Assembly (NCBI GenBank): GCA_964621395.1 | Contig: CAZULS010000001.1 | Coordinates: forward strand, 615-64,614 | Length of the DNA stretch: 64,000 nt | Direction: 5' to 3' | Source of the DNA: an uncultured Candidatus Saccharibacteria bacterium | GTDB taxonomy: Bacteria; Patescibacteriota; Minisyncoccia; Phycocordibacterales; JACNGX01 | In this document: piece by piece, positions 1 to 64,000 of the stretch | How positions within the stretch are numbered: position 1 is the stretch's first letter | Layout: the number at the start of each line of letters is the position of its first letter | Program-made: the position numbers and the translations under genes | The notes under the pieces: generated by a model | The model's database searches: none | Seen by the model: the letters and a program-made list of their open reading frames with translations, nothing else | Told to the model about the DNA's origin: nothing

Positions 1-1261
1 GCGTATCGAAGTCGATGGTCACACAATACGGTGTGCCCACTTCATCCTGCCTTCTGTAGCGCTTGCCGATATTGCCATTATCATCCCACACGACTGTCGG
101 AATTATTTTCTTCAGCTCTGCATACACGCTGCGCGCTTTTTCTGAAAGCTCCGGCTTATTTTTGAGAAGCGGAAAGACAGCCACTTTTGTCGGCGCCAAA
201 TGATACGGCAACTTCAGCACGGTACGCTCCTCTCCATCAAGTTCATCAACTGTGTAGCTTTCTGAAAGCACCGCCAAAAAGACACGACCAAGTCCCATGG
301 ATGTTTCAAGAATCCACGGAATAAATTTCTCGCCATTATCGTTGTATGCAAGATCCGTACCCGAGAACTTCATGTGCTGCGTGAGATCGTAATCGGTGCG
401 GTCATGAATACCCTCCACTTCATCAAAGCCGTATGTGGGAAAATCATATTCAATATCCCACGCATCGGATGCATAAAAGACCAGATTCTCATGCTGTTTC
501 CATCGCAAATGTTTTTCGGCAATACCAAGTGAGAGATACCATTGCCACCTATCTTTTTTAATCTCCTCATATGCCTCTTTGTTTTCATTTGGACGCACGA
601 AGTATTGCGTATCGGCCTGCTCAAATTCACGCGTGCGAAAAAGAAAATTGCGCGGAGAAATTTCATTACGAAACGCCTTACCGATTTGGGCGATACCAAA
701 TGGCACTTTCGGATGCATGGAGTCAACCACATTCTTGTAATTGAGATAGATGCCTTGGCATGCCTCACCCGGAAGGTACACGGGATTGTCCTCCTGCATC
801 GTGAAGTCACCGAGATTTGATTTCACCAAAAGGTTGAACGCACGCGCGGGAGTGAAATTCTTACTTTCGCATTTCGGACACGCAATTTTTTCTTTATGCT
901 CGGTGAAGAGCGCATTGATCTCTTCTTCGCTCATTTTCTCATCTGCAGACACGCCAATCTTCTCAAGCTCTTTGTCCACGCGAATGCGGGTATTACATTC
1001 CTTACACTCCGCCAAGGGGTCGGAGAATCCATTCACATGCCCTGATGCCTCCCACACTTTTGGATCTTTAAACATCGCCGAATCAAGCCCATAATAATTC
1101 TCTTTATCACGCGCGTTTGCCTGCCACCACGATGCTTTGATGTTGTTCAAGAGCTCCACACCGTTGGGACCAAAGTCGTACAAGCCGGCCACACCTCCAT
1201 AAATTTCAGAACCCTGAAAGACGAACCCTTTGCGCTTGGCAAAACCAATAATGTCGTCCAT
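1..1261 (-). CDS. glyQS: Glycine--tRNA ligase (class II GlyQS type), N-terminal ~420 codons; C-terminus runs off the window start
   Basis: Reverse translation from the ATG at 1261 gives MDDIIGFAKRKGFVFQGSEIYGGVAGLYDFGPNGVELLNN... The frame is still open at nt 1 (...RYRRQDEVGTPYCVTIDFDT). It is absent from the ORF track because it is edge-truncated. Confidence 0.85.
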   Translation of the reverse strand, partial: MDDIIGFAKRKGFVFQGSEIYGGVAGLYDFGPNGVELLNNIKASWWQANARDKENYYGLDSAMFKDPKVWEASGHVNGFSDPLAECKECNTRIRVDKELEKIGVSADEKMSEEEINALFTEHKEKIACPKCESKNFTPARAFNLLVKSNLGDFTMQEDNPVYLPGEACQGIYLNYKNVVDSMHPKVPFGIAQIGKAFRNEISPRNFLFRTREFEQADTQYFVRPNENKEAYEEIKKDRWQWYLSLGIAEKHLRWKQHENLVFYASDAWDIEYDFPTYGFDEVEGIHDRTDYDLTQHMKFSGTDLAYNDNGEKFIPWILETSMGLGRVFLAVLSESYTVDELDGEERTVLKLPYHLAPTKVAVFPLLKNKPELSEKARSVYAELKKIIPTVVWDDNGNIGKRYRRQDEVGTPYCVTIDFDT

Positions 1262-1369
1262 TGTTTTTTGAGTATTCATGTATTGAGAATACCAAAAAAA
1301 CCCTTTTCTCACAATACCAAAATCCACAGAAAAATCCGCCGAAGCGGATTTTTCTGTGGTGCCAACAAC

Positions 1370-3154
1370 TTAGAACTCTGAATAATCAATACTATCGGGA
1401 CCGTCTTCAATATCAACAATTGCCGAAAGATCAAGAGTACACTGCGTCGTCCTCACAAGTCCGTCACCGTTTCCCGTCACCGTTACATTGTAGAGACTTT
1501 GTGTACCGGGATTTCCTGTGATTGTTGCAGTAAGGTCAGCACCGGTTGTGTATTCTCCCGACGTCAGTGTCGTATCGCCATCGAATTCAAGAGTAATGCT
1601 ATCCGGAAGAGACGGATCCACGTCAATTGAGAGACTCACCGGATCAGAAAATCCATCCTGGGAAACGACACTGACGTTGAGCGTGTCTGAAAGATTCTCA
1701 GACCCTCCCACTTCAATTTGCAAACCACTCTTATCTTTAGCAAGAGAGAAATCAGGGATAATCGTTGCCAAAACGGTCACTTCTTCCACATCAGACGACA
1801 TGCCATGATTCCCTTCACCGGTATCGTGTATATCATCACAGCCCGGGTCGTCTAAGTCTGTCCATCCATCATTGTCGTTGTCGATACCGTCAGAACACGT
1901 CGTGCTCGTCGTTACTAGTGTCTGAGCTGTATCATTTCCTCCTGCACCATAGCATGTGAGTGTATAAGTTGTACTCACTTCGGGAGACACACTATAACCT
2001 CCGCTGGCTGTACCAACATTTCCATCATACAGCCCATCTGTTCCACTCAGAGTACATATATTCGCATCATCAGCGTTCCATATGAGATCTGTGGAAGCAC
2101 CTACAGTAATGCCCTCAGGATCAGCGGTGAAGAAAGTGATGTCAGCGGGTTGAGAAGGAATCGTTGCCCCCCCTGACACACTCACACAAGCAAGAGGTCT
2201 TGATTTATTACAAGGCGTATCACCAGAATATGCATTACACTTTAGTTCACCGCCTCCCATATCTTGTGGATTATATTCAGGATCTGTAAGCCCCCTATCA
2301 GTATTACACGTTATCTCCGCAGGAATCTCAGGATGATATCCAGGATCATGAAAATCCCACGTCATACCATATGAATTCCCTGTACTAAAACATTCAGCAT
2401 TTTGATTATTAATCCACACCCATGCCCTGTCAGTTGTTGAATTTGCATACAGAGCATCTTCGGAAGAGGCAAATACATCCCATCCTGACTCTTCATGAAA
2501 TTCAAGCCAGTCCCAATCGGAACCAAATTCACTTTCACAATAACTGTTCCCCACAGCAGTACTGGTTATCGCAGAACCGAGAAAATCTGTATTTGTGATA
2601 GCGTATTCATACAACTGACTCCCTCCAAGTGTCATCTCTACATCTATGCTCTGCTGCACACTTCCCCCGAGCCCTATACATTCAAGGATATATGTCTTTT
2701 CTTCAATAATTGGATCAGTTGTTTCTTGATGAGTTCCGTCGGTAGCGGTTTTTGATCCCGACCAATCACCGGAAGCATTACAGGAGGTAGCGTTGGCAAC
2801 CGTCCATTCAAGCGTCGTTGTGAGACCATTTTCCACGTTCGAAGGATTAGCTATAAAAGTCAATGATGGTGCTGCTTCACATGAATCACCGTCCCAGCCG
2901 TACCCTGTATCACACGCAAACTCACATTTAGTGGCCGTGTCGGGGTCGGCATGTATCCAGGGTAAGTCAGAAGGGAGATCCTCTTCTTCTTCGGCATCGT
3001 GTCGGGAAGCGTTGGTGGGAATTGATCCGGTACAGGAATAGCTTCCTCCTGCTCCAGCTTGCACATGTTGCACGAGGATACCACTTCCTATAAACACAAA
3101 AAGGAATGTGAGAGCGGCAAGTATACGGGATAGTGTAAAACGAAATGTGATCAT
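1370..3154 (-). CDS. Secreted Cys-rich protein with a TSP3/dockerin-like acidic motif (TCSDGIDNDNDGWTDLDDPGC)
   Basis: N-terminal hydrophobic signal/TM (LAALTFLFVFIGSGILV). Many Cys residues. One CxDGxDNDxDG...C motif. Acidic stretches. Confidence 0.6.
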   Translation of the reverse strand: MITFRFTLSRILAALTFLFVFIGSGILVQHVQAGAGGSYSCTGSIPTNASRHDAEEEEDLPSDLPWIHADPDTATKCEFACDTGYGWDGDSCEAAPSLTFIANPSNVENGLTTTLEWTVANATSCNASGDWSGSKTATDGTHQETTDPIIEEKTYILECIGLGGSVQQSIDVEMTLGGSQLYEYAITNTDFLGSAITSTAVGNSYCESEFGSDWDWLEFHEESGWDVFASSEDALYANSTTDRAWVWINNQNAECFSTGNSYGMTWDFHDPGYHPEIPAEITCNTDRGLTDPEYNPQDMGGGELKCNAYSGDTPCNKSRPLACVSVSGGATIPSQPADITFFTADPEGITVGASTDLIWNADDANICTLSGTDGLYDGNVGTASGGYSVSPEVSTTYTLTCYGAGGNDTAQTLVTTSTTCSDGIDNDNDGWTDLDDPGCDDIHDTGEGNHGMSSDVEEVTVLATIIPDFSLAKDKSGLQIEVGGSENLSDTLNVSVVSQDGFSDPVSLSIDVDPSLPDSITLEFDGDTTLTSGEYTTGADLTATITGNPGTQSLYNVTVTGNGDGLVRTTQCTLDLSAIVDIEDGPDSIDYSEF

Positions 3155-3165
3155 ATGATTCCTAT

Positions 3166-3822
3166 TTATACTAAAGTGCTCCTACATGAAGACTTCCTTG
3201 TGACAACCATCGCAACAATACCGATAAGTAAGACAAGGGCAACAACGATGTCCGAAGAGGTGTTCCTTTCTCCTTCGGATAGCCCCGGTTCATATATTGT
3301 CCAAAAACCCAGAGCATATCCGTCGGGTGCATAGATTGTGACACTCACCTCCGGATCGGGGCAGTCGGCGGTAACAGGAAGAGAAAGTATGGGACGTTTA
3401 TCGGTAATAGGAAAAGAAATAACTGTTTTCTCACTACAACGAACAGAGCTCGCTGCGTCGGTGAGATACGCATTGAGAGAAAGCTCGGGAACGGCTTCAG
3501 CATACTGAAGAACGTCCGGTACCATGGGTGAATCCCAAGAAACAGTGAGTTGCGCATTTTGTCCTTGTGTATATGATTCTGTATCAAGAGTTACTCCAAG
3601 TGAGGTGATAGAGATATGAGCATCTGCTTCCTCAAGAGACTTCTGTGCGAGATACAAACGAAGTTCTTCTTTTTGGGATGCGGAGAGGAACGAGATATCT
3701 CCTTTTTCCTCCACTTCATCGAGGAAGAGGGGTCTCTCAAGAGCATATACGGGTACACCAAAGATACTACCCATGAGAAGAGCCAAGAATATGCCTTGTG
3801 TGAGTGCATGTGCTGTGTTCAT
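3166..3822 (-). CDS. Hypothetical exported protein with a C-terminal transmembrane anchor
   Basis: Signal-like N-terminus (FLALLMGSIFGVPVYA) and C-terminal hydrophobic helix (IVVALVLLIGIVAMVV). Same strand, 12 nt from the upstream gene. Confidence 0.5.
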   Translation of the reverse strand: MNTAHALTQGIFLALLMGSIFGVPVYALERPLFLDEVEEKGDISFLSASQKEELRLYLAQKSLEEADAHISITSLGVTLDTESYTQGQNAQLTVSWDSPMVPDVLQYAEAVPELSLNAYLTDAASSVRCSEKTVISFPITDKRPILSLPVTADCPDPEVSVTIYAPDGYALGFWTIYEPGLSEGERNTSSDIVVALVLLIGIVAMVVTRKSSCRSTLV

Positions 3823-3843
3823 AATGTAAGAGATAGAATATTA

Positions 3844-4803
3844 TTATTCGCTTGTATCATATGCGTCACTGCAGCCCCCATCATGCCCGTCGATATTGCC
3901 ATCCCTATCATTATCAACACCATCGGAACACTCAGGTAAGGTACTATTATCCTGGTCCCAACATTCGAGATAGAAAGAATCCGAATGTGTCACCGTCACG
4001 CTCTGTAAACCCGCACCCGGTGTTATCCATCCGCCCCACCCTTCCGTCTCTGACGATGCCCAACAAGAATACGCACCAACCGTATCCCATGAGATATTCA
4101 CGGATTCGTTCACAGCCACCTCTGCACTCGAAGTACCGTTGACATACAGCGAGACTTCAGGTGCTCCTCCCTCAGTGGTGTCAAAGACGCTTTCGCATCT
4201 TCCGTCGTCAAGATCAATATCGTCATCGTCATCGTTATCGATGCCATCGGTACATTCCGAAGTCGCACTCACACCAGATTGTCCGAAATAAATAGCACCA
4301 AATTCATCGGACCATGCATATCCCGAAAGAGTCCCGTCGGGGTTTATCGTAACTCCATAGGGCGAGCTATCTTGTGCGGTGCCGGAAAGATGAATCCACC
4401 CCTCATTGCCCCCGGCATTCACTCCCGCATCGGCTATGCCCACAAAGCGCGCCCATCCTTTAATGGTGTCACCTTCTCGATATGCCGCACATGTTCCTGA
4501 GGGACATCCGGTCAAATATCCGGCCATGTTATCAAAGGCAATGTAACCCATGTTCTCACTATAGGCATATCCCGAAAGATCGCCATCGTCTACGGGAATA
4601 GACACACTGTAGGAAATAGCGCCGCCACCGGTGGTATTGCTCATGCTTATCCACCCAATACCGGTGTTTATCCCGGCACCATCGTCGCTCCCACCCCACA
4701 ACCACCCATAGACGGAGGTATCGGCAGAGAGAAAAGTAGCACCAAAGAAAAGTACGGAAAGCGTGAGAAGTGCTATCAAACGTGTCTGTGAAAAATATTT
4801 CAT
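3844..4803 (-). CDS. Secreted protein with two ECxDGxDNDxDG...C acidic motifs and internal GYAxS..G.IxF repeats
   Basis: Signal peptide MKYFSQTRLIALLTLSVLFFGATFLSA. Motifs ECTDGIDNDDDDDIDLDDGRC and ECSDGVDNDRDGNIDGHDGGC. Confidence 0.6.
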   Translation of the reverse strand: MKYFSQTRLIALLTLSVLFFGATFLSADTSVYGWLWGGSDDGAGINTGIGWISMSNTTGGGAISYSVSIPVDDGDLSGYAYSENMGYIAFDNMAGYLTGCPSGTCAAYREGDTIKGWARFVGIADAGVNAGGNEGWIHLSGTAQDSSPYGVTINPDGTLSGYAWSDEFGAIYFGQSGVSATSECTDGIDNDDDDDIDLDDGRCESVFDTTEGGAPEVSLYVNGTSSAEVAVNESVNISWDTVGAYSCWASSETEGWGGWITPGAGLQSVTVTHSDSFYLECWDQDNSTLPECSDGVDNDRDGNIDGHDGGCSDAYDTSE

Positions 4804-4813
4804 AAAGAATGTA

Positions 4814-5356
4814 TTATTCTTCTACCCTATATCGCAACGTAATACGATCAGCAAGGATATGATCACTATCACTGAGCGTACCGGTAGATACTGAGACCTC
4901 ATACCCCTCTTTGAGATCATTTTTGCTGAGTGTTCGCATTTCAAAAGGCTTCGGAGGAGTTCCTCGGTATTCGGGATCACTCTCTATTGCCTCGGTATAG
5001 CGACTCATTGCTTCAGCATAGCTTTCAGTGCTCGAAACGCGAACATATTCAATGATGGCCGTCTCAGGCGTGATGGTATAGATGAGTGTATCGGGTGGAT
5101 TGTCCACACCGAAACGATCAGCATCCACAGCGAGAGTCAGAGTATCCCCTGAGAGCTCCGTAATGACCCCGGTCACTTCACTGGCAGGTACGCTTTTAAG
5201 GAGCATGGTCATTTCCGCCACATACGCGCGACGTGCGTCACGATGAGCCATGAAAAGAAAGGCACCGCACACGATAAGGACAATAAGAAGTGCTGAGAGA
5301 AAAATATTTTTGTTAGCGGAAAGTGAGGATGACATACTAGAAAGGAGGTTGATCAA
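4814..5356 (-). CDS. Hypothetical membrane-anchored protein (single N-terminal TM)
   Basis: N-terminal TM (FLSALLIVLIVCGAFLFMA). Overlaps the next gene by 20 nt, suggesting an operon. Confidence 0.5.
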   Translation of the reverse strand: MINLLSSMSSSLSANKNIFLSALLIVLIVCGAFLFMAHRDARRAYVAEMTMLLKSVPASEVTGVITELSGDTLTLAVDADRFGVDNPPDTLIYTITPETAIIEYVRVSSTESYAEAMSRYTEAIESDPEYRGTPPKPFEMRTLSKNDLKEGYEVSVSTGTLSDSDHILADRITLRYRVEE

Positions 5357-6080
5357 ATACGCCCCAAGAAGAACCTTTGTTTGCGTAACACTGCGGCAAG
5401 CTAGAGGTCGACAAGGCTTTGCAGCACACAGTGGTGTTCTGAGCTTTGGTACATTCTAATTCGCCCCTCACTATACTACCAGGCCATGAAGAATTCGAAG
5501 GATACGACCACGGCGTAAAGCTTGCACTTTCTACGCTCCAAGACCACGGCGTAAAGCTTGCAGAACGGCAGGACACGCTGCCATTACTAGCCTGTTTACA
5601 GCATTCCAATGAACCATACCCTTCGGAATCACAAGACCATGAATTAAAACCGTCACCACTTCCCCCCAAATCACTCGCCCATTCGCCGGAAGAACGAATA
5701 TATACATCATCGAAATTTGCCGTGCCACCACCGTAGGTATTCCCCCCAATCGACACGCCGTTTACCCAATCATTGAATCCATTGATGTAGAGTATTTCGC
5801 TGTCTTCACTGTATCGTCCGCCGATACTGCGCTTGTCAGCACTTGCTCCGTACCCGGCAAGGTATTGACTGTCTGAGGCATTGATACTGATAGTACCTGT
5901 TTTTGTTTGCGCTTGTGCGCCTGTAGTAAGTGGCGCGCCAACATTGTCCGCCGGAGGAAACGATGACGGCTCCGTCCATGCAGCCACATACTGAAGTCCT
6001 GCAGCAAGAAGCACACCTCCGAGAGCTGCGCCCAGAAGTCGTGTGGTGGATATAAGCTGTGTGGAAAGTGAGGATGGCAT
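5337..6080 (-). CDS. Hypothetical exported/anchored protein with a tandem SASFTPWSW repeat and a CC pair
   Basis: Hydrophobic N-terminus (LLGAALGGVLLAAGL). Repeat SASFTPWSWSVESASFTPWSY. Last (upstream-most) gene of the minus-strand surface-protein cluster. Confidence 0.5.
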   Translation of the reverse strand: MPSSLSTQLISTTRLLGAALGGVLLAAGLQYVAAWTEPSSFPPADNVGAPLTTGAQAQTKTGTISINASDSQYLAGYGASADKRSIGGRYSEDSEILYINGFNDWVNGVSIGGNTYGGGTANFDDVYIRSSGEWASDLGGSGDGFNSWSCDSEGYGSLECCKQASNGSVSCRSASFTPWSWSVESASFTPWSYPSNSSWPGSIVRGELECTKAQNTTVCCKALSTSSLPQCYANKGSSWGVFDQPPF

Positions 6081-6282
6081 ACAAAGAATATCGTCTTATG
6101 AATGGAAAGACGGTTTTAAACTATCGACTAATATATACGTGTATTATATCAATCTGTAATATCAGAGCAATTTGAGTATGTGGATAGTAGAACCAGTCTC
6201 ACTGAAAACGAAAAATATAAGGGGTTCGTATTCAAGAGCTGCGCTCGACGATTTTCAGTGAGCCTAGTTCTAGATTGAGTAA

Positions 6283-8214
6283 CTACTCCTCCACCGCCGC
6301 ATCATCGGCACTCACATTCGGGTCAGAAGAAAGATCAGTGTTGATATCACTATGGGACACAGAAATATTTGTATCGGTAAATGCGTCGTAGGCGCGCATG
6401 ACAATATCGGAGAACAGTACCGGACGAGAACCGACCTGAGTCACACTCGGAGTAAGCCCCACCTGAAACGCCGCTTCGGGGCCCGCCTCTTCCACGCCGG
6501 CACCAGCTTCAAGCGAGCCGATGGTCCAGGACACAGTACGGTTTGCGGCATTGTACGCAATATCGGCATACGACGGATTAACAGTACCTTTCCACTCCAC
6601 ACCTACGGGAAGTTTCCCTGAAACGGTTGTATTACGCAAATCGTTGGATGAGTTTACCGCCGAAAGCGCGATGGTGTATGTCGTTTCCTCTTCCGGTGTC
6701 GGCGGAATCGGTCCGATATTTGAAAACGGTCCTATGGAATGCAGCCCTCGGACGGCAATACGCATATCAGAAAAGACACGCACACTTCGCACAATAGCAT
6801 CCGAGTGTGACTCCATGACATCACCCTCCGCCTCGCGAATACCGCTTACATCAACTGAGAGGACGGTTTCGGGATTGCGAATACTCGTCCCCGAAACATC
6901 CACAAGCGCCTTTGAAGCGAAGTCAAATGAAAACATTCCCGATTCTCCCGGTTCAATTTCTTCAAGTCCCTTATACGTGTCGGTGCTCCAAAGAATCGTC
7001 CCTTTTTTTGAATCATAAAATCCATTTTTGGCATCAACACCATACTTATCAATCACATCACCGGAGAATGTGAGTTCGATCACCACATCGCGCAGCGGCA
7101 CGGTTGTGTTGTTGCGGTACGAAAGCGTCCCTCTCACCGCTTTCTCCGGGGCAATCACATAGCTGTCTTTCACCTCGCCTCCAAGCGCAAGCTGCATGCC
7201 AAGGAAGAGGTCACGCACGGCAATTGTCGTTTGGCTTTGATTATACATGACCGTCAGTTCTTCATGTTCGGCGGAATCAATCATGCCGACGCGCGCGCGA
7301 ATCGTTCGCTCATCATTATGCTCACCGCGAACAATGCCGCGAATGAGAATACTCGCATCACCGCCGGAAGGAATATCTCCCACATACCATACGGTATTTC
7401 CATACGACGGTTCGGGCTCGGCCGCAACCGGCTCAAAGCCAAAAGGGTACTCAAGAATCACCGCCACATCTTCAAGAAGCACATCAGTATTGGACACCAC
7501 CTCGATACCGATGTCAACCTCCTGTCCATTATTCACTTCATCGAGTGTCGAGAGTGTCATGCCGATTGGCGCCGAATCAATACGAATAGCATGCGACACC
7601 TCTTTGATAAACGTGGCACTCGAATTCGGCACACGATATTCCATGGCAATGCCAACACTCTTTTCGTCGTCCTCACTACCGAAGACCACACCTTGAATCA
7701 GCTCTTCTTTTGTCTCGCCCGGGGCAATCGAGCCAAGTGAACGATATTCCCGTGTGAGCTCTTCACCCGTCACATCATCAATGGCATGGAATCCGGGCGG
7801 ATACGTAATCACAATATTGGATCGTTCCAGCGTTTGGGAATTGTTATTGGTAATGGAAACCGTCAAATCCATATCATCGCCGCCGGAAATAGAAACCGGT
7901 CCTTCAAATGCAATATCCACACGATCTGAAGAAATTGTCACTCCCCCTCCGGAGAGAAGAAAAGTCGCAATACCAACGGCCGCGATAAAAAACACCACCG
8001 ACACACCAAAGACGACTTTCACAAGCCCTCCTTTTTTCTTGGAAGTGGGAAGTGCGGATTTTTCTCCCTCTTTCTTCCATTCCCGCGTAATGTCCCTGCC
8101 TCGCGAATAAAAAACGGGGCGAATCTCCCGCTCGCGTGAACGCCATTTCGGATCATACAGATTCTTTTTCACACGCTCAATACGTTCGGGCTTTTTCTGA
8201 GACTTCTTCTTCAT
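6283..8214 (-). CDS. Large membrane-anchored extracellular protein (644 aa), hypothetical
   Basis: Start trimmed to MKKKSQKKPE (ATG at 8214), because the upstream part of the ORF only translates the hairpin repeat (RIKCGMT). Basic N-terminus, then a TM (VVFGVSVVFFIAAVGIATFLL), then a long ectodomain with recurring YPPGF/YPFGFEP motifs. Confidence 0.6.
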   Translation of the reverse strand: MKKKSQKKPERIERVKKNLYDPKWRSREREIRPVFYSRGRDITREWKKEGEKSALPTSKKKGGLVKVVFGVSVVFFIAAVGIATFLLSGGGVTISSDRVDIAFEGPVSISGGDDMDLTVSITNNNSQTLERSNIVITYPPGFHAIDDVTGEELTREYRSLGSIAPGETKEELIQGVVFGSEDDEKSVGIAMEYRVPNSSATFIKEVSHAIRIDSAPIGMTLSTLDEVNNGQEVDIGIEVVSNTDVLLEDVAVILEYPFGFEPVAAEPEPSYGNTVWYVGDIPSGGDASILIRGIVRGEHNDERTIRARVGMIDSAEHEELTVMYNQSQTTIAVRDLFLGMQLALGGEVKDSYVIAPEKAVRGTLSYRNNTTVPLRDVVIELTFSGDVIDKYGVDAKNGFYDSKKGTILWSTDTYKGLEEIEPGESGMFSFDFASKALVDVSGTSIRNPETVLSVDVSGIREAEGDVMESHSDAIVRSVRVFSDMRIAVRGLHSIGPFSNIGPIPPTPEEETTYTIALSAVNSSNDLRNTTVSGKLPVGVEWKGTVNPSYADIAYNAANRTVSWTIGSLEAGAGVEEAGPEAAFQVGLTPSVTQVGSRPVLFSDIVMRAYDAFTDTNISVSHSDINTDLSSDPNVSADDAAVEE

Positions 8215-8304
8215 ACTATAATGATAGCAGACTGGTACGCTGGTTTCTAGTATCTGGTAGCCGGTTGCGCGCGCTATCGCGCGCTTCCACACAAACAAAA
8301 CCTT

Positions 8305-8383
8305 TGTCATCCCGCACTTGATGCGGGATCTAAAACGTAACGAAACCACTGACCCAAGATTCCGCATCAAGTGCGGAATGACA
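8305..8383. repeat. Two copies of the ~26-nt stem-loop element family (tgtcatcccgcaCTTGAtgcgggatc and gattccgcaTCAAGtgcggaatgaca)
   Basis: 8-bp stem with a CTTGA loop, flanked by TGTCAT...GATC. Other copies at 9272-9296, 9330-9355, 17562-17587, 17621-17646, 20575-20601, 20635-20660, 22627-22653, 25302-25327, 26674-26698, 35373-35398, 43440-43466, 51820-51846, 53007-53032, 54417-54442, 54478-54503. Confidence 0.8.
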
Positions 8384-8425
8384 GAAAAAAGTGATTTAAT
8401 CTGGAAACTTCACCGTTGTGTCGCA

Positions 8426-8475
8426 GCTCCTAAGGTTAAACCTTGGTATTTATACCAAGGTTTAACCTTAGGAGC
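8426..8475. repeat. Perfect 24+24-nt palindrome with an aaggtttaacctt core
   Basis: gctcctaaggttaaaccttggtat-tt-ataccaaggtttaaccttaggagc. Related palindromes at 16278-16333, 27398-27434 and 52028-52079. Confidence 0.8.
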
Positions 8476-8574
8476 TTTCGTACATTCGTATATATTCGTA
8501 CCATTTGTAGATTTGTATCTATTCGTATATTCGGAGTACCCGAGCTCTAAGCTAAAAGCTATCAGCTATAAGCT

Positions 8575-9123
8575 CTAAAGATGGCTTTCGGCAAGAGATG
8601 CCTGAACAGCTTCTTCTAAATGTGAAATTTCTTTTCCAGGAAGTACCCCTGTGGCATACTCCACAGCAACGCTTTCTTCTGCATATCCGAGTGCTGAAAG
8701 AATGGCATACTTTCCTGCAAGAAGCACATGCCTCTTTTCTTCCGCGCTTTCCGAATAAGAGATCAAGTCCATACTCATTGTGGCAACGACAAAAAGAAGT
8801 TCATTCCCCTCTTCACCTTTGATGAGCCTGCGGAGAAATGAGGAAAGTTCGGCGCAGTGCGCACAGCTCTCCAGTGCACACGCTTCCTTTCCTTTCGAAA
8901 AAATACCGGTAAGCGTCCATACATTCTTCCCGCGCACAATATCAATTGTCACATGTCGATATTCCGAAAGATGATATTTCATTTTTGAACCAATAAGACG
9001 AGAACCGCGAGCAACAACGCCGATAAGTCCAAAATCGGGTGTGAGTATATGAAGGAAACGATCGGCCTCTCCCGTGCCAACACTTGCGAGAATGATACCT
9101 TCAGTGTGGTAGATGTGATACAT
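8575..9123 (-). CDS. recO: DNA repair protein RecO (short form)
   Basis: N-terminal OB-fold signature TEGIILASVGTGEADRFLHILTPDFGLIGVVARGSRL. Cys cluster CALESCAHC. Confidence 0.6.
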   Translation of the reverse strand: MYHIYHTEGIILASVGTGEADRFLHILTPDFGLIGVVARGSRLIGSKMKYHLSEYRHVTIDIVRGKNVWTLTGIFSKGKEACALESCAHCAELSSFLRRLIKGEEGNELLFVVATMSMDLISYSESAEEKRHVLLAGKYAILSALGYAEESVAVEYATGVLPGKEISHLEEAVQASLAESHL

Positions 9124-9440
9124 GGTTATCGAGCTTATAGCTTTTAGCTGAGAGCTTATAGGAGAGAGGTTGTTTCGATGCTGTGGAACAGGTTGGAGGA
9201 TTTGTTAGTTTTTAGTTGGTAGTTGTTAGTCGGGCGCGGCTCCGCCACGCCCGTACATATCCCAAACCACAGTCATCCTGAACTTGATTCAGGATCTTCG
9301 CCATGTTATTTCTGAAAATTATTCGAGAAGATTCTGAATCAAGTTCAGAATGACACATAATTCACTTTAATCACAAAAGCGATATTCGTATATATTTGTA
9401 CCATTCGTAGTTTTGTACCTATTCGTAATTCGTAATATTC

Positions 9441-12400
9441 TTACCTCAAAGCGAAGCGCACCGTCTCATTCTCACCAAGTACCGCTTCCGTCGCGTCTTC
9501 AATTTCTTTCTCAAACACGATATTTCTGAGCGATGCTGTTTTCTGAATCATATCTTTGTATTCAGCGATGAGCGACTCAGCGATTGAATCAGCGGAAACA
9601 GCGAGTGTTACCACATCATCCGGCGATAGCCCCTTTGCTTTACGTGCATCTTGAATTGCACGCAAGAGTTCACGCACTTCCCCTTCGCGACGCAGATCAT
9701 CCGTGAGTTCTAAATCGAGACCTGTTCCATTCTCCGTCTTCGATTCGTCCACCACAATTTTCTTCACATTCACTTCATCTTTGATAAGTGCGGCATATCG
9801 CTCGTCGGAGACATACTCGCCCTTCTCGGCAACAAAAAGTGTCGAAAGCGGCTGGCGCACCTTCACCCCTTCGCGCTTGCGCACCAGAAGAGCGGAAGAC
9901 ACCACAGCGCGCACCTTTTCCATCGCGACAATCACCTCCTTTTCTTTCTTCCCCTCTTTCATCTCAATCCAGCTCTCCAAATGCACACTCTCTTTCTTTC
10001 CACCTGTGCGTCCGTACACACGCTCAGAAACAAACGGCGTAAAGGGTGCAAGGAGTATTGCCGTGGCACGAAGCACTTCTCCAAGTACTGCACGCGCCTC
10101 GCGTGCGTCGTTCCCCTCACCTTTCATACGCTCTCTGCTTCGACGCACATACCACGTGGAAAGATCATCCAGAAAGCCAACAAACGGTCTCGTCGCACGG
10201 TCGAGTTCATATGCATCCAAAGCTCGCGTCACATCACGCGACACCTCTCCAAGTCGCGCGAGAATCCATTGATCAAGCACGTTCTTGGGCGCGCCGCCTC
10301 CCGTGGCGCGTCCTTCTTGTCCTTCTTGCCCGGCGGTCCCTCGACCGCTTAGGGCCTCTCCCTTTGGGACGACAAGTTCATAGAAGGCCACCACATTCTC
10401 CAGTCGCGCAATAATTTTTTTATACACCTCATCAACACCCTTCTCGGAAAAGCGAAGTTCTTCACCGCGCACCGCCGGCGAATTCAAGAGATAGAAGCGA
10501 ATGGCATCGGCGCCATAGCGATCCGCCAGATTCATTGGATCAGGATAATTTTTCAGCTTCTTACTCATCTTCTTCCCATCTTCCGCCAAAATCAAACCGT
10601 TCACAATCACGTGGCGGTACGGCGACTCATCAAAAAGCCCGACGCCAAGCATAAGTAAGGTATAAAACCAACCGCGTGTTTGATCCAGTCCTTCAGCAAT
10701 AAAGTCTGCCGGAAAATATTTCTTGAATGATTCTTTCCCTTTCGCCGGATATCCAAATTGTGCAAACGGCATCGCACCGGATTCAAACCAGCAGTCAAAC
10801 ACATCGGGGATACGTGTGTAGGCAGTACCGTCTTTTTCAATTTCCACCTCATCAATATACGGACGATGCACATCAAGCTCGTACTCGGCATTGTGCGGCA
10901 AGGGCACAAAATCCAGCTTTCGATATGTGCCGGTAGATATAAAATCACCTTCTTGCTGTGCATATATCTCAACGATTTCATCTACCGTTCTCCCTTCTGC
11001 ACCTTCAAAGAGCATGCGCGTTGCACCATCATGCGTGACAAAAAGAACGTTTTTCCCCTCATATGTTTCCTCGCATCCATACAACACCTCACTGACTCGA
11101 CGCTTCACATCGACATTACTCTCCCCTTTCGGACGCGGCTTTGTCATCCATTCATGAGCGTTTGTAAAATGCTCATCATCAACACTAACCGGCTTCCCTT
11201 CAAAATCACCAAAGTCATGCTCGCGAATTCCTTCCTCAATAACAATTGCGTCTTCCGGAAATCCGAGACCTTCGGCAACAAGCTTAGCAGTCTCACGCGT
11301 ACGCACCAAGGGCGATGCGATAATCACATCCGGCATGAAGCCTTCTTTCTTCATTCTTTCCACCGCCTCTGTAATTTCTTCTTTTCCTTTCTCTGTTACA
11401 TGATGTTCGTTCTCCGGAAGACCGGAATAAATTCCTGCCACATTACTCTCCGCTTCACCATGACGCATCACTACATAGGTATTGCCGGCAGTCTTTGTAT
11501 ACTTTTTCAATGTTGCCACACTATCAACCACCAATCGCTCACCCCTCTCATTCTCCCACACAGGCAAGGGAGCCCCCCAGAAACGCTGACGAGAAAAATT
11601 CCAGTCCGGCGCACCTTCAAGGAGATTTGCAAAACGCGCCGAGCCAATCTTCTCCGGCACCCAGCCAATCTTTTTATTTTTCTTCAGCGCACGGTCCTTG
11701 AGCTTTTGAATATCAATAAACCACGCCTCTGTCGCATAATTCAGAAGTGGTGTATCACAACGCCAACAATGCGGATACGGGTGTTCATACTTTTCTTTCG
11801 CAAAAAAGGCGTTGTGTTCTTGCAGATACTTGATCACTGCAATATCGGTTGCAAGACGCTCTTTCTCATCATCACTTCTTGGCTTCACCGCCATACCGGA
11901 AAGCACCTCCACCGTATCCTTCACGATGCCCGTATCATCCACATGCTGCACAAACGGCAGATTATGTTTCTTCCCAAGTGTAAGATCGTCTTCACCAAAC
12001 GCCGGCGCAATGTGCACAATACCGGTTCCGTCTTCGGTTGTCACAAAATCACCCGCATAGATTTTCCATCCGTTTTCACGGTGTTCAAGATTCTCGTCGT
12101 CAGCGTAGTATGGGAAGAGTGGCTTATATGCTTTACCCACAAGCTCTCCTCCCTTCATCTCTCCCTCGACATCATATTCCTTTATACCTGCCTTCTCGAA
12201 CACATCTCCCACCCTCTCTTTGGCAACGATATATCGCGCACCACTCGCAAGGACAATCACATACTCAATATCCTCTCCCACAGCCAAAGCCACATTGCCC
12301 GGCAGTGTCCACGGCGTGGTAGTCCACGCGAGAACGTAAGTTCTCGTGTGCCCCGCGGAGCCTTGGCGGAGTAGGGCATCTCCATCTTCCCCACCATCAT

Positions 12401-13142
12401 CAACCAATTCAAACTTCGCAATCACCGACAAGTCCTTCACGTCCTTGTACCCTTGCGACACCTCATTATTCGAAAGCGTTGTCTCACATCGCGGGCAGAT
12501 ATGCATAGAACGATATCCTTTCGTGATGAGTCCCTTTTTATCGAGCTCAGAAAACGCCCACCATACCGATTCGGTGTATGAGGTATCCATCGTTTTATAC
12601 GCATGATCCATGTCGATAAATCGTCCCATGCGCGGCACGGTTCGCTTCCATTCCTCGTCGTAGCGCATCACACTTCCGCGCGCGCGTTCATTGAATTTCC
12701 CGATGCCATATTTCTCAACATCTTTTTTGTTTTCCAATTCGAGCTCTTCTTCAATCAACACCTCCACCGGCAATCCATGACAATCCCATCCCCATTGCCT
12801 GCGGACATGATTTCCCTGCATTGTTTTGTATCGCGGAATTGCATCCTTCATCGTCCCGGCCAAGAGATGACCATAGTGCGGTGTACCGGTCGCAAATGGA
12901 GGTCCATCATAAAACACAAACTCCTTGCCGCCCTCTGTCGCCTCAAGCGTGCGCTCAAAAATACGTTGCTGTCTCCAGAGCGCAAGTGTTTCTTCTTCTT
13001 TACGCGCAACGTCGGAGAGGGTGCGGTTCCCCTCCATGGCCTTGGCGACGGAGGGTGTCTCCTTTGTTGTATCTGCGTGAGAGGACATCTCATCTCCTTT
13101 TCCACAACCGGGAGAACATGTTTTTGGCACAGACTGACTCAT
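9441..13142 (-). CDS. ileS: Isoleucine--tRNA ligase carrying an inserted histidine-phosphatase (PGAM-type) domain
   Basis: HYGH (PHYGHLLAG) and KMSKS (KMSKKL) motifs. The C-terminal tRNA-binding region is present. About 190 aa between PDWNFSRQRFWGAPLPVWE and RIPDVFDCWFESG carry RHGEAESN...RTRETA...EHDFGDFEG...VTHDGATR. Confidence 0.9.
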   Translation of the reverse strand: MSQSVPKTCSPGCGKGDEMSSHADTTKETPSVAKAMEGNRTLSDVARKEEETLALWRQQRIFERTLEATEGGKEFVFYDGPPFATGTPHYGHLLAGTMKDAIPRYKTMQGNHVRRQWGWDCHGLPVEVLIEEELELENKKDVEKYGIGKFNERARGSVMRYDEEWKRTVPRMGRFIDMDHAYKTMDTSYTESVWWAFSELDKKGLITKGYRSMHICPRCETTLSNNEVSQGYKDVKDLSVIAKFELVDDGGEDGDALLRQGSAGHTRTYVLAWTTTPWTLPGNVALAVGEDIEYVIVLASGARYIVAKERVGDVFEKAGIKEYDVEGEMKGGELVGKAYKPLFPYYADDENLEHRENGWKIYAGDFVTTEDGTGIVHIAPAFGEDDLTLGKKHNLPFVQHVDDTGIVKDTVEVLSGMAVKPRSDDEKERLATDIAVIKYLQEHNAFFAKEKYEHPYPHCWRCDTPLLNYATEAWFIDIQKLKDRALKKNKKIGWVPEKIGSARFANLLEGAPDWNFSRQRFWGAPLPVWENERGERLVVDSVATLKKYTKTAGNTYVVMRHGEAESNVAGIYSGLPENEHHVTEKGKEEITEAVERMKKEGFMPDVIIASPLVRTRETAKLVAEGLGFPEDAIVIEEGIREHDFGDFEGKPVSVDDEHFTNAHEWMTKPRPKGESNVDVKRRVSEVLYGCEETYEGKNVLFVTHDGATRMLFEGAEGRTVDEIVEIYAQQEGDFISTGTYRKLDFVPLPHNAEYELDVHRPYIDEVEIEKDGTAYTRIPDVFDCWFESGAMPFAQFGYPAKGKESFKKYFPADFIAEGLDQTRGWFYTLLMLGVGLFDESPYRHVIVNGLILAEDGKKMSKKLKNYPDPMNLADRYGADAIRFYLLNSPAVRGEELRFSEKGVDEVYKKIIARLENVVAFYELVVPKGEALSGRGTAGQEGQEGRATGGGAPKNVLDQWILARLGEVSRDVTRALDAYELDRATRPFVGFLDDLSTWYVRRSRERMKGEGNDAREARAVLGEVLRATAILLAPFTPFVSERVYGRTGGKKESVHLESWIEMKEGKKEKEVIVAMEKVRAVVSSALLVRKREGVKVRQPLSTLFVAEKGEYVSDERYAALIKDEVNVKKIVVDESKTENGTGLDLELTDDLRREGEVRELLRAIQDARKAKGLSPDDVVTLAVSADSIAESLIAEYKDMIQKTASLRNIVFEKEIEDATEAVLGENETVRFALR

Positions 13143-13216
13143 ATACGCTGTACTATAGCATATTTTAGGAGATTAGTATGTTAGGAGAATAGGAGATTAA
13201 AGAAAAACAAAACTGT

Positions 13217-13285
13217 TGTCATCCCGCATTCCGTGCCGAGCACTTTTTTCACTTTAGTGAAAATGGTGCTTGGTGATGCGGAATC
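13217..13285. repeat. Compact copy of the composite MITE-like element (tgtcatcccgcat...ttttcactttagtgaaaa...gatgcggaatc)
   Basis: Terminal inverted repeats match the stem-loop family. The internal part is a cactttagtgaaa palindrome shared with the 130-nt copies. Confidence 0.6.
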
Positions 13286-13287
13286 TT

Positions 13288-13341
13288 ACAAAACCAAAGG
13301 TGAGCTTTGGTATGCATACCAAAGCTCACCTTTGGTTTTGT
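13288..13341. repeat. Perfect 25-bp-arm palindrome (acaaaaccaaaggtgagctttggtat-gc-ataccaaagctcacctttggttttgt)
   Basis: Seen directly. Lies in the divergent region between ileS and the plus-strand gene at 13491. A further GC hairpin gcgccccggatgac-ttc-gtcatccggggcgc sits at 13387-13417. Confidence 0.8.
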
Positions 13342-13490
13342 CGTACCCACTCACACCTTCATTCTTAATTCGTAACTCTTTATTCTGCGCCCCGGATGAC
13401 TTCGTCATCCGGGGCGCTTGACTTCCCCTCATCTTTCAGGTAGATATAAAGGCAGTAACACGTTCCCAAAAACCAAAAACAAACACGAAC

Positions 13491-14243
13491 ATGACACAGT
13501 CAAACGCAACAAACACCGTTGAAGAATACAGAGACATGATTCTCCGGCAGGTAGAAAAAGTAGCTGGTGGCTCCAAAGATGATCTCCTTTCCTTTTATTA
13601 TGAAAAATATGATCACCGTACACACGATGAAAAAAATAAATTCCGTGTCGCACTATCGACCGTCATTGAAGATGTATTCAGCTCAGATCCGCCTATCAAC
13701 CCTGTCGTTTGGACAAAAGAACTCATCGACCTTGTTGCTCTGACACTTGCAGACGAAGCGCTAACAAAAGTCCTTGGGCACTCAAAGAGAATGCTTGGTA
13801 AAAAGAAAGGTGGCTACGAAGAAAGACGTCAGAGAACGTTCACCTTGCTTTCCGACACAATCCAAAATATATTTCTCGACCAGAACGATCTGTTCAGACC
13901 GGAGTGGATCACAAAATTTGCAGAAAGCACATTCTTCAATCCCGAAAAAGATGCTATCCATATTCTTCTTATGGTCGCACGGACCATACCTGACGAATTC
14001 GAGACGTTTGTCGTCTCTATGCGCAAGCATGTAAACACCCTTGTTGTCCGTACAGACAGGGATAAGGTACGTGTTTATGCATACGCACAAGAAATCGTCG
14101 ACAAAATCGGAAAGAGACGGGCAGTACTTTCTCTCGGTATTGAAGATTACAGACTGAAAGAAATTCTCTTCCTGGAAGAAGATTCTCCTTTCAGAATAAT
14201 CGCAAAAGAGGACATGCACAAACTCCTCGAACCCCCGAAATGA
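13491..14243 (+). CDS. Hypothetical protein (250 aa)
   Basis: Long ORF with a balanced composition, followed by two rho-independent-type hairpins (14232-14255, 14264-14297). No recognisable family motif. Confidence 0.5.
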   Translation: MTQSNATNTVEEYRDMILRQVEKVAGGSKDDLLSFYYEKYDHRTHDEKNKFRVALSTVIEDVFSSDPPINPVVWTKELIDLVALTLADEALTKVLGHSKRMLGKKKGGYEERRQRTFTLLSDTIQNIFLDQNDLFRPEWITKFAESTFFNPEKDAIHILLMVARTIPDEFETFVVSMRKHVNTLVVRTDRDKVRVYAYAQEIVDKIGKRRAVLSLGIEDYRLKEILFLEEDSPFRIIAKEDMHKLLEPPK

Positions 14244-14263
14244 CACGGGGGTTTTTATATATA

Positions 14264-14297
14264 CACAAGCGCGGCGACCGTAAGGTCGCCGCGCTTG
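14264..14297. terminator. Bidirectional terminator hairpin between convergent genes (acaagcgcggcgacc-gtaa-ggtcgccgcgcttgt followed by T-run)
   Basis: GC-rich perfect stem with T-runs on both strands, between the 13491-14243 (+) gene and argS (-). Confidence 0.6.
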
Positions 14298-14432
14298 TGT
14301 TTTTTTCTCCGGCGCGCGTTAGCGCGCCTTTTCTAATAACTACCAACTAAAAACTAACAACTCCTCCATTTCTTCGCCATCATCCAAACAACCACCCTCT
14401 CGAAACTCGATACTCGCAACTCGAAACTCCTT

Positions 14433-16121
14433 TTACATTCTCTCAGGCACGGAAATCCCGAGAAGCGACAATCCCGATTCAAGCGTTGAGGCGACGGCTT
14501 TCGCGAGCGCCACGCGATACGGCGCTTCCTCCATCTCGGAGACAATCGGCGTGTGCGCGTAGTATGCATTAAATGCCTGCGCAATATCGGTGATTGCCGT
14601 CACAATCCTATGTGGCATACGCGCTCTTGCGCTCTCGCGCACATCTTCCGGGAAGCGCGCAATGAGTCGTTCGAGTTCACCAATATCATCACCCTCTTTC
14701 GTAATATCAGCAACGATACCCACTTCTTTTGCTTTCTCAACCACCGAGCGGGCACGCACCGCCGTATACTGCACATACGGTCCTGAAGCCCCTTCAAAGG
14801 AAAGCCACTTCTCAGCATCGTAGACAATATTCTTCCCTGTCTCTCCGCGCAGCACTCCATATTTGAGTGCGGAAACAGCAACCATATTCGCAATACTCCC
14901 ATCATCGTCCACACCATTTTCTTTGAGCTTCCCGGCGGCGCGCTCGGTCACTTCATTAAGAAGCGATTCGCCCGTCACCACATTCCCCTTGCGCGACGAC
15001 ATCTTCCCTTCCGCAAGCTGCATCATACCGTGTGAGATATGTTCGAAGCGACCGGCCGTCTCAGGCTTCATCTTTGCAAGCGCGGCAAACACCACCTTGA
15101 AATATTCTTTCTGCTCTTCAGCGGTAATCGTGTAAAACGTTTTCGCATTGGGAAATGCCTCGAGTTTCGAAATCGCCAATCCAATATCCTTCGCCTCATA
15201 TGTCGGCAATCCTTTTCCGCCGATAAATACACGAGTATGGAGCCCGCTTTCTTCACCTCTGTACACGACAGCACCTTCCGATTCTTCAAACACATTTCCC
15301 ACATGCTCTAAAACGGCATCACGTCCTTTCTTCCATGTCTCACTTTCAAAAACATACGTATCAAAAGCTGTGCCGAGTTTTTGATAGAGCTCTTCAAAAT
15401 GCTCAAGTGTTGTCTTTCTTCCCGCATCATAGAGAGTGTTGAGCTCCTCATCATCGCGCTCATACACATGTGTGTTGAGTGTGTCAATCGCGTGCTTCGC
15501 TTCTCCCCCTTCTTCATATTTTTCATTCCCATATACATACGCTTTGCCAATGGCGAGAACATCGTCCGGCGACACATCGAGCTCCTTCATGCCATACAAT
15601 GCTTTGGCAACATGCAAACCCACATCCCCTTGATAATTCATGCGCACCACATTATCACCTTCCGCTTCCAGGAGTCGACACAGCGACTCCCCAATCGCAT
15701 TACTCATCAAGTGACCAATATGAAAAAGCTTAAACGGATTCGGATCGGTATATTCCACGACAACCGTCTCCCCCGTCTTTTCATCCGCATACCCATATTT
15801 CTCTTCCGTTGTCTGGACCAAGCGCGAGAGAATCACGCTTTTGGAAAGTGTAATATTAATGAATCCGGGACCGGCCACAGACGCTCCCGAAACCATACCC
15901 TCACTATCGGCCTCAGAAATATGCTTCTCAATGCTTTCGGCAAGCTCACGCGGATTCTTTCCCGTCTCCTTTGCACTCACAAGCGCAATATTGCTCGCAT
16001 AATCCCCGTGCGTCATATCCGCCGGCACCTCCACATGCACATCTTCTGGGCGCACCAAAACACCCGCTTTTTCAGCAGAAAGAGCAATCACTGATTGAAG
16101 ATATTCGGGAATGTAAAACAT
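14433..16121 (-). CDS. argS: Arginine--tRNA ligase
   Basis: HIGH motif (FHIGHLMSNAIGESL), N-terminal Arg_tRNA_synt_N-like region, C-terminal DALR-type anticodon-binding region. 562 aa. Confidence 0.95.
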   Translation of the reverse strand: MFYIPEYLQSVIALSAEKAGVLVRPEDVHVEVPADMTHGDYASNIALVSAKETGKNPRELAESIEKHISEADSEGMVSGASVAGPGFINITLSKSVILSRLVQTTEEKYGYADEKTGETVVVEYTDPNPFKLFHIGHLMSNAIGESLCRLLEAEGDNVVRMNYQGDVGLHVAKALYGMKELDVSPDDVLAIGKAYVYGNEKYEEGGEAKHAIDTLNTHVYERDDEELNTLYDAGRKTTLEHFEELYQKLGTAFDTYVFESETWKKGRDAVLEHVGNVFEESEGAVVYRGEESGLHTRVFIGGKGLPTYEAKDIGLAISKLEAFPNAKTFYTITAEEQKEYFKVVFAALAKMKPETAGRFEHISHGMMQLAEGKMSSRKGNVVTGESLLNEVTERAAGKLKENGVDDDGSIANMVAVSALKYGVLRGETGKNIVYDAEKWLSFEGASGPYVQYTAVRARSVVEKAKEVGIVADITKEGDDIGELERLIARFPEDVRESARARMPHRIVTAITDIAQAFNAYYAHTPIVSEMEEAPYRVALAKAVASTLESGLSLLGISVPERM

Positions 16122-16277
16122 GGTATACGAGTGAAGAGTTGAGAGTTAAGAGAAAGCGGTCGTTTTGATGTTGGGGAACATGTTGGGGAAGTTGTTAGTT
16201 TTTAGTTGGTAGTTATTAGTCCGCGCGCTACTTGTCCCACGAAGCCGCTGCGGAGTGGGAACGCGCACTCAAACACC

Positions 16278-16333
16278 GAACCGACCAAGGTTAAACCTTG
16301 GTATAAATACCAAGGTTTAACCTTGGTCGGTTC
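16278..16333. repeat. Perfect 27-bp-arm palindrome of the aaggtttaacctt family
   Basis: gaaccgaccaaggttaaaccttggtat-aa-ataccaaggtttaaccttggtcggttc. Confidence 0.8.
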
Positions 16334-16860
16334 CCAATCAATACCGGCAGTATAGCATAAAACGAACCCCCTCGAGAGAACTGAATCTCAAGAGAGGGTC
16401 ACGGCTTGGGCGTGTTAAGCCGTTACAGTAGTACCGCCGGTGATGTAGGTCGTAGAAGTGGAAACTACCACCGAAGGCGGATCATGGTAATGCAACATAT
16501 GCACCTCCATAATTGGCCGGAGTCTGTCTCGCTCTTCTGGGAGGACGAATCGGCAAAAATGAAACTATGTCCAGAAAGAACAACAGACCCCCATTGTACA
16601 CATTTCTGCAAAACGGCGCAACTCTTATGAGCATATTCCATAAAAAAGTCGCCCTTGTGAGGATACTGTGTGATGTCTCGACGGCTTCTTCTGGGATGGT
16701 CAGAAGCCGGAGATATGCGGTGTTCGTTCTTCTGTCGGATCATAGCAACCTTCTGTGGGGTCACAACAGTATCCGGACACTTCCGGTGAGCAGGATTCAA
16801 CCGCTCCTACGATGAGAGTTTCCATAACGCACTCCGTCTTGATTCTAAAAAAATCTGAAG

Positions 16861-17496
16861 TCAATTCGCAATCATTCTCTTCACTGCTTCAAGCGCCGCT
16901 TCCCTGGCTTGTATTTCATTAAGAGCAACGGTATCGATAATGACATAGTGATCTTCGGGCATAGACGCGAGCTCTTTGTGATACGCCTCGCGAACGCGAG
17001 TGTGGAATGCAACACTCTCCGTATCAAAGCGAGTTTTGGTGGTACCATGTTCCCCCACGACTCGCGAAAGACCGATTTCCGGTTCTACATCAAGAAAGAT
17101 ATAGTATGGCTCCGCATACGGCGCCACAATACGTCCGTAGAGCTCACGATAGAGCACTTCCAACTCCGGACGTTCCCTTCCCACAATCTGATACGCATAG
17201 GTGGAAAGTGCGAAACGGTCACACATCACATGCTTGCCGGAGGCAAGTGCCGGCTCAATCACTCTTTTCATATGCTCAGCCCGATCAGCGAAAAAGAGAA
17301 GGAGTTCTGTTTCGGGAGTCATTTCTTTTTCCAGAAGAAGCGCACGAATACTGCCTCCGATATCAGTACCGCCCGGTTCACGAGTGTACACAAACCCTTC
17401 ATCACCAAGATTTTTGCGCACATAGTCGAAACACGTCCCTTTCCCGGCTCCATCCCCTCCTTCAAAGACGATGAGTTTTCCGCGATTTGTGTTCAT
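16861..17496 (-). CDS. tmk: Thymidylate kinase
   Basis: P-loop LIVFEGGDGAGKGT and a DRF...STYAYQ lid region. Start trimmed to MNTNRGK (ATG 17496) because the upstream ORF extension runs into repeat elements. Confidence 0.8.
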   Translation of the reverse strand: MNTNRGKLIVFEGGDGAGKGTCFDYVRKNLGDEGFVYTREPGGTDIGGSIRALLLEKEMTPETELLLFFADRAEHMKRVIEPALASGKHVMCDRFALSTYAYQIVGRERPELEVLYRELYGRIVAPYAEPYYIFLDVEPEIGLSRVVGEHGTTKTRFDTESVAFHTRVREAYHKELASMPEDHYVIIDTVALNEIQAREAALEAVKRMIAN

Positions 17497-17667
17497 AGTT
17501 TCTCTATGATACCACATGGGGCGTGGAGCATGAATCACGGAGCACGACAAAACCCCCATACTGTCATTCCCAACTTGATTGGGAATCTTATTAAATAACC
17601 TCTACAGACAACATACCGAAGATTCCCGCTCAGGGGCGGGAATGACAATGCTGGAGTTTTATACACA

Positions 17668-17705
17668 AAAGCGCCACACCCGAAGGGTGCGGCGCTTTTT
17701 TATCG
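17668..17705. terminator. Rho-independent terminator downstream of rplK (gcgccacaccc-gaa-gggtgcggcgc + T-run)
   Basis: GC stem with a T-run on the minus strand immediately after the rplK stop. Also has a T-run on the plus strand. Confidence 0.6.
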
Positions 17706-17728
17706 TTTAACGTTTATAGTTTATCGTT

Positions 17729-18151
17729 CTATTTCACATCAATCCCCATCGAACGCGCTGTTCCTTCGATGATGCGTGTGGCACCTTCGATGTCAGTAGC
17801 GTTTAGGTCGGGCATTTTACGTTCTGCAATTTCAGCAACTTGTGCACGAGTGATGGAACCAGCTTTTTTCACCGGCGTCTTCCCCGATCCTTTCTGCACG
17901 CCCGCAGCTTTCAGGATGAGCGATGAAGCCGGAGGAGTTTTCAAAATGAAATCAAATGAACGATCTTCGTATACACTGATTTCCACCGGAATAATGTCAT
18001 TGCCCATCTCACGTGTCTGCTCGTTGAATTGATTCACAAATTCACCGATAGCAACACCTGCTTGTCCGAGCGCCGGACCAAGCGTGCCGGCAGGAGTCGC
18101 CTTTCCGGCAGGTACCTGCACCTTTAGCTTTTTCATGACTTGTTTTGCCAT
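17729..18151 (-). CDS. rplK: 50S ribosomal protein L11
   Basis: [46 protein letters not shown]..., a canonical L11 sequence. Confidence 0.95.
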
Positions 18152-18369
18152 ATGTTAGGAAATTAAAGATTAGGAGATTAAATATTAAAGGCGATTTCAC
18201 GAAAAGGGGCGTAACTTCCTTCGCTGTGCGAAGACCCTTTTCTCACCTTCTTTCTTAGAAGCTCTGATACCATACCGCATTTTTCGCCTTGATGCAAGCC
18301 ACTAAAAGTGAAATAAGAAAAATGAAATACGAAATATGTATGCGATGACAATGCTTACATACGCATCAC

Positions 18370-18408
18370 AAAAAAAGCGGCGGCACCTTCGGTGCCGCCG
18401 CTTTTTTG
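18370..18408. terminator. Terminator hairpin after nusG (gcggcggcacc-ttc-ggtgccgccgc flanked by A/T runs)
   Basis: Perfect 11-bp GC stem with T-runs on both sides. Lies between nusG and rplK. Confidence 0.65.
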
Positions 18409-18473
18409 CCTTATCTTAGGTGCGGCGTAGCCGCGCATTTCTCTTAACTCTCAACTCTTTTCTCTTCACTCTT

Positions 18474-19019
18474 CTACGCCTTCTTCACCTGAAGAAAGTC
18501 AAGCTCCACCGGTGTCTCACGTCCAAACATTGAAACTAGCACCTTCACCTTGCCACGCTCTGTGTCCACTTCACTCACCTTCCCTTCAAATTCCTTAAAC
18601 GGACCGTCCATGACAATCACCGGATCATCCACTGAGAGATCAATGTCATGCTTCACATCCTTCTTCTCCATGCGTGAGAAGAGCATATCAATTTCCGATT
18701 TTTCAACCGGCACCGGCTGTGTTCCCGCACCGATAAATCCGGTCACGCGCGGAGTGTTGCGCACCACATACCACGATTCATCGTCCACGATCATATCCAC
18801 GAGCACATATCCGGGATAGATATTTTCTTCCACTTCCACGCGCTTTCCGCCCTTCACCTTCACTGTCTTTTCCACCGGTACCACAACATCAAAAATCTTC
18901 TCCTCCATGCCGAGGGATTCGATGCGCTGTTTGAGATTACGCTCCACCGCCTTTTCATAGCCCACATAGGTGTGGACGGCGTACCAATTACGCCCGCGTT
19001 GTGTGTCTTGTTTTGCCAT
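18474..19019 (-). CDS. nusG: Transcription termination/antitermination factor NusG
   Basis: NGN domain (WYAVHTYVGYEKAV) and KOW motif (GPFKEFEGKVSEVD). Gene order is secE-nusG-rplK. Confidence 0.95.
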   Translation of the reverse strand: MAKQDTQRGRNWYAVHTYVGYEKAVERNLKQRIESLGMEEKIFDVVVPVEKTVKVKGGKRVEVEENIYPGYVLVDMIVDDESWYVVRNTPRVTGFIGAGTQPVPVEKSEIDMLFSRMEKKDVKHDIDLSVDDPVIVMDGPFKEFEGKVSEVDTERGKVKVLVSMFGRETPVELDFLQVKKA

Positions 19020-19077
19020 ACTAGAAACGAAAAACTATAAACGATTAACGATAAAAACTCGCGCTACGCGCTCGGGG

Positions 19078-19251
19078 CTAAAGGATATAATTCTCGAATA
19101 CCCAGGAAAAGAGTGCATCAAATGCACCGAGATAATACGCGGCAACAAACGACACCACAATCACAATAATGGTGAACAAAGTGATCTGGCGACGATTCGG
19201 CCAATTCACGTGTCGCATTTCTGCTTGTACTTCTTTGAGATAATTGCTCAT
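19078..19251 (-). CDS. secE: Preprotein translocase subunit SecE (57 aa; below the ORF-track length cutoff)
   Basis: Minus-strand translation reads MSNYLKEVQAEMRHVNWPNRRQITLFTIIVIVVSFVAAYYLGAFDALFSWVFENYIL. Single TM. Located immediately upstream of nusG as in the conserved operon. Confidence 0.8.
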   Translation of the reverse strand: MSNYLKEVQAEMRHVNWPNRRQITLFTIIVIVVSFVAAYYLGAFDALFSWVFENYIL

Positions 19252-19374
19252 ATATATTGTATGAAAAATCCATTTTTAAAAGGCCTTTCGGCCCCTGTTT
19301 CCTCTACTATACTCCCCTCACGGAGAAAGTCAAGTATTCGTCAGAGTTATGCGAAAATATGCTACACTTGTTTT

Positions 19375-20037
19375 ATGAGTGTCCGAATATCGATAGACTC
19401 ATCATCAAGTTTTCTTTCTTCACGCAAGAAAAGTATTTCTGCTTTTATTAATCAGGTGGTTAGTTCAGTGGAAAGAGATATTGATTTTGGTGATGTGGAA
19501 ATAGAAATAGTGGAAACAAAAAATTCCGCTGTTCTGAAGAATATTAATGGTATTGGAGCATATACCCCTTCAGAAGATTTTATTCGACTGACCATTGATG
19601 TTGTCCACCCTGGCATGGACGAGCAGCTCAATACATATCTTCATATTCCACTTATTCATGAACTCCATCATTGTGCTCGAAGAAGAGCAGGTGTTGCCAT
19701 CGATGGAACAACATTCGGAGAGTGTATATTCAGTGAGGGTCTGGCTGACTATTTTGCATATACCAAAACGGGAACATTACCGCCGTGGATAATAGACATT
19801 CACAAACAAGACAAAGAGTTGCTACGCAAAAAAATAAAAGGATTGTATGAAAAGGAATTTACACTTGATGACTATACTGCTTGGTTTATAAAAGGATCAG
19901 AGGAAAAAAATATACCTGCATTTGCAGGCTATACTCTTGGATTTGATATGGTAAAAAATCTTATTGAGAAAAATCCTCAACACACAATACTATCGCTCAC
20001 CCACACACCTTTCTCTATGTCTTTTGTAAAAAATTGA
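19375..20037 (+). CDS. Putative Zn-dependent peptidase-like protein with an HELHH (HExxH) motif
   Basis: Start trimmed to MSVRISIDSS (ATG 19375) because the 5' part of the ORF is antisense to secE. HELHHCARR motif. Family assignment is tentative (DUF2268-like). Confidence 0.45.
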   Translation: MSVRISIDSSSSFLSSRKKSISAFINQVVSSVERDIDFGDVEIEIVETKNSAVLKNINGIGAYTPSEDFIRLTIDVVHPGMDEQLNTYLHIPLIHELHHCARRRAGVAIDGTTFGECIFSEGLADYFAYTKTGTLPPWIIDIHKQDKELLRKKIKGLYEKEFTLDDYTAWFIKGSEEKNIPAFAGYTLGFDMVKNLIEKNPQHTILSLTHTPFSMSFVKN

Positions 20038-20051
20038 GTTCCCGGTTTCCC

Positions 20052-20570
20052 TTAGACACACACTGCCCACGCCCTCTGGCGCAAACGAATGAGCATCGCC
20101 CAGAGGAATGCGGAAATAAATATGAGCGACGAGGAAAAGCACGTGCCGTCGGAAGCATAGAGCGTTTCAAGCGTACACCCTAAAGGTGCAGCAAGAGAAA
20201 TATCTCCCGCCTTTACCATCCCTGAAAATACCAGCGAGGCAATGCTCCCGATACCAAGATACCACGTGAGGAGTTTCTGACGAAAACGACGAGATCGCCC
20301 ACACGGGTCCCCGCGATACACAAAGAGTGACCATACAAATCCGATGGAAAGCGCCACGGCGGTGAAAAAACATACCGACACAAGCGACCACCCCTCAATG
20401 CATGTCATCGGAATATCATTTGTTGTTTCAAAAAAATGCAGAACCTTCGTATACACACCCGACCACACCGACAATGCCCCGGCAATAAGGAGCGTCGATT
20501 GAAAAAGGAAAAGGAGAGAACGTAGAGAAAGAGACCGTGCCATGGGTATAATTGTACCACTCACATCCAT
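20052..20570 (-). CDS. Hypothetical integral membrane protein (about 4 TM segments)
   Basis: Several hydrophobic helices. An alternative start at MARSLSL (20543) is possible. Confidence 0.5.
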   Translation of the reverse strand: MDVSGTIIPMARSLSLRSLLFLFQSTLLIAGALSVWSGVYTKVLHFFETTNDIPMTCIEGWSLVSVCFFTAVALSIGFVWSLFVYRGDPCGRSRRFRQKLLTWYLGIGSIASLVFSGMVKAGDISLAAPLGCTLETLYASDGTCFSSSLIFISAFLWAMLIRLRQRAWAVCV

Positions 20571-20833
20571 ATACTGTCATTCCCGCCTCCGAGCGGGAAT
20601 CTTCTCTGTCTTGTTTCCGAGAGCTATTAGGGAAGATCCCGCATCAAGTGCGGGATGACAAAGAGTGTATATGCCATCTGAAAAGCGGTGACCGAAGGTC
20701 GCCGCTTCTTTCTAATTTCTAATTCCGAATTTCTAACTTCTAATCATCGTCATCATCCTTGTCTTTCTTATGTGAATCGCTTTTTTTCGAAGAACCTGCC
20801 TCATCGTAGGTGGCTTGTTCTCGTGAGTGAAGA

Positions 20834-20942
20834 TTCGTGCGAACCGCAGTCGCGGAGACCGTGCCGCACCATTCGTGCGGTGCGGTTGAGCGACAAGGTG
20901 CAGCCGAATATTCAACACGAGAACTGCCAAGCACACACTCAA
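20834..20942. repeat. Copy A of a ~100-nt structured repeat (..cggagaccgtgccgcac-cattc-gtgcggtgcggttgagcgacaag..gagaactgccaagc)
   Basis: The same element in reverse orientation sits at 29077-29180 and 52168-52270. The central hairpin has G.U pairs in one orientation only. Confidence 0.7.
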
Positions 20943-20971
20943 AGCATACAGCGAATTATCTACGCGGCGTA

Positions 20972-21193
20972 CTATGAGGCAGGTTCGACAACTTTCGGTC
21001 CGCGATGAGGTGGAATGATGAAAATGGCTAAAATGTAAGCAACAAGTCCGGGCATGATGCCGGTAAAAATGGTCACCACAACCCACAACACGCGCAAAAT
21101 CACCGGGTCAACATCAACATATTCACCAATACCGCCACACACGCCTGCAAACACCCTGTTTTCACTGCTTCGATAAAGCTTTTTCATATGCAA
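20972..21193 (-). CDS. PspC-domain membrane protein
   Basis: LYRSSENRVFAGVCGGIGEYVDVDPVILRVLWVV followed by a TM segment. Typical PspC N-terminal domain. Confidence 0.8.
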   Translation of the reverse strand: MHMKKLYRSSENRVFAGVCGGIGEYVDVDPVILRVLWVVVTIFTGIMPGLVAYILAIFIIPPHRGPKVVEPAS

Positions 21194-21246
21194 TACGAGA
21201 TAAGAATAATGTCTGTATCATAACAGCTTTTTACCGTGTGTAAATA

Positions 21247-21987
21247 TCATAGTTTATACAAAAAACCATTTCTACTCCAAAACCAGAGAGGGGGATGCAT
21301 GTCGATTGGAGTAATTCCACTTCCCTCAAGAGCAAGTCTCCATTTCTCCGCAATTTCATCTTTTGACATCGACGACGCCTCTCTTTCGGTAATAAGACCA
21401 AGTACGACGGAACACTGAGTAATGTGTGTGTCCGGAGCAATTGAAATGTACTCTCGGTTTTCCATATCCACCTTACCAAAATCTTCCAAAATGAATGCCC
21501 AATAATTAAATATCTTCGGACCGGAAAGATACGGGAATCCTTTTTTATACTTGTTCTGAACAGTATTCTGAAGTAATAAAAAATCTTTTCCCACTTCATT
21601 AATAAAATTACTAAAGGAGCCCCACTCGTTAAAGACTGTCTTTGCAATAGTTTTCCATGTCGTAGTATGTTTATTCGGCTGAAGAGCAAGCTTATGCTCT
21701 TGAAGTCTTTCTCTCAACACTTCATCGGACATACGAGAAACAGTGGAGATATCAAAAACTTCTTTTGTGTCTTTGTCATTCCATGTTTTTAAAGCACTTT
21801 TCCATAATACATAACTGTCGCGTTGATAATTCAATGCCATGGGAAGTGTAAAGTAAACCAGTCGCTCTTCTCTCTGATCTTGAGTGAATCCTGGATTACT
21901 ATCCTCAGGCATAACAGTCTGTCCAAGTAGCCCATCGTCGTATGCCCTTAACAACATCCTACATTTATATACTAATTCTTTATTCAT
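21247..21987 (-). CDS. Putative HhH-GPD-superfamily DNA glycosylase-like protein
   Basis: Hairpin-like FPYLSGPKIFNYWAFIL followed by ISIAPDTHITQCSVVLGLI, which resembles the LxGxGxKTA...VDTHV signature. Overlaps the upstream gene by 4 nt (ATGA). Confidence 0.4.
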   Translation of the reverse strand: MNKELVYKCRMLLRAYDDGLLGQTVMPEDSNPGFTQDQREERLVYFTLPMALNYQRDSYVLWKSALKTWNDKDTKEVFDISTVSRMSDEVLRERLQEHKLALQPNKHTTTWKTIAKTVFNEWGSFSNFINEVGKDFLLLQNTVQNKYKKGFPYLSGPKIFNYWAFILEDFGKVDMENREYISIAPDTHITQCSVVLGLITEREASSMSKDEIAEKWRLALEGSGITPIDMHPPLWFWSRNGFLYKL

Positions 21988-22499
21988 ATCTTTCGACTAT
22001 CATACGCCCAGTGGAGTAATGCCTGGCGCTGGCGAGGGCGGCAGGCAGCATCTTTCTTGGTGCAATTCTTTCTCACAGCTCCCGCGTGGCGACGAAACGC
22101 TTTCCAGCGTTTGATTTGTCGCTCATCGTCAGAGTGCCGTCGCCCCATATAATACCGACAGTACCACTGAAACCACCCCCTTGGGTCGTCTTCGTGAATC
22201 CACCCCTTCGTCTTCCAATATGAGAGTGGTTTACTTGCATTTACACCAAAATAATTCAGTGTCGCATCGCGTTTTTCATGACACAGCTTCGCATCCGTAA
22301 ACCAATTCGACGGAAACTCCGCTCTGCAGTCGGTCATGTACTTCCCACCAAAGACACCAAGAGCAAGCATTTCCTTCGGCGAAAGTTCCGGATTAAAATC
22401 AGGATGAAAATTCTTCCCCTCCGGCTCACTAAGCTCATAGGAATATCCCTTTTGCATCAAGTCATTCACCACAATTGTTTTTTTATGTTTCCGCGGCAT
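21984..22499 (-). CDS. Conserved hypothetical Cys/Trp-rich protein (KGWIHEDDPRGWFQWYCRYYMGRRH), co-transcribed with the glycosylase-like gene
   Basis: 171-aa ORF with a 4-nt overlap onto the downstream gene. I could not place it in a family. Confidence 0.45.
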   Translation of the reverse strand: MPRKHKKTIVVNDLMQKGYSYELSEPEGKNFHPDFNPELSPKEMLALGVFGGKYMTDCRAEFPSNWFTDAKLCHEKRDATLNYFGVNASKPLSYWKTKGWIHEDDPRGWFQWYCRYYMGRRHSDDERQIKRWKAFRRHAGAVRKNCTKKDAACRPRQRQALLHWAYDSRKI

Positions 22500-22750
22500 A
22501 GCACAAATGTTTCAAAACTTCCTCAAGCGGAACACCACCTTCGCGCACGTTAGTGAAGTCCGCAATCGTCTCCCACTCTTCATCTTTTTCGTCTTCTTTG
22601 TTCATAGGCACTCTATACACCATTCCCGTCATTCCCGCCCCCGAGCGGGAATCTTCATTATATTTTTTCCAAAAGTTATTCAGGAAGATTCCGCATTATA
22701 TCCGACTGCTCGCAGTGTAGGATCAAGTGCAGAATGACAGGAAAAATATA

Positions 22751-24400
22751 TTATTCCTTCTTCTCCCACTGAGGGTCCGGTTCAATAAGGCCGTGGCCTT
22801 CCAAGCGGGCGCGGATACTGCCCGGCTGGCGACCGAAGATTGGCGGCAATTCCTCAAGCGACTTTCCTTCCTTGAAGAGTGCAACGAGCTTTTCATCATC
22901 CTCTTCTTTCCACGGACGATAGGCATTCGGATATGTTTCGCGCAATTTCTCAATACGCTTTTGCCATGCTGAGGGTTCTTTAGATTTTTCTTTTTGGGTC
23001 TTGCCCGATCCGGTCGCACTTTTGCGCTTGCGCGAAAGTGCGACCGGATGTAGGGTCCCTCCGCATGCCTTGATAAAATTCTCATGCATGCTCTTCAATT
23101 CTTCCGCGCTCTTGCCCGCAAAAATATCTCTCGCTTTGCCACTTGCTTCGCGGAATGTCTCATCTCTCGCACGCACATCACTATCGACAGCAAACGCTCG
23201 TTCGTTGTAGCCGAGCAGATGCACTCCTTCGAGCCTTCGCACACGCGAAAGCGCCACATATCCCTGCCCGTATTCAAACACGCCGGAAAGATCCATTGCC
23301 GCCATGTCCATACTCATACCCTGGCTCTTATGCACGGTAATCGCCCAAGCCAACCGCAAGGGTATCTGAGAAATCCGCGCGCGCACTTTGCCGTCTTCTT
23401 CCACCACCCATTCCATCATTTCCGTGTCCACCGTCGTACCATCACCGATTTTCACTTTCGGATTGCCGGAAAAATCATCAAAGCCAACCACCTCACCAAG
23501 CGTCCCGTTTACAAATTCTTTCTTCGGGTCGTTCTTCGTAAACATAACCTTCGCGCCGATTTTGAGCTTGAGCTCTTCAGGCGAGAGACACCCTTTCTTC
23601 AGCGCAGCAACGAGCGATTCTTTCCCTGTGCCCGTCATGTGAAATGTGTGCATATCACCGGGAATGCGCCCGAGTGCCACATCGTTGACCTTGTCGACAT
23701 TAGCATTGTGCGAAAAGAGCTTCGGCATGTCCCCTTCCACCACCGTCACAATCCGCTCTTCCAAACACGCCTTATGCGTGCCATCAAATGTACCACACCG
23801 AATAGCGGAAAGTACTTCAAGATACCGCGGATCGTCCTGACGATATTGCTCGGAAAGATAGCACGTGAGAAATCCCGCCTCCTTCCACACAGGTGAATCA
23901 TATGCAAAGCGCGGCGGTTTTTCGTTCTGAAAAAGCCGGGCATCGGCGCCCGCCCGCGGCTTCGCAATCGGCGGCAATTGAAAAAAATCTCCCACCAACA
24001 CAACCTGCAATCCGCCAAATGCTTCCGGCTTCCCGCGCACTTCCCGACACACAGCGTCCACCATGGAAAGGACATTCGGTCCGAGCATGGATACCTCATC
24101 AATAATAAGTACGGTTGCCTTGCGAATGCGCTTTGCCAGATATTCACGCATGGCAATCGTCTCCACGTCGTAGACTGAAAAGTAGTCACGCACGCCAATA
24201 CCGCTCCATGCGTGAATCGTCATACCGCCCAAATGCGTGGCGGCAATACCTGTTGAGGCGGTAATTGCCGGCTCAATGCCATGCTCACGCAAATACGCCA
24301 CATACGTATTCACCGTATGTGTCTTACCGCTCCCCGGCTCTCCCGTGAGAAACACATTCGCCCCCGTTTTCAAAATTGAAAGCGCTTCAGATTGAGTCAT
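22751..24400 (-). CDS. Pif1/RecD-like ATP-dependent DNA helicase with a C-terminal extension
   Basis: Walker A LTGEPGSGKTHT, Walker B LIIDEVSM, UvrD_C_2-like QGMSMD...ALSRVR. About 120 aa of Lys/Glu-rich C-terminal tail. Confidence 0.8.
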   Translation of the reverse strand: MTQSEALSILKTGANVFLTGEPGSGKTHTVNTYVAYLREHGIEPAITASTGIAATHLGGMTIHAWSGIGVRDYFSVYDVETIAMREYLAKRIRKATVLIIDEVSMLGPNVLSMVDAVCREVRGKPEAFGGLQVVLVGDFFQLPPIAKPRAGADARLFQNEKPPRFAYDSPVWKEAGFLTCYLSEQYRQDDPRYLEVLSAIRCGTFDGTHKACLEERIVTVVEGDMPKLFSHNANVDKVNDVALGRIPGDMHTFHMTGTGKESLVAALKKGCLSPEELKLKIGAKVMFTKNDPKKEFVNGTLGEVVGFDDFSGNPKVKIGDGTTVDTEMMEWVVEEDGKVRARISQIPLRLAWAITVHKSQGMSMDMAAMDLSGVFEYGQGYVALSRVRRLEGVHLLGYNERAFAVDSDVRARDETFREASGKARDIFAGKSAEELKSMHENFIKACGGTLHPVALSRKRKSATGSGKTQKEKSKEPSAWQKRIEKLRETYPNAYRPWKEEDDEKLVALFKEGKSLEELPPIFGRQPGSIRARLEGHGLIEPDPQWEKKE

Positions 24401-24544
24401 GAGAACAGTATATCACGGACATATGAAACTGACCTCATTTGTAAACTTACGCTTCTCAATTGTAAACTCATTGTAAACAAACCCCCTCTCCTGGCTCAGG
24501 CAACTACCCTTGTATCACAAAAAGGAGATACTACACACTAATTA

Positions 24545-24820
24545 TCAGTTATATATGTCATGATCCCCGATAGCAAGAAGAAGAATGTGTTTCTCTTTCG
24601 TGTATGAGAAAACAATTCGTATCTTGTAGTTTACCGAAAATGCATAACGTCCGGAGAGTTTTCCTTTCAGTTTGTGCACTTTCAAGCGCCTGTGATTTGT
24701 AGCGGTGCGCACATCGTCAATTGCATCAAGAGCTTCTTCTTGGAGCTCAAACGGAAGTGATTCGAGCTGGCGCATGAATGACGGAGTATAGAGAATATCC
24801 ATACGATTATTTTTTCTCAC
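24545..24820 (-). CDS. Type II toxin, RelE/YafQ family
   Basis: LKVHKLKGKLSGRYAFSVNYKIRIVF...ILLLAIGDHDIY. Overlaps the upstream small gene by 14 nt. Confidence 0.65.
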   Translation of the reverse strand: MRKNNRMDILYTPSFMRQLESLPFELQEEALDAIDDVRTATNHRRLKVHKLKGKLSGRYAFSVNYKIRIVFSYTKEKHILLLAIGDHDIYN

Positions 24821-25028
24821 GAAGAATCTTTCGCAAGTCTCCTTTTAATATTTTTCCCTCGCGTACTTCTTGTTCAGACATAAGCACGGCTCGTATCGCT
24901 TCTTCTTCCGCCAAACGCATAAGCGCCTTGCGTACAACAGCCGCCTTATTCGGCGACTCACCCGACTTGATTTGCGACTCAATAAACGCCTCGAGCTCAC
25001 CAGAAATGGGAACAGATAATGTGGTCAT
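24807..25028 (-). CDS. Putative antitoxin (ribbon-helix-helix/DinJ-like) paired with the RelE/YafQ toxin
   Basis: 73-aa acidic helical protein immediately upstream of the toxin gene and overlapping it. Confidence 0.55.
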   Translation of the reverse strand: MTTLSVPISGELEAFIESQIKSGESPNKAAVVRKALMRLAEEEAIRAVLMSEQEVREGKILKGDLRKILREKK

Positions 25029-25134
25029 AATAAAGTATGATAATATAATATGATACTATCATATACCTCTCGTGTGCGGGTGTCAATACAAAAACAACCC
25101 GCGTTTCCTTTCAGGAAACGCGGGTTGTTTTTTG

Positions 25135-25209
25135 TGGGGTGCCTACAGGGAATTGAACCCTGATAGCCGCCTCCACAGGGCGGAGCTTTACCATTAAGCT
25201 ATAGGCACC
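25135..25209 (-). tRNA. tRNA-His (anticodon GUG), with genomically encoded G-1 and CCA
   Basis: Minus-strand GGUGCCUAUAGCUUAAUGGUAAAGCUCCGCC-CUGUGGA-GGCGG...AGGGUUCAAUUCCCUGUAGGCACCCCA. G-1:C73 gives an 8-bp acceptor stem. Terminator hairpin at 25086-25134. Confidence 0.85.
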
Positions 25210-25335
25210 ATGTTGTCAGAGCAGCGCGGAAGCTTCGCTTCCGCGCTGCCTGAGTCGCCCTTTTATAGCACACTTTATTGGGTTTCGTCCAGTTTTCTCT
25301 GGATTCCGTGTCAAGCACGGAATGACAGTTGGTTT

Positions 25336-26133
25336 TTATCCGACAAACCCGGCAGCGATGAGGAGCGCGGCACATCCAAGAAGTAGCCAGCCGAATTGGA
25401 TGCGGCGAGCCGCGGCGAGAAGGAGATGAATCGTTGCCAAACCAAAGGCACATGAGGCAAGAAGCGTGACGACATTCTCAAGAGACAATGCAAAAAGTTC
25501 TGTATTTAATATGATGTTTCCGGCAACGATGAGCGGAATACCGGCAATAAAAGAGAGCTTCAGCGAGGCATCATCTCCATATCCGCGCAAAAGAAGTGCG
25601 GCAACCGTCGTCCCTGATCGGGAGATGCCGGGGATAACCGCGAGTGCTTGTCCAAGACCAACGAGCACGCCATCAATAAAGCGCACATCCCCCTCCCGCT
25701 TTTCTCCGCCCTTCCCTTTTGAAAGCTGCAACACACCGGTCACAGCAAGTGCCGCGCCAAGAAGCATGTTCACCCACATACCGCTCGTTGCGAGTATACT
25801 TTCTGCAGAATCAAGAAGGGAGAGTATGCCGATGCCGACAATGCCGCCAATGAGCGTTGCCACAATATAAAAAACGAGAGGATTCTTTTTTTCTTGCGGT
25901 AAGCCACGATACTGAAAGAGGTCTTTAATGAGTGCGACGATATCGGAGCGGAAATACACAATCGCTGCAAGCACCGTCCCGAGATGCAGAAAGAGCGCAA
26001 AGCGAATTGTATCACCAAGCGAGCCGCCGCCAAAAAAGAAGTGTTGCACGAGCACCACCATTCCTTCAGAACTCACCGGCAGCCATTCGGTGATCCCCTG
26101 CACTATTCCCAATGTAAGCGCTTCGCTTATCAT
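25336..26133 (-). CDS. uppP: Undecaprenyl-diphosphatase (BacA/UppP)
   Basis: LGIVQGITEWLPVSSEGMVVL N-terminal signature and multiple TM helices. Its start overlaps the toxin gene stop (ATGA). Confidence 0.9.
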   Translation of the reverse strand: MISEALTLGIVQGITEWLPVSSEGMVVLVQHFFFGGGSLGDTIRFALFLHLGTVLAAIVYFRSDIVALIKDLFQYRGLPQEKKNPLVFYIVATLIGGIVGIGILSLLDSAESILATSGMWVNMLLGAALAVTGVLQLSKGKGGEKREGDVRFIDGVLVGLGQALAVIPGISRSGTTVAALLLRGYGDDASLKLSFIAGIPLIVAGNIILNTELFALSLENVVTLLASCAFGLATIHLLLAAARRIQFGWLLLGCAALLIAAGFVG

Positions 26134-26411
26134 ATCCGCTTTTTTACTTGTCCATATATGGACGAACGATGTCCTATCATAACAACAACAATAACTTCTT
26201 GTTTGATTTCAAAAATGACTCTATAATCACCGACTCGAAGTTTTCTATATCCTCGCAACGACTGCTCTAGAGGAGCACCAAAAACCTCCGGCGATGTCGT
26301 TAATTTCTCTTCAATTGCTTTCTGTACACGCATCTGCACACTCTTCCCAAGAGCAGGGAGGTCTTTCTTTGAGATATCTTCATGGTAGATAACGGTATAT
26401 CTCATTTCCAT
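26130..26411 (-). CDS. Type II toxin, RelE/ParE family
   Basis: LRGYRKLRVGDYRVIFEIKQEVIVVVMIGHRSSIY. Confidence 0.75.
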   Translation of the reverse strand: MEMRYTVIYHEDISKKDLPALGKSVQMRVQKAIEEKLTTSPEVFGAPLEQSLRGYRKLRVGDYRVIFEIKQEVIVVVMIGHRSSIYGQVKKRI

Positions 26412-26623
26412 ACTTCATCATGAGAAAGATATACATTGCTTCTTTTTTGCCGTTCGGAAGCAAGACGATCAAACATAATATCTTCCTCAATCTCAAGCGC
26501 AAGGCGCAGCAATTCGGCCGCCTTTGTCGCTTGCGGAACATCATCGCGAAGAGCGAGTTTCTTCACCGCCCGCTCCACGTCTTTCGAGACACTGATATTG
26601 ATTCGTTTTTTTGTTGTAGGCAT
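26402..26623 (-). CDS. Putative RHH-type antitoxin paired with the RelE/ParE toxin
   Basis: 73-aa protein (MPTTKKRINISVSKDVERAVKKLAL...) upstream of the toxin and overlapping it by 10 nt. Confidence 0.6.
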   Translation of the reverse strand: MPTTKKRINISVSKDVERAVKKLALRDDVPQATKAAELLRLALEIEEDIMFDRLASERQKRSNVYLSHDEVWK

Positions 26624-26674
26624 ATGATGAAGTGTATCAAAAGTGTATCACCTATGTCAAGTAACGAATTCGTG

Positions 26675-27247
26675 TCATTCTGAATGTGATTCAGAATCTT
26701 CGTCATATGTTGGTGAATGTTCGGTAATACCTGCCTCCTCATTCACATATCGTGCGAAGACAAAAAAGAATGAAGACAGCCGATTCAAATACTGCAATGT
26801 TTCAGGCTGTACTTTTACTATTCCCTCTTCCGAAACAGCAACAACTCTTCTTTCAGCTCTTCGCGAAACCGTGCGCGCCACATCTCCGCGAGCGGAAATT
26901 TCATTTCCTCCCGGCACAATAAATGAATGGATGGAAGGAATCTTCTCTGCCATATTCTCTTCCATCTCCTCAAGTGTCGTTACCGACGCGGGAGTGATAT
27001 GCTTATCCGCCCCGGCGACTTCAGCCTGAATCGTAAAAAGATGCGATTGAATGTCGGTGAGAAACTCTTTCGCTAAAACACCTCCCGGCAATTGCATGTT
27101 ACCGACAAGTGCAACAGAAAGCCCGATTATGCTCGTTGCCTCATCGAGCGCGCCAAGCGCCTCAGCAATTGCTGAGCTCTTTGATATGCGCTGATCACAT
27201 CCATACAGCGTCGTCGTTCCATCATCACCTTTGCCTGTAAAATACAT
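26675..27247 (-). CDS. ATP:cob(I)alamin adenosyltransferase, PduO type
   Basis: MYFTGKGDDGTTTLYG N-terminal motif typical of the PduO/MMAB family. The 3' end of the ORF runs through a stem-loop repeat (26674-26698). Confidence 0.8.
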   Translation of the reverse strand: MYFTGKGDDGTTTLYGCDQRISKSSAIAEALGALDEATSIIGLSVALVGNMQLPGGVLAKEFLTDIQSHLFTIQAEVAGADKHITPASVTTLEEMEENMAEKIPSIHSFIVPGGNEISARGDVARTVSRRAERRVVAVSEEGIVKVQPETLQYLNRLSSFFFVFARYVNEEAGITEHSPTYDEDSESHSE

Positions 27248-27361
27248 GGTCAGTAGGTTAGTAAATCAGTAAATGAGGAGGTGAGTACAAAAGAAACCAC
27301 ACAAGCGAACATGCTCTCACCTATATACAGTATACCAGAGTTGATAAAGACGAAACAAAAG

Positions 27362-27380
27362 GCGGCGCTTCGCGCCGCCT
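27362..27380. terminator. GC hairpin terminator after cfa (gcggcgcttcgcgccgcc + T-run)
   Basis: Perfect stem followed by a T-run on the minus strand. The next feature is the aaggtttaacctt-type near-palindrome at 27398-27434. Confidence 0.55.
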
Positions 27381-27439
27381 TTTGTTTCATTTGGTAATTA
27401 CCTTTGATTAAGGTTTAACCTTAATCAAAGGTAACGTTT

Positions 27440-28570
27440 CTATGACACTCTCGTATATCCCCCCTCCACGCCTTTGGGTGAAAGGACGATTTGCCAAAGG
27501 TGAACATAACGCGAAGCAAAGGCGCCCGAAAACGATAGAAGATAGTACTTCCACATGCGATAGAAATAGTCGTCGTATTCCGGACTTTCCTTGAGGGCGC
27601 TCCATGCCGCATCAAAGTTCTTGAACCACTCTTTCAAGGTAAGTGAATAATCATGTCCGAAATTATGCCAATCCTCCATCACAAAATATAGCTGTACTGC
27701 CGAGGCCATATACTCAAGAGAGGGGAGTACTCCTCCTGGAAAAATATACTTATCTAACCAGGCATCTCCTACTTTCGTAGTCATGTGACTGCCGACAGTG
27801 TGGAGTAAAAATAAACCATCTGGTTTAAGAAGTTCTCGTACCTTTTTCATGTACGTTTCGTAATACTTCACACCAACAGCTTCAAACATTCCTATTGAGA
27901 CCACTCTGTCAAATTCACCCTCCAATTTGCGATAATCGACCAACTTAATCTCAATCGGTAGACCTTCACAGAGCTCTCGCGCAAGCTTTGCCTGCTCCTC
28001 AGAAACGGTAATACCGACCCCACTCACGCCGTATTTCTCCACAGCGTATTTTAGAAAGCTCCCCCATCCGCAGCCGATATCAAGTACTGTCATTCCCGGC
28101 TCAAGACCGATCTTCCTGCAGATCAAGTCGAGTTTTGCCTCCTGTGCTTCGTCGAGCGTTTTCGCCCCTCCTTGAAAATACCCGCAGGTGTAGACCAAGC
28201 GCTTGTCGAGCATCTTTTCGTACAAGTCGTTGCCAATGTCGTAGTGGTGCTCACCAATATAGTGTGAACGCTTCACATGACCGAGGTCCTGGAAAAGCAT
28301 GCCAAGATACACGGGAATCATATGCATAAGCATGCCTGGGTTCCTTATCTCTTTATCAAGATTCGCGGAAAGCACTTTCTTGAAAAACACATTGAGCGGC
28401 TCAGCATCCCACCAGCCTTCCGAATATGCCTCGCCCAAACCAAGCGTACCGCGCTTCATCACACGGTCGTACAGCTTTTCATTATGCACAACAATATCTC
28501 CCAGATTATTACCGCCGGGTGTAATATCCGCCTTTGCGAGAAGCCCTTCAATGAAAGATTGTTTGTTCAT
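27440..28570 (-). CDS. cfa: Cyclopropane-fatty-acyl-phospholipid synthase
   Basis: SAM-binding VLDIGCGWGS, plus ...DYRK..., FEAVG and YFPGG motifs of the Cfa/mycolic-acid methyltransferase family. Start trimmed to MNKQSF. Confidence 0.85.
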   Translation of the reverse strand: MNKQSFIEGLLAKADITPGGNNLGDIVVHNEKLYDRVMKRGTLGLGEAYSEGWWDAEPLNVFFKKVLSANLDKEIRNPGMLMHMIPVYLGMLFQDLGHVKRSHYIGEHHYDIGNDLYEKMLDKRLVYTCGYFQGGAKTLDEAQEAKLDLICRKIGLEPGMTVLDIGCGWGSFLKYAVEKYGVSGVGITVSEEQAKLARELCEGLPIEIKLVDYRKLEGEFDRVVSIGMFEAVGVKYYETYMKKVRELLKPDGLFLLHTVGSHMTTKVGDAWLDKYIFPGGVLPSLEYMASAVQLYFVMEDWHNFGHDYSLTLKEWFKNFDAAWSALKESPEYDDYFYRMWKYYLLSFSGAFASRYVHLWQIVLSPKGVEGGYTRVS

Positions 28571-28748
28571 ATGAAAGTACAATAACAGAAGGATGCTCAT
28601 TTTTCCAGTAGTAAGCAGAAAAGAAAACGGGCGCCTGACACCACTTTCGATTCTGAAGACAGCATATATTATGATTCAAAAAACACCGTCTCGTAACGGT
28701 GTTTTTTGTAGGAAAATGTAAAAGTGGTGTCAGGCGCGCTCTTTGCTC

Positions 28749-28988
28749 TTACCCCTCCGTATACGATTCCTCAACGATACGAATGAGATTCTTCACAACA
28801 TCAATATGCCGTTTCTCATCTTCGGCAATGCGAGCGATGATTTCTTTATCTTCTTTTTCTTCGGAAGAAAGCTCCTTCCCTTCCAGGAGGCTGAGATATT
28901 CTTCATAGAGTTTCAGCGAACGCTCCTCATATCCCAATCCCTGTGAGAGATTAAAAAGAATATCTTTTTGTGACAGTGGACATTCCAT
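28749..28988 (-). CDS. Small helical protein with E...ExxH-like signatures (possible half-ferritin-like two-helix protein)
   Basis: LYEEYLSLLEG...IAEDEKRHIDVV. Weak family resemblance only. Confidence 0.35.
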   Translation of the reverse strand: MECPLSQKDILFNLSQGLGYEERSLKLYEEYLSLLEGKELSSEEKEDKEIIARIAEDEKRHIDVVKNLIRIVEESYTEG

Positions 28989-29076
28989 ACAAATATACTA
29001 ATCGTTACAAATGTACATATACCTAGAACCCATCTCATATTAAACCGCTCAAAATAACATTTTACACTTCGTGTAA

Positions 29077-29180
29077 GAGCTTGGCAATTCTCGCACTCTC
29101 TATCCGGCTCCGTCTTGTCGCTCAACCGCACCGCACGAATAGTGCGGCACGGTCTCCGCGACATCGTCTCGCTCGAATAG
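29077..29180. repeat. Copy B (reverse orientation) of the ~100-nt structured repeat
   Basis: Reverse complement aligns with 20834-20942 (gagaccgtgccgcactattcgtgcggtgcggttgagcgacaag...gagaattgccaagc). Confidence 0.7.
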
Positions 29181-29307
29181 AAAGCGCGAGAATAAGCCAT
29201 TTAATATGAGATGGGTTCTACAAATAATACAAATGATTTGTGTTTGGTGAATATATTCGCGTATTCGTACCATTCGTATATATTTGTATGTATTCATACA
29301 TTCGGAA

Positions 29308-29535
29308 TTATTGATACTTCTTGATCATTTGACTAATGGCCTCACGATGAAATTCAGAATCGCGCTTGAGTGTTTGTACACCGGAAATAAACTCAGGGCG
29401 CTTTTCTTCGGCAATACAATTCCCCACGTCCACGCGCAACAGCGCGTCGTACAACGCGACCATTGTCTGCTCAATCGTCTCATCTTGCAAAAGATTTTGC
29501 AGAACCTGCTTCATGTCTGTGTGTTCCATAGACAT
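29308..29535 (-). CDS. Small helical protein paralogous in style to 28749-28988 (..EFHREA..)
   Basis: 75-aa ORF (LLQDETIEQTMVALYDALL...DSEFHREAISQMIKKY) on the other side of repeat copy B. Confidence 0.35.
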   Translation of the reverse strand: MSMEHTDMKQVLQNLLQDETIEQTMVALYDALLRVDVGNCIAEEKRPEFISGVQTLKRDSEFHREAISQMIKKYQ

Positions 29536-29640
29536 AGTATAGCAAAAAATATGTGAGAGCGGATGTGGATTATTTCATATTCGCCCCCTTGTTTAGTACC
29601 GTAGTAGCAACAAGGCTTCAAAAATGTTAGCATACAAAAT

Positions 29641-30366
29641 ATGAAAACTGCTGTAGTCACAGGAGCAAGTAAAGGTATCGGTGGAGCCATCGCAATTGCG
29701 TTAGCAAAAGACGGTTATTCGGTAGCAATAAACTTTAAGTCGGATACTAAAGCGGCTAAAAAAATTATTGAAGAATGTAATACATATTCTAAAAACAACC
29801 TGCTTGTACAGAGTGATGTTTCAAAAGAAGATGAAGTTGCAAAAATGTTTGAAATAATAAAATCAAAGTTTGAAAATATTGAAGTGGTTGTCAACAATGT
29901 GGGAGTGTTCGACGAGAAAGACAGCCCTACCAATATCCAAGCGTTTGAACATATCTACCACAATAATTTTTTAAGTTGCGTTCTCACAACAAAGCATGCG
30001 TTACCGCTGATGCAAATAGGAAAAATAGTTAATATCACCTCAATACATGGTAGACTCGGCCATGGTCGACCAGAAGCAACCGCGTATTCAGCATTTAAGG
30101 CAGCTCTTGAGAGTTACACAAAAAATCTCGCGAAGGAGTTGGCGCCGAACATTCTGGTAAATGCGATTGCTCCAGGACGAGTCAATACTCCGATGTGGAG
30201 TGCCAATAAGAAAGAGCGGAAAGAGCTTGGGGAAGTGCACTTAATACAACGCATGATTGAACCGGAAGAAATCGCAGACGGCGTACTCTTTCTCGTAAAA
30301 AACAATGCTGTATGCGGCGAAGTACTAACTATTGACGGTGGCATGGGGTTGGTAACTTTGGGGTGA
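29641..30366 (+). CDS. Short-chain dehydrogenase/reductase (FabG-like 3-oxoacyl-ACP reductase family)
   Basis: TGASKGIGGAIA Rossmann motif, NNVG, and YSAFK catalytic Tyr/Lys. Confidence 0.9.
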   Translation: MKTAVVTGASKGIGGAIAIALAKDGYSVAINFKSDTKAAKKIIEECNTYSKNNLLVQSDVSKEDEVAKMFEIIKSKFENIEVVVNNVGVFDEKDSPTNIQAFEHIYHNNFLSCVLTTKHALPLMQIGKIVNITSIHGRLGHGRPEATAYSAFKAALESYTKNLAKELAPNILVNAIAPGRVNTPMWSANKKERKELGEVHLIQRMIEPEEIADGVLFLVKNNAVCGEVLTIDGGMGLVTLG

Positions 30367-30447
30367 TTGTATGGAAGATCAACTTATTTTGTGTCTGTTT
30401 ACAAACAAAACAAAACCGTGTAGGATAACGAGACTGGTTCTAACACT

Positions 30448-30531
30448 GCGCGAGTGGCGAAACAGTAGACGCGCTAGCTTGAGGGGCTAGTGTCCATTGC
30501 GGACGTGGAGGTGCGAATCCTCTCTCGCGCA
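30448..30531 (+). tRNA. tRNA-Leu (anticodon GAG), long variable arm
   Basis: Acceptor GCGCGAG/CUCGCGC. Anticodon stem-loop CUAGC-UUGAGGG-GCUAG. Long variable arm. T-arm GGAGG-UGCGAAU-CCUCU. Followed by hairpin 30541-30579. Confidence 0.8.
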
Positions 30532-30634
30532 CCGTAAATAAGGAAGCGGGCGGCAACCAACGGTTGCCACCCGCTTCCTTGCTTCTTCCGCCGTAATTCT
30601 TTATTCTTAACTCGTTATTCGTTATTCAATTATT

Positions 30635-30716
30635 GCCCGGGTGGTGAAATTGGTAGACACGTACGCTTCAGGTGCGTATGCCGAAAGGTGTGGAGGTTCG
30701 AGTCCTCTCCCGGGCA
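30635..30716 (+). tRNA. tRNA-Leu (anticodon CAG), long variable arm
   Basis: Acceptor GCCCGGG/CCCGGGC. Anticodon stem-loop UACGC-UUCAGGU-GCGUA. Variable arm UGCCGAAAGGUGU. T-arm GGAGG-UUCGAGU-CCUCU. Confidence 0.85.
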
Positions 30717-30763
30717 CAACCTAATAAAAAGCCCGTAATAACCACATGATTACGGGCTGTTTC

Positions 30764-31177
30764 TTATTTTGTTGCGACAAATACAAGTTGATGCTTCGCA
30801 AGAACTTTCCCTTCATTCTCAAATACGACATCTGTAAGGCCTTTCATGCGAAGACTATCTTCACGTAAAATTATTACCTCGACAAACAAATCAACTTCGT
30901 GGTTCATGGGGATTTCCTTGAAATAACACCCAGAATTGGAAACAACTCTCATATTTGAAAAAAGAAGTCCTCTTTTCGCTGCTGTGTGTGCCATGTTCCA
31001 AATAGCAAACTCTTGATGGGTCATGTTTACATGATCACGATCCACAAGAGACTGGTCAACTTCTGGATTAAAAAGCACTTTACCTCTAAACGTAAAGCCA
31101 CTTAATGATGTCTTTTTAAACTCGCCCGACTGTAAATAGTGTGGACGCGGCGTTCCATGTAAAATTATTTTCTTCAT
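30764..31177 (-). CDS. Hotdog-fold acyl-CoA thioesterase-like protein (tentative)
   Basis: DRDHVNMTHQEFAIW resembles the 4HBT D-x-x-HVNN..Y motif. 137 aa. Confidence 0.45.
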   Translation of the reverse strand: MKKIILHGTPRPHYLQSGEFKKTSLSGFTFRGKVLFNPEVDQSLVDRDHVNMTHQEFAIWNMAHTAAKRGLLFSNMRVVSNSGCYFKEIPMNHEVDLFVEVIILREDSLRMKGLTDVVFENEGKVLAKHQLVFVATK

Positions 31178-31330
31178 TTTACTTCCCCTTTTTGTTAATC
31201 AAAGTATCACGATCCAATACCATCGTAAAAAACAAAAGTGAGTGTATAAACTGTCTTGGATAAAAATTCTCCTTCAAAACGTCATTTCATTGACAACAAT
31301 ACATATTTAAGTATAAAATGACGACATTAT

Positions 31331-32119
31331 ATGTCGTCGAAAAAATCTCTACAAGAAGAGCTTGGGGAAATCGGATTGACCAAACAAGAATCAATCATAT
31401 ATTTATCTTGCCTGCATAATCCCAAAACAACGCCTTCTAAGCTCTCAAAAGAAACTGGTATTGCACGGACCAGCATATATCCGATTATTCAAAAATTGTT
31501 GGATAAACACTTTCTTTACCAAAAAACTTTTTCTAAAAAGAAATATCTGTTTCCTTACCCCCCTTCAAAAGCCCTCGACACAGCTACACACGCCGCACAG
31601 GTACAGGCAGATTGCATCGCGCGTGTCGCTGAAAGACTATCTGAAAGACTCAAAGAAAGTGAGAAACAGCTACCTCTCAGTGCAGATACAGGTGCCTCAT
31701 TCTTATATGGGAAACAGGGTGTGAGGGATTTGGTTCAAAGAGTACTCGAAGAGAAAGAAGATATTTATTGGCTGGGTCCTTCAAATATTTTTCTTGATCT
31801 CAATAAAGAACAGCAAAGAGAGTTGTTCCAGCGTTTATCCGTAAAACGTATGGACGAAAACACCACAGCATTTGCAATAACAGACAATAATTTTATGACA
31901 AGCTCTTATTTCCATGGAGGATCAGAGACCTTCAGGCAGCTTCGTATTGTAACAATCCCTCAAGAAATCACCTCCATGGTATTTGCCACGGGAGATTTGT
32001 GCGGTTTAGTGAAATCGCTTGGCAATAAATCGGAAGTGCTTATTCTTAGAAATAGGGAATATGCCCATATCATGCGATTTGCATTACACACTTTGTGGCA
32101 ACATCTGAAAGAAGTATAA
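31331..32119 (+). CDS. TrmB-family helix-turn-helix transcriptional regulator
   Basis: N-terminal LGLTKQESIIYLSCLHNPKTTPSKLSKETGIARTSIYPIIQKLLDKHFL, a TrmB-type HTH. Terminator hairpin at 32120-32149. Confidence 0.65.
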   Translation: MSSKKSLQEELGEIGLTKQESIIYLSCLHNPKTTPSKLSKETGIARTSIYPIIQKLLDKHFLYQKTFSKKKYLFPYPPSKALDTATHAAQVQADCIARVAERLSERLKESEKQLPLSADTGASFLYGKQGVRDLVQRVLEEKEDIYWLGPSNIFLDLNKEQQRELFQRLSVKRMDENTTAFAITDNNFMTSSYFHGGSETFRQLRIVTIPQEITSMVFATGDLCGLVKSLGNKSEVLILRNREYAHIMRFALHTLWQHLKEV

Positions 32120-32258
32120 AAAAACACCGCGCGCGAGCGCGGTGTTTTTGGTTGCGTATTATTTAGTCCTTTTTCTCTTCTTCTTCAGAAGCTTCTTCCA
32201 TATTTTCACTTCTCCGTTCTTGCATAGAAGGGAGGAAGAGGTATAATGAAAAATAAGC

Positions 32259-32534
32259 ATGAATCCGGACGAATCACCAAACATAACATTCGAGAGCGAA
32301 GATCATCAACAGCCGGTCCACTCAACCCAACCGCAGACACCCAAAATTGTGCGGCGGGTTATTAAATATTCTGGCGGATATGTGAAGAACGAGAAGCAGG
32401 CGACGTATATCCTTATTGGGTTTGTGGTGGTAGCAATTATTGTTACTTTTCTTTTTGTAAATGCAAGCAGAGATACTAGTTACACTGTGCGCCAACAAGA
32501 ACAAGCACCGACAGGATGGTCTTCGCAACAATGA
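32259..32534 (+). CDS. Small membrane protein upstream of the pilin gene
   Basis: Single TM (ATYILIGFVVVAIIVTFLFV). Ends immediately before the prepilin gene. Confidence 0.5.
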   Translation: MNPDESPNITFESEDHQQPVHSTQPQTPKIVRRVIKYSGGYVKNEKQATYILIGFVVVAIIVTFLFVNASRDTSYTVRQQEQAPTGWSSQQ

Positions 32535-32536
32535 TT

Positions 32537-33028
32537 ATGAGTAATAAGTTTTCAACAAGCGGAGGATTCACTCTGATAGAACTTTTGGTTGTTATCGCGA
32601 TCATCGGTGTTCTATCATCAGCTGTACTTGCTAGTCTAAACTCTGCCAGGCTAAAGGCAAACGATGCTCGGCGCATTTCTGATTTGCACCAGATTCAAAC
32701 GGCGCTTGAGCTATATTACGACTCGAGCAACAGTTATCCGAGCGGAAGTTTTGATTCACGTGTCGGTGGTGAGTGGACGACTTTTTCCGGTTATCTTTCG
32801 CCTGCATATATGCCGACGGTACCAGTTGACCCGAGAAACGGATCTGGCGAAGGAGCCATGTGCGGAAACTGCGGCGAATATTATTACAGTTCTACAGATG
32901 GGCAGAAATACGTAATTTCTACATATTTAGCTATTGATGGCTCTCTTACCACAAACTCAAATCAATACGGTCCATATCATTCAGTAACTTCTGGGTGTAC
33001 CCCATCGACATTTTGGGCTTGCGATTAA
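32537..33028 (+). CDS. Type IV pilin (prepilin with N-terminal methylation motif)
   Basis: MSNKFSTSGG|FTLIELLVVIAIIGVLSS leader and cleavage/methylation motif. The ORF track starts upstream at 32516 (MVFATMIM), so 32531/32537 are the likely true starts. Confidence 0.8.
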   Translation: MSNKFSTSGGFTLIELLVVIAIIGVLSSAVLASLNSARLKANDARRISDLHQIQTALELYYDSSNSYPSGSFDSRVGGEWTTFSGYLSPAYMPTVPVDPRNGSGEGAMCGNCGEYYYSSTDGQKYVISTYLAIDGSLTTNSNQYGPYHSVTSGCTPSTFWACD

Positions 33029-33105
33029 AATATCTTTGAAAAAGAAATAGGTCAGCGCTGCAGTAAAAAACACCGCGCGTGAGCGCGATGTTTTCTATGT
33101 ATGTA

Positions 33106-33834
33106 TTATTTTTCTTTTTTATCTTCTTCCTTGACCGACGCATCTTCAGATGCGTTTAGGTCGGCAGGAGTTCCTTCAACCTTCTCTTCCGTTTCGGTAG
33201 AAGCCTCTTCTGCTTTTTCTTCAACAGCTTCTTCAGCTTGAGACGTTTCTTCCTTTGGCTCTTCCGAAGCCGGAGCAGCTTCCGTATTTTCTACCACTTC
33301 GTTTGTTTCCGTTGCTTCAGTTGCAACCTCTTCATTTTCTACTTTCGGTTCTTCCGTGACCGACACATCTTCTGATGTGTTTAGGTCAATCACCTCTTCA
33401 ACCTCTTCCTCTTTGGCCGACTCCGCTTCAGCGGAGTTTAGGTTCTTTGTGAGGTCAGGCAATGCAATACCGAAGAGATTCTTGACCTTGCGGCGAATCT
33501 CCTTCGCGGTCTTCTCGCGGATGAAGTAGAGCTTTGCGCGACGCGCCTTCGAACGGCGCACAAGTTCGATTTTGTCGATATTCGGCGAATACAGCGGAAA
33601 TGTTCGCTCTACACCCACACCGCTTGCAATCTTGCGCACGGTGAATGTCGCACCCGGCTCGGATCCGTGCTTGCGGGAAATCACCAATCCTTCAAATGCC
33701 TGAAGACGGGTCTTCCCCTTTTCCTCCACCTTGGAATATACACGCACTGTGTCTCCGGGGCGAATATCCATACCCTTGCGATGCGATACATCAGCCGGGG
33801 AAAGCGCAATCGTTGTCTTGTCGATCATGTTCAT
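33106..33834 (-). CDS. rplS: 50S ribosomal protein L19 with a ~120-aa acidic C-terminal tail
   Basis: Core [36 protein letters not shown]...LYFIR. The tail is Glu-rich, with repeats [13 protein letters not shown] and [13 protein letters not shown]. Confidence 0.9.
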
Positions 33835-33856
33835 ATTAGTTATAGTGGCTCAGATG

Positions 33857-34639
33857 TTAGCACAATTCGTCAAAGCGAGCAAGCGCCTGCACAAAATCCT
33901 CGGGAAATGCCGCCTCATATGATGCCTCCTCCCCTCCCGGCAAGCGCAAGTGAATACGGTACGCATGCAACGCGCTCCGAGAAAAGCCAAGCACCGGATC
34001 ACTCTCGCCCGTAATCCTATCGGTTGCGTATGTCATATCTTGGACGATTGGATGCCGAATGCCTCCGAGATGCACACGGATTTGATGCGTTCGTCCTGTA
34101 TGCGGGAAAAGCGCAAGGTACGAATACCCGTTTTTTTCTCCCAACACGGTATAATCGGTACGCGCCTCGCGAAGCTCCCCGCGAGCTTCAGCCCCGGCAG
34201 CACGCTTTGTCATACTTCCGCCGCTTCTGCCAATCGGCGCATCAAGAACACCGCGCTTTTTGGCAAAACTTCCATAGGCAAACGCACGGTATTCCTTCCG
34301 AATCTTTTTATCTTGAAACTGGCGCTTCAAATACAAATACATCGGTTGCGTTTTAGCGATAAGAATCACACCGGACGTGTCGCGATCAAGGCGATGCACA
34401 ATGCCCGGACGCGGCAACACCTCTCCTTCGGGTGTGCGCATTTCCTCACCCACGTCCGCACACGCCGGACACTTCTCAAGAATCCAGTCGGCAAGGGTTG
34501 GTTCGCCATTCCTTCCATCAGCATGCGTTAACAGCCTGGACGGTTTATCCACCACCAGAAGTTCGTCGGATTCAAAAAGGATACCGGGATTACTTCCCTC
34601 TGTTTTGTTGCCGCTTTCCATATGCGTGGAGAATATCAT
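33857..34639 (-). CDS. RluA-family pseudouridine synthase
   Basis: HRLDRDTSGVILIAKT catalytic motif. Start trimmed to avoid overlap with uppS (MIFSTHMESGN). Confidence 0.8.
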   Translation of the reverse strand: MIFSTHMESGNKTEGSNPGILFESDELLVVDKPSRLLTHADGRNGEPTLADWILEKCPACADVGEEMRTPEGEVLPRPGIVHRLDRDTSGVILIAKTQPMYLYLKRQFQDKKIRKEYRAFAYGSFAKKRGVLDAPIGRSGGSMTKRAAGAEARGELREARTDYTVLGEKNGYSYLALFPHTGRTHQIRVHLGGIRHPIVQDMTYATDRITGESDPVLGFSRSALHAYRIHLRLPGGEEASYEAAFPEDFVQALARFDELC

Positions 34640-35273
34640 CAAACTCTTCTTTGGTAAACGCAGGCCAATACGTATCAATAAAAAAGAGCTCACTATACGC
34701 ACTTTGCCACAGAAGAAAATTTGAAAGACGCTTTTGTCCGCCAGTGCGGATGATTAAGTCGGGATCAGGAATACCTGCCGTCCAGAGCTTTTCTCCAAAC
34801 GTCTCCTCGGTGAGTGCCCCTCTTTCTTCCTCCGACATATTCTTTACCGCTTCCACAATTTCCGCCCGCCCGCCATACGAAGCAGCGACCACAAGCGTTA
34901 GCTCCGCTTCATCGGTGTCAGTCTCGCGTTCCATGTATGCAAACTTTTCACGAAGTGTATCCGAGAGACGATTTCGCTGTCCAATCACTTGCACACGCAC
35001 TTTCTCTTTCTTTGCCACGTGTGTATACACTCGAGTAAATTCGAGTGCGACTTCCTTGAGATCCGACACCTCTTCTTCCGAACGTCTCCAGTTTTCCGTC
35101 GAAAACGCATAGACAATGAGATATTGCACGCCGGCGTCTTTTGCCCATGCTACGCAATCAAGGAGTTTTTTCATCCCCTCTCGGTGTCCCTCATGAACAG
35201 ACATATTCCGTTCTCTCGCCCACCGACGATTCCCATCCATCATAATGCCGATTGTTTTAGGGGTAGTATCCAT
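34590..35273 (-). CDS. uppS: Undecaprenyl-diphosphate synthase (isoprenyl transferase)
   Basis: IGIMMDGNRRWA...AFSTENWRR...LLWQSAYSELFF motifs. Confidence 0.9.
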   Translation of the reverse strand: MDTTPKTIGIMMDGNRRWARERNMSVHEGHREGMKKLLDCVAWAKDAGVQYLIVYAFSTENWRRSEEEVSDLKEVALEFTRVYTHVAKKEKVRVQVIGQRNRLSDTLREKFAYMERETDTDEAELTLVVAASYGGRAEIVEAVKNMSEEERGALTEETFGEKLWTAGIPDPDLIIRTGGQKRLSNFLLWQSAYSELFFIDTYWPAFTKEEFDDILHAYGKRQQNRGK

Positions 35274-35287
35274 AAAAATTCACTTGC

Positions 35288-35340
35288 TGTCATCCCGCAC
35301 TCGACCCTACACCGCAAGCGGTCGGACACAATGCGGGATC
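35288..35340. repeat. Stem-loop family element with a 27-nt internal insertion (tgtcatcccgca-ctcgaccctacaccgcaagcggtcggacacaa-tgcgggatc)
   Basis: Same termini as the 26-nt elements but with an expanded loop. A degenerate copy lies at 35373-35398. Confidence 0.6.
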
Positions 35341-35404
35341 TATAGGTTAATACAACCATTCGCTTCTGCTTGGATTCCGGGTCAAGCCCGGAATAACAAA
35401 ATTA

Positions 35405-35719
35405 TTACACCACACTTTTTCCGTTCTCAAGAGGACGGTCCTTTCGGAGCATAATTCGAAAATCGCCCAGGGCACCCTCCGCATCATGTTCCATATACGA
35501 CACATCTTCCACATTCGCCCATGGCGGACCTTTTTGCATATCCTTAAGAAGGATGGCGAACTTGTTCTTCTCCCCTTCTGCAATAAAGCCGACTGTGCCG
35601 TCGGCATTGTTCCACACACGCCCGACAATACCATATTTGGAAGCTTTTCGTCGGACAAAATCTCGAAACATCACGCCCTGTACCTTCCCCAACACAATTC
35701 CTTCATATCGCTTTCGCAT
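35405..35719 (-). CDS. acyP: Acylphosphatase
   Basis: VQGVMFRDFV motif. 104 aa. Confidence 0.85.
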   Translation of the reverse strand: MRKRYEGIVLGKVQGVMFRDFVRRKASKYGIVGRVWNNADGTVGFIAEGEKNKFAILLKDMQKGPPWANVEDVSYMEHDAEGALGDFRIMLRKDRPLENGKSVV

Positions 35720-35823
35720 TGCACAATCATAGCATAGTTAGCTTATAGCTTATAGCTTTTGGCTTATAGGAAATTCAAAATTATTGCAAAAAAGAAGGAT
35801 ATGCTGTATAGTATTTCTCACGC

Positions 35824-35897
35824 GGGCGATTAGCTCAGTTGGCTAGAGCAATCCGTTTACACCGGAAAGGTCGGGGGTTCAAGTCCCTCATCGCCCA
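35824..35897 (+). tRNA. tRNA-Val (anticodon UAC)
   Basis: GGGCGAUUAGCUCAGUUGGCUAGAGC-A-AUCCG-UUUACAC-CGGAA..GGGGGUUCAAGUCCCUCAUCGCCCA. Terminator hairpin at 35900-35943. Confidence 0.85.
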
Positions 35898-35943
35898 CAA
35901 ATACACGAGCGCGGAGCATGACTCCGCGCTCGTTTTGTATTTG

Positions 35944-36152
35944 TGTGGCGATGAGGGACTTGAAGAGAGCTGTGCGCGAAGCCCGACAAGATTTATCTTG
36001 TCGGAGCACGGCGACGGGGTCGCGAGTTCTTAGTAAATTGCGAATACTTGGAGCAATATACTTAGAACTGGTGACCAAGTCCCTCATCAAAAAAATCCCG
36101 AAGCATGCCTTCGGGACCTTTGATTTTGTAGGACGATGAGGGACTTGAAAGC
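35944..36152. repeat. Inverted and direct partial copies of the tRNA-Val 3' end (tgtggcgatgagggacttgaa; caagtccctcatc; gacgatgagggacttgaaagc)
   Basis: Fragments at 35944-35964 (inverted), 36070-36088 (direct) and 36132-36152 (inverted), all downstream of the tRNA-Val gene. Confidence 0.7.
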
Positions 36153-36230
36153 CGCAGGCCGCGAAGCCGATTCCGACTTTCGGAGGAATCGAGGCCGAGG
36201 CGGGGTGAGAAAGCGAATGCCTGGAACTTT

Positions 36231-36306
36231 CGCAAGGTCTTTTGAGATATATTGAAAGGCTTTGCTTGAACAATATATCCAAAAGGTGTACTGCTCCTGT
36301 AAGGAG
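36231..36306. repeat. Copy A of a conserved ~75-nt module (..ttgagatatattg-aaaggctttgcttgaa-caatatatcc..ggtgtactgctcctgtaaggagg)
   Basis: Homologous copies at 48315-48393 and 48155-48228. The stem sequence differs between copies but the base pairing is retained. Confidence 0.7.
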
Positions 36307-36431
36307 GCAACACTTTGCGGATTATGAGCTTTAGCGAAATAATACGCTTAGTGATTCGTGATCGAGTCCATTACACTTACCTTCAATTTCCCCATGTATG
36401 GTATCTGAAAAATTTTTGATATAATTGTGGT

Positions 36432-37271
36432 ATGAGTGGGACAAACGTAAAAAAAGCAAACAACCCTCACAACTTGCCACTGGATAGTGTTTTGTTAGGT
36501 GACAATGTCGAAGTACTTAAAACGCTTCCTGATAATTCTATTGATCTCGTGGTTACAAGTCCGCCATATGATTCTGTACGTGATTACAAAGGGAAGCCAG
36601 AATTTGATCTGCACGCAACAGGTGAACAAATAGCCCGTGTGCTCAAGGAAGGAGGTGTTGCAGTGATGGTGATTCAAGATCAAACTAAGGACTTTGCAAA
36701 AAGTTTGACCTCATTTCGTACTATTGTTGACTGGGTGGACAATATCGGCTTACGGCTGTTTGAAACAGTAATCTATAGAAAACATGGCACTGAAGGCGCG
36801 TGGTGGAAGTATAGATTTCGCGTTGACCATGAATACATGCCAATTTTCCTCAAAGGAGCACGTCCACAATATTTCGACAAGGAACCACTAAAGATTCCAT
36901 CGAAACATGGTGGGAAGGTAATGACAGGGAGTGGAAACCGAAAAACTGATGGTTCAACAACAAAAACAGTCACGCGTCCTATCAATCCAATGAAGTGCAG
37001 GGGCACAGTATGGGATTATCTAATGGCAGGCGACAAAGACCCGCTCAAACGAAAACATCCAGCCGTTTTCCCAGACCAGATTCCCTTTGACATGATCCAA
37101 TGCTTCTGCCCCCCAGACGGCGTGGTACTAGATCCATTTGGAGGTTGCGGATCTACAGCAGTCGCCGCAAAACAGCTCGGCAGGAACTACATCGTAATAG
37201 ATGTAGCAGAAGAATATTGCAAACTGGCAGAACAAAGAATTTCCACTGTCCCAATACCTTTGTTTAGTTAA
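36432..37271 (+). CDS. DNA methyltransferase (beta-class amino-MTase, N4-cytosine/N6-adenine; DPPY motif)
   Basis: DLVVTSPPYDSVRDYKG catalytic motif and C-terminal FxGxG SAM motif (VLDPFGGCGSTAVAA). Convergent with, and overlapping by 8 nt, the candidate endonuclease gene. Confidence 0.85.
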   Translation: MSGTNVKKANNPHNLPLDSVLLGDNVEVLKTLPDNSIDLVVTSPPYDSVRDYKGKPEFDLHATGEQIARVLKEGGVAVMVIQDQTKDFAKSLTSFRTIVDWVDNIGLRLFETVIYRKHGTEGAWWKYRFRVDHEYMPIFLKGARPQYFDKEPLKIPSKHGGKVMTGSGNRKTDGSTTKTVTRPINPMKCRGTVWDYLMAGDKDPLKRKHPAVFPDQIPFDMIQCFCPPDGVVLDPFGGCGSTAVAAKQLGRNYIVIDVAEEYCKLAEQRISTVPIPLFS

Positions 37272-38316
37272 ATCTGCCTGGCTCCTCAATCGTATACTCA
37301 ATGTTGGTGCCGCTTGTCATTGCCATAGATAGCGGCTCCCTGTCCATCAGAGCAGTATAGGTGCCGTTGTTAAGTGTCGTTGCCGAAAAGTCGCCCTTGG
37401 AGAAGGTCTCGAGTCGGAACCCATCCCATGTCCAATTCTCTCGAACGTAGGGTATTCCAACATGTGTACTCATACTTGAAATGAACCCTTCAATACGCTC
37501 ACGCTCATTTTCATGTAAGTCGTACGTGTGACCACGCTGTACAAGATTGATCGGCAAACCACGCGGGTTAGATAACTTGAGCTGATGTCCAGACCTTTTG
37601 TTACGTCCGCCAGATTGATACTCGGCGCCATTGTAATAACCCTTTGCATTATATGTATCACGTAGTCGTAAAAAGGTATCCAGTCCTTCCATGATTTCAT
37701 AAAAACTGTGCTCGCTGGTACAAAAATGCTGATTCAAAATGTGTGCCGGATTGTCTATTTGCAGGTACTTGATCCAGTCCAAACAATTCTCTGTATAACC
37801 AAACAAATTGTTCCATACGCCATCCGCAAAAAGAAGCGGCCAGATTGCCTGTGGTGACAAGTTTGTGACAATGCCAGCGTGATGGAGAATACCCAGATAT
37901 AGATGAATTGCCCCAAATGGATATTTCCTCTGAAAATCTTTTTTACCATCAAAGCCGCGGAAGATGTTTGGCTGGATGCAATTATCGTAATGATAGTGTT
38001 GGTGAGTGATGCGGTTATTGTAGGTAACTAAGTGATTACCTAAACTTGGCACATTTGCCCTGTTTATTTCGACATCCAAAAATATACAGTCGTTTACCGA
38101 TAAACCATCTTTAATCACCAATACCTTGCCGTCGTAGTATCCCGCAACTTTTGCTCCCAAACAATGAGTGGCGAACAATCCACACAAAAAACCATCACTA
38201 TCAGGACCAAGCACTATATTCCTATCTCGTTCTATGATCCAAGGAAAAATATCAATCACTTTCTGATAGTCAAGAATTTCTCGTCCATCTTGTGTTTGTG
38301 TGTTTACATCAAACAT
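37264..38316 (-). CDS. Putative type II restriction endonuclease (cognate to the MTase; no family assignment)
   Basis: Position between the C-protein gene and the convergent MTase matches the classical PvuII/BamHI-like C-R/M layout. Start taken at MFDVNTQ (38316); the ORF track extends to 38370, overlapping the C gene. Confidence 0.5.
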   Translation of the reverse strand: MFDVNTQTQDGREILDYQKVIDIFPWIIERDRNIVLGPDSDGFLCGLFATHCLGAKVAGYYDGKVLVIKDGLSVNDCIFLDVEINRANVPSLGNHLVTYNNRITHQHYHYDNCIQPNIFRGFDGKKDFQRKYPFGAIHLYLGILHHAGIVTNLSPQAIWPLLFADGVWNNLFGYTENCLDWIKYLQIDNPAHILNQHFCTSEHSFYEIMEGLDTFLRLRDTYNAKGYYNGAEYQSGGRNKRSGHQLKLSNPRGLPINLVQRGHTYDLHENERERIEGFISSMSTHVGIPYVRENWTWDGFRLETFSKGDFSATTLNNGTYTALMDREPLSMAMTSGTNIEYTIEEPGRFN

Positions 38317-38317
38317 A

Positions 38318-38539
38318 CTACCGTGTGAAAAATGAAAGTTCTTTATTATATATCTTTGCAATCTCTTCAAGCTCTACAACATCAACTCTCCGTTCACCTC
38401 GTTCGATCTTTGATATGTAGGATTGAGGTCGTTTGAGTTTCTCTGACACCCCAACCTGAGTAAGTCCAGCTTCAAGACGAGCAGCTTTCAACTGCTCTAC
38501 AACCTTTTTATACTTATTAGAATACAGAGACCTGCTCAT
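38318..38539 (-). CDS. Controller (C) protein, XRE-family HTH, of the R-M system
   Basis: QLKAARLEAGLTQVGVSEKLKRPQSYISKIERGERRVDVVELEEIAKIY, typical of C.PvuII/C.BamHI-type regulators. Located immediately upstream of the endonuclease gene. Confidence 0.75.
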   Translation of the reverse strand: MSRSLYSNKYKKVVEQLKAARLEAGLTQVGVSEKLKRPQSYISKIERGERRVDVVELEEIAKIYNKELSFFTR

Positions 38540-38552
38540 ATAACGAGTTAAT

Positions 38553-38593
38553 GTTATAACCTATTGTGGAATAACCCAAAACAGGTTATGACA
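38553..38593. promoter_or_regulatory. Candidate C-box operator (tgttataacct-N19-aggttatgaca) upstream of the C gene
   Basis: Imperfect inverted repeat 14-55 nt upstream of the C-protein start. C proteins autoregulate via such palindromes. Confidence 0.4.
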
Positions 38594-38602
38594 TTAATCT
38601 CA

Positions 38603-38645
38603 CCACCACACAAAGACGTGCATTGAGCACGTCTTTGTGTGGTGG
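38603..38645. terminator. Perfect 19-bp hairpin (ccaccacacaaagacgtgc-attga-gcacgtctttgtgtggtgg) insulating the R-M islet
   Basis: Seen directly. Lies between the hypothetical gene at 39014 and the C-box region. Confidence 0.5.
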
Positions 38646-38935
38646 ATTATTACTGTTCTCACAATTTGTTCCTAGTTCCTAGGATACTAGGAACATTCCA
38701 TTTTGGGAAGTGCCAAAATGAAACCGAGCAAAGTCTTATCTTTCCCAATCCTCAATCACCAATGTCTTCCCTTTCTTTTTCACGACCACCTTTTGCTTTT
38801 CACGCCAGCCGAGCTCACGGACAAATTCAATCGGGAGTGTGACGGAGATTGTCCTTCCACGCCCTGTACGGAAGAGTTTACGGATATTGCGTTTACTGAG
38901 TATGCGCCGTGCCATATGTTTTAGTATACCACAGC

Positions 38936-38975
38936 CCTGCTCTAGAGCTAACTCTAGAGTTAGCTCTAGAGCAGG
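38936..38975. repeat. 40-nt perfect palindrome cctgctctagagctaa-ctctagag-ttagctctagagcagg
   Basis: Seen directly. It is also its own reverse complement. Lies just upstream of the 39014 gene. Confidence 0.8.
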
Positions 38976-39013
38976 TTCGTTTTTCCCAAAATCTCTGGTA
39001 CAATACCAATGCT

Positions 39014-39655
39014 ATGGCATCCGAACAATATTTGGCGAAATCTTTTGAGGAAGATTTTATACTCAAAACACTCAATGGGAAAGAAAAAGAACATTCCCAA
39101 ACAATTCAAAACATTCTGGAAACTCGCACGATACAGCCCAATACGTACAGCTTCGGACAAGAAAAAAGACTGGCATGCACATTCCTTCACGACAATTATC
39201 TGAAAACCTACCGTGCGCAAGGATTGATTTTTCAGACTCAACAAAAACCTGATTTCATTTATCCATTTGATATTGTCCTTCTTTCCGAAGCTGAAAAAAT
39301 AGTCGTGCAGTATTATAGAATTCAGCACCAACTGCATCTTCACTATAATCACGAATTGATTCCCGGTTTTGAACGATTTATTTTTGATGACATCCCCACT
39401 CTTTTGAAGAAATACCCAACGCAAGAAACACTCCTGGAAGACATTAATCGTTTTCGCATTGAGCATGGATACGGCGTTGTCCCCAAGCAAAAACGTAAGC
39501 TCATAGAGTACAACGAGGTCATCTTTCATGATCCCGTCGAAATCACTCCTATTGCTATCTTTGGATATCGATCAGCCGCACGAAAAATCGCCCGAGAATA
39601 CGGACTCCCTCATTTCACTTCTGCAAAGAAGTTTTATGAGTCTTTGGAGGGGTAG
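39014..39655 (+). CDS. Hypothetical protein (213 aa) in the R-M islet
   Basis: Start trimmed to MASEQYLAKS (ATG 39014), because the ORF-track start at 38909 would read through the 40-nt palindrome. No family motif recognised. Confidence 0.5.
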   Translation: MASEQYLAKSFEEDFILKTLNGKEKEHSQTIQNILETRTIQPNTYSFGQEKRLACTFLHDNYLKTYRAQGLIFQTQQKPDFIYPFDIVLLSEAEKIVVQYYRIQHQLHLHYNHELIPGFERFIFDDIPTLLKKYPTQETLLEDINRFRIEHGYGVVPKQKRKLIEYNEVIFHDPVEITPIAIFGYRSAARKIAREYGLPHFTSAKKFYESLEG

Positions 39656-39659
39656 GGGT

Positions 39660-39917
39660 TCGATTCCTGGCAGGGGCACTGATTCACAAAACACCACTCC
39701 CTTAAGGGAGCGGTGTTTTGCATCACGGCGCAAGCGCCGTAGAATCAGTGCCCCTGCCAGGAATGTCCCACAGTCACTAAGTAAAATACTTCGCCAAGGC
39801 TCGTATTTTACAAAGTGCTGCTGGACGCGGCTCGCGGTCTTCGCAGCAAGCTGCTCAGACATACTCCGCCGTTCGATTCCTGACGCGAGCCAAGCAGTTG
39901 GCTCGCTGCAGGGGCAC
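39660..39917. repeat. Array of partial tRNA-Arg(UCU) 3'-end copies and nested hairpins
   Basis: ggttcgattcctggcaggggcac (39662-39684). gtgcccctgccaggaat (39749-39765). gttcgattcctg-[acgcgagccaagcagttggctcgctg]-caggggcac (39871-39917). Followed by a 21-bp hairpin that closes onto the tRNA gene. Confidence 0.7.
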
Positions 39918-39950
39918 AAATGAAAAAGCCCTTCCGGACTTTTTCATTTG

Positions 39951-40022
39951 TGCCCCTGCCAGGAATCGAACCTGGAATGGGAGATTAGAAGTCTCCAGTT
40001 ATATCCGTTTAACTACAGGGGC
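39951..40022 (-). tRNA. tRNA-Arg (anticodon UCU)
   Basis: Minus-strand GCCCCUGUAGUUAAACGGAUAUAACUGGAGA-CUUCUAA-UCUCC..CAGGUUCGAUUCCUGGCAGGGGCA. Confidence 0.85.
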
Positions 40023-40031
40023 ATATCAAAC

Positions 40032-40352
40032 TTACCATGCCGGGTCTTTCACCTCAAGCCCTTCGGAGAGCAGCTGGGCATACGCTTCTTCTTTCTCCGC
40101 ATATAAACGAATAACATCGTTCATGGATTCAATGTCGAGTGTATATGATTCATACATTGACGCGGTGCGTACTCCCGTCTCCTGCTCCTGAAACACGATC
40201 ATCCGTGCACCTATATTGAAAAGCAATGCGCACACGGAAATACCCACGACGAGCACATACCAATCACGCGCCGGTTTATATGGTCGCTTCAATGTATCGC
40301 GGTGGATAAGCCGCATATACGTCTTTTGCATGTGAGTAAGTGAAAATTTCAT
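40032..40352 (-). CDS. Small single-TM protein, last gene of the pilM-pilN operon region
   Basis: TM WYVLVVGISVCALLFNIGARMIVF. 106 aa. Confidence 0.45.
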   Translation of the reverse strand: MKFSLTHMQKTYMRLIHRDTLKRPYKPARDWYVLVVGISVCALLFNIGARMIVFQEQETGVRTASMYESYTLDIESMNDVIRLYAEKEEAYAQLLSEGLEVKDPAW

Positions 40353-40394
40353 ATTAGAACTAGAAACAGTCTCACTGAAAATGGCTTGTTCTCA

Positions 40395-40934
40395 TTACAG
40401 AGTAACGTTCAAAAGCCGAAACGTATGCGAACCTCTCCATATGTCCTCCTCCCCGTTATACTGAAGGTCAATCTCGTCCACAGTAATATTCCATGGATAC
40501 GTTTCAAGAAGAGCAACGTAGAGGATCGACTGCTCCCATGTACCAACAGTTGTCACGCTAATATCAAGAGAGGAGATCTCTGTGCCGTCTGTTGGCTTCT
40601 CTCGTGTATCAATATCGTGCAGTGTGAGCACAACACCGGCAGACTCCCCCATGTCTTCTATACTATCAATCAATTGCAACATGCCGTCGTCTCCCTCAAC
40701 GATCCGCGAGCGAAGCACATCTCGAATGTCACGAGTCTGCTCAAAGGTATGCTCCACTTTTTTCGCCGCATCATTGTGTTGGGAAAGAGTGTACGACTCT
40801 TCTTCAAGAACCTGAATCTTCGTGAGAGTGTCGTATGTCATGTACGAAAGTGCCCCATACACACCCCACGCACCAAAAGCGGCGAAGAGTGCAATAACTA
40901 TGGTAATGGCAGTATGTGTATTCATACAGAACAA
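40395..40934 (-). CDS. PilO-like pilus assembly protein (tentative)
   Basis: N-terminal TM, then a coiled-coil-like region. Lies immediately downstream of pilN, and the gene order is as in the pilMNO operon. Confidence 0.4.
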   Translation of the reverse strand: MFCMNTHTAITIVIALFAAFGAWGVYGALSYMTYDTLTKIQVLEEESYTLSQHNDAAKKVEHTFEQTRDIRDVLRSRIVEGDDGMLQLIDSIEDMGESAGVVLTLHDIDTREKPTDGTEISSLDISVTTVGTWEQSILYVALLETYPWNITVDEIDLQYNGEEDIWRGSHTFRLLNVTL

Positions 40935-41486
40935 TTACTCCTGAAACGTCAATGAAAAATCAATATCATACTCACTGATAAAACTTCCCACGGGAATATT
41001 AATGCCGGAAAATCCTTCTGCTTCAAGTGCGCGAGCAAATCCGACCAAATCTTCTCTGGTATCGGCAATACCGTGTACATGGATAACTCCTCCTTCTTTT
41101 TCAGCATCATAGGCAATACCGCGCACAGAAACTCCCGTACGGGCATCCGCAATGCGAAGAAAAATACGTTCGTATACCAATGTGTGCGGTTCATAGACAT
41201 GAGAAAGCAACGCTACGGTTGCATTCATCTCATCGAGCTCTTCTTTAATTTCCTCAACATACGCTGCTTCCTCGCCTTCTCTTGCAAGGGTCATCCACTC
41301 CCGAACGATGTCATGTTCCATTGTATACCCCCAATACACAATTCCCGCAACGGCGGCGGAAAAAGCACCAAGGAGTGCGGCAAACACACCGGCGGTTGTC
41401 GTGAGATTCATGCGGTACGACGTACGCAATTCCTTTTTCTTTTGCACGGGTAAAAGATTGATCATACTTATGCCAGCCCCAATCAA
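40935..41486 (-). CDS. pilN: Type IV pilus assembly protein PilN
   Basis: MINLLPVQKKKELRTSY N-terminal PilN signature, followed by a TM. Confidence 0.7.
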   Translation of the reverse strand: MIGAGISMINLLPVQKKKELRTSYRMNLTTTAGVFAALLGAFSAAVAGIVYWGYTMEHDIVREWMTLAREGEEAAYVEEIKEELDEMNATVALLSHVYEPHTLVYERIFLRIADARTGVSVRGIAYDAEKEGGVIHVHGIADTREDLVGFARALEAEGFSGINIPVGSFISEYDIDFSLTFQE

Positions 41487-41626
41487 CCTCCGTACGGTAA
41501 CACATTACGGAATTTCGAGCGAAAAACGAGATGGAGCGCGCGCCATAACGAGTTATGGTAAGCGCGAAGCGAAGTTTTGTAGCCGAAATTCTGTGATGTG
41601 TGTACGGTTGTTGGTTGGGGATGGTA

Positions 41627-42709
41627 TTAACATGTCATGTGTGGCAATGCCAAGCCGATAACTGTGGCGTATCCAAGCGACTTATTGTGCGGAATAGGTG
41701 GAATATACATATCAAGCGAACAGCAGTTGGTCCACGGATTTCCCACACTGATAGGCACCTTGAGTCTGTGGGAAAGGAAAGGAGCCAGTCCGTTCATATT
41801 GGCACCGCCGCCGGAGAGCAAAATATCACTTATGCGCTGCTCGTCTTTGTGCTTTGCGTGATAGGTATGCCAATAGATATACAGCTTGTGTAATTCGTCT
41901 TCCAGGTGCTCAAGCGATGGGAGAAGAGCTTCGTAAAAATCCTTTTGTGCCGGATGGAGCGGTAGCGCATTTTTCATTTCCAGCACTTCTTCAGACGACA
42001 CCGACAATGCGGCTTTCAGAGCACGAGTAAATGTCTCACTCCCCATGTCGATGGTTGAGGTAAAACGCACAAGATTATTGTGAATGATTGACACGCCGGT
42101 ACGCAAACGACCGATATCGACAATCATCACGGCTGCTGAGCGTTTCTCCTCAGGAATAATCGCCCGAGCGATTGCCTGGCTTTCGATTTCAAACGACAAT
42201 GGGACAATACCCACTTCTTCAAGAACGGTTGCGTATCCTTCCACATCTTCGCGAGGCATTGCCGCCACCAACACCCGTATCGTGGATTCCGATGACAGAT
42301 CATCGAGAACGGTGTAATCAAAAATAACGTTCTCGGGCTTGAGCGGCACATATTCCTCAATCTGAAATGTAATACTTTCCCTGATTTCATTTTCCTCAAC
42401 GCGCGGAATATCCATGTGCACAATGTATGCACGCTCTTCCGGAAGCGATACATGTGCATAGGTGCAATGATAGGTACGTTTTACTCCCTGCATAATGGCC
42501 GAGAATTCCAGGGGTCGCTTGATGTGCCCGCTCACAATCACGCCCGGAGGAATGGTCATTTCTCCGTGTCGTTTGACTCTCAATGCGTCTTTTTCGCCAG
42601 ACAATTCAAGCACGCGCACTCTTCTATCGGTAATGTCGAGTCCGACCGATGGAAACGTCAATGCGCGCGGAACAGGCAATGTCTGTGCCAAAGAATCACA
42701 GATACTCAT
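41627..42709 (-). CDS. pilM: Type IV pilus assembly ATPase-like protein PilM
   Basis: Actin-like fold signatures VGLDITDRRVRVLEL...VDIGRLRTGVSII. Start trimmed to MSICDSL. Confidence 0.8.
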   Translation of the reverse strand: MSICDSLAQTLPVPRALTFPSVGLDITDRRVRVLELSGEKDALRVKRHGEMTIPPGVIVSGHIKRPLEFSAIMQGVKRTYHCTYAHVSLPEERAYIVHMDIPRVEENEIRESITFQIEEYVPLKPENVIFDYTVLDDLSSESTIRVLVAAMPREDVEGYATVLEEVGIVPLSFEIESQAIARAIIPEEKRSAAVMIVDIGRLRTGVSIIHNNLVRFTSTIDMGSETFTRALKAALSVSSEEVLEMKNALPLHPAQKDFYEALLPSLEHLEDELHKLYIYWHTYHAKHKDEQRISDILLSGGGANMNGLAPFLSHRLKVPISVGNPWTNCCSLDMYIPPIPHNKSLGYATVIGLALPHMTC

Positions 42710-42759
42710 AATACATGTATTATACCCGAAACACCCGAGCACGAACACGTCTCTGTGCA

Positions 42760-43404
42760 CTACATTGCAATAAGCCAAATCATGAGGCCCACAAAAGCAA
42801 TGCCGAGTGTGATCCATGCAATCATGCGCGGAAGAGACATGCCGGGCAACGCGCCGAGCCTGTCGGTCACATACGCAGCCAAACCAAAACGTACGATGCG
42901 AGAAATAATCGAAGCAATAACAAATATGGGAAATGAAACGGCAAACACACCGGCACCAAGAGTAAACAGCTTATACGGAATCGGGGTAAAGCCCGCCATA
43001 AAGACGGCAATGAATGCATTGTTTTGAAACGCTTCGGCAACAGCCTTAAACGCTTCATGAGCATGATACGTATCAAGAATCCATGTGCCCCAGGTATCAA
43101 AAAAGAATGCGCCGATGATAAATCCAATCATACCGCCAAATACCGAACCGGCTCCTGCAACGACAGCCGGTACCGCCCAATCGAGGAAACGGCGCAATCG
43201 CGAAGTCGCTCGCTCTTGTGCCATTTTCTTCAGTGAGACAATCGGAATGAGAAGCGCTTCCGGCGGTACGGGGAAAAAGACCGCCTCGGCGGCACCAAGG
43301 AGGAAAAGAAAAACGAGAGCGCCGCGCCCTTGGGCGCGGCGCGCAACCCGCTCCTTCAAAGAAAACTTCTTTCCCTCTTGTGTTATTGGTGTTTCAGGTG
43401 TCAT
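42760..43404 (-). CDS. DedA/YqaA-family membrane protein
   Basis: AVFFPVPPEALLIPIV core motif and multiple TMs. Confidence 0.7.
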   Translation of the reverse strand: MTPETPITQEGKKFSLKERVARRAQGRGALVFLFLLGAAEAVFFPVPPEALLIPIVSLKKMAQERATSRLRRFLDWAVPAVVAGAGSVFGGMIGFIIGAFFFDTWGTWILDTYHAHEAFKAVAEAFQNNAFIAVFMAGFTPIPYKLFTLGAGVFAVSFPIFVIASIISRIVRFGLAAYVTDRLGALPGMSLPRMIAWITLGIAFVGLMIWLIAM

Positions 43405-43497
43405 GTCAGAGTATACATAAAGTCTTTATTTGTTCTCTAGATCCCGCATCAAGTGCGGGATGACAAGTGTCTGATTTAGAATGACAATTAACTCTTT

Positions 43498-43630
43498 TGT
43501 CATTCCGGACTCCTGCCGAGCTCGACTTTCACTGATTACATTAAAAAATTGTAAACGATAGAAGAAAGAACAAAAAAATGTTTTGCTGTAAACGACATTA
43601 GTGAAAGTGGGGCTCTGGTGATCCGGAATC
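43498..43630. mobile_element. MITE-like ~130-nt composite element (tgtcattccggactcctgccgagctcgactttcactga...agtgaaagtggggctctggtgatccggaatc)
   Basis: ~30-nt terminal inverted repeats built on the stem-loop family, with a ~70-nt AT-rich core. Full-length paralogues at 51880-52011 and 62147-62277 in the opposite orientation. Overlaps the 3' end of ruvX. Confidence 0.65.
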
Positions 43631-44023
43631 TTCGCTATGTCTTTTCTGCTTATCCAAATACCGCTGCAGAATAAGTGCCGCCGCCGATGCATCGTTTGTC
43701 TCCGTCTTTCCTTGCATCTTTCGCGCCTCCTGCGACGTATCATATTCCCACTCAAAATGCACACTGAGGCCGGTTGCTTCTTCAAGCGCTCGAGCATACG
43801 CTTGAGATTCTTCCCAAATCGGATTCTCTTCTCCCGAACGCATGCGTGACTCTCCCATGACAATCACACTCACGCTATGCTCACGAACAATCTCTTTGAT
43901 TCGCTCCACACTCTCCTCCCTCGCAGAAACAACTTCAAGCGGAAATGCCAATGTACCACTCTCATCTGAAAGCGCGACGCCAAGGCGTTTGGTTCCATAA
44001 TCAATGCCAAGATATGTGCTCAT
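43598..44023 (-). CDS. ruvX: Holliday-junction resolvase-like RuvX/YqgF
   Basis: LGIDYGTKRLGVALSDESGTLAFPL and SV...DASAAALILQ motifs. Start trimmed to MSTYLGIDYG. Confidence 0.85.
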   Translation of the reverse strand: MSTYLGIDYGTKRLGVALSDESGTLAFPLEVVSAREESVERIKEIVREHSVSVIVMGESRMRSGEENPIWEESQAYARALEEATGLSVHFEWEYDTSQEARKMQGKTETNDASAAALILQRYLDKQKRHSEDSGSPEPHFH

Positions 44024-44027
44024 ATTT

Positions 44028-45323
44028 TTATACCGACTTCCTATACTGAGTAATCGCATCAGCAATGCTCTTCAGCGTTGTCTCAAACACCGCTTCATCC
44101 GGCTCAAGGAGTGTCATACGAAAACCAAGAATATCGGTGTTAAATCCCGAAAGAGGCACCACGCAAATTCCGGTGGAAGCAAGAAGATAATACACAAAAC
44201 GCTTATCGACAGGCACGTCCTTCACCGCTTTTTCGGTGAGCTCTCGCACGGCATCGTTCTCAATCGGGAGTGTCCCGCCCTCCGGCATATCATCAAAGAC
44301 GACTGAATAATAAAAAGAGCTTTCCGCGCGCGGCGCAATCACACCATGGGTGTTTCCCAGAGCCTTATATGCTTGGTCTGCACGATTCGCATATGTCTTC
44401 ACCCGCGCGCGGACGTGGGCTTCGTATCGCTCATCGGAGAAAAGTTTCGGCAACACCCGTTGCGGCAGTGTCGTTGAACACACCTCAAGCATTTTGGCAT
44501 CATGTAGTGTCTTTACATACCTACAAAACGACTCATCGACATCCGCATTATACACCTCAATCCATCCGGCACGCGCACCCGGCCACGGCACCTCTTTTGA
44601 AAGTCCGCGCATGACAATGGCAGGCACGTCGCTACCGACAAGCTCCGCAAGCGCAACAAATTCGCCGTTATATGCCAAGCGGGCATAGGTCTCATCGGCA
44701 ATAAGAAAAAGGTTATGCCGACGAGCAATAGCCACAATTTCTTCAAGGACCCGGCGCGGATATACCATGCCGGTGGGATTATCAGGATTGATAATGAGAA
44801 TACCGGCAACGGCAGGATTGTAGAGTACTTTGTTTTTAATATCCTCCACATCCGGCAGCCAATTACGATGTGGGTCCAGCGTGTAGGTAATATGCGGGGA
44901 TCCTGCATGCGCCGCCTCAGCCGATGAATGCGTCGGATACGCCGGCGACGGACCAATAATACGCGCTCCCCGGTGGAGATACGTATACACAATAGAAATC
45001 GCATCTCCCAAGCCATTGAAGAAAAGAATATCATCAGGAGACAGATCCACGCCCGACTCTCGTTTTCTCTCCTCGGCAATACACTCACGCGCTTCCTTCA
45101 CCCCCTTGGTCGGTGAATAGCCGAAAGAATCATTTTCCTGCACCTCAGACGCAATAATATCCCGAATCCACTCAGGCACCTTCTCGCCCTTGGCAATCGG
45201 ATCACCAATATTTTCCCAGATAATATCCACGCCCAGTTTTTCAATCTTCTCAGCAAAATCAACAATCCCCCGTATTTCATACGAGAGCTCATCAGCACCT
45301 TCATGAACAATTCGCGTTCGCAT
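44028..45323 (-). CDS. PLP-dependent aminotransferase, class I/II (alanine aminotransferase-like)
   Basis: NIGDP...SKEVPWPGARAGW..., the fold-type I aminotransferase pattern. Start uncertain (45323 or 45401). Confidence 0.8.
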   Translation of the reverse strand: MRTRIVHEGADELSYEIRGIVDFAEKIEKLGVDIIWENIGDPIAKGEKVPEWIRDIIASEVQENDSFGYSPTKGVKEARECIAEERKRESGVDLSPDDILFFNGLGDAISIVYTYLHRGARIIGPSPAYPTHSSAEAAHAGSPHITYTLDPHRNWLPDVEDIKNKVLYNPAVAGILIINPDNPTGMVYPRRVLEEIVAIARRHNLFLIADETYARLAYNGEFVALAELVGSDVPAIVMRGLSKEVPWPGARAGWIEVYNADVDESFCRYVKTLHDAKMLEVCSTTLPQRVLPKLFSDERYEAHVRARVKTYANRADQAYKALGNTHGVIAPRAESSFYYSVVFDDMPEGGTLPIENDAVRELTEKAVKDVPVDKRFVYYLLASTGICVVPLSGFNTDILGFRMTLLEPDEAVFETTLKSIADAITQYRKSV

Positions 45324-45501
45324 GGGAGTCAGTATACCAATGCCACACCTCTTCCGCCAGCCCGCGACCAAAGCCCGACGCGCCATCAAACACTCTCTCA
45401 CTTCTCACATCATATTGCGTATGAGGTGTGGCATTGCAGTAAGATAGGAGATTAGTAGGTTAGTAAAAAGGCACGCTATCGCGCGCCTTCATTCATAATT
45501 C

Positions 45502-45780
45502 TTGCTTCTTTATTCTCTTTGTTGGTATACTATGCACATGGACATCATAGAAATCGTCAACAATCCAATTGCCATGCTTTTGCTTATTGCATGGGTACTG
45601 CCGTGGAAAGGGTACGCGCTGTGGCTTGCATCACGACGCAATCAAACCTGGTGGTTTATCGCATTGCTTGTCTTGAATACCGTAGCAATTCTCCCCATCA
45701 TCTACATCTTTCTCGTCGCCCCACGCTACAGTGAAATCGGCGAGGAAGAAAAAGGTATATCTTCAGACGACAAAAGATAG
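45502..45780 (+). CDS. Small two-TM membrane protein (DUF5652-like: PWKGYALWLASRRNQTWWFIALLVLNT)
   Basis: Signature resembles a family common in Patescibacteria. An alternative start at MHMDIIEIV is possible. Confidence 0.55.
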   Translation: MLLYSLCWYTMHMDIIEIVNNPIAMLLLIAWVLPWKGYALWLASRRNQTWWFIALLVLNTVAILPIIYIFLVAPRYSEIGEEEKGISSDDKR

Positions 45781-45864
45781 ACGTACCGTAAAACCCTTGT
45801 ATGATATGAGGGTTTTAAAACAGTGGCATAAATCTATGCAAATTTGTTTTCCGGCGACACGAAC

Positions 45865-45951
45865 TTGACAAAAGATTCAATGTGATATAGTATGCAGTCA
45901 GTCAAATAAATAAGCCATTTCCTAAAAAAATACCTAAAGGAGGTAACCATG
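45865..45951 (+). promoter_or_regulatory. Near-consensus sigma70-type promoter (TTGACA-17-TAGTAT) plus strong SD (AAAGGAGGT) for the 45949 gene
   Basis: TTGACA at 45865-45870, 17-nt spacer, TAGTAT at 45888-45893. AAAGGAGGTAACCATG at the gene start. Confidence 0.5.
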
Positions 45952-46488
45952 TTAGCTCTTTCCGTTCTCAAGGATGTTAAAACGCTTGAAAAACAAATCC
46001 AGGAATACGCCAAAGAGGTCTATGCCCGCATCACCGGATTTCCTTCAGAAGTCCGAAACGACACCAAAAAACGCACGGGAATCTGGGTCCTGGTCGGAGA
46101 ACCGGATTCCAGAAACTTCGTGAAATTCAAGGTTAGCAGACCTTCAGATGCGGCAAATCATTTCTGCTCTGAAAAAGCAGTTCGTTCCAGCGGTCGGGGA
46201 GAAGCTTCCTCAACAAATAGCCGTGATCCTCACAGGTCTCGTTTCAGCGGAAGCATTACCGTGGAAGTTCTCATTTGCCAGAGCGAAAATGAATATATGG
46301 ACTTGCAGTGTTCTATCTCTGGGCTCATGGAGCCAGAAGACACAGCAGGCGCAATTATGATTCTTGCAGAATTGCTCTGCGTCTCTTGTCAAGAAATCTG
46401 CGAAAATGTCCATGACCAAGGAGGAGAACTTCCTGAAGAAATTACTCAAAACGGCCACTATCTTAACGATCTTTTGTTCGCCGTTTAA
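45949..46488 (+). CDS. Hypothetical Cys-containing protein (179 aa) with a strong promoter/SD
   Basis: ORF with CxxxC/CxSCxxxC clusters near the C-terminus. No family recognised. Confidence 0.5.
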   Translation: MLALSVLKDVKTLEKQIQEYAKEVYARITGFPSEVRNDTKKRTGIWVLVGEPDSRNFVKFKVSRPSDAANHFCSEKAVRSSGRGEASSTNSRDPHRSRFSGSITVEVLICQSENEYMDLQCSISGLMEPEDTAGAIMILAELLCVSCQEICENVHDQGGELPEEITQNGHYLNDLLFAV

Positions 46489-46556
46489 GAGATTCCTGGA
46501 CAAAAACAAACCGCACACGTCAGTACACAGAGACGTTATGCGGTTTTTATATTTCT

Positions 46557-47285
46557 TTATTTCCTCAGCCACACCTTTCGTTCTTTTTCAGGAAACTTTT
46601 CGATTGCGTAGCGAAGCGTGGTGCGTGGCATGTGATGAATATGTTTCTTAAGAAATTGCCTCAACACTTTCTCGTCCTGCTTGCCAATTTCACGAAGCAT
46701 CCAGCCAACGGCTTTGTGGAGTAAATCTTCTCTGTCTCCAAGGAGTATTTCGGCAATGGAGAGAGCGTCGGTAAATTTCCCCGCACGAATAAAAGGAAAC
46801 ATGGCGAGCATGGCAATGCGGCGTTCCCACATGTTTTTTGAACGTGCAAAATCATACAAAAAAGCACGTTCCTTTTTCGGACGAGACAACAGATGCGTGC
46901 CCACAATGTGCGGTGTTGTCACATCCACCAAATCCCAATTATTGATTGCCGCGCGATTATCCAGATAAAAATCAAAGATGTCTTGTTTCTTCTGCGCATC
47001 GTTCGTCTTCTGATATTGGCTCACCAATATAAGAAGACCAGCCATGCGCTCCTCATGCCACGTGCTTTTGAGCAGTGTGTGTATATGCGCAAAAGAAAGA
47101 TCAGGGAAATGTTTCGCAGCACCGCGAATCTCCGGCATGGAAAGCCCAAGAAATTGATCCCCTTCCCCATACTGTCCGGGACCGGTTTTGAAAAACCAAG
47201 CGTAGTCCTTTGCTCGCTCCTTACTCCCTAGAGCCCGAATCTCTTTTTGCACCGCTCGTGCTGACATAATGTGCGTATTACTCAC
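46557..47285 (-). CDS. DNA alkylation repair protein (AlkD-like HEAT-repeat glycosylase family)
   Basis: ...DYAWFFKTGPGQYGEGDQFLGLSMP...NNWDLVD..., typical of the DNA_alkylation family. Confidence 0.7.
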   Translation of the reverse strand: MSNTHIMSARAVQKEIRALGSKERAKDYAWFFKTGPGQYGEGDQFLGLSMPEIRGAAKHFPDLSFAHIHTLLKSTWHEERMAGLLILVSQYQKTNDAQKKQDIFDFYLDNRAAINNWDLVDVTTPHIVGTHLLSRPKKERAFLYDFARSKNMWERRIAMLAMFPFIRAGKFTDALSIAEILLGDREDLLHKAVGWMLREIGKQDEKVLRQFLKKHIHHMPRTTLRYAIEKFPEKERKVWLRK

Positions 47286-47877
47286 TGAACAAAACTACAC
47301 AATGCCCCTCTTCTAATGCGTGAATAGGTAAAGAACTATCGCCATATTTTTCAAGATCGCTATATGCTTTATCCCAATCAATAGTACCTCGCGGATCTTC
47401 TGCTCCATAATCTGACTCAAAATGCGCAATAAATTTAATCGGCAGCACACCTAATCCGTCCATACATGTTCGCCAATCACATGTCCAAAAGTGCCTCACA
47501 AGAGCATTTGAACCCGCAGAGCTGGCACCAACAGTTTTCCCTTCAAAAATTGTAGGAATATTAAATTCCTTTAACCAATACTGAAGCAAGTGATCGTCAC
47601 CGCCATGAATGTAAATTGCATCCGCGTCTTTGACTTGCTCCTCAAAATTCTCCGGCATTGTCATCTCAAAAACCGGCTCCACTCCATCCGGAACAAGAGA
47701 CGGTATGCTTTCAATATCTTTTTGATATTTTTCTTCCCAACGTTCTCTTGGTAGGGCAAAGAAACAAAGTAATAACTTCGGACTCTCACCAAACCCCTCG
47801 AGCATCTCAGTAAAAAAACTGTCGGAAAGTTCGGGCTTATTGCGCAAGCCGCCTGAATTGAGCACATATTTCGTCAT
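47278..47877 (-). CDS. Peptidase S51 (dipeptidase E)-like / class I glutamine amidotransferase-like protein
   Basis: IYIHGGDDHLL and GASSAGSNAL (GxSAG nucleophile elbow) motifs. Overlaps the downstream gene by 8 nt. Confidence 0.65.
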   Translation of the reverse strand: MTKYVLNSGGLRNKPELSDSFFTEMLEGFGESPKLLLCFFALPRERWEEKYQKDIESIPSLVPDGVEPVFEMTMPENFEEQVKDADAIYIHGGDDHLLQYWLKEFNIPTIFEGKTVGASSAGSNALVRHFWTCDWRTCMDGLGVLPIKFIAHFESDYGAEDPRGTIDWDKAYSDLEKYGDSSLPIHALEEGHCVVLFSE

Positions 47878-47976
47878 GACCCGATTCTATCATGTTAGAG
47901 AGCTCATCGCATTGTCTTCCTGGAAAACAGTTGCCCCGATACGTATTTCGTTCTATAGTAGTGCATACATAATTAG

Positions 47977-48063
47977 GGAGAGGTGGCAGAGTGGTCGATT
48001 GCACCGGTCTTGAAAACCGGAGTGCGGGAAACCGTACCGAGGGTTCGAATCCCTCCCTCTCCG
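47977..48063 (+). tRNA. tRNA-Ser (anticodon UGA), long variable arm
   Basis: GGAGAGGUGGCAGAGUGGUCGAUUGC-ACCGG-UCUUGAAA-ACCGG-variable arm-GAGGGUUCGAAUCCCUCCCUCUCCG. Confidence 0.85.
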
Positions 48064-48540
48064 CATTTGAAAATCCCGCCCATTTAGGCGGTGATTTTCT
48101 TATGCGGAGAGGAGGAAGCCAACTGCTTGGCTTTCGTGAGGGATTCGAAAAGGTTCTCCCATATTTTTGAGGAGCTTTGCTCCGAAAAAATGGGAAACCT
48201 GCACTGCTCCTGTAAGGAGAGAATCCCTCCCTCTCCGCAGTGAACGAAGTGAATAAGGCGGTGGAGGGATTCGAACCCGTAGGGGGTCGGGGTGAGGAGC
48301 GAATACGTGGAGCTCCGCAAGACCTTTTGAGATATATTGGAGAGCTTTGCTCGAACAATATATCCATAAAGGTGTACTGTTCCTGTAAGGAAGGCGGAAC
48401 GCCCCCGTGGAGGAGGCAACGCGGAACCGTGGGTTCCGCGAGCGCAGTCCAGCCCTACTTTTTCAAAAGTAGGGCTGGACGAGCAGTGAGCATTCCCTCC
48501 CTCTCCGCATAAATAATGAGTCAGGTGCGTGTCCACATCC
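48064..48540. repeat. Array of tRNA-Ser 3'-end fragments (direct and inverted) interleaved with two copies of the conserved ~75-nt module
   Basis: Inverted acceptor + agccaactgcttggct hairpin + inverted T-arm at 48103-48149. Modules at 48155-48228 and 48315-48393. ccctccctctccgca repeats at 48235-48249 and 48499-48513. Confidence 0.7.
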
Positions 48541-48571
48541 CTATTGGTATTTGATATAGTATACTAAACAT

Positions 48572-49057
48572 ATGGAAGAAAACGCTCTCAACGAACCATT
48601 CCAATGGACAGCGCCGGAATATCAGCAAAGAGCTCACACGCCTGATTGGTATTGGGGAGTCGGACTTACCGGTGCCGTGCTTGTTGCTGTCGGCATCATC
48701 ACAAACAATCCCTTCTTCTCAATCTTCATCGTCATTGCTGTTGCTTCCATTTTCTTTTTCCACGTCCGCACGCCGCACATTGTTGATTTCGGCGTCTCAC
48801 GCAAAGGAGTCCGTGTCGACAAGACACTCTACCCCTTCGCTACACTTGAGTCATTTTGGATTAGGGAGAATATTCTTGAAGAGAAAGAGCCGAAGCTCAT
48901 TTTGAAATCAAAAAAGATGGTTATGCCACTCGTCATTATCCCGCTTCCGGAAGGCGTTGATTTCGATGAACTGCAAGACTTCCTCGAACAATTCCTCTCC
49001 GAAGAAGAACACCCCGAGCAGCTCTCCGAGCAGATTATGGATCGGTTGGGATTCTAG
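48572..49057 (+). CDS. Hypothetical two-TM membrane protein
   Basis: TM segments (VGLTGAVLVAVGIITN, FSIFIVIAVASIFFF). Acidic C-terminus. Confidence 0.5.
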   Translation: MEENALNEPFQWTAPEYQQRAHTPDWYWGVGLTGAVLVAVGIITNNPFFSIFIVIAVASIFFFHVRTPHIVDFGVSRKGVRVDKTLYPFATLESFWIRENILEEKEPKLILKSKKMVMPLVIIPLPEGVDFDELQDFLEQFLSEEEHPEQLSEQIMDRLGF

Positions 49058-49145
49058 ATTTAGAAATAAGAAAAACCTAAAGCCCGACAAGCCGGGCTCG
49101 GTCACGGTAGAAATTAGAAAATAGAAAACACCCTTGCGGGCGTTT

Positions 49146-49721
49146 TTACGTTTTCAAAGAAAATCTTTTGTATTCTCGCCATTCTCCTTTTTCGTTTTGA
49201 ATAGCGAGGCAGACATTATCGATTTTAATCTCTCTTTCAAATGTCTTCCCCGAAAGATATTCTTTGGCTTTTTCATATCCATCTTCCGTCAAATCTTTAT
49301 ACGCAACAGTAATGTGAGGACTATAGGGTAGCGGCTGCTGGTACCACACCGCATACGAACTCGCGATGTTTTCTTCAAAAAATGTTGTTATTTCCCCGAG
49401 CCCTCCCAAATTGTATGGCTTGATGTACACAACAAAGGGACTCAATCCGAGCTTCGCACCTTGTGTCCAATCAGACATAAAAGAAAATGTTTGAGTCTCT
49501 ATGTGAAAAACAGGAACATTTTCTAGAAAGGCTTCTATTTCTTCATACAACTTTTCTAATTGTTCACCAGTAACTTCAACGCCCGAACCCACCGTAATAT
49601 GTGGTTCCCATACTTCCCACGCACCTTTTGAGTCGGTGATATCTGTTAATTCTTTCTGAATTTCCACAATTTCTTTGGCAATCTCTTTGGGGAAATACGA
49701 GACAATTGAGAATGTATACAT
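49146..49721 (-). CDS. 2H phosphoesterase superfamily protein (LigT/2'-5' RNA ligase-like)
   Basis: Two H-x-T-x motifs (HITVGSG and HITVAYK). Start trimmed to MYTFSIV, because the upstream ORF extension covers tRNA-derived repeats. Confidence 0.7.
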   Translation of the reverse strand: MYTFSIVSYFPKEIAKEIVEIQKELTDITDSKGAWEVWEPHITVGSGVEVTGEQLEKLYEEIEAFLENVPVFHIETQTFSFMSDWTQGAKLGLSPFVVYIKPYNLGGLGEITTFFEENIASSYAVWYQQPLPYSPHITVAYKDLTEDGYEKAKEYLSGKTFEREIKIDNVCLAIQNEKGEWREYKRFSLKT

Positions 49722-49790
49722 GGACCTATGGTAGCACATGTGTTGATTGGGAGGAATTGCCTCGGAACCACCTAAAGTAAGTCGCTGGAT

Positions 49791-49838
49791 GTCGATTCCT
49801 GACGCAAGGCAAGCAGTTGCCTTGCTCCGAGGGGACAC
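49791..49838. repeat. Inverted tRNA-Arg(GCG) 3'-end duplicate with inserted hairpin (gtcgattcctg-[acgcaaggcaagcagttgccttgct]-ccgaggggacac)
   Basis: Same architecture as 39871-39917 and 48103-48149. The insert is homologous (aaGCAGTTg core). Confidence 0.7.
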
Positions 49839-49878
49839 AGCAAAAAGGGCACCCACAGGTGCTCCTTTCTGCAATGTG

Positions 49879-49950
49879 TCCCCTCGGCAGGAATCGAACC
49901 TACATTACGAGCTCCGCAAGCTCGCGTCCTATCCGTTGAACGACGAGGGG
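49879..49950 (-). tRNA. tRNA-Arg (anticodon GCG)
   Basis: Minus-strand CCCCUCG-UC-GUUC-AACGGAUA-GGAC-G-CGAGC-UUGCGGA-GCUCG-UAAU-GUAGG-UUCGAUU-CCUGC-CGAGGGG-A. The anticodon loop places GCG at positions 34-36. Confidence 0.7.
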
Positions 49951-49989
49951 AAGGTTTGAGAGCGAGCTTTCGCTCGCTCTCAGGGATTA

Positions 49990-50253
49990 TTATTTCGACG
50001 CTTTTGCGAGAGCGGCGGCAAGGCGTGATTTCTTGCGCGCTGCGGTGTTTTTCTTAATCACCCCGCGCTTTGCAGCCTTATCAATCGCCTTGTATGCATC
50101 AGAAAGCTTCGCCTGTGCATCTCTCGAACTGTCTTTCATTGCACTGCGAACGCTCTTCACCGCCTCACGCATGGTGCGACGACGACGATCGTTAAACGTC
50201 TTCTTTGCGGCGGAAACTTTCACCGCCTTCTTTGCTGAACGTGTTATCGGCAT
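49990..50253 (-). CDS. rpsT: 30S ribosomal protein S20
   Basis: MPITRSAKKAVKVSAAKKTFNDRRRRTMREAVKSVR..., Ala/Lys-rich, 87 aa. Confidence 0.9.
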   Translation of the reverse strand: MPITRSAKKAVKVSAAKKTFNDRRRRTMREAVKSVRSAMKDSSRDAQAKLSDAYKAIDKAAKRGVIKKNTAARKKSRLAAALAKASK

Positions 50254-50331
50254 AGTTACGAAACTATATCAGGTTTTACCTCAAAAGGCAAGTGTTTTGT
50301 CCTGCACTGATGGGTGTGATAAAATGCTCGT

Positions 50332-51123
50332 ATGGAAAAAATAATCCTTCAAAATAGAAAAGGTCAAAACATTGTGGGCATTCTTGAAAAGCCAGAGAAT
50401 GGGACAATTATCGGAACTGCCGTTATTGAGCACGGGTACGGTGGTTTCAAAGAACAAAAACATATTCTCGCAATGAGAGATGCTTTCTTGGAAAACGGAT
50501 TTGTCACATTCAATTTTGATGCCACAAATACGTTCGGAGAAAGTGACGGTGATTTCGAGAAGGCAACACTCGGTCTTCACACCGAAGATTTTGAAGATGT
50601 GACCGAGTGGATACAGGAACAAAACTGGTTCACCGGTCCGCTTGCAATAACGGGGCACTCAATGGGGGGGTATGCATGCGCACGGTACGCGGAAACATTT
50701 CCGGAGAAAGTTTCCTTTTGTCTCCCCATCGCTCCGGTAGTATCGGGACAATTATCATGGGATGCTCTTCGAGAATTCAAACCCGAAGAATTCAACGAGT
50801 GGAGAGAGAAAGGAATGCTAGAGGATGAAAGTAGATCAAAACCAGGTGCCATCAAAAGGAAGCCGTGGAGTCACATGGAGGAACGACTTGGTCATGACCT
50901 GCTCCCTGATGCGCACAAACTCACAATGCCTCTTTTCCTTTTTGTGGGGACAGAAGACACGGCAATACCCCCTAAACATGTCCGGCTCTTATTTGACACC
51001 ATCCCTGAAGGAAACAAAACTCTTGTTGTTGCAGACGGAGCGCCCCATACATACAAAACAGAAAAAGATATCAGCTTTCTAAGAAATGAAATAGATAAGT
51101 GGTTGAAAAAACACGTTGACTGA
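50332..51123 (+). CDS. Alpha/beta-hydrolase fold protein
   Basis: GHSMGG nucleophile elbow, plus downstream Asp/His candidates. Confidence 0.8.
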   Translation: MEKIILQNRKGQNIVGILEKPENGTIIGTAVIEHGYGGFKEQKHILAMRDAFLENGFVTFNFDATNTFGESDGDFEKATLGLHTEDFEDVTEWIQEQNWFTGPLAITGHSMGGYACARYAETFPEKVSFCLPIAPVVSGQLSWDALREFKPEEFNEWREKGMLEDESRSKPGAIKRKPWSHMEERLGHDLLPDAHKLTMPLFLFVGTEDTAIPPKHVRLLFDTIPEGNKTLVVADGAPHTYKTEKDISFLRNEIDKWLKKHVD

Positions 51124-51204
51124 AAAGCATGCGGCAGCGGAGCTGCCGCATGCTTTTTTCTTCTATTTCATATTCCATATTTCGTATTTCATCACTTTCG
51201 CGGT

Positions 51205-51756
51205 ATGATTAGACCAATGATCGAGCCGTTTATTGCCGCACATCCCATTCTCGGACCCGTGAGCTTTATTATTCTCCGTGCACTGATTGTGCTTGTCCCC
51301 TTCTTCCCCGGAGTCCTCGCTGACATTCCGGCACTGAAATATTTTGGCTGGATTGCCGGATTTTTCTACACCGAAATCGGTGTCCTTCTTGGCGCGTCGC
51401 TGGCATTTTTCCTCGCTCGCTACGGCAAGAAAATACTCATTCGCGTATTCCCCATATGCGCGCATGCACACAAGCACTCGAAGTGGACCGAACGTGACCG
51501 TTTTCTTGCAATTCTCATTGCTCGCCTTTCCACTCTTCCTCTCTTTGATTACATTGCCGGCTTCTCCCGCATGTCCTATACCACATTTATTACCGCTTCC
51601 GTTATTGGGAGTATTCCGCCAACATTTCTCTTCTACTATTTCGGTGATAAAGCATTTGATTTCGGACTCTGGTACGGCGTGACATTTATCTCCATTATCA
51701 GTGTTGTGGCTCTTGTGGGAGTTGTTAGAACCGTCCTCACTGAAAACGTGAAATGA
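51205..51756 (+). CDS. TVP38/TMEM64 (VTT-domain, DedA-related) membrane protein
   Basis: VPFFPGVLADIPALKYFGW...FLARYGKK core. 183 aa. Confidence 0.65.
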   Translation: MIRPMIEPFIAAHPILGPVSFIILRALIVLVPFFPGVLADIPALKYFGWIAGFFYTEIGVLLGASLAFFLARYGKKILIRVFPICAHAHKHSKWTERDRFLAILIARLSTLPLFDYIAGFSRMSYTTFITASVIGSIPPTFLFYYFGDKAFDFGLWYGVTFISIISVVALVGVVRTVLTENVK

Positions 51757-51879
51757 GGGAATCATATTCGTCTTTCTCCCAATCGTTCTGCCGCACAGGC
51801 AAAGACAGGGAAATAATTCTGTCATTCCGGCCTCCGAGCCGGAATCTTCGCTGTATTATTTCTTGAGAGCGTTGGGGAA

Positions 51880-52011
51880 GATCCCGCATCACCAGAGCCC
51901 CACTTTCACTAATCTCATTTTTACTCACATACTTTTTGTTCATTCTTCTATCGCCTTTGGTTTTCTTATGTAATCAGTGAAAGTGAAGCTCGGCAGGAGT
52001 GCGGGATGACA
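51880..52011. mobile_element. MITE-like ~130-nt composite element, second full-length copy
   Basis: gatcccgcatcaccagagccccactttcac...cagtgaaagtgaagctcggcaggagtgcgggatgaca. A solo stem-loop lies adjacent at 51820-51846. Confidence 0.65.
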
Positions 52012-52027
52012 AAGAATGGAGTGTGCA

Positions 52028-52079
52028 CCCTGCCAAGGTTAAACCTTTGGATTAATCCAAAGGTTTAACCTTGGCAGGG
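52028..52079. repeat. Perfect 26-bp-arm palindrome of the aaggtttaacctt family
   Basis: ccctgccaaggttaaacctttggatt|aatccaaaggtttaaccttggcaggg. Confidence 0.8.
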
Positions 52080-52167
52080 TTTCAGCTCGTCAAAAGACAA
52101 AAATGATATATAATACAAGAACCAGTCTCACTGAAAACACAGCGCTATAAGTATTATTAAAAAGCTG

Positions 52168-52270
52168 CGTATGGGCTGTTCTCGCACCAAAAATCCGACT
52201 GCGCCTTGACTCTCAACCGCATCGCACGAGAGTGCGCCGCGGTCTCCGAGACATCGGCTCGCTCGAATTT
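52168..52270. repeat. Copy C (reverse orientation) of the ~100-nt structured repeat
   Basis: Reverse complement aligns with copies A/B (cggagaccgcggcgcac-tctc-gtgcgatgcggttgagagtcaag). Confidence 0.65.
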
Positions 52271-52312
52271 TTTGTCCGAGTCCAAGCCGTTTTCAATGAG
52301 ACTGATTCTCAT

Positions 52313-52888
52313 ATGATTGGACATCTCTCAGGCACGGTCATACTAGTCTCACATCAATTTCTTATTCTTGATGTGTCGGGAGTGGGCTACAAGGTATACG
52401 CTTCGCCCGACACGCTCCTCCCCCTCTCAGAAGACAATAGCGCGTCTCTTTTCATTCACACGGCTGTCAGGGAAAACGCGCTTGATTTGTACGGCTTCCC
52501 CACCCACGCCGAGCTCATCTTCTTCGAACTCCTTATCACCATCTCCGGCATTGGACCAAAATCAGCGCTCGGTATTCTTTCGGTCGCTCCCGTGGACACG
52601 CTTAAAAAGGCAATCTCCGCAGGCGATCCTTCATACCTCACGCAAGTCTCCGGCATCGGCAAAAAGAGTGCTGAGAAAATCGTCATTGAGCTTCGCGATA
52701 AACTCTCCGGCGGATTGGTGGAGGAGGGCGTACCCGGCATGATGAAAGAAGAAACAGACGCACTCGAAGCGCTCCAAGCACTTGGCTACACCACAACTGA
52801 AGCTCGCGATGCTCTGAAAGAGGTGCCCGACGACATCACCGGTACCGATATGCGTATCAAAGAAGCTCTTCGCCGCCTCGGCTCATAA
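52313..52888 (+). CDS. ruvA: Holliday junction DNA helicase RuvA
   Basis: MIGHLSGTV... N-terminal OB domain. HhH motifs (ISGIGPKSALGIL, VSGIGKKSAEKIV). C-terminal domain III. Start trimmed to MIGHLSG (52313), because the upstream ORF extension lies over repeat copy C. Confidence 0.85.
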   Translation: MIGHLSGTVILVSHQFLILDVSGVGYKVYASPDTLLPLSEDNSASLFIHTAVRENALDLYGFPTHAELIFFELLITISGIGPKSALGILSVAPVDTLKKAISAGDPSYLTQVSGIGKKSAEKIVIELRDKLSGGLVEEGVPGMMKEETDALEALQALGYTTTEARDALKEVPDDITGTDMRIKEALRRLGS

Positions 52889-53114
52889 TACATTACGAAT
52901 TACGAATATAATACGAATCTACGAATGGGTTATATATCTGCTTCGGGCTTACGATTTTCCCATATCACAATATATTTTCAAGTAGTATCTCTTTGAGACA
53001 TATTCTGAGAGAAACAAAACAACGAAGATTCCGGATCAAGTCCGGAATGACAAAATATTTGCGTATTCGTATATTCGCGGTATTCGTAATTCGTAATTGT
53101 GGTAAGATAGCATC

Positions 53115-54383
53115 ATGAATCTCGAAAACATTCTCCGCATTATAAAGAAATTTATTCCCCACCGTGTCTTTGCGTTTTTCCAGCCGGCGTATCATTATGT
53201 GCTTGCACTTCTCGGCGGGCTTCTCTATCGCTTCCCCGGACACGGTTTGCATATCACTGCTGTGACCGGCACCAAAGGAAAAACAACTGTCACCGAACTT
53301 CTCGGCGCCATCTTTAGAGAAGCCGGCTACACAGTCGCCACGTCCTCCACGCTCCACTTCACGATTGGTGATATCGAGGAACGCAATATGTATAAAATGA
53401 GTCTGCCGGGGCGCTTCTTTCTCCAGAAATTTCTCCATCGCGCAAAGGGAGCTGGATGCACGCATGTGATTGTGGAAGTCACCTCAGAGGCGGCAAAACA
53501 ATATCGTCATCTCTTTGTTCCTTTCGACGGTCTTGTTTTTACCAACATCACACCCGAGCACATCGAATCACACGGTTCGTTTGAAAAATATCTCGACGCC
53601 AAACTCTCTATTGGCCGTGCCGTGGCACGAAGCCGCAAACGACACACGGTCATCGTTGCAAATAGCGACGATGCACATGGAAAAGACTTTCTCGCTCTCA
53701 CAACAACTCGCTCATTCCCCTTTTCATTTGATGACGCACCGGAAGCTCGTGTGGAAAGTGACTCTATCACCCTTCGCGTGGGCGAGAGAGATGTTGTCGT
53801 GGGTCTTTCGGGGCGTTTTAATCTTGCAAATATCTTAGCGGCTATCACCTATGCACGAGCATGGGGCATTACCGATGAAACAATCGCTCATGCCCTTGAG
53901 GGATTCAGTGGCATTCGCGGACGCATGGAAAAAGTAGATGAGGGACAAGATTTTGAAGTGCTTGTCGACTATGCCCACACACCCGAATCACTTGAAGCGG
54001 CATATTCTGCACGCAATACGCGGAAGATTTGTGTCTTGGGAGGGACAGGCGGCGGGCGCGACAGAGAAAAGCGCTCTGCCATGGGCGCTATTGCCGATAA
54101 TCATTGCGCGCATATCATTCTCACCAATGAAGACCCCTACGATGAAGACCCGGAGCAAATCGTGCATGATGTAAAAAACGGTATCTCCTCTACGCCGGTA
54201 GACATCATAATGGATCGTCGCGAAGCTATTGCCCATGCTTGCGACATTGCACAAAAAGGCGATACCGTCTACATCACCGGCAAAGGGACCGATCCGTATA
54301 TCGTTGGCCCCGATGGACACAAAACCCCATGGGATGATGCATCGGTCGTCCGCGACGTATTACAGGAACGGTCTTCGCATTAA
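53115..54383 (+). CDS. murE: Mur ligase (MurE-like UDP-N-acetylmuramoyl-tripeptide synthetase)
   Basis: ITAVTGTKGKTTVTELL P-loop. Mur ligase middle and C-terminal domains (DYAHTPESL). Confidence 0.8.
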   Translation: MNLENILRIIKKFIPHRVFAFFQPAYHYVLALLGGLLYRFPGHGLHITAVTGTKGKTTVTELLGAIFREAGYTVATSSTLHFTIGDIEERNMYKMSLPGRFFLQKFLHRAKGAGCTHVIVEVTSEAAKQYRHLFVPFDGLVFTNITPEHIESHGSFEKYLDAKLSIGRAVARSRKRHTVIVANSDDAHGKDFLALTTTRSFPFSFDDAPEARVESDSITLRVGERDVVVGLSGRFNLANILAAITYARAWGITDETIAHALEGFSGIRGRMEKVDEGQDFEVLVDYAHTPESLEAAYSARNTRKICVLGGTGGGRDREKRSAMGAIADNHCAHIILTNEDPYDEDPEQIVHDVKNGISSTPVDIIMDRREAIAHACDIAQKGDTVYITGKGTDPYIVGPDGHKTPWDDASVVRDVLQERSSH

Positions 54384-54566
54384 ACATAAAAAGTTATTCC
54401 AGACCACGCCGTTTAAGATTCCGGATCAGGTCCGGAATGACAGGAAGAGAGCAAGTGGTCACTCTACACTAAAGACATGTCATTCTGAACTTGATTCAGA
54501 ATCTTCCCAAACAACCCTCGCAGACAACAGCGCCACTTTTCTCTACTCATAACTCTCAACTCGTCC

Positions 54567-55397
54567 ATGTCATCTATTTCAGAATTTCTTATCGTTATCG
54601 CCCTCATTGTGCTTCTGTGGTTTGCCTGGTTTGCCACCGGCGGCCCTGAGCGTTTTCGGGATTCGCAAGGACTCTTTCTTTCAGACACCCCCCTTGATAG
54701 CGACTCTTCCAATCTTCCCTGGAATGCGGAGCAACATCCCTTTGCGCAATATATTGATATCGAGACACATGGTGTAGAGAGTAACACCCCTTCTTCGGAA
54801 TACATTTTAATTTCATCGGCATGGAATACGCCGGAAAACATCAATCTCACCGGGTGGTCCTTGCGCAACAAAAAAGGAGAAGAAGTGGTTATTGACTTTG
54901 GTACGGAAACCCCGCGCCAAGGATCCCAAAACAGCTCCGAAGACATCTTTCTTTCTCAGGGAAACGTGGCGATTATCACAACCGGCCGCTCCCCCATCGG
55001 TATATCATTTGGAGTAAATATCTGCTCGGGATATATCGGAGAATTGCAAACATTCACCCCCCATCTTTCCACCTCGTGTCCCTCGGCACTCGACATGGCG
55101 CAAGCGCGCGGTGTAAACACGGATGATGCTCAGTGCAAAACAGCGCTTCGCCGTATCCAGCCCTGCAGCACATACACGGGAAGAGTTCCCGGTGATGTAT
55201 CAGGATCATGTGAAGATTTTCTCCGCGAGGACATCAACTACAATACCTGTGTTCGTACATATGATGATGTCTACAATTTCGATGAAAAAGAATGGCGTGT
55301 CTTCCTGGGACGCAATACGGAATTTTGGAATGATGAAGGCGACACGATTTCTCTCTACGATGAAAAGGGGGAGTTTGTGACGAGTGTGAGTTATTAG
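54567..55397 (+). CDS. Membrane-anchored protein with a lamin-tail-domain (LTD)-like region
   Basis: N-terminal TM (FLIVIALIVLLWFAWFA). INLTGWSLRNKKGEEVV...GDTISLYDEKGEFV resembles the LTD signature. Terminator at 55429-55456. Confidence 0.5.
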   Translation: MSSISEFLIVIALIVLLWFAWFATGGPERFRDSQGLFLSDTPLDSDSSNLPWNAEQHPFAQYIDIETHGVESNTPSSEYILISSAWNTPENINLTGWSLRNKKGEEVVIDFGTETPRQGSQNSSEDIFLSQGNVAIITTGRSPIGISFGVNICSGYIGELQTFTPHLSTSCPSALDMAQARGVNTDDAQCKTALRRIQPCSTYTGRVPGDVSGSCEDFLREDINYNTCVRTYDDVYNFDEKEWRVFLGRNTEFWNDEGDTISLYDEKGEFVTSVSY

Positions 55398-55508
55398 AAT
55401 AAAGAATTAGGAGTTAAGAATTAAGTATAAAGGGCGGCGCTACGCGCCGCCCTTTTCAATATCTCACGCTCTTCTTTCTGTCACTGCCGGCTCCGACCGG
55501 AATCTCCT

Positions 55509-55556
55509 GCGCCAAAGTTACGCTTTGGCAGAATTGCCAAAGCGTAACTTTGGCGC
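55509..55556. repeat. Perfect 22-bp-arm palindrome gcgccaaagttacgctttggca-gaat-tgccaaagcgtaactttggcgc
   Basis: Seen directly. A long-stem structured region follows at 55660-55790 (gcactgttataccg...cggtataacagtgc). Confidence 0.8.
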
Positions 55557-55798
55557 ATACATATTTCATATTTCGTTTTTCACTCGACCGAGCACGATTT
55601 ATCGTGCTTTAGGTATATTCCTAGCCCTTTAGAGCCTGTTTATGGTTCTCTGTCGTGCGTAATGCACTGTTATACCGAGCGAAAATCGTGAAAAGTGTCG
55701 ATGGAGTACTGTCGTACTTCGAGACGCTTTGAGCGATTTGCAGCCGGTATAACAGTGCATTAAGCCGGCAAGTATTTATTCTTATTTTTACGTTGAGA

Positions 55799-56272
55799 TT
55801 ATGAACAGGCTCTTAGCGCATACAAAGCAATTCCCGTTGCAACCGACACATTCAGCGATTCCTTCTCCCCTCTCATCGGTATCTCAATGAGGACATCGCA
55901 CTTCTTTCGAAGCTGCGGGGAAATCCCGCGCACTTCATTACCCACAAGAAGTGCCGCCTTCTCCTTTTTTGGCGCACTGCGATAATCAACCGACCGCTCA
56001 TCCTGCTCCAAACCGACAATCTCATATCCTTCTTTTTTCAAACGTGCAATAAGTGACGATACATTCTTCGCAGTACTCCACGGTACCGAAAGCTCCGCGC
56101 CCAGTGCGGTCTTGGCAATATCTTTTCGCGGTCGATTAAACTGATCCGTCGGAAGCGGGGTGTATCCAGAGAGATACACATGCGACACACCAGCCCCATC
56201 AGCCGTACGAAATATCGCACCCACATTATGCGCACTCCGAATGTTGTGAAGTATGAGAACAACGTCATTCAT
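55799..56272 (-). CDS. SpoU/TrmH-family RNA 2'-O-methyltransferase
   Basis: LILHNIRSAHNVGAIFRTADGAG...LLVGNEVRGIS...IEIPMRGEKESLNVSVA, the SPOUT knot motifs. Confidence 0.85.
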   Translation of the reverse strand: MNDVVLILHNIRSAHNVGAIFRTADGAGVSHVYLSGYTPLPTDQFNRPRKDIAKTALGAELSVPWSTAKNVSSLIARLKKEGYEIVGLEQDERSVDYRSAPKKEKAALLVGNEVRGISPQLRKKCDVLIEIPMRGEKESLNVSVATGIALYALRACS

Positions 56273-56346
56273 CAAAAAAGCATAGCATAAACTCTTGATT
56301 CTGTGAAAAAATGTGTTATATTAAAGCGCGTCGTCAAGAGACACAT

Positions 56347-56419
56347 CCGCCCGTAGCTCAGCTGGTAGAGCAGTTGCCTTTTAAGCAAACGGTCGAAGGT
56401 TCAAGTCCTTCCGGGCGGA
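56347..56419 (+). tRNA. tRNA-Lys (anticodon UUU)
   Basis: CCGCCCG-UA-GCUC-AGCUGGUAGA-GAGC..UUGCC-UUUUAAG-CAAAC..GAAGG-UUCAAGU-CCUUC-CGGGCGG-A. First acceptor pair is C1:G72 (unusual but consistent). Confidence 0.75.
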
Positions 56420-56495
56420 CTAAAATAAGACATGGGGGGGATTGTCTTACGAAAGATTCTTTGCGTGTGAGTCGTAATAGTTTTAAAGTTGATTT

Positions 56496-57023
56496 ATGAC
56501 AAATTGGACATATAAACAGAAATCCGACAATGACTTCATGAATTCATTCTCACCTGAAACCAAAAAGTATCTTGAATTTGATGACGGCTTCCCTTCACAC
56601 AATCAAGCAAGGTGGTTTCTTGACGCCCACCAATTAATGAAAGAAAACTACACCCATTCGTATGGAGACTATTCATTCATGGTCGTTCCAGCATCTAAGG
56701 CTTTGGAAAGTTGGGTATTTAAAGTCGGCAATAGTTTGGGAGTCGACATTAAAACTAAAAACGCAAATAAAGCTAGGGAAATAATCGCTGATGGTTTAGA
56801 TGATATTCTTAAAGAAGTTGATAAAAAAGTGAGCGACATACTTAAAGACGAATTTACTCAATTGAGGGTTTTCATACAAGATTACAGAAACGACATTGTT
56901 CACAGTAACAGGATCATTGACAATCCAACACGCGCAGAAAATAAGATAAAAGCCATCATTGAAAAAATAGACACTTTAACAACAAAACTTGCGCAAGCTG
57001 GATTAATTTCCACCGAAAAATAA
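56496..57023 (+). CDS. AT-rich hypothetical protein with an R-x4-H (HEPN-like) motif, inserted after tRNA-Lys
   Basis: RVFIQDYRNDIVHSNR. Markedly lower GC than its neighbours. Followed by a strong terminator (57064-57092). Confidence 0.45.
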   Translation: MTNWTYKQKSDNDFMNSFSPETKKYLEFDDGFPSHNQARWFLDAHQLMKENYTHSYGDYSFMVVPASKALESWVFKVGNSLGVDIKTKNANKAREIIADGLDDILKEVDKKVSDILKDEFTQLRVFIQDYRNDIVHSNRIIDNPTRAENKIKAIIEKIDTLTTKLAQAGLISTEK

Positions 57024-57142
57024 TCGGTTTCGATTAAATCTCGTATTGCAAGTATGAGTATAAGAAAAAACACCCTCAAAGGGGTGTTTTTTCTTATACT
57101 CATCCAAAGCAAGATGGCTAATTAGTCCGTGTAATATATAAT

Positions 57143-57829
57143 TTATCGAAACAACTCCTCTGCTTTCTCGCACAGAGGACATGAAAATACGTTTCGTGAT
57201 TCGATAACTGTTGCTTGCTGTGCTTCGGAAATCTCCCTGGAAAGAAATGTATACGGCAATCCCCATTCAGACACTGCTGTTGCAAGCTTCTCAACCGATA
57301 CCTCCATTGTACTCAATATCTCGTCCGTATTCACCTGACTACGCAGCGTACCCCATCCGTATGCCACGCCGGCAAAGATAAGAAGAAACATGACACCGCG
57401 CCGCACGCTTCTGAGAGCCCCTGCACTTCCGTTTGCTGCACGCACACCCAAGCGCGACCCCGTCGGACTCTTTGCAAATTGCACTCCTTGTCGTGTCCCG
57501 ACAGCACTTTCGCTTCGCGATACTCGAGCACCCCCATCACGCGATTTCACTCTTCCTGTCATATCACGTTCTTGCGCTCGCAGTGCGCGCAAAGAATGAT
57601 CACGATCAACGTTCCCCGAAAATATGCTTGTATGACTTCCTCCGTGTTCACGCATATGGCCGGAAAAAGAGTCGAAATCAACATATGATGTGCCGCCCAT
57701 GTGCTTCCCGCCTACAAAACCATCGCGAGAGAGCTTGCTCACATATTCCGGCGTATAGCCCGCCAAATCAGCAGCCTTCGCGGCTGATACATACTTCTTT
57801 CCATTGATGATAAGAGTATCTGTTGGCAT
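57143..57829 (-). CDS. Hypothetical protein with an N-terminal HTH-like segment and one TM
   Basis: KYVSAAKAADLAGYTPEYVSKLSRDG. TM VMFLLIFAGVAYGWG. C-terminal CPLC. Confidence 0.45.
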   Translation of the reverse strand: MPTDTLIINGKKYVSAAKAADLAGYTPEYVSKLSRDGFVGGKHMGGTSYVDFDSFSGHMREHGGSHTSIFSGNVDRDHSLRALRAQERDMTGRVKSRDGGARVSRSESAVGTRQGVQFAKSPTGSRLGVRAANGSAGALRSVRRGVMFLLIFAGVAYGWGTLRSQVNTDEILSTMEVSVEKLATAVSEWGLPYTFLSREISEAQQATVIESRNVFSCPLCEKAEELFR

Positions 57830-57841
57830 GCGCTTATTATA

Positions 57842-58591
57842 TTATACACGGGAAAGAATCCACTGCTCCAACCCTTCTTTGAGTGGCATTTCCCCTCCAT
57901 GCCCTTCATGATACACGGAGACAAGCGATGATGAAAGTGCGGTGAGATCCGTATCGGAAAATTTCTCTACCGCGCGCTTTGCCTTCCCGTACACAAATGG
58001 CTTGAGCCCCGCCTCTTCAGCGCTTTTCACACGAGAGGCTGCAAGAATCGCACGCACCTGCCAGGCGACAATACCGTGAATCTCCTCCATGGGAAGCTCA
58101 CACAGCGACGCCTGCTCCAGAAGTGTCCATGCGCGCTTTTTATCTCGGGCAGCCACGGCATCGGCAAGATGAAACGGATTATACGCCGCGCACATTGCTC
58201 CATACTCATCATGTGTTTCAGCAGCAACATCTTTCTTCTTTTCATACACAAACACATCTTGCGCGTGCTTCTCGAGCTTTTTCTTCGTTTTCGCATCAAT
58301 CTTTTCCGCATACAGCACAAAGACATGTGCTGTTTCTGCAATCGCCTCTGCATGCTTGGTGAGAAAATCTGCCGCTTCCGGATGTGCGAGCACTCTGTCG
58401 AGAATAACGATATACTTCTCATCAAAAAGCCCTTGGCCTCCGATGAGCTCAGCCATACGAGACACATCAAAACTTTCATCGTCCGTCACAAACACTGCCG
58501 CATCAGGGCGCTTTTTTTCAAGGGTGGCACGCAGTGCCGTAAGCTTTGCCCGCCCTTTATCGATATCGTTTCCTGTGATGATGTATAACAT
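57842..58591 (-). CDS. holA: DNA polymerase III delta subunit-like (HolA), tentative
   Basis: Length, the MLYIITGND start, and the position upstream of polA/tsaE fit. Helical C-terminal region. Weak motif support. Confidence 0.45.
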   Translation of the reverse strand: MLYIITGNDIDKGRAKLTALRATLEKKRPDAAVFVTDDESFDVSRMAELIGGQGLFDEKYIVILDRVLAHPEAADFLTKHAEAIAETAHVFVLYAEKIDAKTKKKLEKHAQDVFVYEKKKDVAAETHDEYGAMCAAYNPFHLADAVAARDKKRAWTLLEQASLCELPMEEIHGIVAWQVRAILAASRVKSAEEAGLKPFVYGKAKRAVEKFSDTDLTALSSSLVSVYHEGHGGEMPLKEGLEQWILSRV

Positions 58592-58657
58592 ACAAAAGTT
58601 GAGAGCGAAGAGTTAAGAGAAAAGAGAATACAGCTCCGTCTCTCAACTCTCAACTCT

Positions 58658-61036
58658 TTACTCTTTTACTTTTTCTAAGCTTCCCCATCGCGTACCTGAA
58701 GACACCGTTACAAGAAGTGGTACGGAGATATCCACCGCGTTCTCCATCACTTCTTTCATACGCTTACCCGCCTCTTCAGCCGCATCTTTTTTCGCCTCCA
58801 CAATCAATTCATCGTGCACTTGAAGAAGGAGCCTTGCTTTGCCGGCAAATTCTTTCTCCAGCATATCGTCCACCTGCTTCATCGCAATCTTAATAATATC
58901 AGCAGCCGTTCCTTGAATTGGCGCGTTCATCGCGGCACGCTCAGCGGCCGCCTTGATATACGGCACGTGTGAACGAATATCGGCAAAATGACGCCTTCGC
59001 CCAAAATACGTTTCCGTATAACCCTTTTTCGCCGCGTCCTTTTTTACCGTATCAAAATACGTGGCAATGGAAGGAAATTGCTCAAAATACTGATCATAAA
59101 ACGCCCGCGCTTCGGATTGCGTCCCGCCAATATTTTCTTTCAACGCATTCACCCCCATGCCATACACAATACCGAAATTAATCACCTTCGCTTTTCGGCG
59201 CATGTCTTTCGTTACGTCGTTCTCACTCACGCCAAAAACACGCGACGCCACCGAAGCGTGCACGTCTCTGCCATCACGAAATGTCTTCTGCAACACTTCA
59301 TCTTCCGAAAGTAATGCCAAAACACGCATTTCGATTTGGGAGTAATCAGCAGACACCAAGACACTCCCTTTTGGCGCAACAAATGCATCGCGCACTCGGT
59401 CGCCGTCTCCGCGCGTGGGAATATTCTGCAGATTCGGATTCATGGAAGAGAAGCGTCCGGTCGTTGTGCCCGTCTGACACAGTGTGGTGTGAATACGATT
59501 GTCTGCATCGGCAAGACCGGGCAATACGTCAATGTATGTGGAGACAAGTTTCTGCACTTCCCGATATTCCAAAAGAGCTTCAATGATATCGTGTTCGCCT
59601 TTAAGCTTCAGGAGTTCTGATTCGCGCGTACTGCGAGCACCGCCCGCCGTTTTTTTCAAGCCCTTCACAGAGAGCCCCATTTCGTCAAAAAGCACTTCGC
59701 CGAGCTGCTTGGGAGAATTGATATTAAATTCCCTGCCTGCATGCTTCCAAATCTCTCCTTCAAGCTTTGCAACGTGCGCGTGATATTCGTCGGCGAGCTT
59801 CTTTGTATAGCCACCATCGAGAAGCACCCCTCGCTTCTCCGCTTTTTCAATACAGTCAATGAGCGGCTCTTCAATGTCGGCATACACCTTCTCTAAGCCC
59901 GCGTCTTTCATATCGGCAAAAATCTTCTCCTTTGCTGAGGAGAACGATTTCGTACCCGCATACGAAAGCACATCATCAATGCTCGGATTGGTGATGTCTG
60001 AGCGAAGAAGCCACAATGCAATAGCGGTTTCTTTGAGCTCCCGCTCAGTGTAATCCTTCTCCGCTTTCTCTTCTCCTTTTTTTTCTTCGCCTCCTTCACC
60101 AATGAGCTCACGAAAACGATTTGTCAGTGAGCGAAATTCAAGCTCGGCAAAGAGAGTCTCCACTAAGGAAGGATCAAGTGCATCTTTCCACTTCTCTTTG
60201 GGAAGCATAAAGTCAATCGGTGCATCTTTGCGAATCGTCGCCAAGGTCTTAGAGAAGAGCGCATCATCTTCGCCCTCGAGGATAAGTGAGCGTGCCTTTG
60301 GCTTAAGTCCGGCATCCTCAAGCGCCTTCTCGCCCTTCTTCTTAATCGCTTTATACATCTCTTCAATGCTTCCGAAGTGTGTGATGCATGTTGTTGCCGT
60401 CTTGGCGCCAATGCCGACAATACCGGGAATATTATCCGACGGGTCCCCTGAAAGCCCTTTGAAATCCGGCAAGTGCTCCGGCCCGAATTCAAATCGCTCT
60501 TTCACGGCGCCCTCATCATACAGCACCGTATCGTTCATACCTTTGCGCAATGTATACACCTGCACCCTCTTTTTCTCCACAAGCTGCAAGGTGTCCATGT
60601 CGCCTGAAGCAATCACGACATCCACCGGCTCGTTCCTTAGCTTCTCGGCAATGGTGCCGAGAATGTCATCAGCCTCAAATCCTTCCGCTTCATAGATAGG
60701 AATATTGAATGCGGCAAAGATATCCCGCGAGCGCACAATCTGAGACACGAGCGCATCATCGGCTTCCTTACGCCCCGCCTTATACTCATCATATGCTTCG
60801 TGGCGGAATGTCGGTTTGGGAAGATCATAGCAGGCCGCCAAGTAATCGGGCTTGAGCTCTTTCACAATATTCATGAGCATGGTGGAGACACCAAAGAGCC
60901 CGCCCGTCGGCTCACCCGAAGAAGTGGAGAAATCGGGCAACGCATGATAGGCCCGATGAATAATCGCATGAGCGTCGAGAAGCACCAAGCGAGGCCGCTC
61001 TTGCACATTCTTCTTTTGTGAAGACGTTTTAGACAT
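58658..61036 (-). CDS. polA: DNA polymerase I (5'-3' exonuclease + polymerase; short form)
   Basis: N-terminal 5'-nuclease (LVLLDAHAIIHRAYHAL). Polymerase motifs A/B/C (VSADYSQIEMRVLA, RRKAKVINFGIVYGMG, QVHDELIVE). Confidence 0.95.
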   Translation of the reverse strand: MSKTSSQKKNVQERPRLVLLDAHAIIHRAYHALPDFSTSSGEPTGGLFGVSTMLMNIVKELKPDYLAACYDLPKPTFRHEAYDEYKAGRKEADDALVSQIVRSRDIFAAFNIPIYEAEGFEADDILGTIAEKLRNEPVDVVIASGDMDTLQLVEKKRVQVYTLRKGMNDTVLYDEGAVKERFEFGPEHLPDFKGLSGDPSDNIPGIVGIGAKTATTCITHFGSIEEMYKAIKKKGEKALEDAGLKPKARSLILEGEDDALFSKTLATIRKDAPIDFMLPKEKWKDALDPSLVETLFAELEFRSLTNRFRELIGEGGEEKKGEEKAEKDYTERELKETAIALWLLRSDITNPSIDDVLSYAGTKSFSSAKEKIFADMKDAGLEKVYADIEEPLIDCIEKAEKRGVLLDGGYTKKLADEYHAHVAKLEGEIWKHAGREFNINSPKQLGEVLFDEMGLSVKGLKKTAGGARSTRESELLKLKGEHDIIEALLEYREVQKLVSTYIDVLPGLADADNRIHTTLCQTGTTTGRFSSMNPNLQNIPTRGDGDRVRDAFVAPKGSVLVSADYSQIEMRVLALLSEDEVLQKTFRDGRDVHASVASRVFGVSENDVTKDMRRKAKVINFGIVYGMGVNALKENIGGTQSEARAFYDQYFEQFPSIATYFDTVKKDAAKKGYTETYFGRRRHFADIRSHVPYIKAAAERAAMNAPIQGTAADIIKIAMKQVDDMLEKEFAGKARLLLQVHDELIVEAKKDAAEEAGKRMKEVMENAVDISVPLLVTVSSGTRWGSLEKVKE

Positions 61037-61118
61037 ACATCATAAGCACATGCCGACAAATCACAAAAAACAAGTACCAAATATCAAATAATATCAAAAT
61101 CTCAATATCGAAACGGCT

Positions 61119-61493
61119 TTATGTTGATTTCTCAACAATTCTCGAGAAAATCTTTTTCAATTCCACCGCCTCCTCAGTCAACCACCTCCTCTTCTTTTCA
61201 ATTTCTTCAGAATGAGCGTTCAGAAGTCGTAACCACAGCACACTTTCTTTTGCTTCCTTGCGACATATTTTCATTCGCATGACAAAATCTTTTTTACTGA
61301 GAGATTCATTCGCTTCAATATAATTTGCGGCAACAGACCCTGAAGATCGTATGAGCTGTTTACCATCTTCAATGTGTGCACTTGTCTTCTGTAGACTTGC
61401 AACAAATACTCTTACTTCTTTCGCGAAAAGAAAAGTTCGTTCTTCCAAATCATATGGTTTTTCGTCATTATTCACTTCTCTAGTGTACCACAT
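61119..61493 (-). CDS. Four-helix-bundle protein (23S rRNA IVS-type family)
   Basis: Pattern YDLEERTFLFAKEVRVFV...SSGSVAANYIEANESLSKKDFVMRMKICRKEAKESVLWLRL. Confidence 0.7.
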   Translation of the reverse strand: MWYTREVNNDEKPYDLEERTFLFAKEVRVFVASLQKTSAHIEDGKQLIRSSGSVAANYIEANESLSKKDFVMRMKICRKEAKESVLWLRLLNAHSEEIEKKRRWLTEEAVELKKIFSRIVEKST

Positions 61494-61527
61494 TTAAATG
61501 GGAGTATTGGAATTTCGTTATTGTGAT

Positions 61528-61983
61528 TTATTTGTGATTTGGTGCTTGTGATTTGAGGTTTATTTTCCTTGTGGTCTCGTTAATGTGCTCAAGCGTGAGC
61601 TGTATCGTATTTTTAGGGATGATAGATTCAATCCGTTCAGGCCATTCGATGACTATGAAATTTTTGGGATCGGTTATGAGATTCTCCCAGCCAAGTGTTT
61701 CCATATCTTTACTCCCTTCAAGGCGATAGGCATCAATATGAATGAGTGTGGTGAATGTTTCATCCGCGGTATCATACGAACGCATGATACCGAATGTCGG
61801 ACTTGTTACCCTCCCTTTCACACCCAGCTCTTCGGCGAGCGCTTGGGTGAATGTGGTTTTCCCCGCACCGAGGTCTCCTGAGAGAGTGAGGATCGACGCT
61901 TCACGTGCGTCGGAGGGCAGCGCGGCAAGGGTTTCGCGCACGACATTCTTCATTTCTTTGGTGTTTTGAATCGTGTATTCCAT
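61528..61983 (-). CDS. tsaE: tRNA threonylcarbamoyladenosine biosynthesis protein TsaE
   Basis: Walker A LSGDLGAGKTTFTQALAEELGV. HIDAYRLE motif. Confidence 0.8.
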   Translation of the reverse strand: MEYTIQNTKEMKNVVRETLAALPSDAREASILTLSGDLGAGKTTFTQALAEELGVKGRVTSPTFGIMRSYDTADETFTTLIHIDAYRLEGSKDMETLGWENLITDPKNFIVIEWPERIESIIPKNTIQLTLEHINETTRKINLKSQAPNHK

Positions 61984-62146
61984 ATGAGTAAGAATAAAGA
62001 ATTACGAATAATGAATCAAGGCACGGAAGTGGTGCGGGACCGGCCATGGAATAAAGAATTATGAATTATGAATCAAGGCACAGCAAAAAACGGCGTCATG
62101 CGCCGCATCACTTCCACGCAAGACAAAAGCGGCACATGAATCTCGA

Positions 62147-62277
62147 GATCCCGCATCACCAGAGCCTCACTTTCACCAATATCATTTGCAGTAAAACATC
62201 TTTTACCCCCCCTCCTACCGTCTACAGTTTCTCAGGTGTTCAGTGAAAGTGAAGCTCGGCAAGAGTGCGGGATGACA
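62147..62277. mobile_element. MITE-like ~130-nt composite element, third full-length copy
   Basis: gatcccgcatcaccagagcctcactttcaccaata...cagtgaaagtgaagctcggcaagagtgcgggatgaca. Followed by terminator hairpin 62307-62335. Confidence 0.65.
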
Positions 62278-62427
62278 GTGGTAGTTTGAGAATATTAAAT
62301 AACAGCAAAAGGCGCGCCCTTCGGGCGCGCCTTTTGCTTGTGAGTCGCGAAGCGACTCTTTTAACCGTTTAACATTTACCGTTCATCGTTTGTGAATCAT
62401 TTGTTTTGGAGCATGAGGGATGTACGT

Positions 62428-64000
62428 TTACGCACTTCCCGGCCCCGCCGCAGCTGCTTTCTTCGCCTTGTGTTCATCGTAGTATCCGACAATCGTACGG
62501 ACCAAAATCACGAGAATAAGAAGAAGAATCGCGAGGAAGAGCCATCCGACAAATGTTGTCGGGAAAAATCCTCCGCTTCCGAGGAAAAGTCCTGCGGCTG
62601 CGCGATCATAACGGCTATCCGAAAGGACATCATCCGTTACTCGAATGTAGACGCTATTGGAACTTTCAGCATGCTCCTCGCTCTCAACACGAGCGATATT
62701 TTCAATCGTCATGCCGGTGCGGGCATCATCCGTTACAATCATGTCAAGCGTTACCCTTTCCGTCTCTCCCGGGCGAAGATCGCCGATAAACCAAACCACT
62801 TCACGCTGCGGATCATCATGAGCAAGCTGGTCTTCAGCATTGGCGAATTCAAGATAGAACGGTACAAGATCGCTAATCTCCGTTTCCGAGAGCGTGTAAT
62901 CACCGGTGTTCTCCACATCAATTGTGTAGCGAACAGTGTGTCCTCGCTCACCCAAGATATCAGTGTCCGTACCATTTTCAGCATCAAGGTTCTCCACGGT
63001 CTTTATGATGCGCACATCGTATTCCTTCGGCTCAGGTTTCGGCTCGGGAGTCGGTCCTAGAGGCGCACCAAGCGTGGTAAACGATACGATATTACCGCGA
63101 TCAATGCCGTACGTATTCTGCACAACAAGTCGGTAGTAGTAGGTTGTATTGTATGCAAGAGAGAACTGTGAATGCTCTACAAGCGCTGAAGGACCGCTTC
63201 CAATCGACTGACTTGCCGAAGTACGTCCGAGCGACGGACTCGTTCCCCATTCAAACCATGCAACACTGCGTGCCGCAGACGGCATACTTGCCGTTCCCAC
63301 AAAACGCGCCGAGGTGCGTCCGATATTGAATGCCGCATTGGTAATGGCGTCAGGCGCACGACCGTCGGTGTATCCACCGTTGCCCGTGTCAAAGTTTTTC
63401 ATTGAGCCATACGTGGTACCGTCATCATTTTCAGCAACACAACGGTAGTAGTAAATGGTACGCGAATCAAGATTGGTAATAATCTTGTCGATATTCTCAC
63501 TGCGGTCATCGCCGTCAACGAATCGATGATACGTGTCCTCACGCATGGATGTCGTCTCACCGTATTCAAACCACACCTCCGTATCGGTACCATTGGGCTC
63601 CACCTCACAGCGGAGGCGCGCCGAATCGCTCGTTATGTCGGTTGCGGTAAGCGTCGTCACATCGGGACGATCGCCGTCATTGTCGTCATCGGTGTAAAAG
63701 GTTTTCGTATCACCATAGGTGCGACCTTCATCGTTCTCGGCAACACAACGGAAGTAATACTTCTCGTCTTCGTCGAGTCCGTAAATGGTGCGGCTGACAC
63801 GTTCTTCATCATCACCGTCACCGACAGAACGCTTGGATGTGTCTTCATCCATGCCGGAATCCTCACCGTATTCGAACCACACATCAGTGTCGTCATTGTT
63901 GGGATTCACATCACAACGAAGCGTTGCGGAGTCTTCATCGATATTGATTGCCGAGAGCGTGTCTACGTCGGGACGATCAGCGTTGTCATCACATCCGCCG
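62428..64000 (-). CDS. Large cell-surface protein with tandem ~90-aa WFEYGE...YYFRCVAENDxGTTYG repeats and a C-terminal TM anchor; N-terminus beyond the window
   Basis: Frame stays open to nt 64000 (..GGCDDNADRPDVDTLSAINIDEDSATLRCDV...). At least four repeat units. C-terminal TM FVGWLFLAILLLILVILV plus a basic tail. Confidence 0.7.
   Translation of the reverse strand, partial: GGCDDNADRPDVDTLSAINIDEDSATLRCDVNPNNDDTDVWFEYGEDSGMDEDTSKRSVGDGDDEERVSRTIYGLDEDEKYYFRCVAENDEGRTYGDTKTFYTDDDNDGDRPDVTTLTATDITSDSARLRCEVEPNGTDTEVWFEYGETTSMREDTYHRFVDGDDRSENIDKIITNLDSRTIYYYRCVAENDDGTTYGSMKNFDTGNGGYTDGRAPDAITNAAFNIGRTSARFVGTASMPSAARSVAWFEWGTSPSLGRTSASQSIGSGPSALVEHSQFSLAYNTTYYYRLVVQNTYGIDRGNIVSFTTLGAPLGPTPEPKPEPKEYDVRIIKTVENLDAENGTDTDILGERGHTVRYTIDVENTGDYTLSETEISDLVPFYLEFANAEDQLAHDDPQREVVWFIGDLRPGETERVTLDMIVTDDARTGMTIENIARVESEEHAESSNSVYIRVTDDVLSDSRYDRAAAGLFLGSGGFFPTTFVGWLFLAILLLILVILVRTIVGYYDEHKAKKAAAAGPGSA

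What the first reader, a model, noticed from the sequence alone, without database searches (positions are those of the whole stretch)
43498..43630. Three full-length ~130-nt MITE-like composite elements built on the stem-loop family, plus a compact 69-nt variant
Three copies share about 30-nt terminal inverted repeats and a ~70-nt AT-rich core. They lie at 43498-43630, 51880-52011 and 62147-62277, the latter two in opposite orientation to the first. The termini read gatcccgcatcaccagagccNcactttcac ... cagtgaaagtgaagctcggcaRgagtgcgggatgaca. A compact version at 13217-13285 keeps the termini around a cactttagtgaaa palindrome. None encodes a protein. One overlaps the 3' end of ruvX, and others sit beside solo stem-loops. 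This is the architecture of non-autonomous transposable elements mobilised in trans.
Basis: seen in the sequence. Interest (0 to 1): 0.55.

Follow-up and report, generated by a model that had tools for sequence, protein, structure and literature searches.

The report
Foldback inserts inside Ssn-type DNA hairpins
The three ~130-nt elements are real, but each is a short repeated DNA hairpin of the known Neisseria NTS/dRS3 type whose tip has been split by a ~106-nt non-coding foldback insert, and comparison with near-identical strains shows that the insert, not the whole 130 nt, is what comes and goes.

Summary
Three ~130-nt copies lie at 43499-43629(+), 51881-52010(-) and 62148-62276(-), and a compact relative lies at 13218-13284.

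The outer ~11 nt of each "terminal inverted repeat" is not part of a MITE. It belongs to a ~24-nt hairpin, TGTCAT-stem-CTTGA-stem-ATC, present about 20 times in the window. This hairpin matches the Neisseria NTS/dRS3 and "Ssn-related motif" class, which small GIY-YIG Ssn nucleases bind and cut as single-stranded DNA (PMC11893778).

Two metagenome scaffolds are 96.8% identical to window 51790-52330. They carry the plain hairpin where the window has the composite. The only large difference is a 106-nt indel (51892-51997) exactly in the loop, CT^TGA, with no target-site duplication and no microhomology.

The same insert sits in hairpins with different stems, always in one orientation. A copy 92% identical to copy 3 lies in an unrelated gene context in another Parcubacteria MAG. 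A second insert type shares the same middle stem but has a different inner stem and core.

The host is a Parcubacteria-like CPR bacterium. More distant relatives lack all of these elements. No transposase or Ssn gene lies in the window, so the mobilising enzyme is unknown. I judge it a new variant of a known kind.

The parts
43499..43629 (+). Composite copy 1. Outer hairpin arms are GTCATTCCGGA+CT (43499-43511) and TGA+TCCGGAAT (43619-43629). The type-A foldback insert is 43512-43618 (107 nt).
   Evidence: The outer stem is TCCGGA/TCCGGA, unlike copies 2 and 3.
51881..52010 (-). Composite copy 2. The outer stem is ATCCCGCA/TGCGGGAT. The type-A insert is 51892-51997 (106 nt).
   Evidence: L189 and L190 have the plain hairpin here. 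The flanks are 96.8% identical and differ by a single 106-nt indel at TCA^AG (CT^TGA on the canonical strand).
62148..62276 (-). Composite copy 3. The outer stem is ATCCCGCA/TGCGGGAT. The type-A insert is 62159-62263 (105 nt).
   Evidence: It is 92% identical to L032 678-807 (Parcubacteria MAG NIOZ-UU136), which has unrelated flanking genes.
13218..13284 (+). Compact variant: outer hairpin, middle stem (GCCGAGCAC/GTGCTTGG) and inner stem (TTTTCACT/AGTGAAAA), with no core.
35289..35339 (+). Another loop-expanded hairpin of the same family, with an unrelated 32-nt loop content (CTCGACCCTACACCGCAAGCGGTCGGACACAA).
43441..43464 (-). Plain short hairpin (TGTCATCCCGCACTTGATGCGGGATCT) next to copy 1. 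It is part of the ~190-nt block inserted between ruvX and the VTT-domain gene.
   Evidence: It is one of the two copies that match the published SRM pattern.
51821..51845 (+). Plain short hairpin that forms an inverted doublet with copy 2. The spacer is conserved.
   Evidence: (family D2).
43598..44023 (-). ruvX (141 aa). Its last 15 codons and stop codon come from the spacer, the hairpin arm and the insert arm.
8306..54502 (.). The plain short hairpin family. Copies lie at 8306, 8359, 9272, 9331, 17563, 17622, 20576, 20636, 22628, 25303, 26674, 43441, 51821, 53028, 54418 and 54479 (start coordinates). Many are inverted doublets about 59 nt apart.

Best explanation
Each composite is a hairpin of the NTS/SRM class with a non-coding foldback insert of about 106 nt in its apical loop. 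NTS/SRM hairpins have a 5' GTC, an 8-bp perfect palindrome that starts with AT, a 5-nt CTTGA loop and a 3' C.

SHOWN
- The insert is the unit that is gained or lost.
- It sits exactly between CT and TGA of the loop.
- It always has the same orientation relative to the asymmetric GTC...C flanks.
- It has no target-site duplication.
- It occurs in hairpins with different stem sequences.
- Its own ends pair with each other: a middle stem CCGAGCTyCAC/GTGrGGCTCTGG and an inner stem TTTCACT/AGTGAAA. The element therefore prolongs the host stem into a helix of about 35 bp capped by an A+T-rich core of about 65 nt.
- A second insert type has the same middle stem but a different inner stem and core. 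The structure is therefore nested and modular.

INFERRED
- The host hairpins are substrates of an Ssn-type GIY-YIG single-strand DNA nuclease encoded elsewhere in the genome. That nuclease reads the GTC, the stem and the 3' C.
- The published enzyme tolerates replacement or extension of the loop in vitro. A hairpin with an insert should therefore stay functional, which would make the loop a safe and structurally exposed landing site.
- Insertion and excision happen on folded single-stranded DNA at the hairpin tip and are catalysed in trans by an enzyme not yet identified. The new tip is then available for a further insertion.
For: 1. Filled versus empty site at near-identity. L189 and L190 match the window at 417 of 431 flank positions and differ by one 106-nt gap in the loop, with no shared bases at the junctions.
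2. Stepwise series at the VTT-RuvA junction. L185 and L194 have a 9-24-nt gap. L189 and L190 have a ~390-nt block with two plain hairpins. The window has the same block plus the insert.
3. The same insert occurs in different outer stems: TCCGGA in copy 1 and CCCGCA in copies 2 and 3 and in L032. The type-B insert is 96% identical between L018 (TCCGGA stem, ruvX site) and L180/L182 (CCCGCA stem, VTT-PilM site).
4. Every type-A, type-B and 30-nt type-C insert lies at CT^TGA in one orientation.
5. Insert arms are 87-100% identical, against 53-76% for the core.
6. The GTCAT strand folds 8-15 kcal/mol better than its complement, because the mismatches are G.T wobbles.
7. Hairpin family identity. 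GTC, AT...AT and C are invariant in 16 copies. All 128 stem cells are Watson-Crick and 5 of 8 pairs show compensatory changes. Three copies read GTCATTCCCGC...GCGGGAATC, as in the published NTS CGTCATTCCCGCGMAVGCGGGAATCYRG. The plain hairpin occurs in 117 IMG/VR contigs of 35-73% G+C.
8. The literature reports that SsnA binds and cuts only the forward single strand, needs the 3 nt upstream of the palindrome and the C after it, and accepts loop removal or extension (PMC11893778).
9. Loop-expanded hairpins of this class also occur in unrelated viral contigs.
Against: - No Ssn/GIY-YIG gene and no transposase or recombinase was found in about 70 window ORFs. The rest of the genome could not be retrieved, so the link to Ssn rests on sequence resemblance and the literature.
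- The published degenerate SRM pattern matches only 2 of the ~17 short copies.
- The direction of the 106-nt event, insertion or precise excision, is not determined.
- Copies within the window are only 74-81% identical overall. No recent donor for copy 2 is therefore visible.
- The insert was never seen outside a hairpin loop. Co-movement with the hairpin therefore also occurs and cannot always be told apart from movement of the insert alone. Copy 3 and L032 share a few nt of flank beyond the hairpin.
- The ruvX-site history is ambiguous. The window and L018 share the site, the outer stem and the middle stem but differ in the core, while L180, a close relative of L018, is empty.
Confidence: 0.7

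Rival explanations
1. Classical MITE. The whole ~130-nt unit, including the gatcccgcatc.../...gtgcgggatgaca ends, is an internally deleted IS. A DDE transposase that binds the double-stranded terminal inverted repeats moves it.
For: It has long inverted termini, no ORF, several dispersed copies and presence/absence polymorphism. Copy 3 and L032 share the whole unit plus a few flanking nt.
Against: The indel boundaries fall inside the loop, not outside the outer arms. There is no target-site duplication at any copy. The outer arms are a separate 24-nt element that is far more abundant and is found across phyla. The outer stem differs between copies while the inner arms stay nearly identical. 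No transposase is in the window.
Confidence: 0.07
2. The long form is ancestral. The composites are the full-length element, and the 24-nt hairpins are its deletion derivatives. L189 and L190 lost the interior through hairpin instability.
For: Long palindromes are unstable in bacteria. The compact 67-nt form could be an intermediate. The direction of the copy-2 indel is not shown directly.
Against: The short form with the same CTTGA loop is pan-bacterial (Neisseria NTS, 117 viral contigs). The long forms were found only in this small clade. There is no microhomology at the junctions that would drive slippage, yet the result is the exact canonical loop. Three unrelated inserts use the same CT^TGA position.
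Confidence: 0.1
3. Recombination mosaic rather than a self-contained mobile element. A site-specific recombinase acts at the centre of the hairpin, as the phage-encoded transposase that integrates Neisseria filamentous prophages into dRS3 does. It shuffles or leaves behind short segments, producing NIME-like mosaics. The inserts are then passengers or scars.
For: The position at the palindrome centre, the fixed orientation and the absence of duplication all fit a site-specific recombinase. dRS3 is a documented integration target, and NIME arrays are dynamic mosaics (PMC1797815; PMC11893778). Inner modules can be swapped within a constant frame. Whole multi-part blocks are present or absent at the ruvX and RuvA sites.
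Against: No recombinase is in the window. The inserts have long self-complementary ends that are conserved better than their cores, which is expected if the ends themselves matter for movement. NIME units keep whole dRS3 palindromes on each side, whereas here one palindrome is split.
Confidence: 0.15
4. Structured non-coding RNA gene or cis-regulatory RNA: a long-hairpin small RNA, stabiliser or terminator.
For: The fold is strong, with a strand asymmetry caused by G.U-compatible wobbles. The location is intergenic.
Against: No Rfam family matches, even at E<=1. The canonical strand is antisense to ruvX at copy 1 and sense to the flanking genes at copy 3, so orientation relative to transcription is not consistent. 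Sites are present or absent between 97%-identical strains. The core is poorly conserved. The genome has ordinary intrinsic terminators of its own. The published nuclease does not act on RNA.
Confidence: 0.05

Closest known systems
Neisseria NTS / dRS3 and 'Ssn-related motifs' (SRM), hairpin repeats bound and cut as ssDNA by GIY-YIG SsnA nucleases (Chenal et al. 2025, PMC11893778)
   Same: The host hairpin has a GTC directly 5' of a palindrome that starts ATTCC/ATCCC and a C directly 3'. Three window copies read GTCATTCCCGC...GCGGGAATC, as in the NTS. The family is high-copy and intergenic, often in inverted pairs and clusters. Orientation is defined by the non-palindromic flanks. Loop content is free, and the paper shows that loop extensions are tolerated in vitro.
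   Different: The host is a Patescibacteria/CPR bacterium, whereas the paper stresses Pseudomonadati. The loop is CTTGA or CCyCyGA and the 3' flank is TTC rather than YRG. Most copies fail the published degenerate pattern. No ssnA gene was seen in the 64 kb. Natural loop inserts of 30-135 nt, nested and polymorphic, are not described there.
Neisserial intergenic mosaic elements (NIME: dRS3-RS-dRS3 arrays; PMC1797815)
   Same: Low-G+C segments of 50-150 nt are associated with ATTCC...GGAAT palindromes. Syntenic sites are dynamic and mosaic between strains. Modules come in many families, some with short terminal inverted repeats.
   Different: In NIMEs the RS segment lies between two complete palindromes. 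Here the segment lies inside one palindrome, splitting it into two arms that still pair.
REP / REPIN-RAYT and BIME systems
   Same: These are short intergenic hairpins with a conserved 5' motif, arranged as inverted doublets with a spacer and associated with a single-strand-specific HUH enzyme. They are vertically inherited and form sequence populations within a genome.
   Different: The 5' motif is GTC(AT), not GTAG. No RAYT (Y1 transposase) was found in the window. The composite is not a doublet but one hairpin with a filled loop.
MITEs and foldback elements (for example Correia elements)
   Same: They are small and non-coding, with long inverted termini, several copies, strain polymorphism and arms better conserved than the core.
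   Different: There is no target-site duplication. The target is the apical loop of another repeat. Orientation relative to the target is fixed. No cognate IS is known.
IS elements that target palindromic repeats (IS110/IS1111 family in REP or attC sites; the Nf prophage transposase in dRS3)
   Same: Insertion goes into the centre of a repeated palindrome in one orientation, without a typical duplication.
   Different: Those are autonomous elements of about 1.2-1.5 kb or more, without long terminal inverted repeats. Here the insert is 30-135 nt, has no ORF and has foldback ends. This comparison rests partly on my own knowledge and was not tested.

Membership tests
NTS/SRM hairpin repeats (Ssn-related motifs) | Three conserved nucleotides (GTC) immediately 5' of the palindrome, needed for cleavage | tested here: met
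   GTC is invariant in 16 of 16 short copies and in all composites. The requirement comes from PMC11893778.
NTS/SRM hairpin repeats (Ssn-related motifs) | Perfect or semi-palindrome that forms a hairpin, starting AT(T/C)C..., followed directly by a C that is critical for binding | tested here: met
   All 128 stem cells are Watson-Crick, and AT/AT and the 3' C are invariant. The composites keep all of these.
NTS/SRM hairpin repeats (Ssn-related motifs) | Match to the published degenerate pattern HGTCWYN(0-2)YYVSBRHN(0-5)WNVSBRGN(0-2)RNCYNB | tested here: inconclusive
   Only 2 copies match (20632-20660 and 43437-43465), against 0.2 expected. The other copies fail at the GGG-type stem positions.
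NTS/SRM hairpin repeats (Ssn-related motifs) | A cd10448-type single-domain GIY-YIG gene (ssnA) in the genome, often flanked by the hairpins | tested here: inconclusive
   No ORF of the 64-kb window has a GIY-YIG Pfam hit or motif. The remaining ~300 kb of the contig and the rest of the genome could not be fetched.
NTS/SRM hairpin repeats (Ssn-related motifs) | Strand-specific binding and cleavage as single-stranded DNA | not testable with these tools
   Only indirect evidence is available. The GTCAT strand of the composites folds 8-15 kcal/mol better than its complement.
Classical MITE | Target-site duplication flanking the element | tested here: not met
   The empty site reads TCA|AG and the filled site reads TCA[106 nt]AG. 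No repeated flank is seen at any copy.
Classical MITE | Terminal inverted repeats shared with an autonomous IS in the same genome | tested here: inconclusive
   Inverted termini are present. No transposase is in the window. The whole genome is not available.
Classical MITE | Several copies at non-homologous sites, with presence/absence polymorphism | tested here: met
REPIN / REP-RAYT | Inverted REP doublet plus a single-copy RAYT (Y1 transposase) gene flanked by REPs, with a conserved GTAG 5' motif | tested here: not met
   Doublets of the short hairpins exist. However, the motif is GTC, no Y1_Tnp hit is in the window, and the composite is a single hairpin.
NIME (dRS3-RS-dRS3) | A repeat segment flanked by two complete 20-bp dRS3 palindromes (ATTCCC-N8-GGGAAT) | tested here: not met
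   The segment lies inside one palindrome. The window palindromes are ATTCCC-N10-GGGAAT or ATyCyG-N9-CrGrAT.
Any Rfam RNA family | Covariance-model match at or near the gathering score | tested here: not met
   Only tRNAs pass. The sole overlap is a sub-threshold Thr_leader match (35 bits against 55), driven by the neighbouring terminator.

The most novel reading that the evidence does not exclude
A previously undescribed class of tiny foldback elements (30-135 nt) homes into the apical loop of Ssn-type single-strand DNA hairpins. Insertion is orientation-specific and leaves no duplication. Each insert extends the helix and offers a new tip for the next insertion, which gives nested hairpins in the style of Russian dolls. 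This would imply an unknown integration and excision chemistry directed at hairpin tips in CPR bacteria. It may use the Ssn nuclease together with host ligation or repair, or a recombinase not yet recognised.
Probability: 0.4. Interest if true: 0.75.

Novelty: new variant of a known kind. Interest (0 to 1): 0.55.

Why it matters
The biological role of NTS/SRM hairpins outside Neisseria is open, and nobody knows how they multiply. This locus gives three things.

1. It shows a dense population of such hairpins in a streamlined CPR genome, together with sister lineages that lack them. The invasion is therefore recent and traceable.
2. It provides natural counterparts of the in-vitro finding that the Ssn enzyme ignores the loop. 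Loops here carry 30-135-nt cargo.
3. It provides a clean filled/empty pair with nucleotide-exact boundaries. This defines a target (CT^TGA), an orientation rule and the absence of a duplication, which are constraints that any proposed mechanism must meet.

It also shows a direct cost or effect on genes. At one site the inserted block rewrote the C-terminus and stop codon of RuvX and separated two formerly abutting genes.

For genome annotation, it warns that "MITE TIRs" can be chimeras of a target hairpin and an insert.

Tried and rejected
- Genome-contig scan with GAAAGTGNGGCTCTGGTGA. It gave 17 hits, of which 16 were chance matches.
- Metagenome-contig scan with a two-arm pattern. It gave 10 hits, and only L032 was real.
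- Viral-contig scans for the middle-stem junction. 29 of 30 hits were chance matches, and L092 is a single look-alike. L150 was a chance match.
- Retrieval of the window's own contig through its exact RuvX failed.
- Search for a RAYT, another transposase or a GIY-YIG gene among ORFs flanked by hairpins. The 8575-9123 ORF is RecO. All others are housekeeping genes or have no hit. Motif scans of the window and of the viral loci found none.
- Terminator hypothesis rejected. The hairpins lack a T-run and the genome has classical terminators. My first table also placed elements between divergent genes. Its crude gene calls were wrong for at least the copy-2 region, where the real upstream gene is a +-strand VTT gene, so I give that table little weight.
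- Integron attC sites, CRISPR repeats and retron msd were considered from memory and dropped. The end motifs, the spacing and the absence of neighbouring integrase, cas or RT genes do not fit.
- BLAST of a composite against the plasmid and phage collections gave no match.
- I ran no further search on a remembered Ssn-like probe. With no contig look-ups left, its hits could not have been placed in genomic context.

Full report
WHAT IS THERE

The two arm patterns occur as pairs exactly three times in 64 kb, against none in shuffles. A hairpin scan gives the limits 43499-43629(+), 51881-52010(-) and 62148-62276(-), read on the strand that starts with GTCAT. Each folds into a stem of about 35 bp around an A+T-rich unpaired core of about 65 nt. 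As DNA the z-scores are -3.3 to -4.8. The 67-nt element at 13218-13284 has the same tiers of stem but no core.

Copy 1 supplies the last 15 codons and the stop codon of RuvX. No Rfam family matches, even at E<=1. Nothing similar exists in the plasmid or phage collections.

THE STEM-LOOP FAMILY UNDERNEATH

The outermost ~11 nt on each side of a composite are the two arms of a much more common 24-25-nt hairpin. Its consensus is T-GTC-AT(T/C)C(C/T)Gnn-CTTGA-nnC(G/A)G(A/G)AT-C-TTC.

- At least 16 plain copies lie in the window, often as inverted doublets about 59 nt apart with a conserved spacer.
- In an alignment of 16 plain copies from the window and its relatives, GTC, the AT/AT base of the stem and the 3' C never vary. 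All 128 stem cells are Watson-Crick pairs. Five of the eight pairs show changes on both sides, and none is changed on one side only.
- The exact pattern GTCATYCCGnnCTTGAnnCGGRATC is not lineage-specific. It occurs in 117 IMG/VR contigs of 35-73% G+C, mostly followed by CA.

A full-text sequence search led to Chenal et al. 2025 (PMC11893778). That paper reports the following:

- The Neisseria NTS is CGTCATTCCCGCGMAVGCGGGAATCYRG and encloses the classic dRS3 repeat.
- Related "Ssn-related motifs" occur in many bacteria.
- They are bound and cut, as single-stranded DNA and on the forward strand only, by ~94-aa GIY-YIG nucleases (SsnA, cd10448).
- Binding depends most on the C right after the palindrome.
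- The loop can be removed or replaced by extensions, including extensions that lengthen the stem.

Three window copies read GTCATTCCCGC...GCGGGAATC, as in the NTS. I therefore file the short hairpins as NTS/SRM-like, with two caveats. The published degenerate pattern matches only 2 window copies. No GIY-YIG gene is present among the roughly 70 window ORFs I scanned.

HOST

RuvX and RuvA homologues place the window in a Parcubacteria-like CPR lineage. The nearest named relatives, at 56-65% identity, are Candidatus Yonathbacteria. The window's own 360-kb NCBI contig could not be retrieved.

WHAT ACTUALLY MOVES

Two ENA scaffolds, L189 and L190, encode a RuvA 91% identical to the window's. They align with window 51790-52330 at 417 of 431 positions (96.8%). 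Apart from a 1-nt gap, they differ by one 106-nt indel.

- L189 and L190 read GATCCCGCATCA|AGTGCGGGATGAC, the plain hairpin.
- The window has CCAGAGCCCC...GCTCGGCAGG (51892-51997) at the bar.

On the canonical strand this is an insertion between CT and TGA of the CTTGA loop. No base is duplicated, and no microhomology at the junctions could drive slippage. The unit that is gained or lost is therefore the inner ~106 nt, and the outer arms are the target.

The same junction gives a stepwise series:

1. L185 and L194 (RuvA 87% and 73%) have 9-24 nt between the VTT-domain gene and ruvA.
2. L189 and L190 have a ~390-nt block with two plain hairpins, a 48-nt palindrome and a conserved leader-like segment.
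3. The window has that block plus the insert.

FURTHER EVIDENCE OF MOBILITY AND MODULARITY

1. L032 is identical to L002 (Parcubacteria MAG NIOZ-UU136). It carries a composite 92% identical to copy 3, next to UvrA-like and UvrB genes that are unrelated to the window context.
2. At the ruvX-VTT junction, L019, L021 and L180 have abutting genes with no element. The window has a ~190-nt block, and L018 has an element at the same position.
3. Copy 1 has the outer stem TCCGGA, whereas copies 2 and 3 and L032 have CCCGCA. Their insert arms are nevertheless 87-100% identical.
4. A second insert, type B, shares the middle stem CTCCTGCCGAGCTCGAC/GTGGGGCTCTGGTGA. Its inner stem (CCCAGCTCTAAGC/GCTTGGGGCTGGG) and core are unrelated to type A. 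It is 96% identical between L018 (TCCGGA stem, ruvX site) and L180/L182 (CCCGCA stem, VTT-PilM site). The inner stem plus core is thus exchangeable at the tip of the middle stem (GAC^GTG).
5. A 30-nt type-C piece sits at CT^TGA in two further hairpins with different stems, in L181 and L185.
6. Other unrelated loop fillings occur at window 35289-35339 and in viral contigs L034, L050, L092, L135 and L137.
7. All A, B and C inserts have the same orientation relative to the GTC...C flanks.
8. The GTCAT strand of the A-type and compact elements folds 8-15 kcal/mol better than its complement, because arm mismatches are G.T wobbles. This fits a single-strand process specific to one strand.
9. About 36 kb from more distant relatives (L021, L191-L194) contains no hairpin of the family. 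The invasion is therefore confined to a sub-clade.

HOW IT MOST LIKELY WORKS

Shown:
- The structure is nested and modular.
- The loop-internal boundaries are exact.
- There is an orientation rule.
- There is no duplication.
- The insert arms are better conserved than the core.
- The determinants that the published enzyme reads (GTC, stem, 3' C) are intact.

Inferred:
- The host hairpins are Ssn substrates that act as folded single-stranded DNA.
- Because Ssn ignores the loop, a loop insert does not disable the hairpin. In a gene-dense CPR genome, the loop is then a tolerated and structurally exposed site.
- A foldback insert whose ends pair stacks on the host stem and recreates an apical loop. 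This explains the nesting.

The catalyst is unknown. Candidates are a recombinase that targets the centre of the palindrome, as documented for the Neisseria filamentous prophage at dRS3. Another is a single-strand HUH-type enzyme. A third is nuclease cutting followed by host joining. None of these is encoded in the window.

RIVALS

- A classical MITE model fails on the boundaries, the missing duplication and the independent identity of the outer arms.
- The view that the long form is ancestral is unlikely. The plain form is pan-bacterial, and three unrelated inserts share one position.
- A NIME-like recombination mosaic remains a serious alternative for the mechanism.
- An RNA gene is unlikely. 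Orientation relative to transcription is inconsistent, the sites are polymorphic between strains, the core is poorly conserved and there is no family match.

OPEN POINTS

- The direction of the copy-2 event is not determined. Within the window the nearest copy is only 81% identical.
- It is not known whether the genome has ssnA.
- The history of the ruvX site is unresolved. The window and L018 share the site, the outer stem and the middle stem but not the core, while L180, a close relative of L018, is empty.

VERDICT

The short hairpins are a known kind (NTS/SRM). The loop-resident, nested, polymorphic foldback inserts in a CPR genome are, as far as the searched literature shows, not described. 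I judge it a new variant of a known kind, of moderate to fairly high interest.

Noticed in passing
window 9441-13142 (-): The isoleucyl-type class I tRNA synthetase ORF is 1233 aa long. A complete histidine-phosphatase (His_Phos_1) domain lies at residues 557-723, splitting the tRNA-synt_1 catalytic domain.
   Followed up: no
window 8427-8474, 16282-16329, 52030-52077; related 13290-13340: A second family of long, near-perfect 48-nt palindromes (CCAAGGTTAAACCTTGG-loop-CCAAGGTTTAACCTTGG). Three of the four sit just beside a hairpin doublet or a composite. They are conserved in L189 and L190.
   Followed up: partly
window 20833-20944, 29067-29219, 52174-52309: A repeated segment of about 110-150 nt, 73-80% identical across three copies. 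One copy lies directly upstream of the ruvA start and is conserved in L189 and L190. It overlaps short ORFs with no Pfam hit and could be a leader or a small RNA. There is no Rfam match.
   Followed up: partly
L019 1240-1275 and L020 311-346 (inside ruvX); L181 506-559; L185 2840-2893; L018 376-399: A motif of about 22-30 nt (CGCGAAGCCTTGGCGAAGTGGG) occurs in hairpin loops. It also occurs in frame inside the ruvX coding sequence of one lineage, where it adds 10 residues (GSASRSLGEV) to RuvX.
   Followed up: partly
L074 3850-6420 and L147 (IMG/VR contigs): In a phage-like contig, six to eight identical plain hairpins lie in one orientation. Several are inside a 503-aa ORF, where they translate as repeated PRHSGLDPES peptides. 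The hairpin class apparently also sits within coding sequence in some viruses.
   Followed up: no
window 6184-6209, 40357-40382, 51722-51747, 52113-52138: Four copies of a 20-nt motif, GAACCAGTCTCACTGAAAAC. It may be an operator or a promoter-associated site (family D15).
   Followed up: no
window 61992-62024, 62049-62081, 55397-55429, 45482-45516, 30577-30621, 13356-13386; L018 341-371: A+T-rich repeats of the form GAATAAAGAATTAyGAAT recur in many intergenic regions and in a relative (families D8, D19, I19 and I22).
   Followed up: no
window 22751-24400 (-): A PIF1-like helicase gene lies directly beside a hairpin doublet (22628/22717).
   Followed up: no
window 53028-53051 versus L185 1404-1427 and L190 1530-1553: The orthologous hairpin between ruvA and the Mur ligase gene differs between relatives by one compensatory double change (TCCGGA/TCCGGA versus TCCGCA/TGCGGA). 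The left partner of the doublet is present in L190 and L185 but absent from the window.
   Followed up: partly
window 51163-51825 (-) versus 51205-51756 (+): The longest ORF here (- strand, 220 aa, no Pfam hit) is probably spurious. Relatives encode a VTT-domain protein on the + strand at this position.
   Followed up: partly
L092 2033-2086: A viral contig of 60% G+C holds a loop-expanded hairpin whose junctions (GGAC-GCCTGCCAGG...CCTGGTGA-TCC) resemble the middle-stem junctions of the window composites. A scan for this junction found no further real case.
   Followed up: yes
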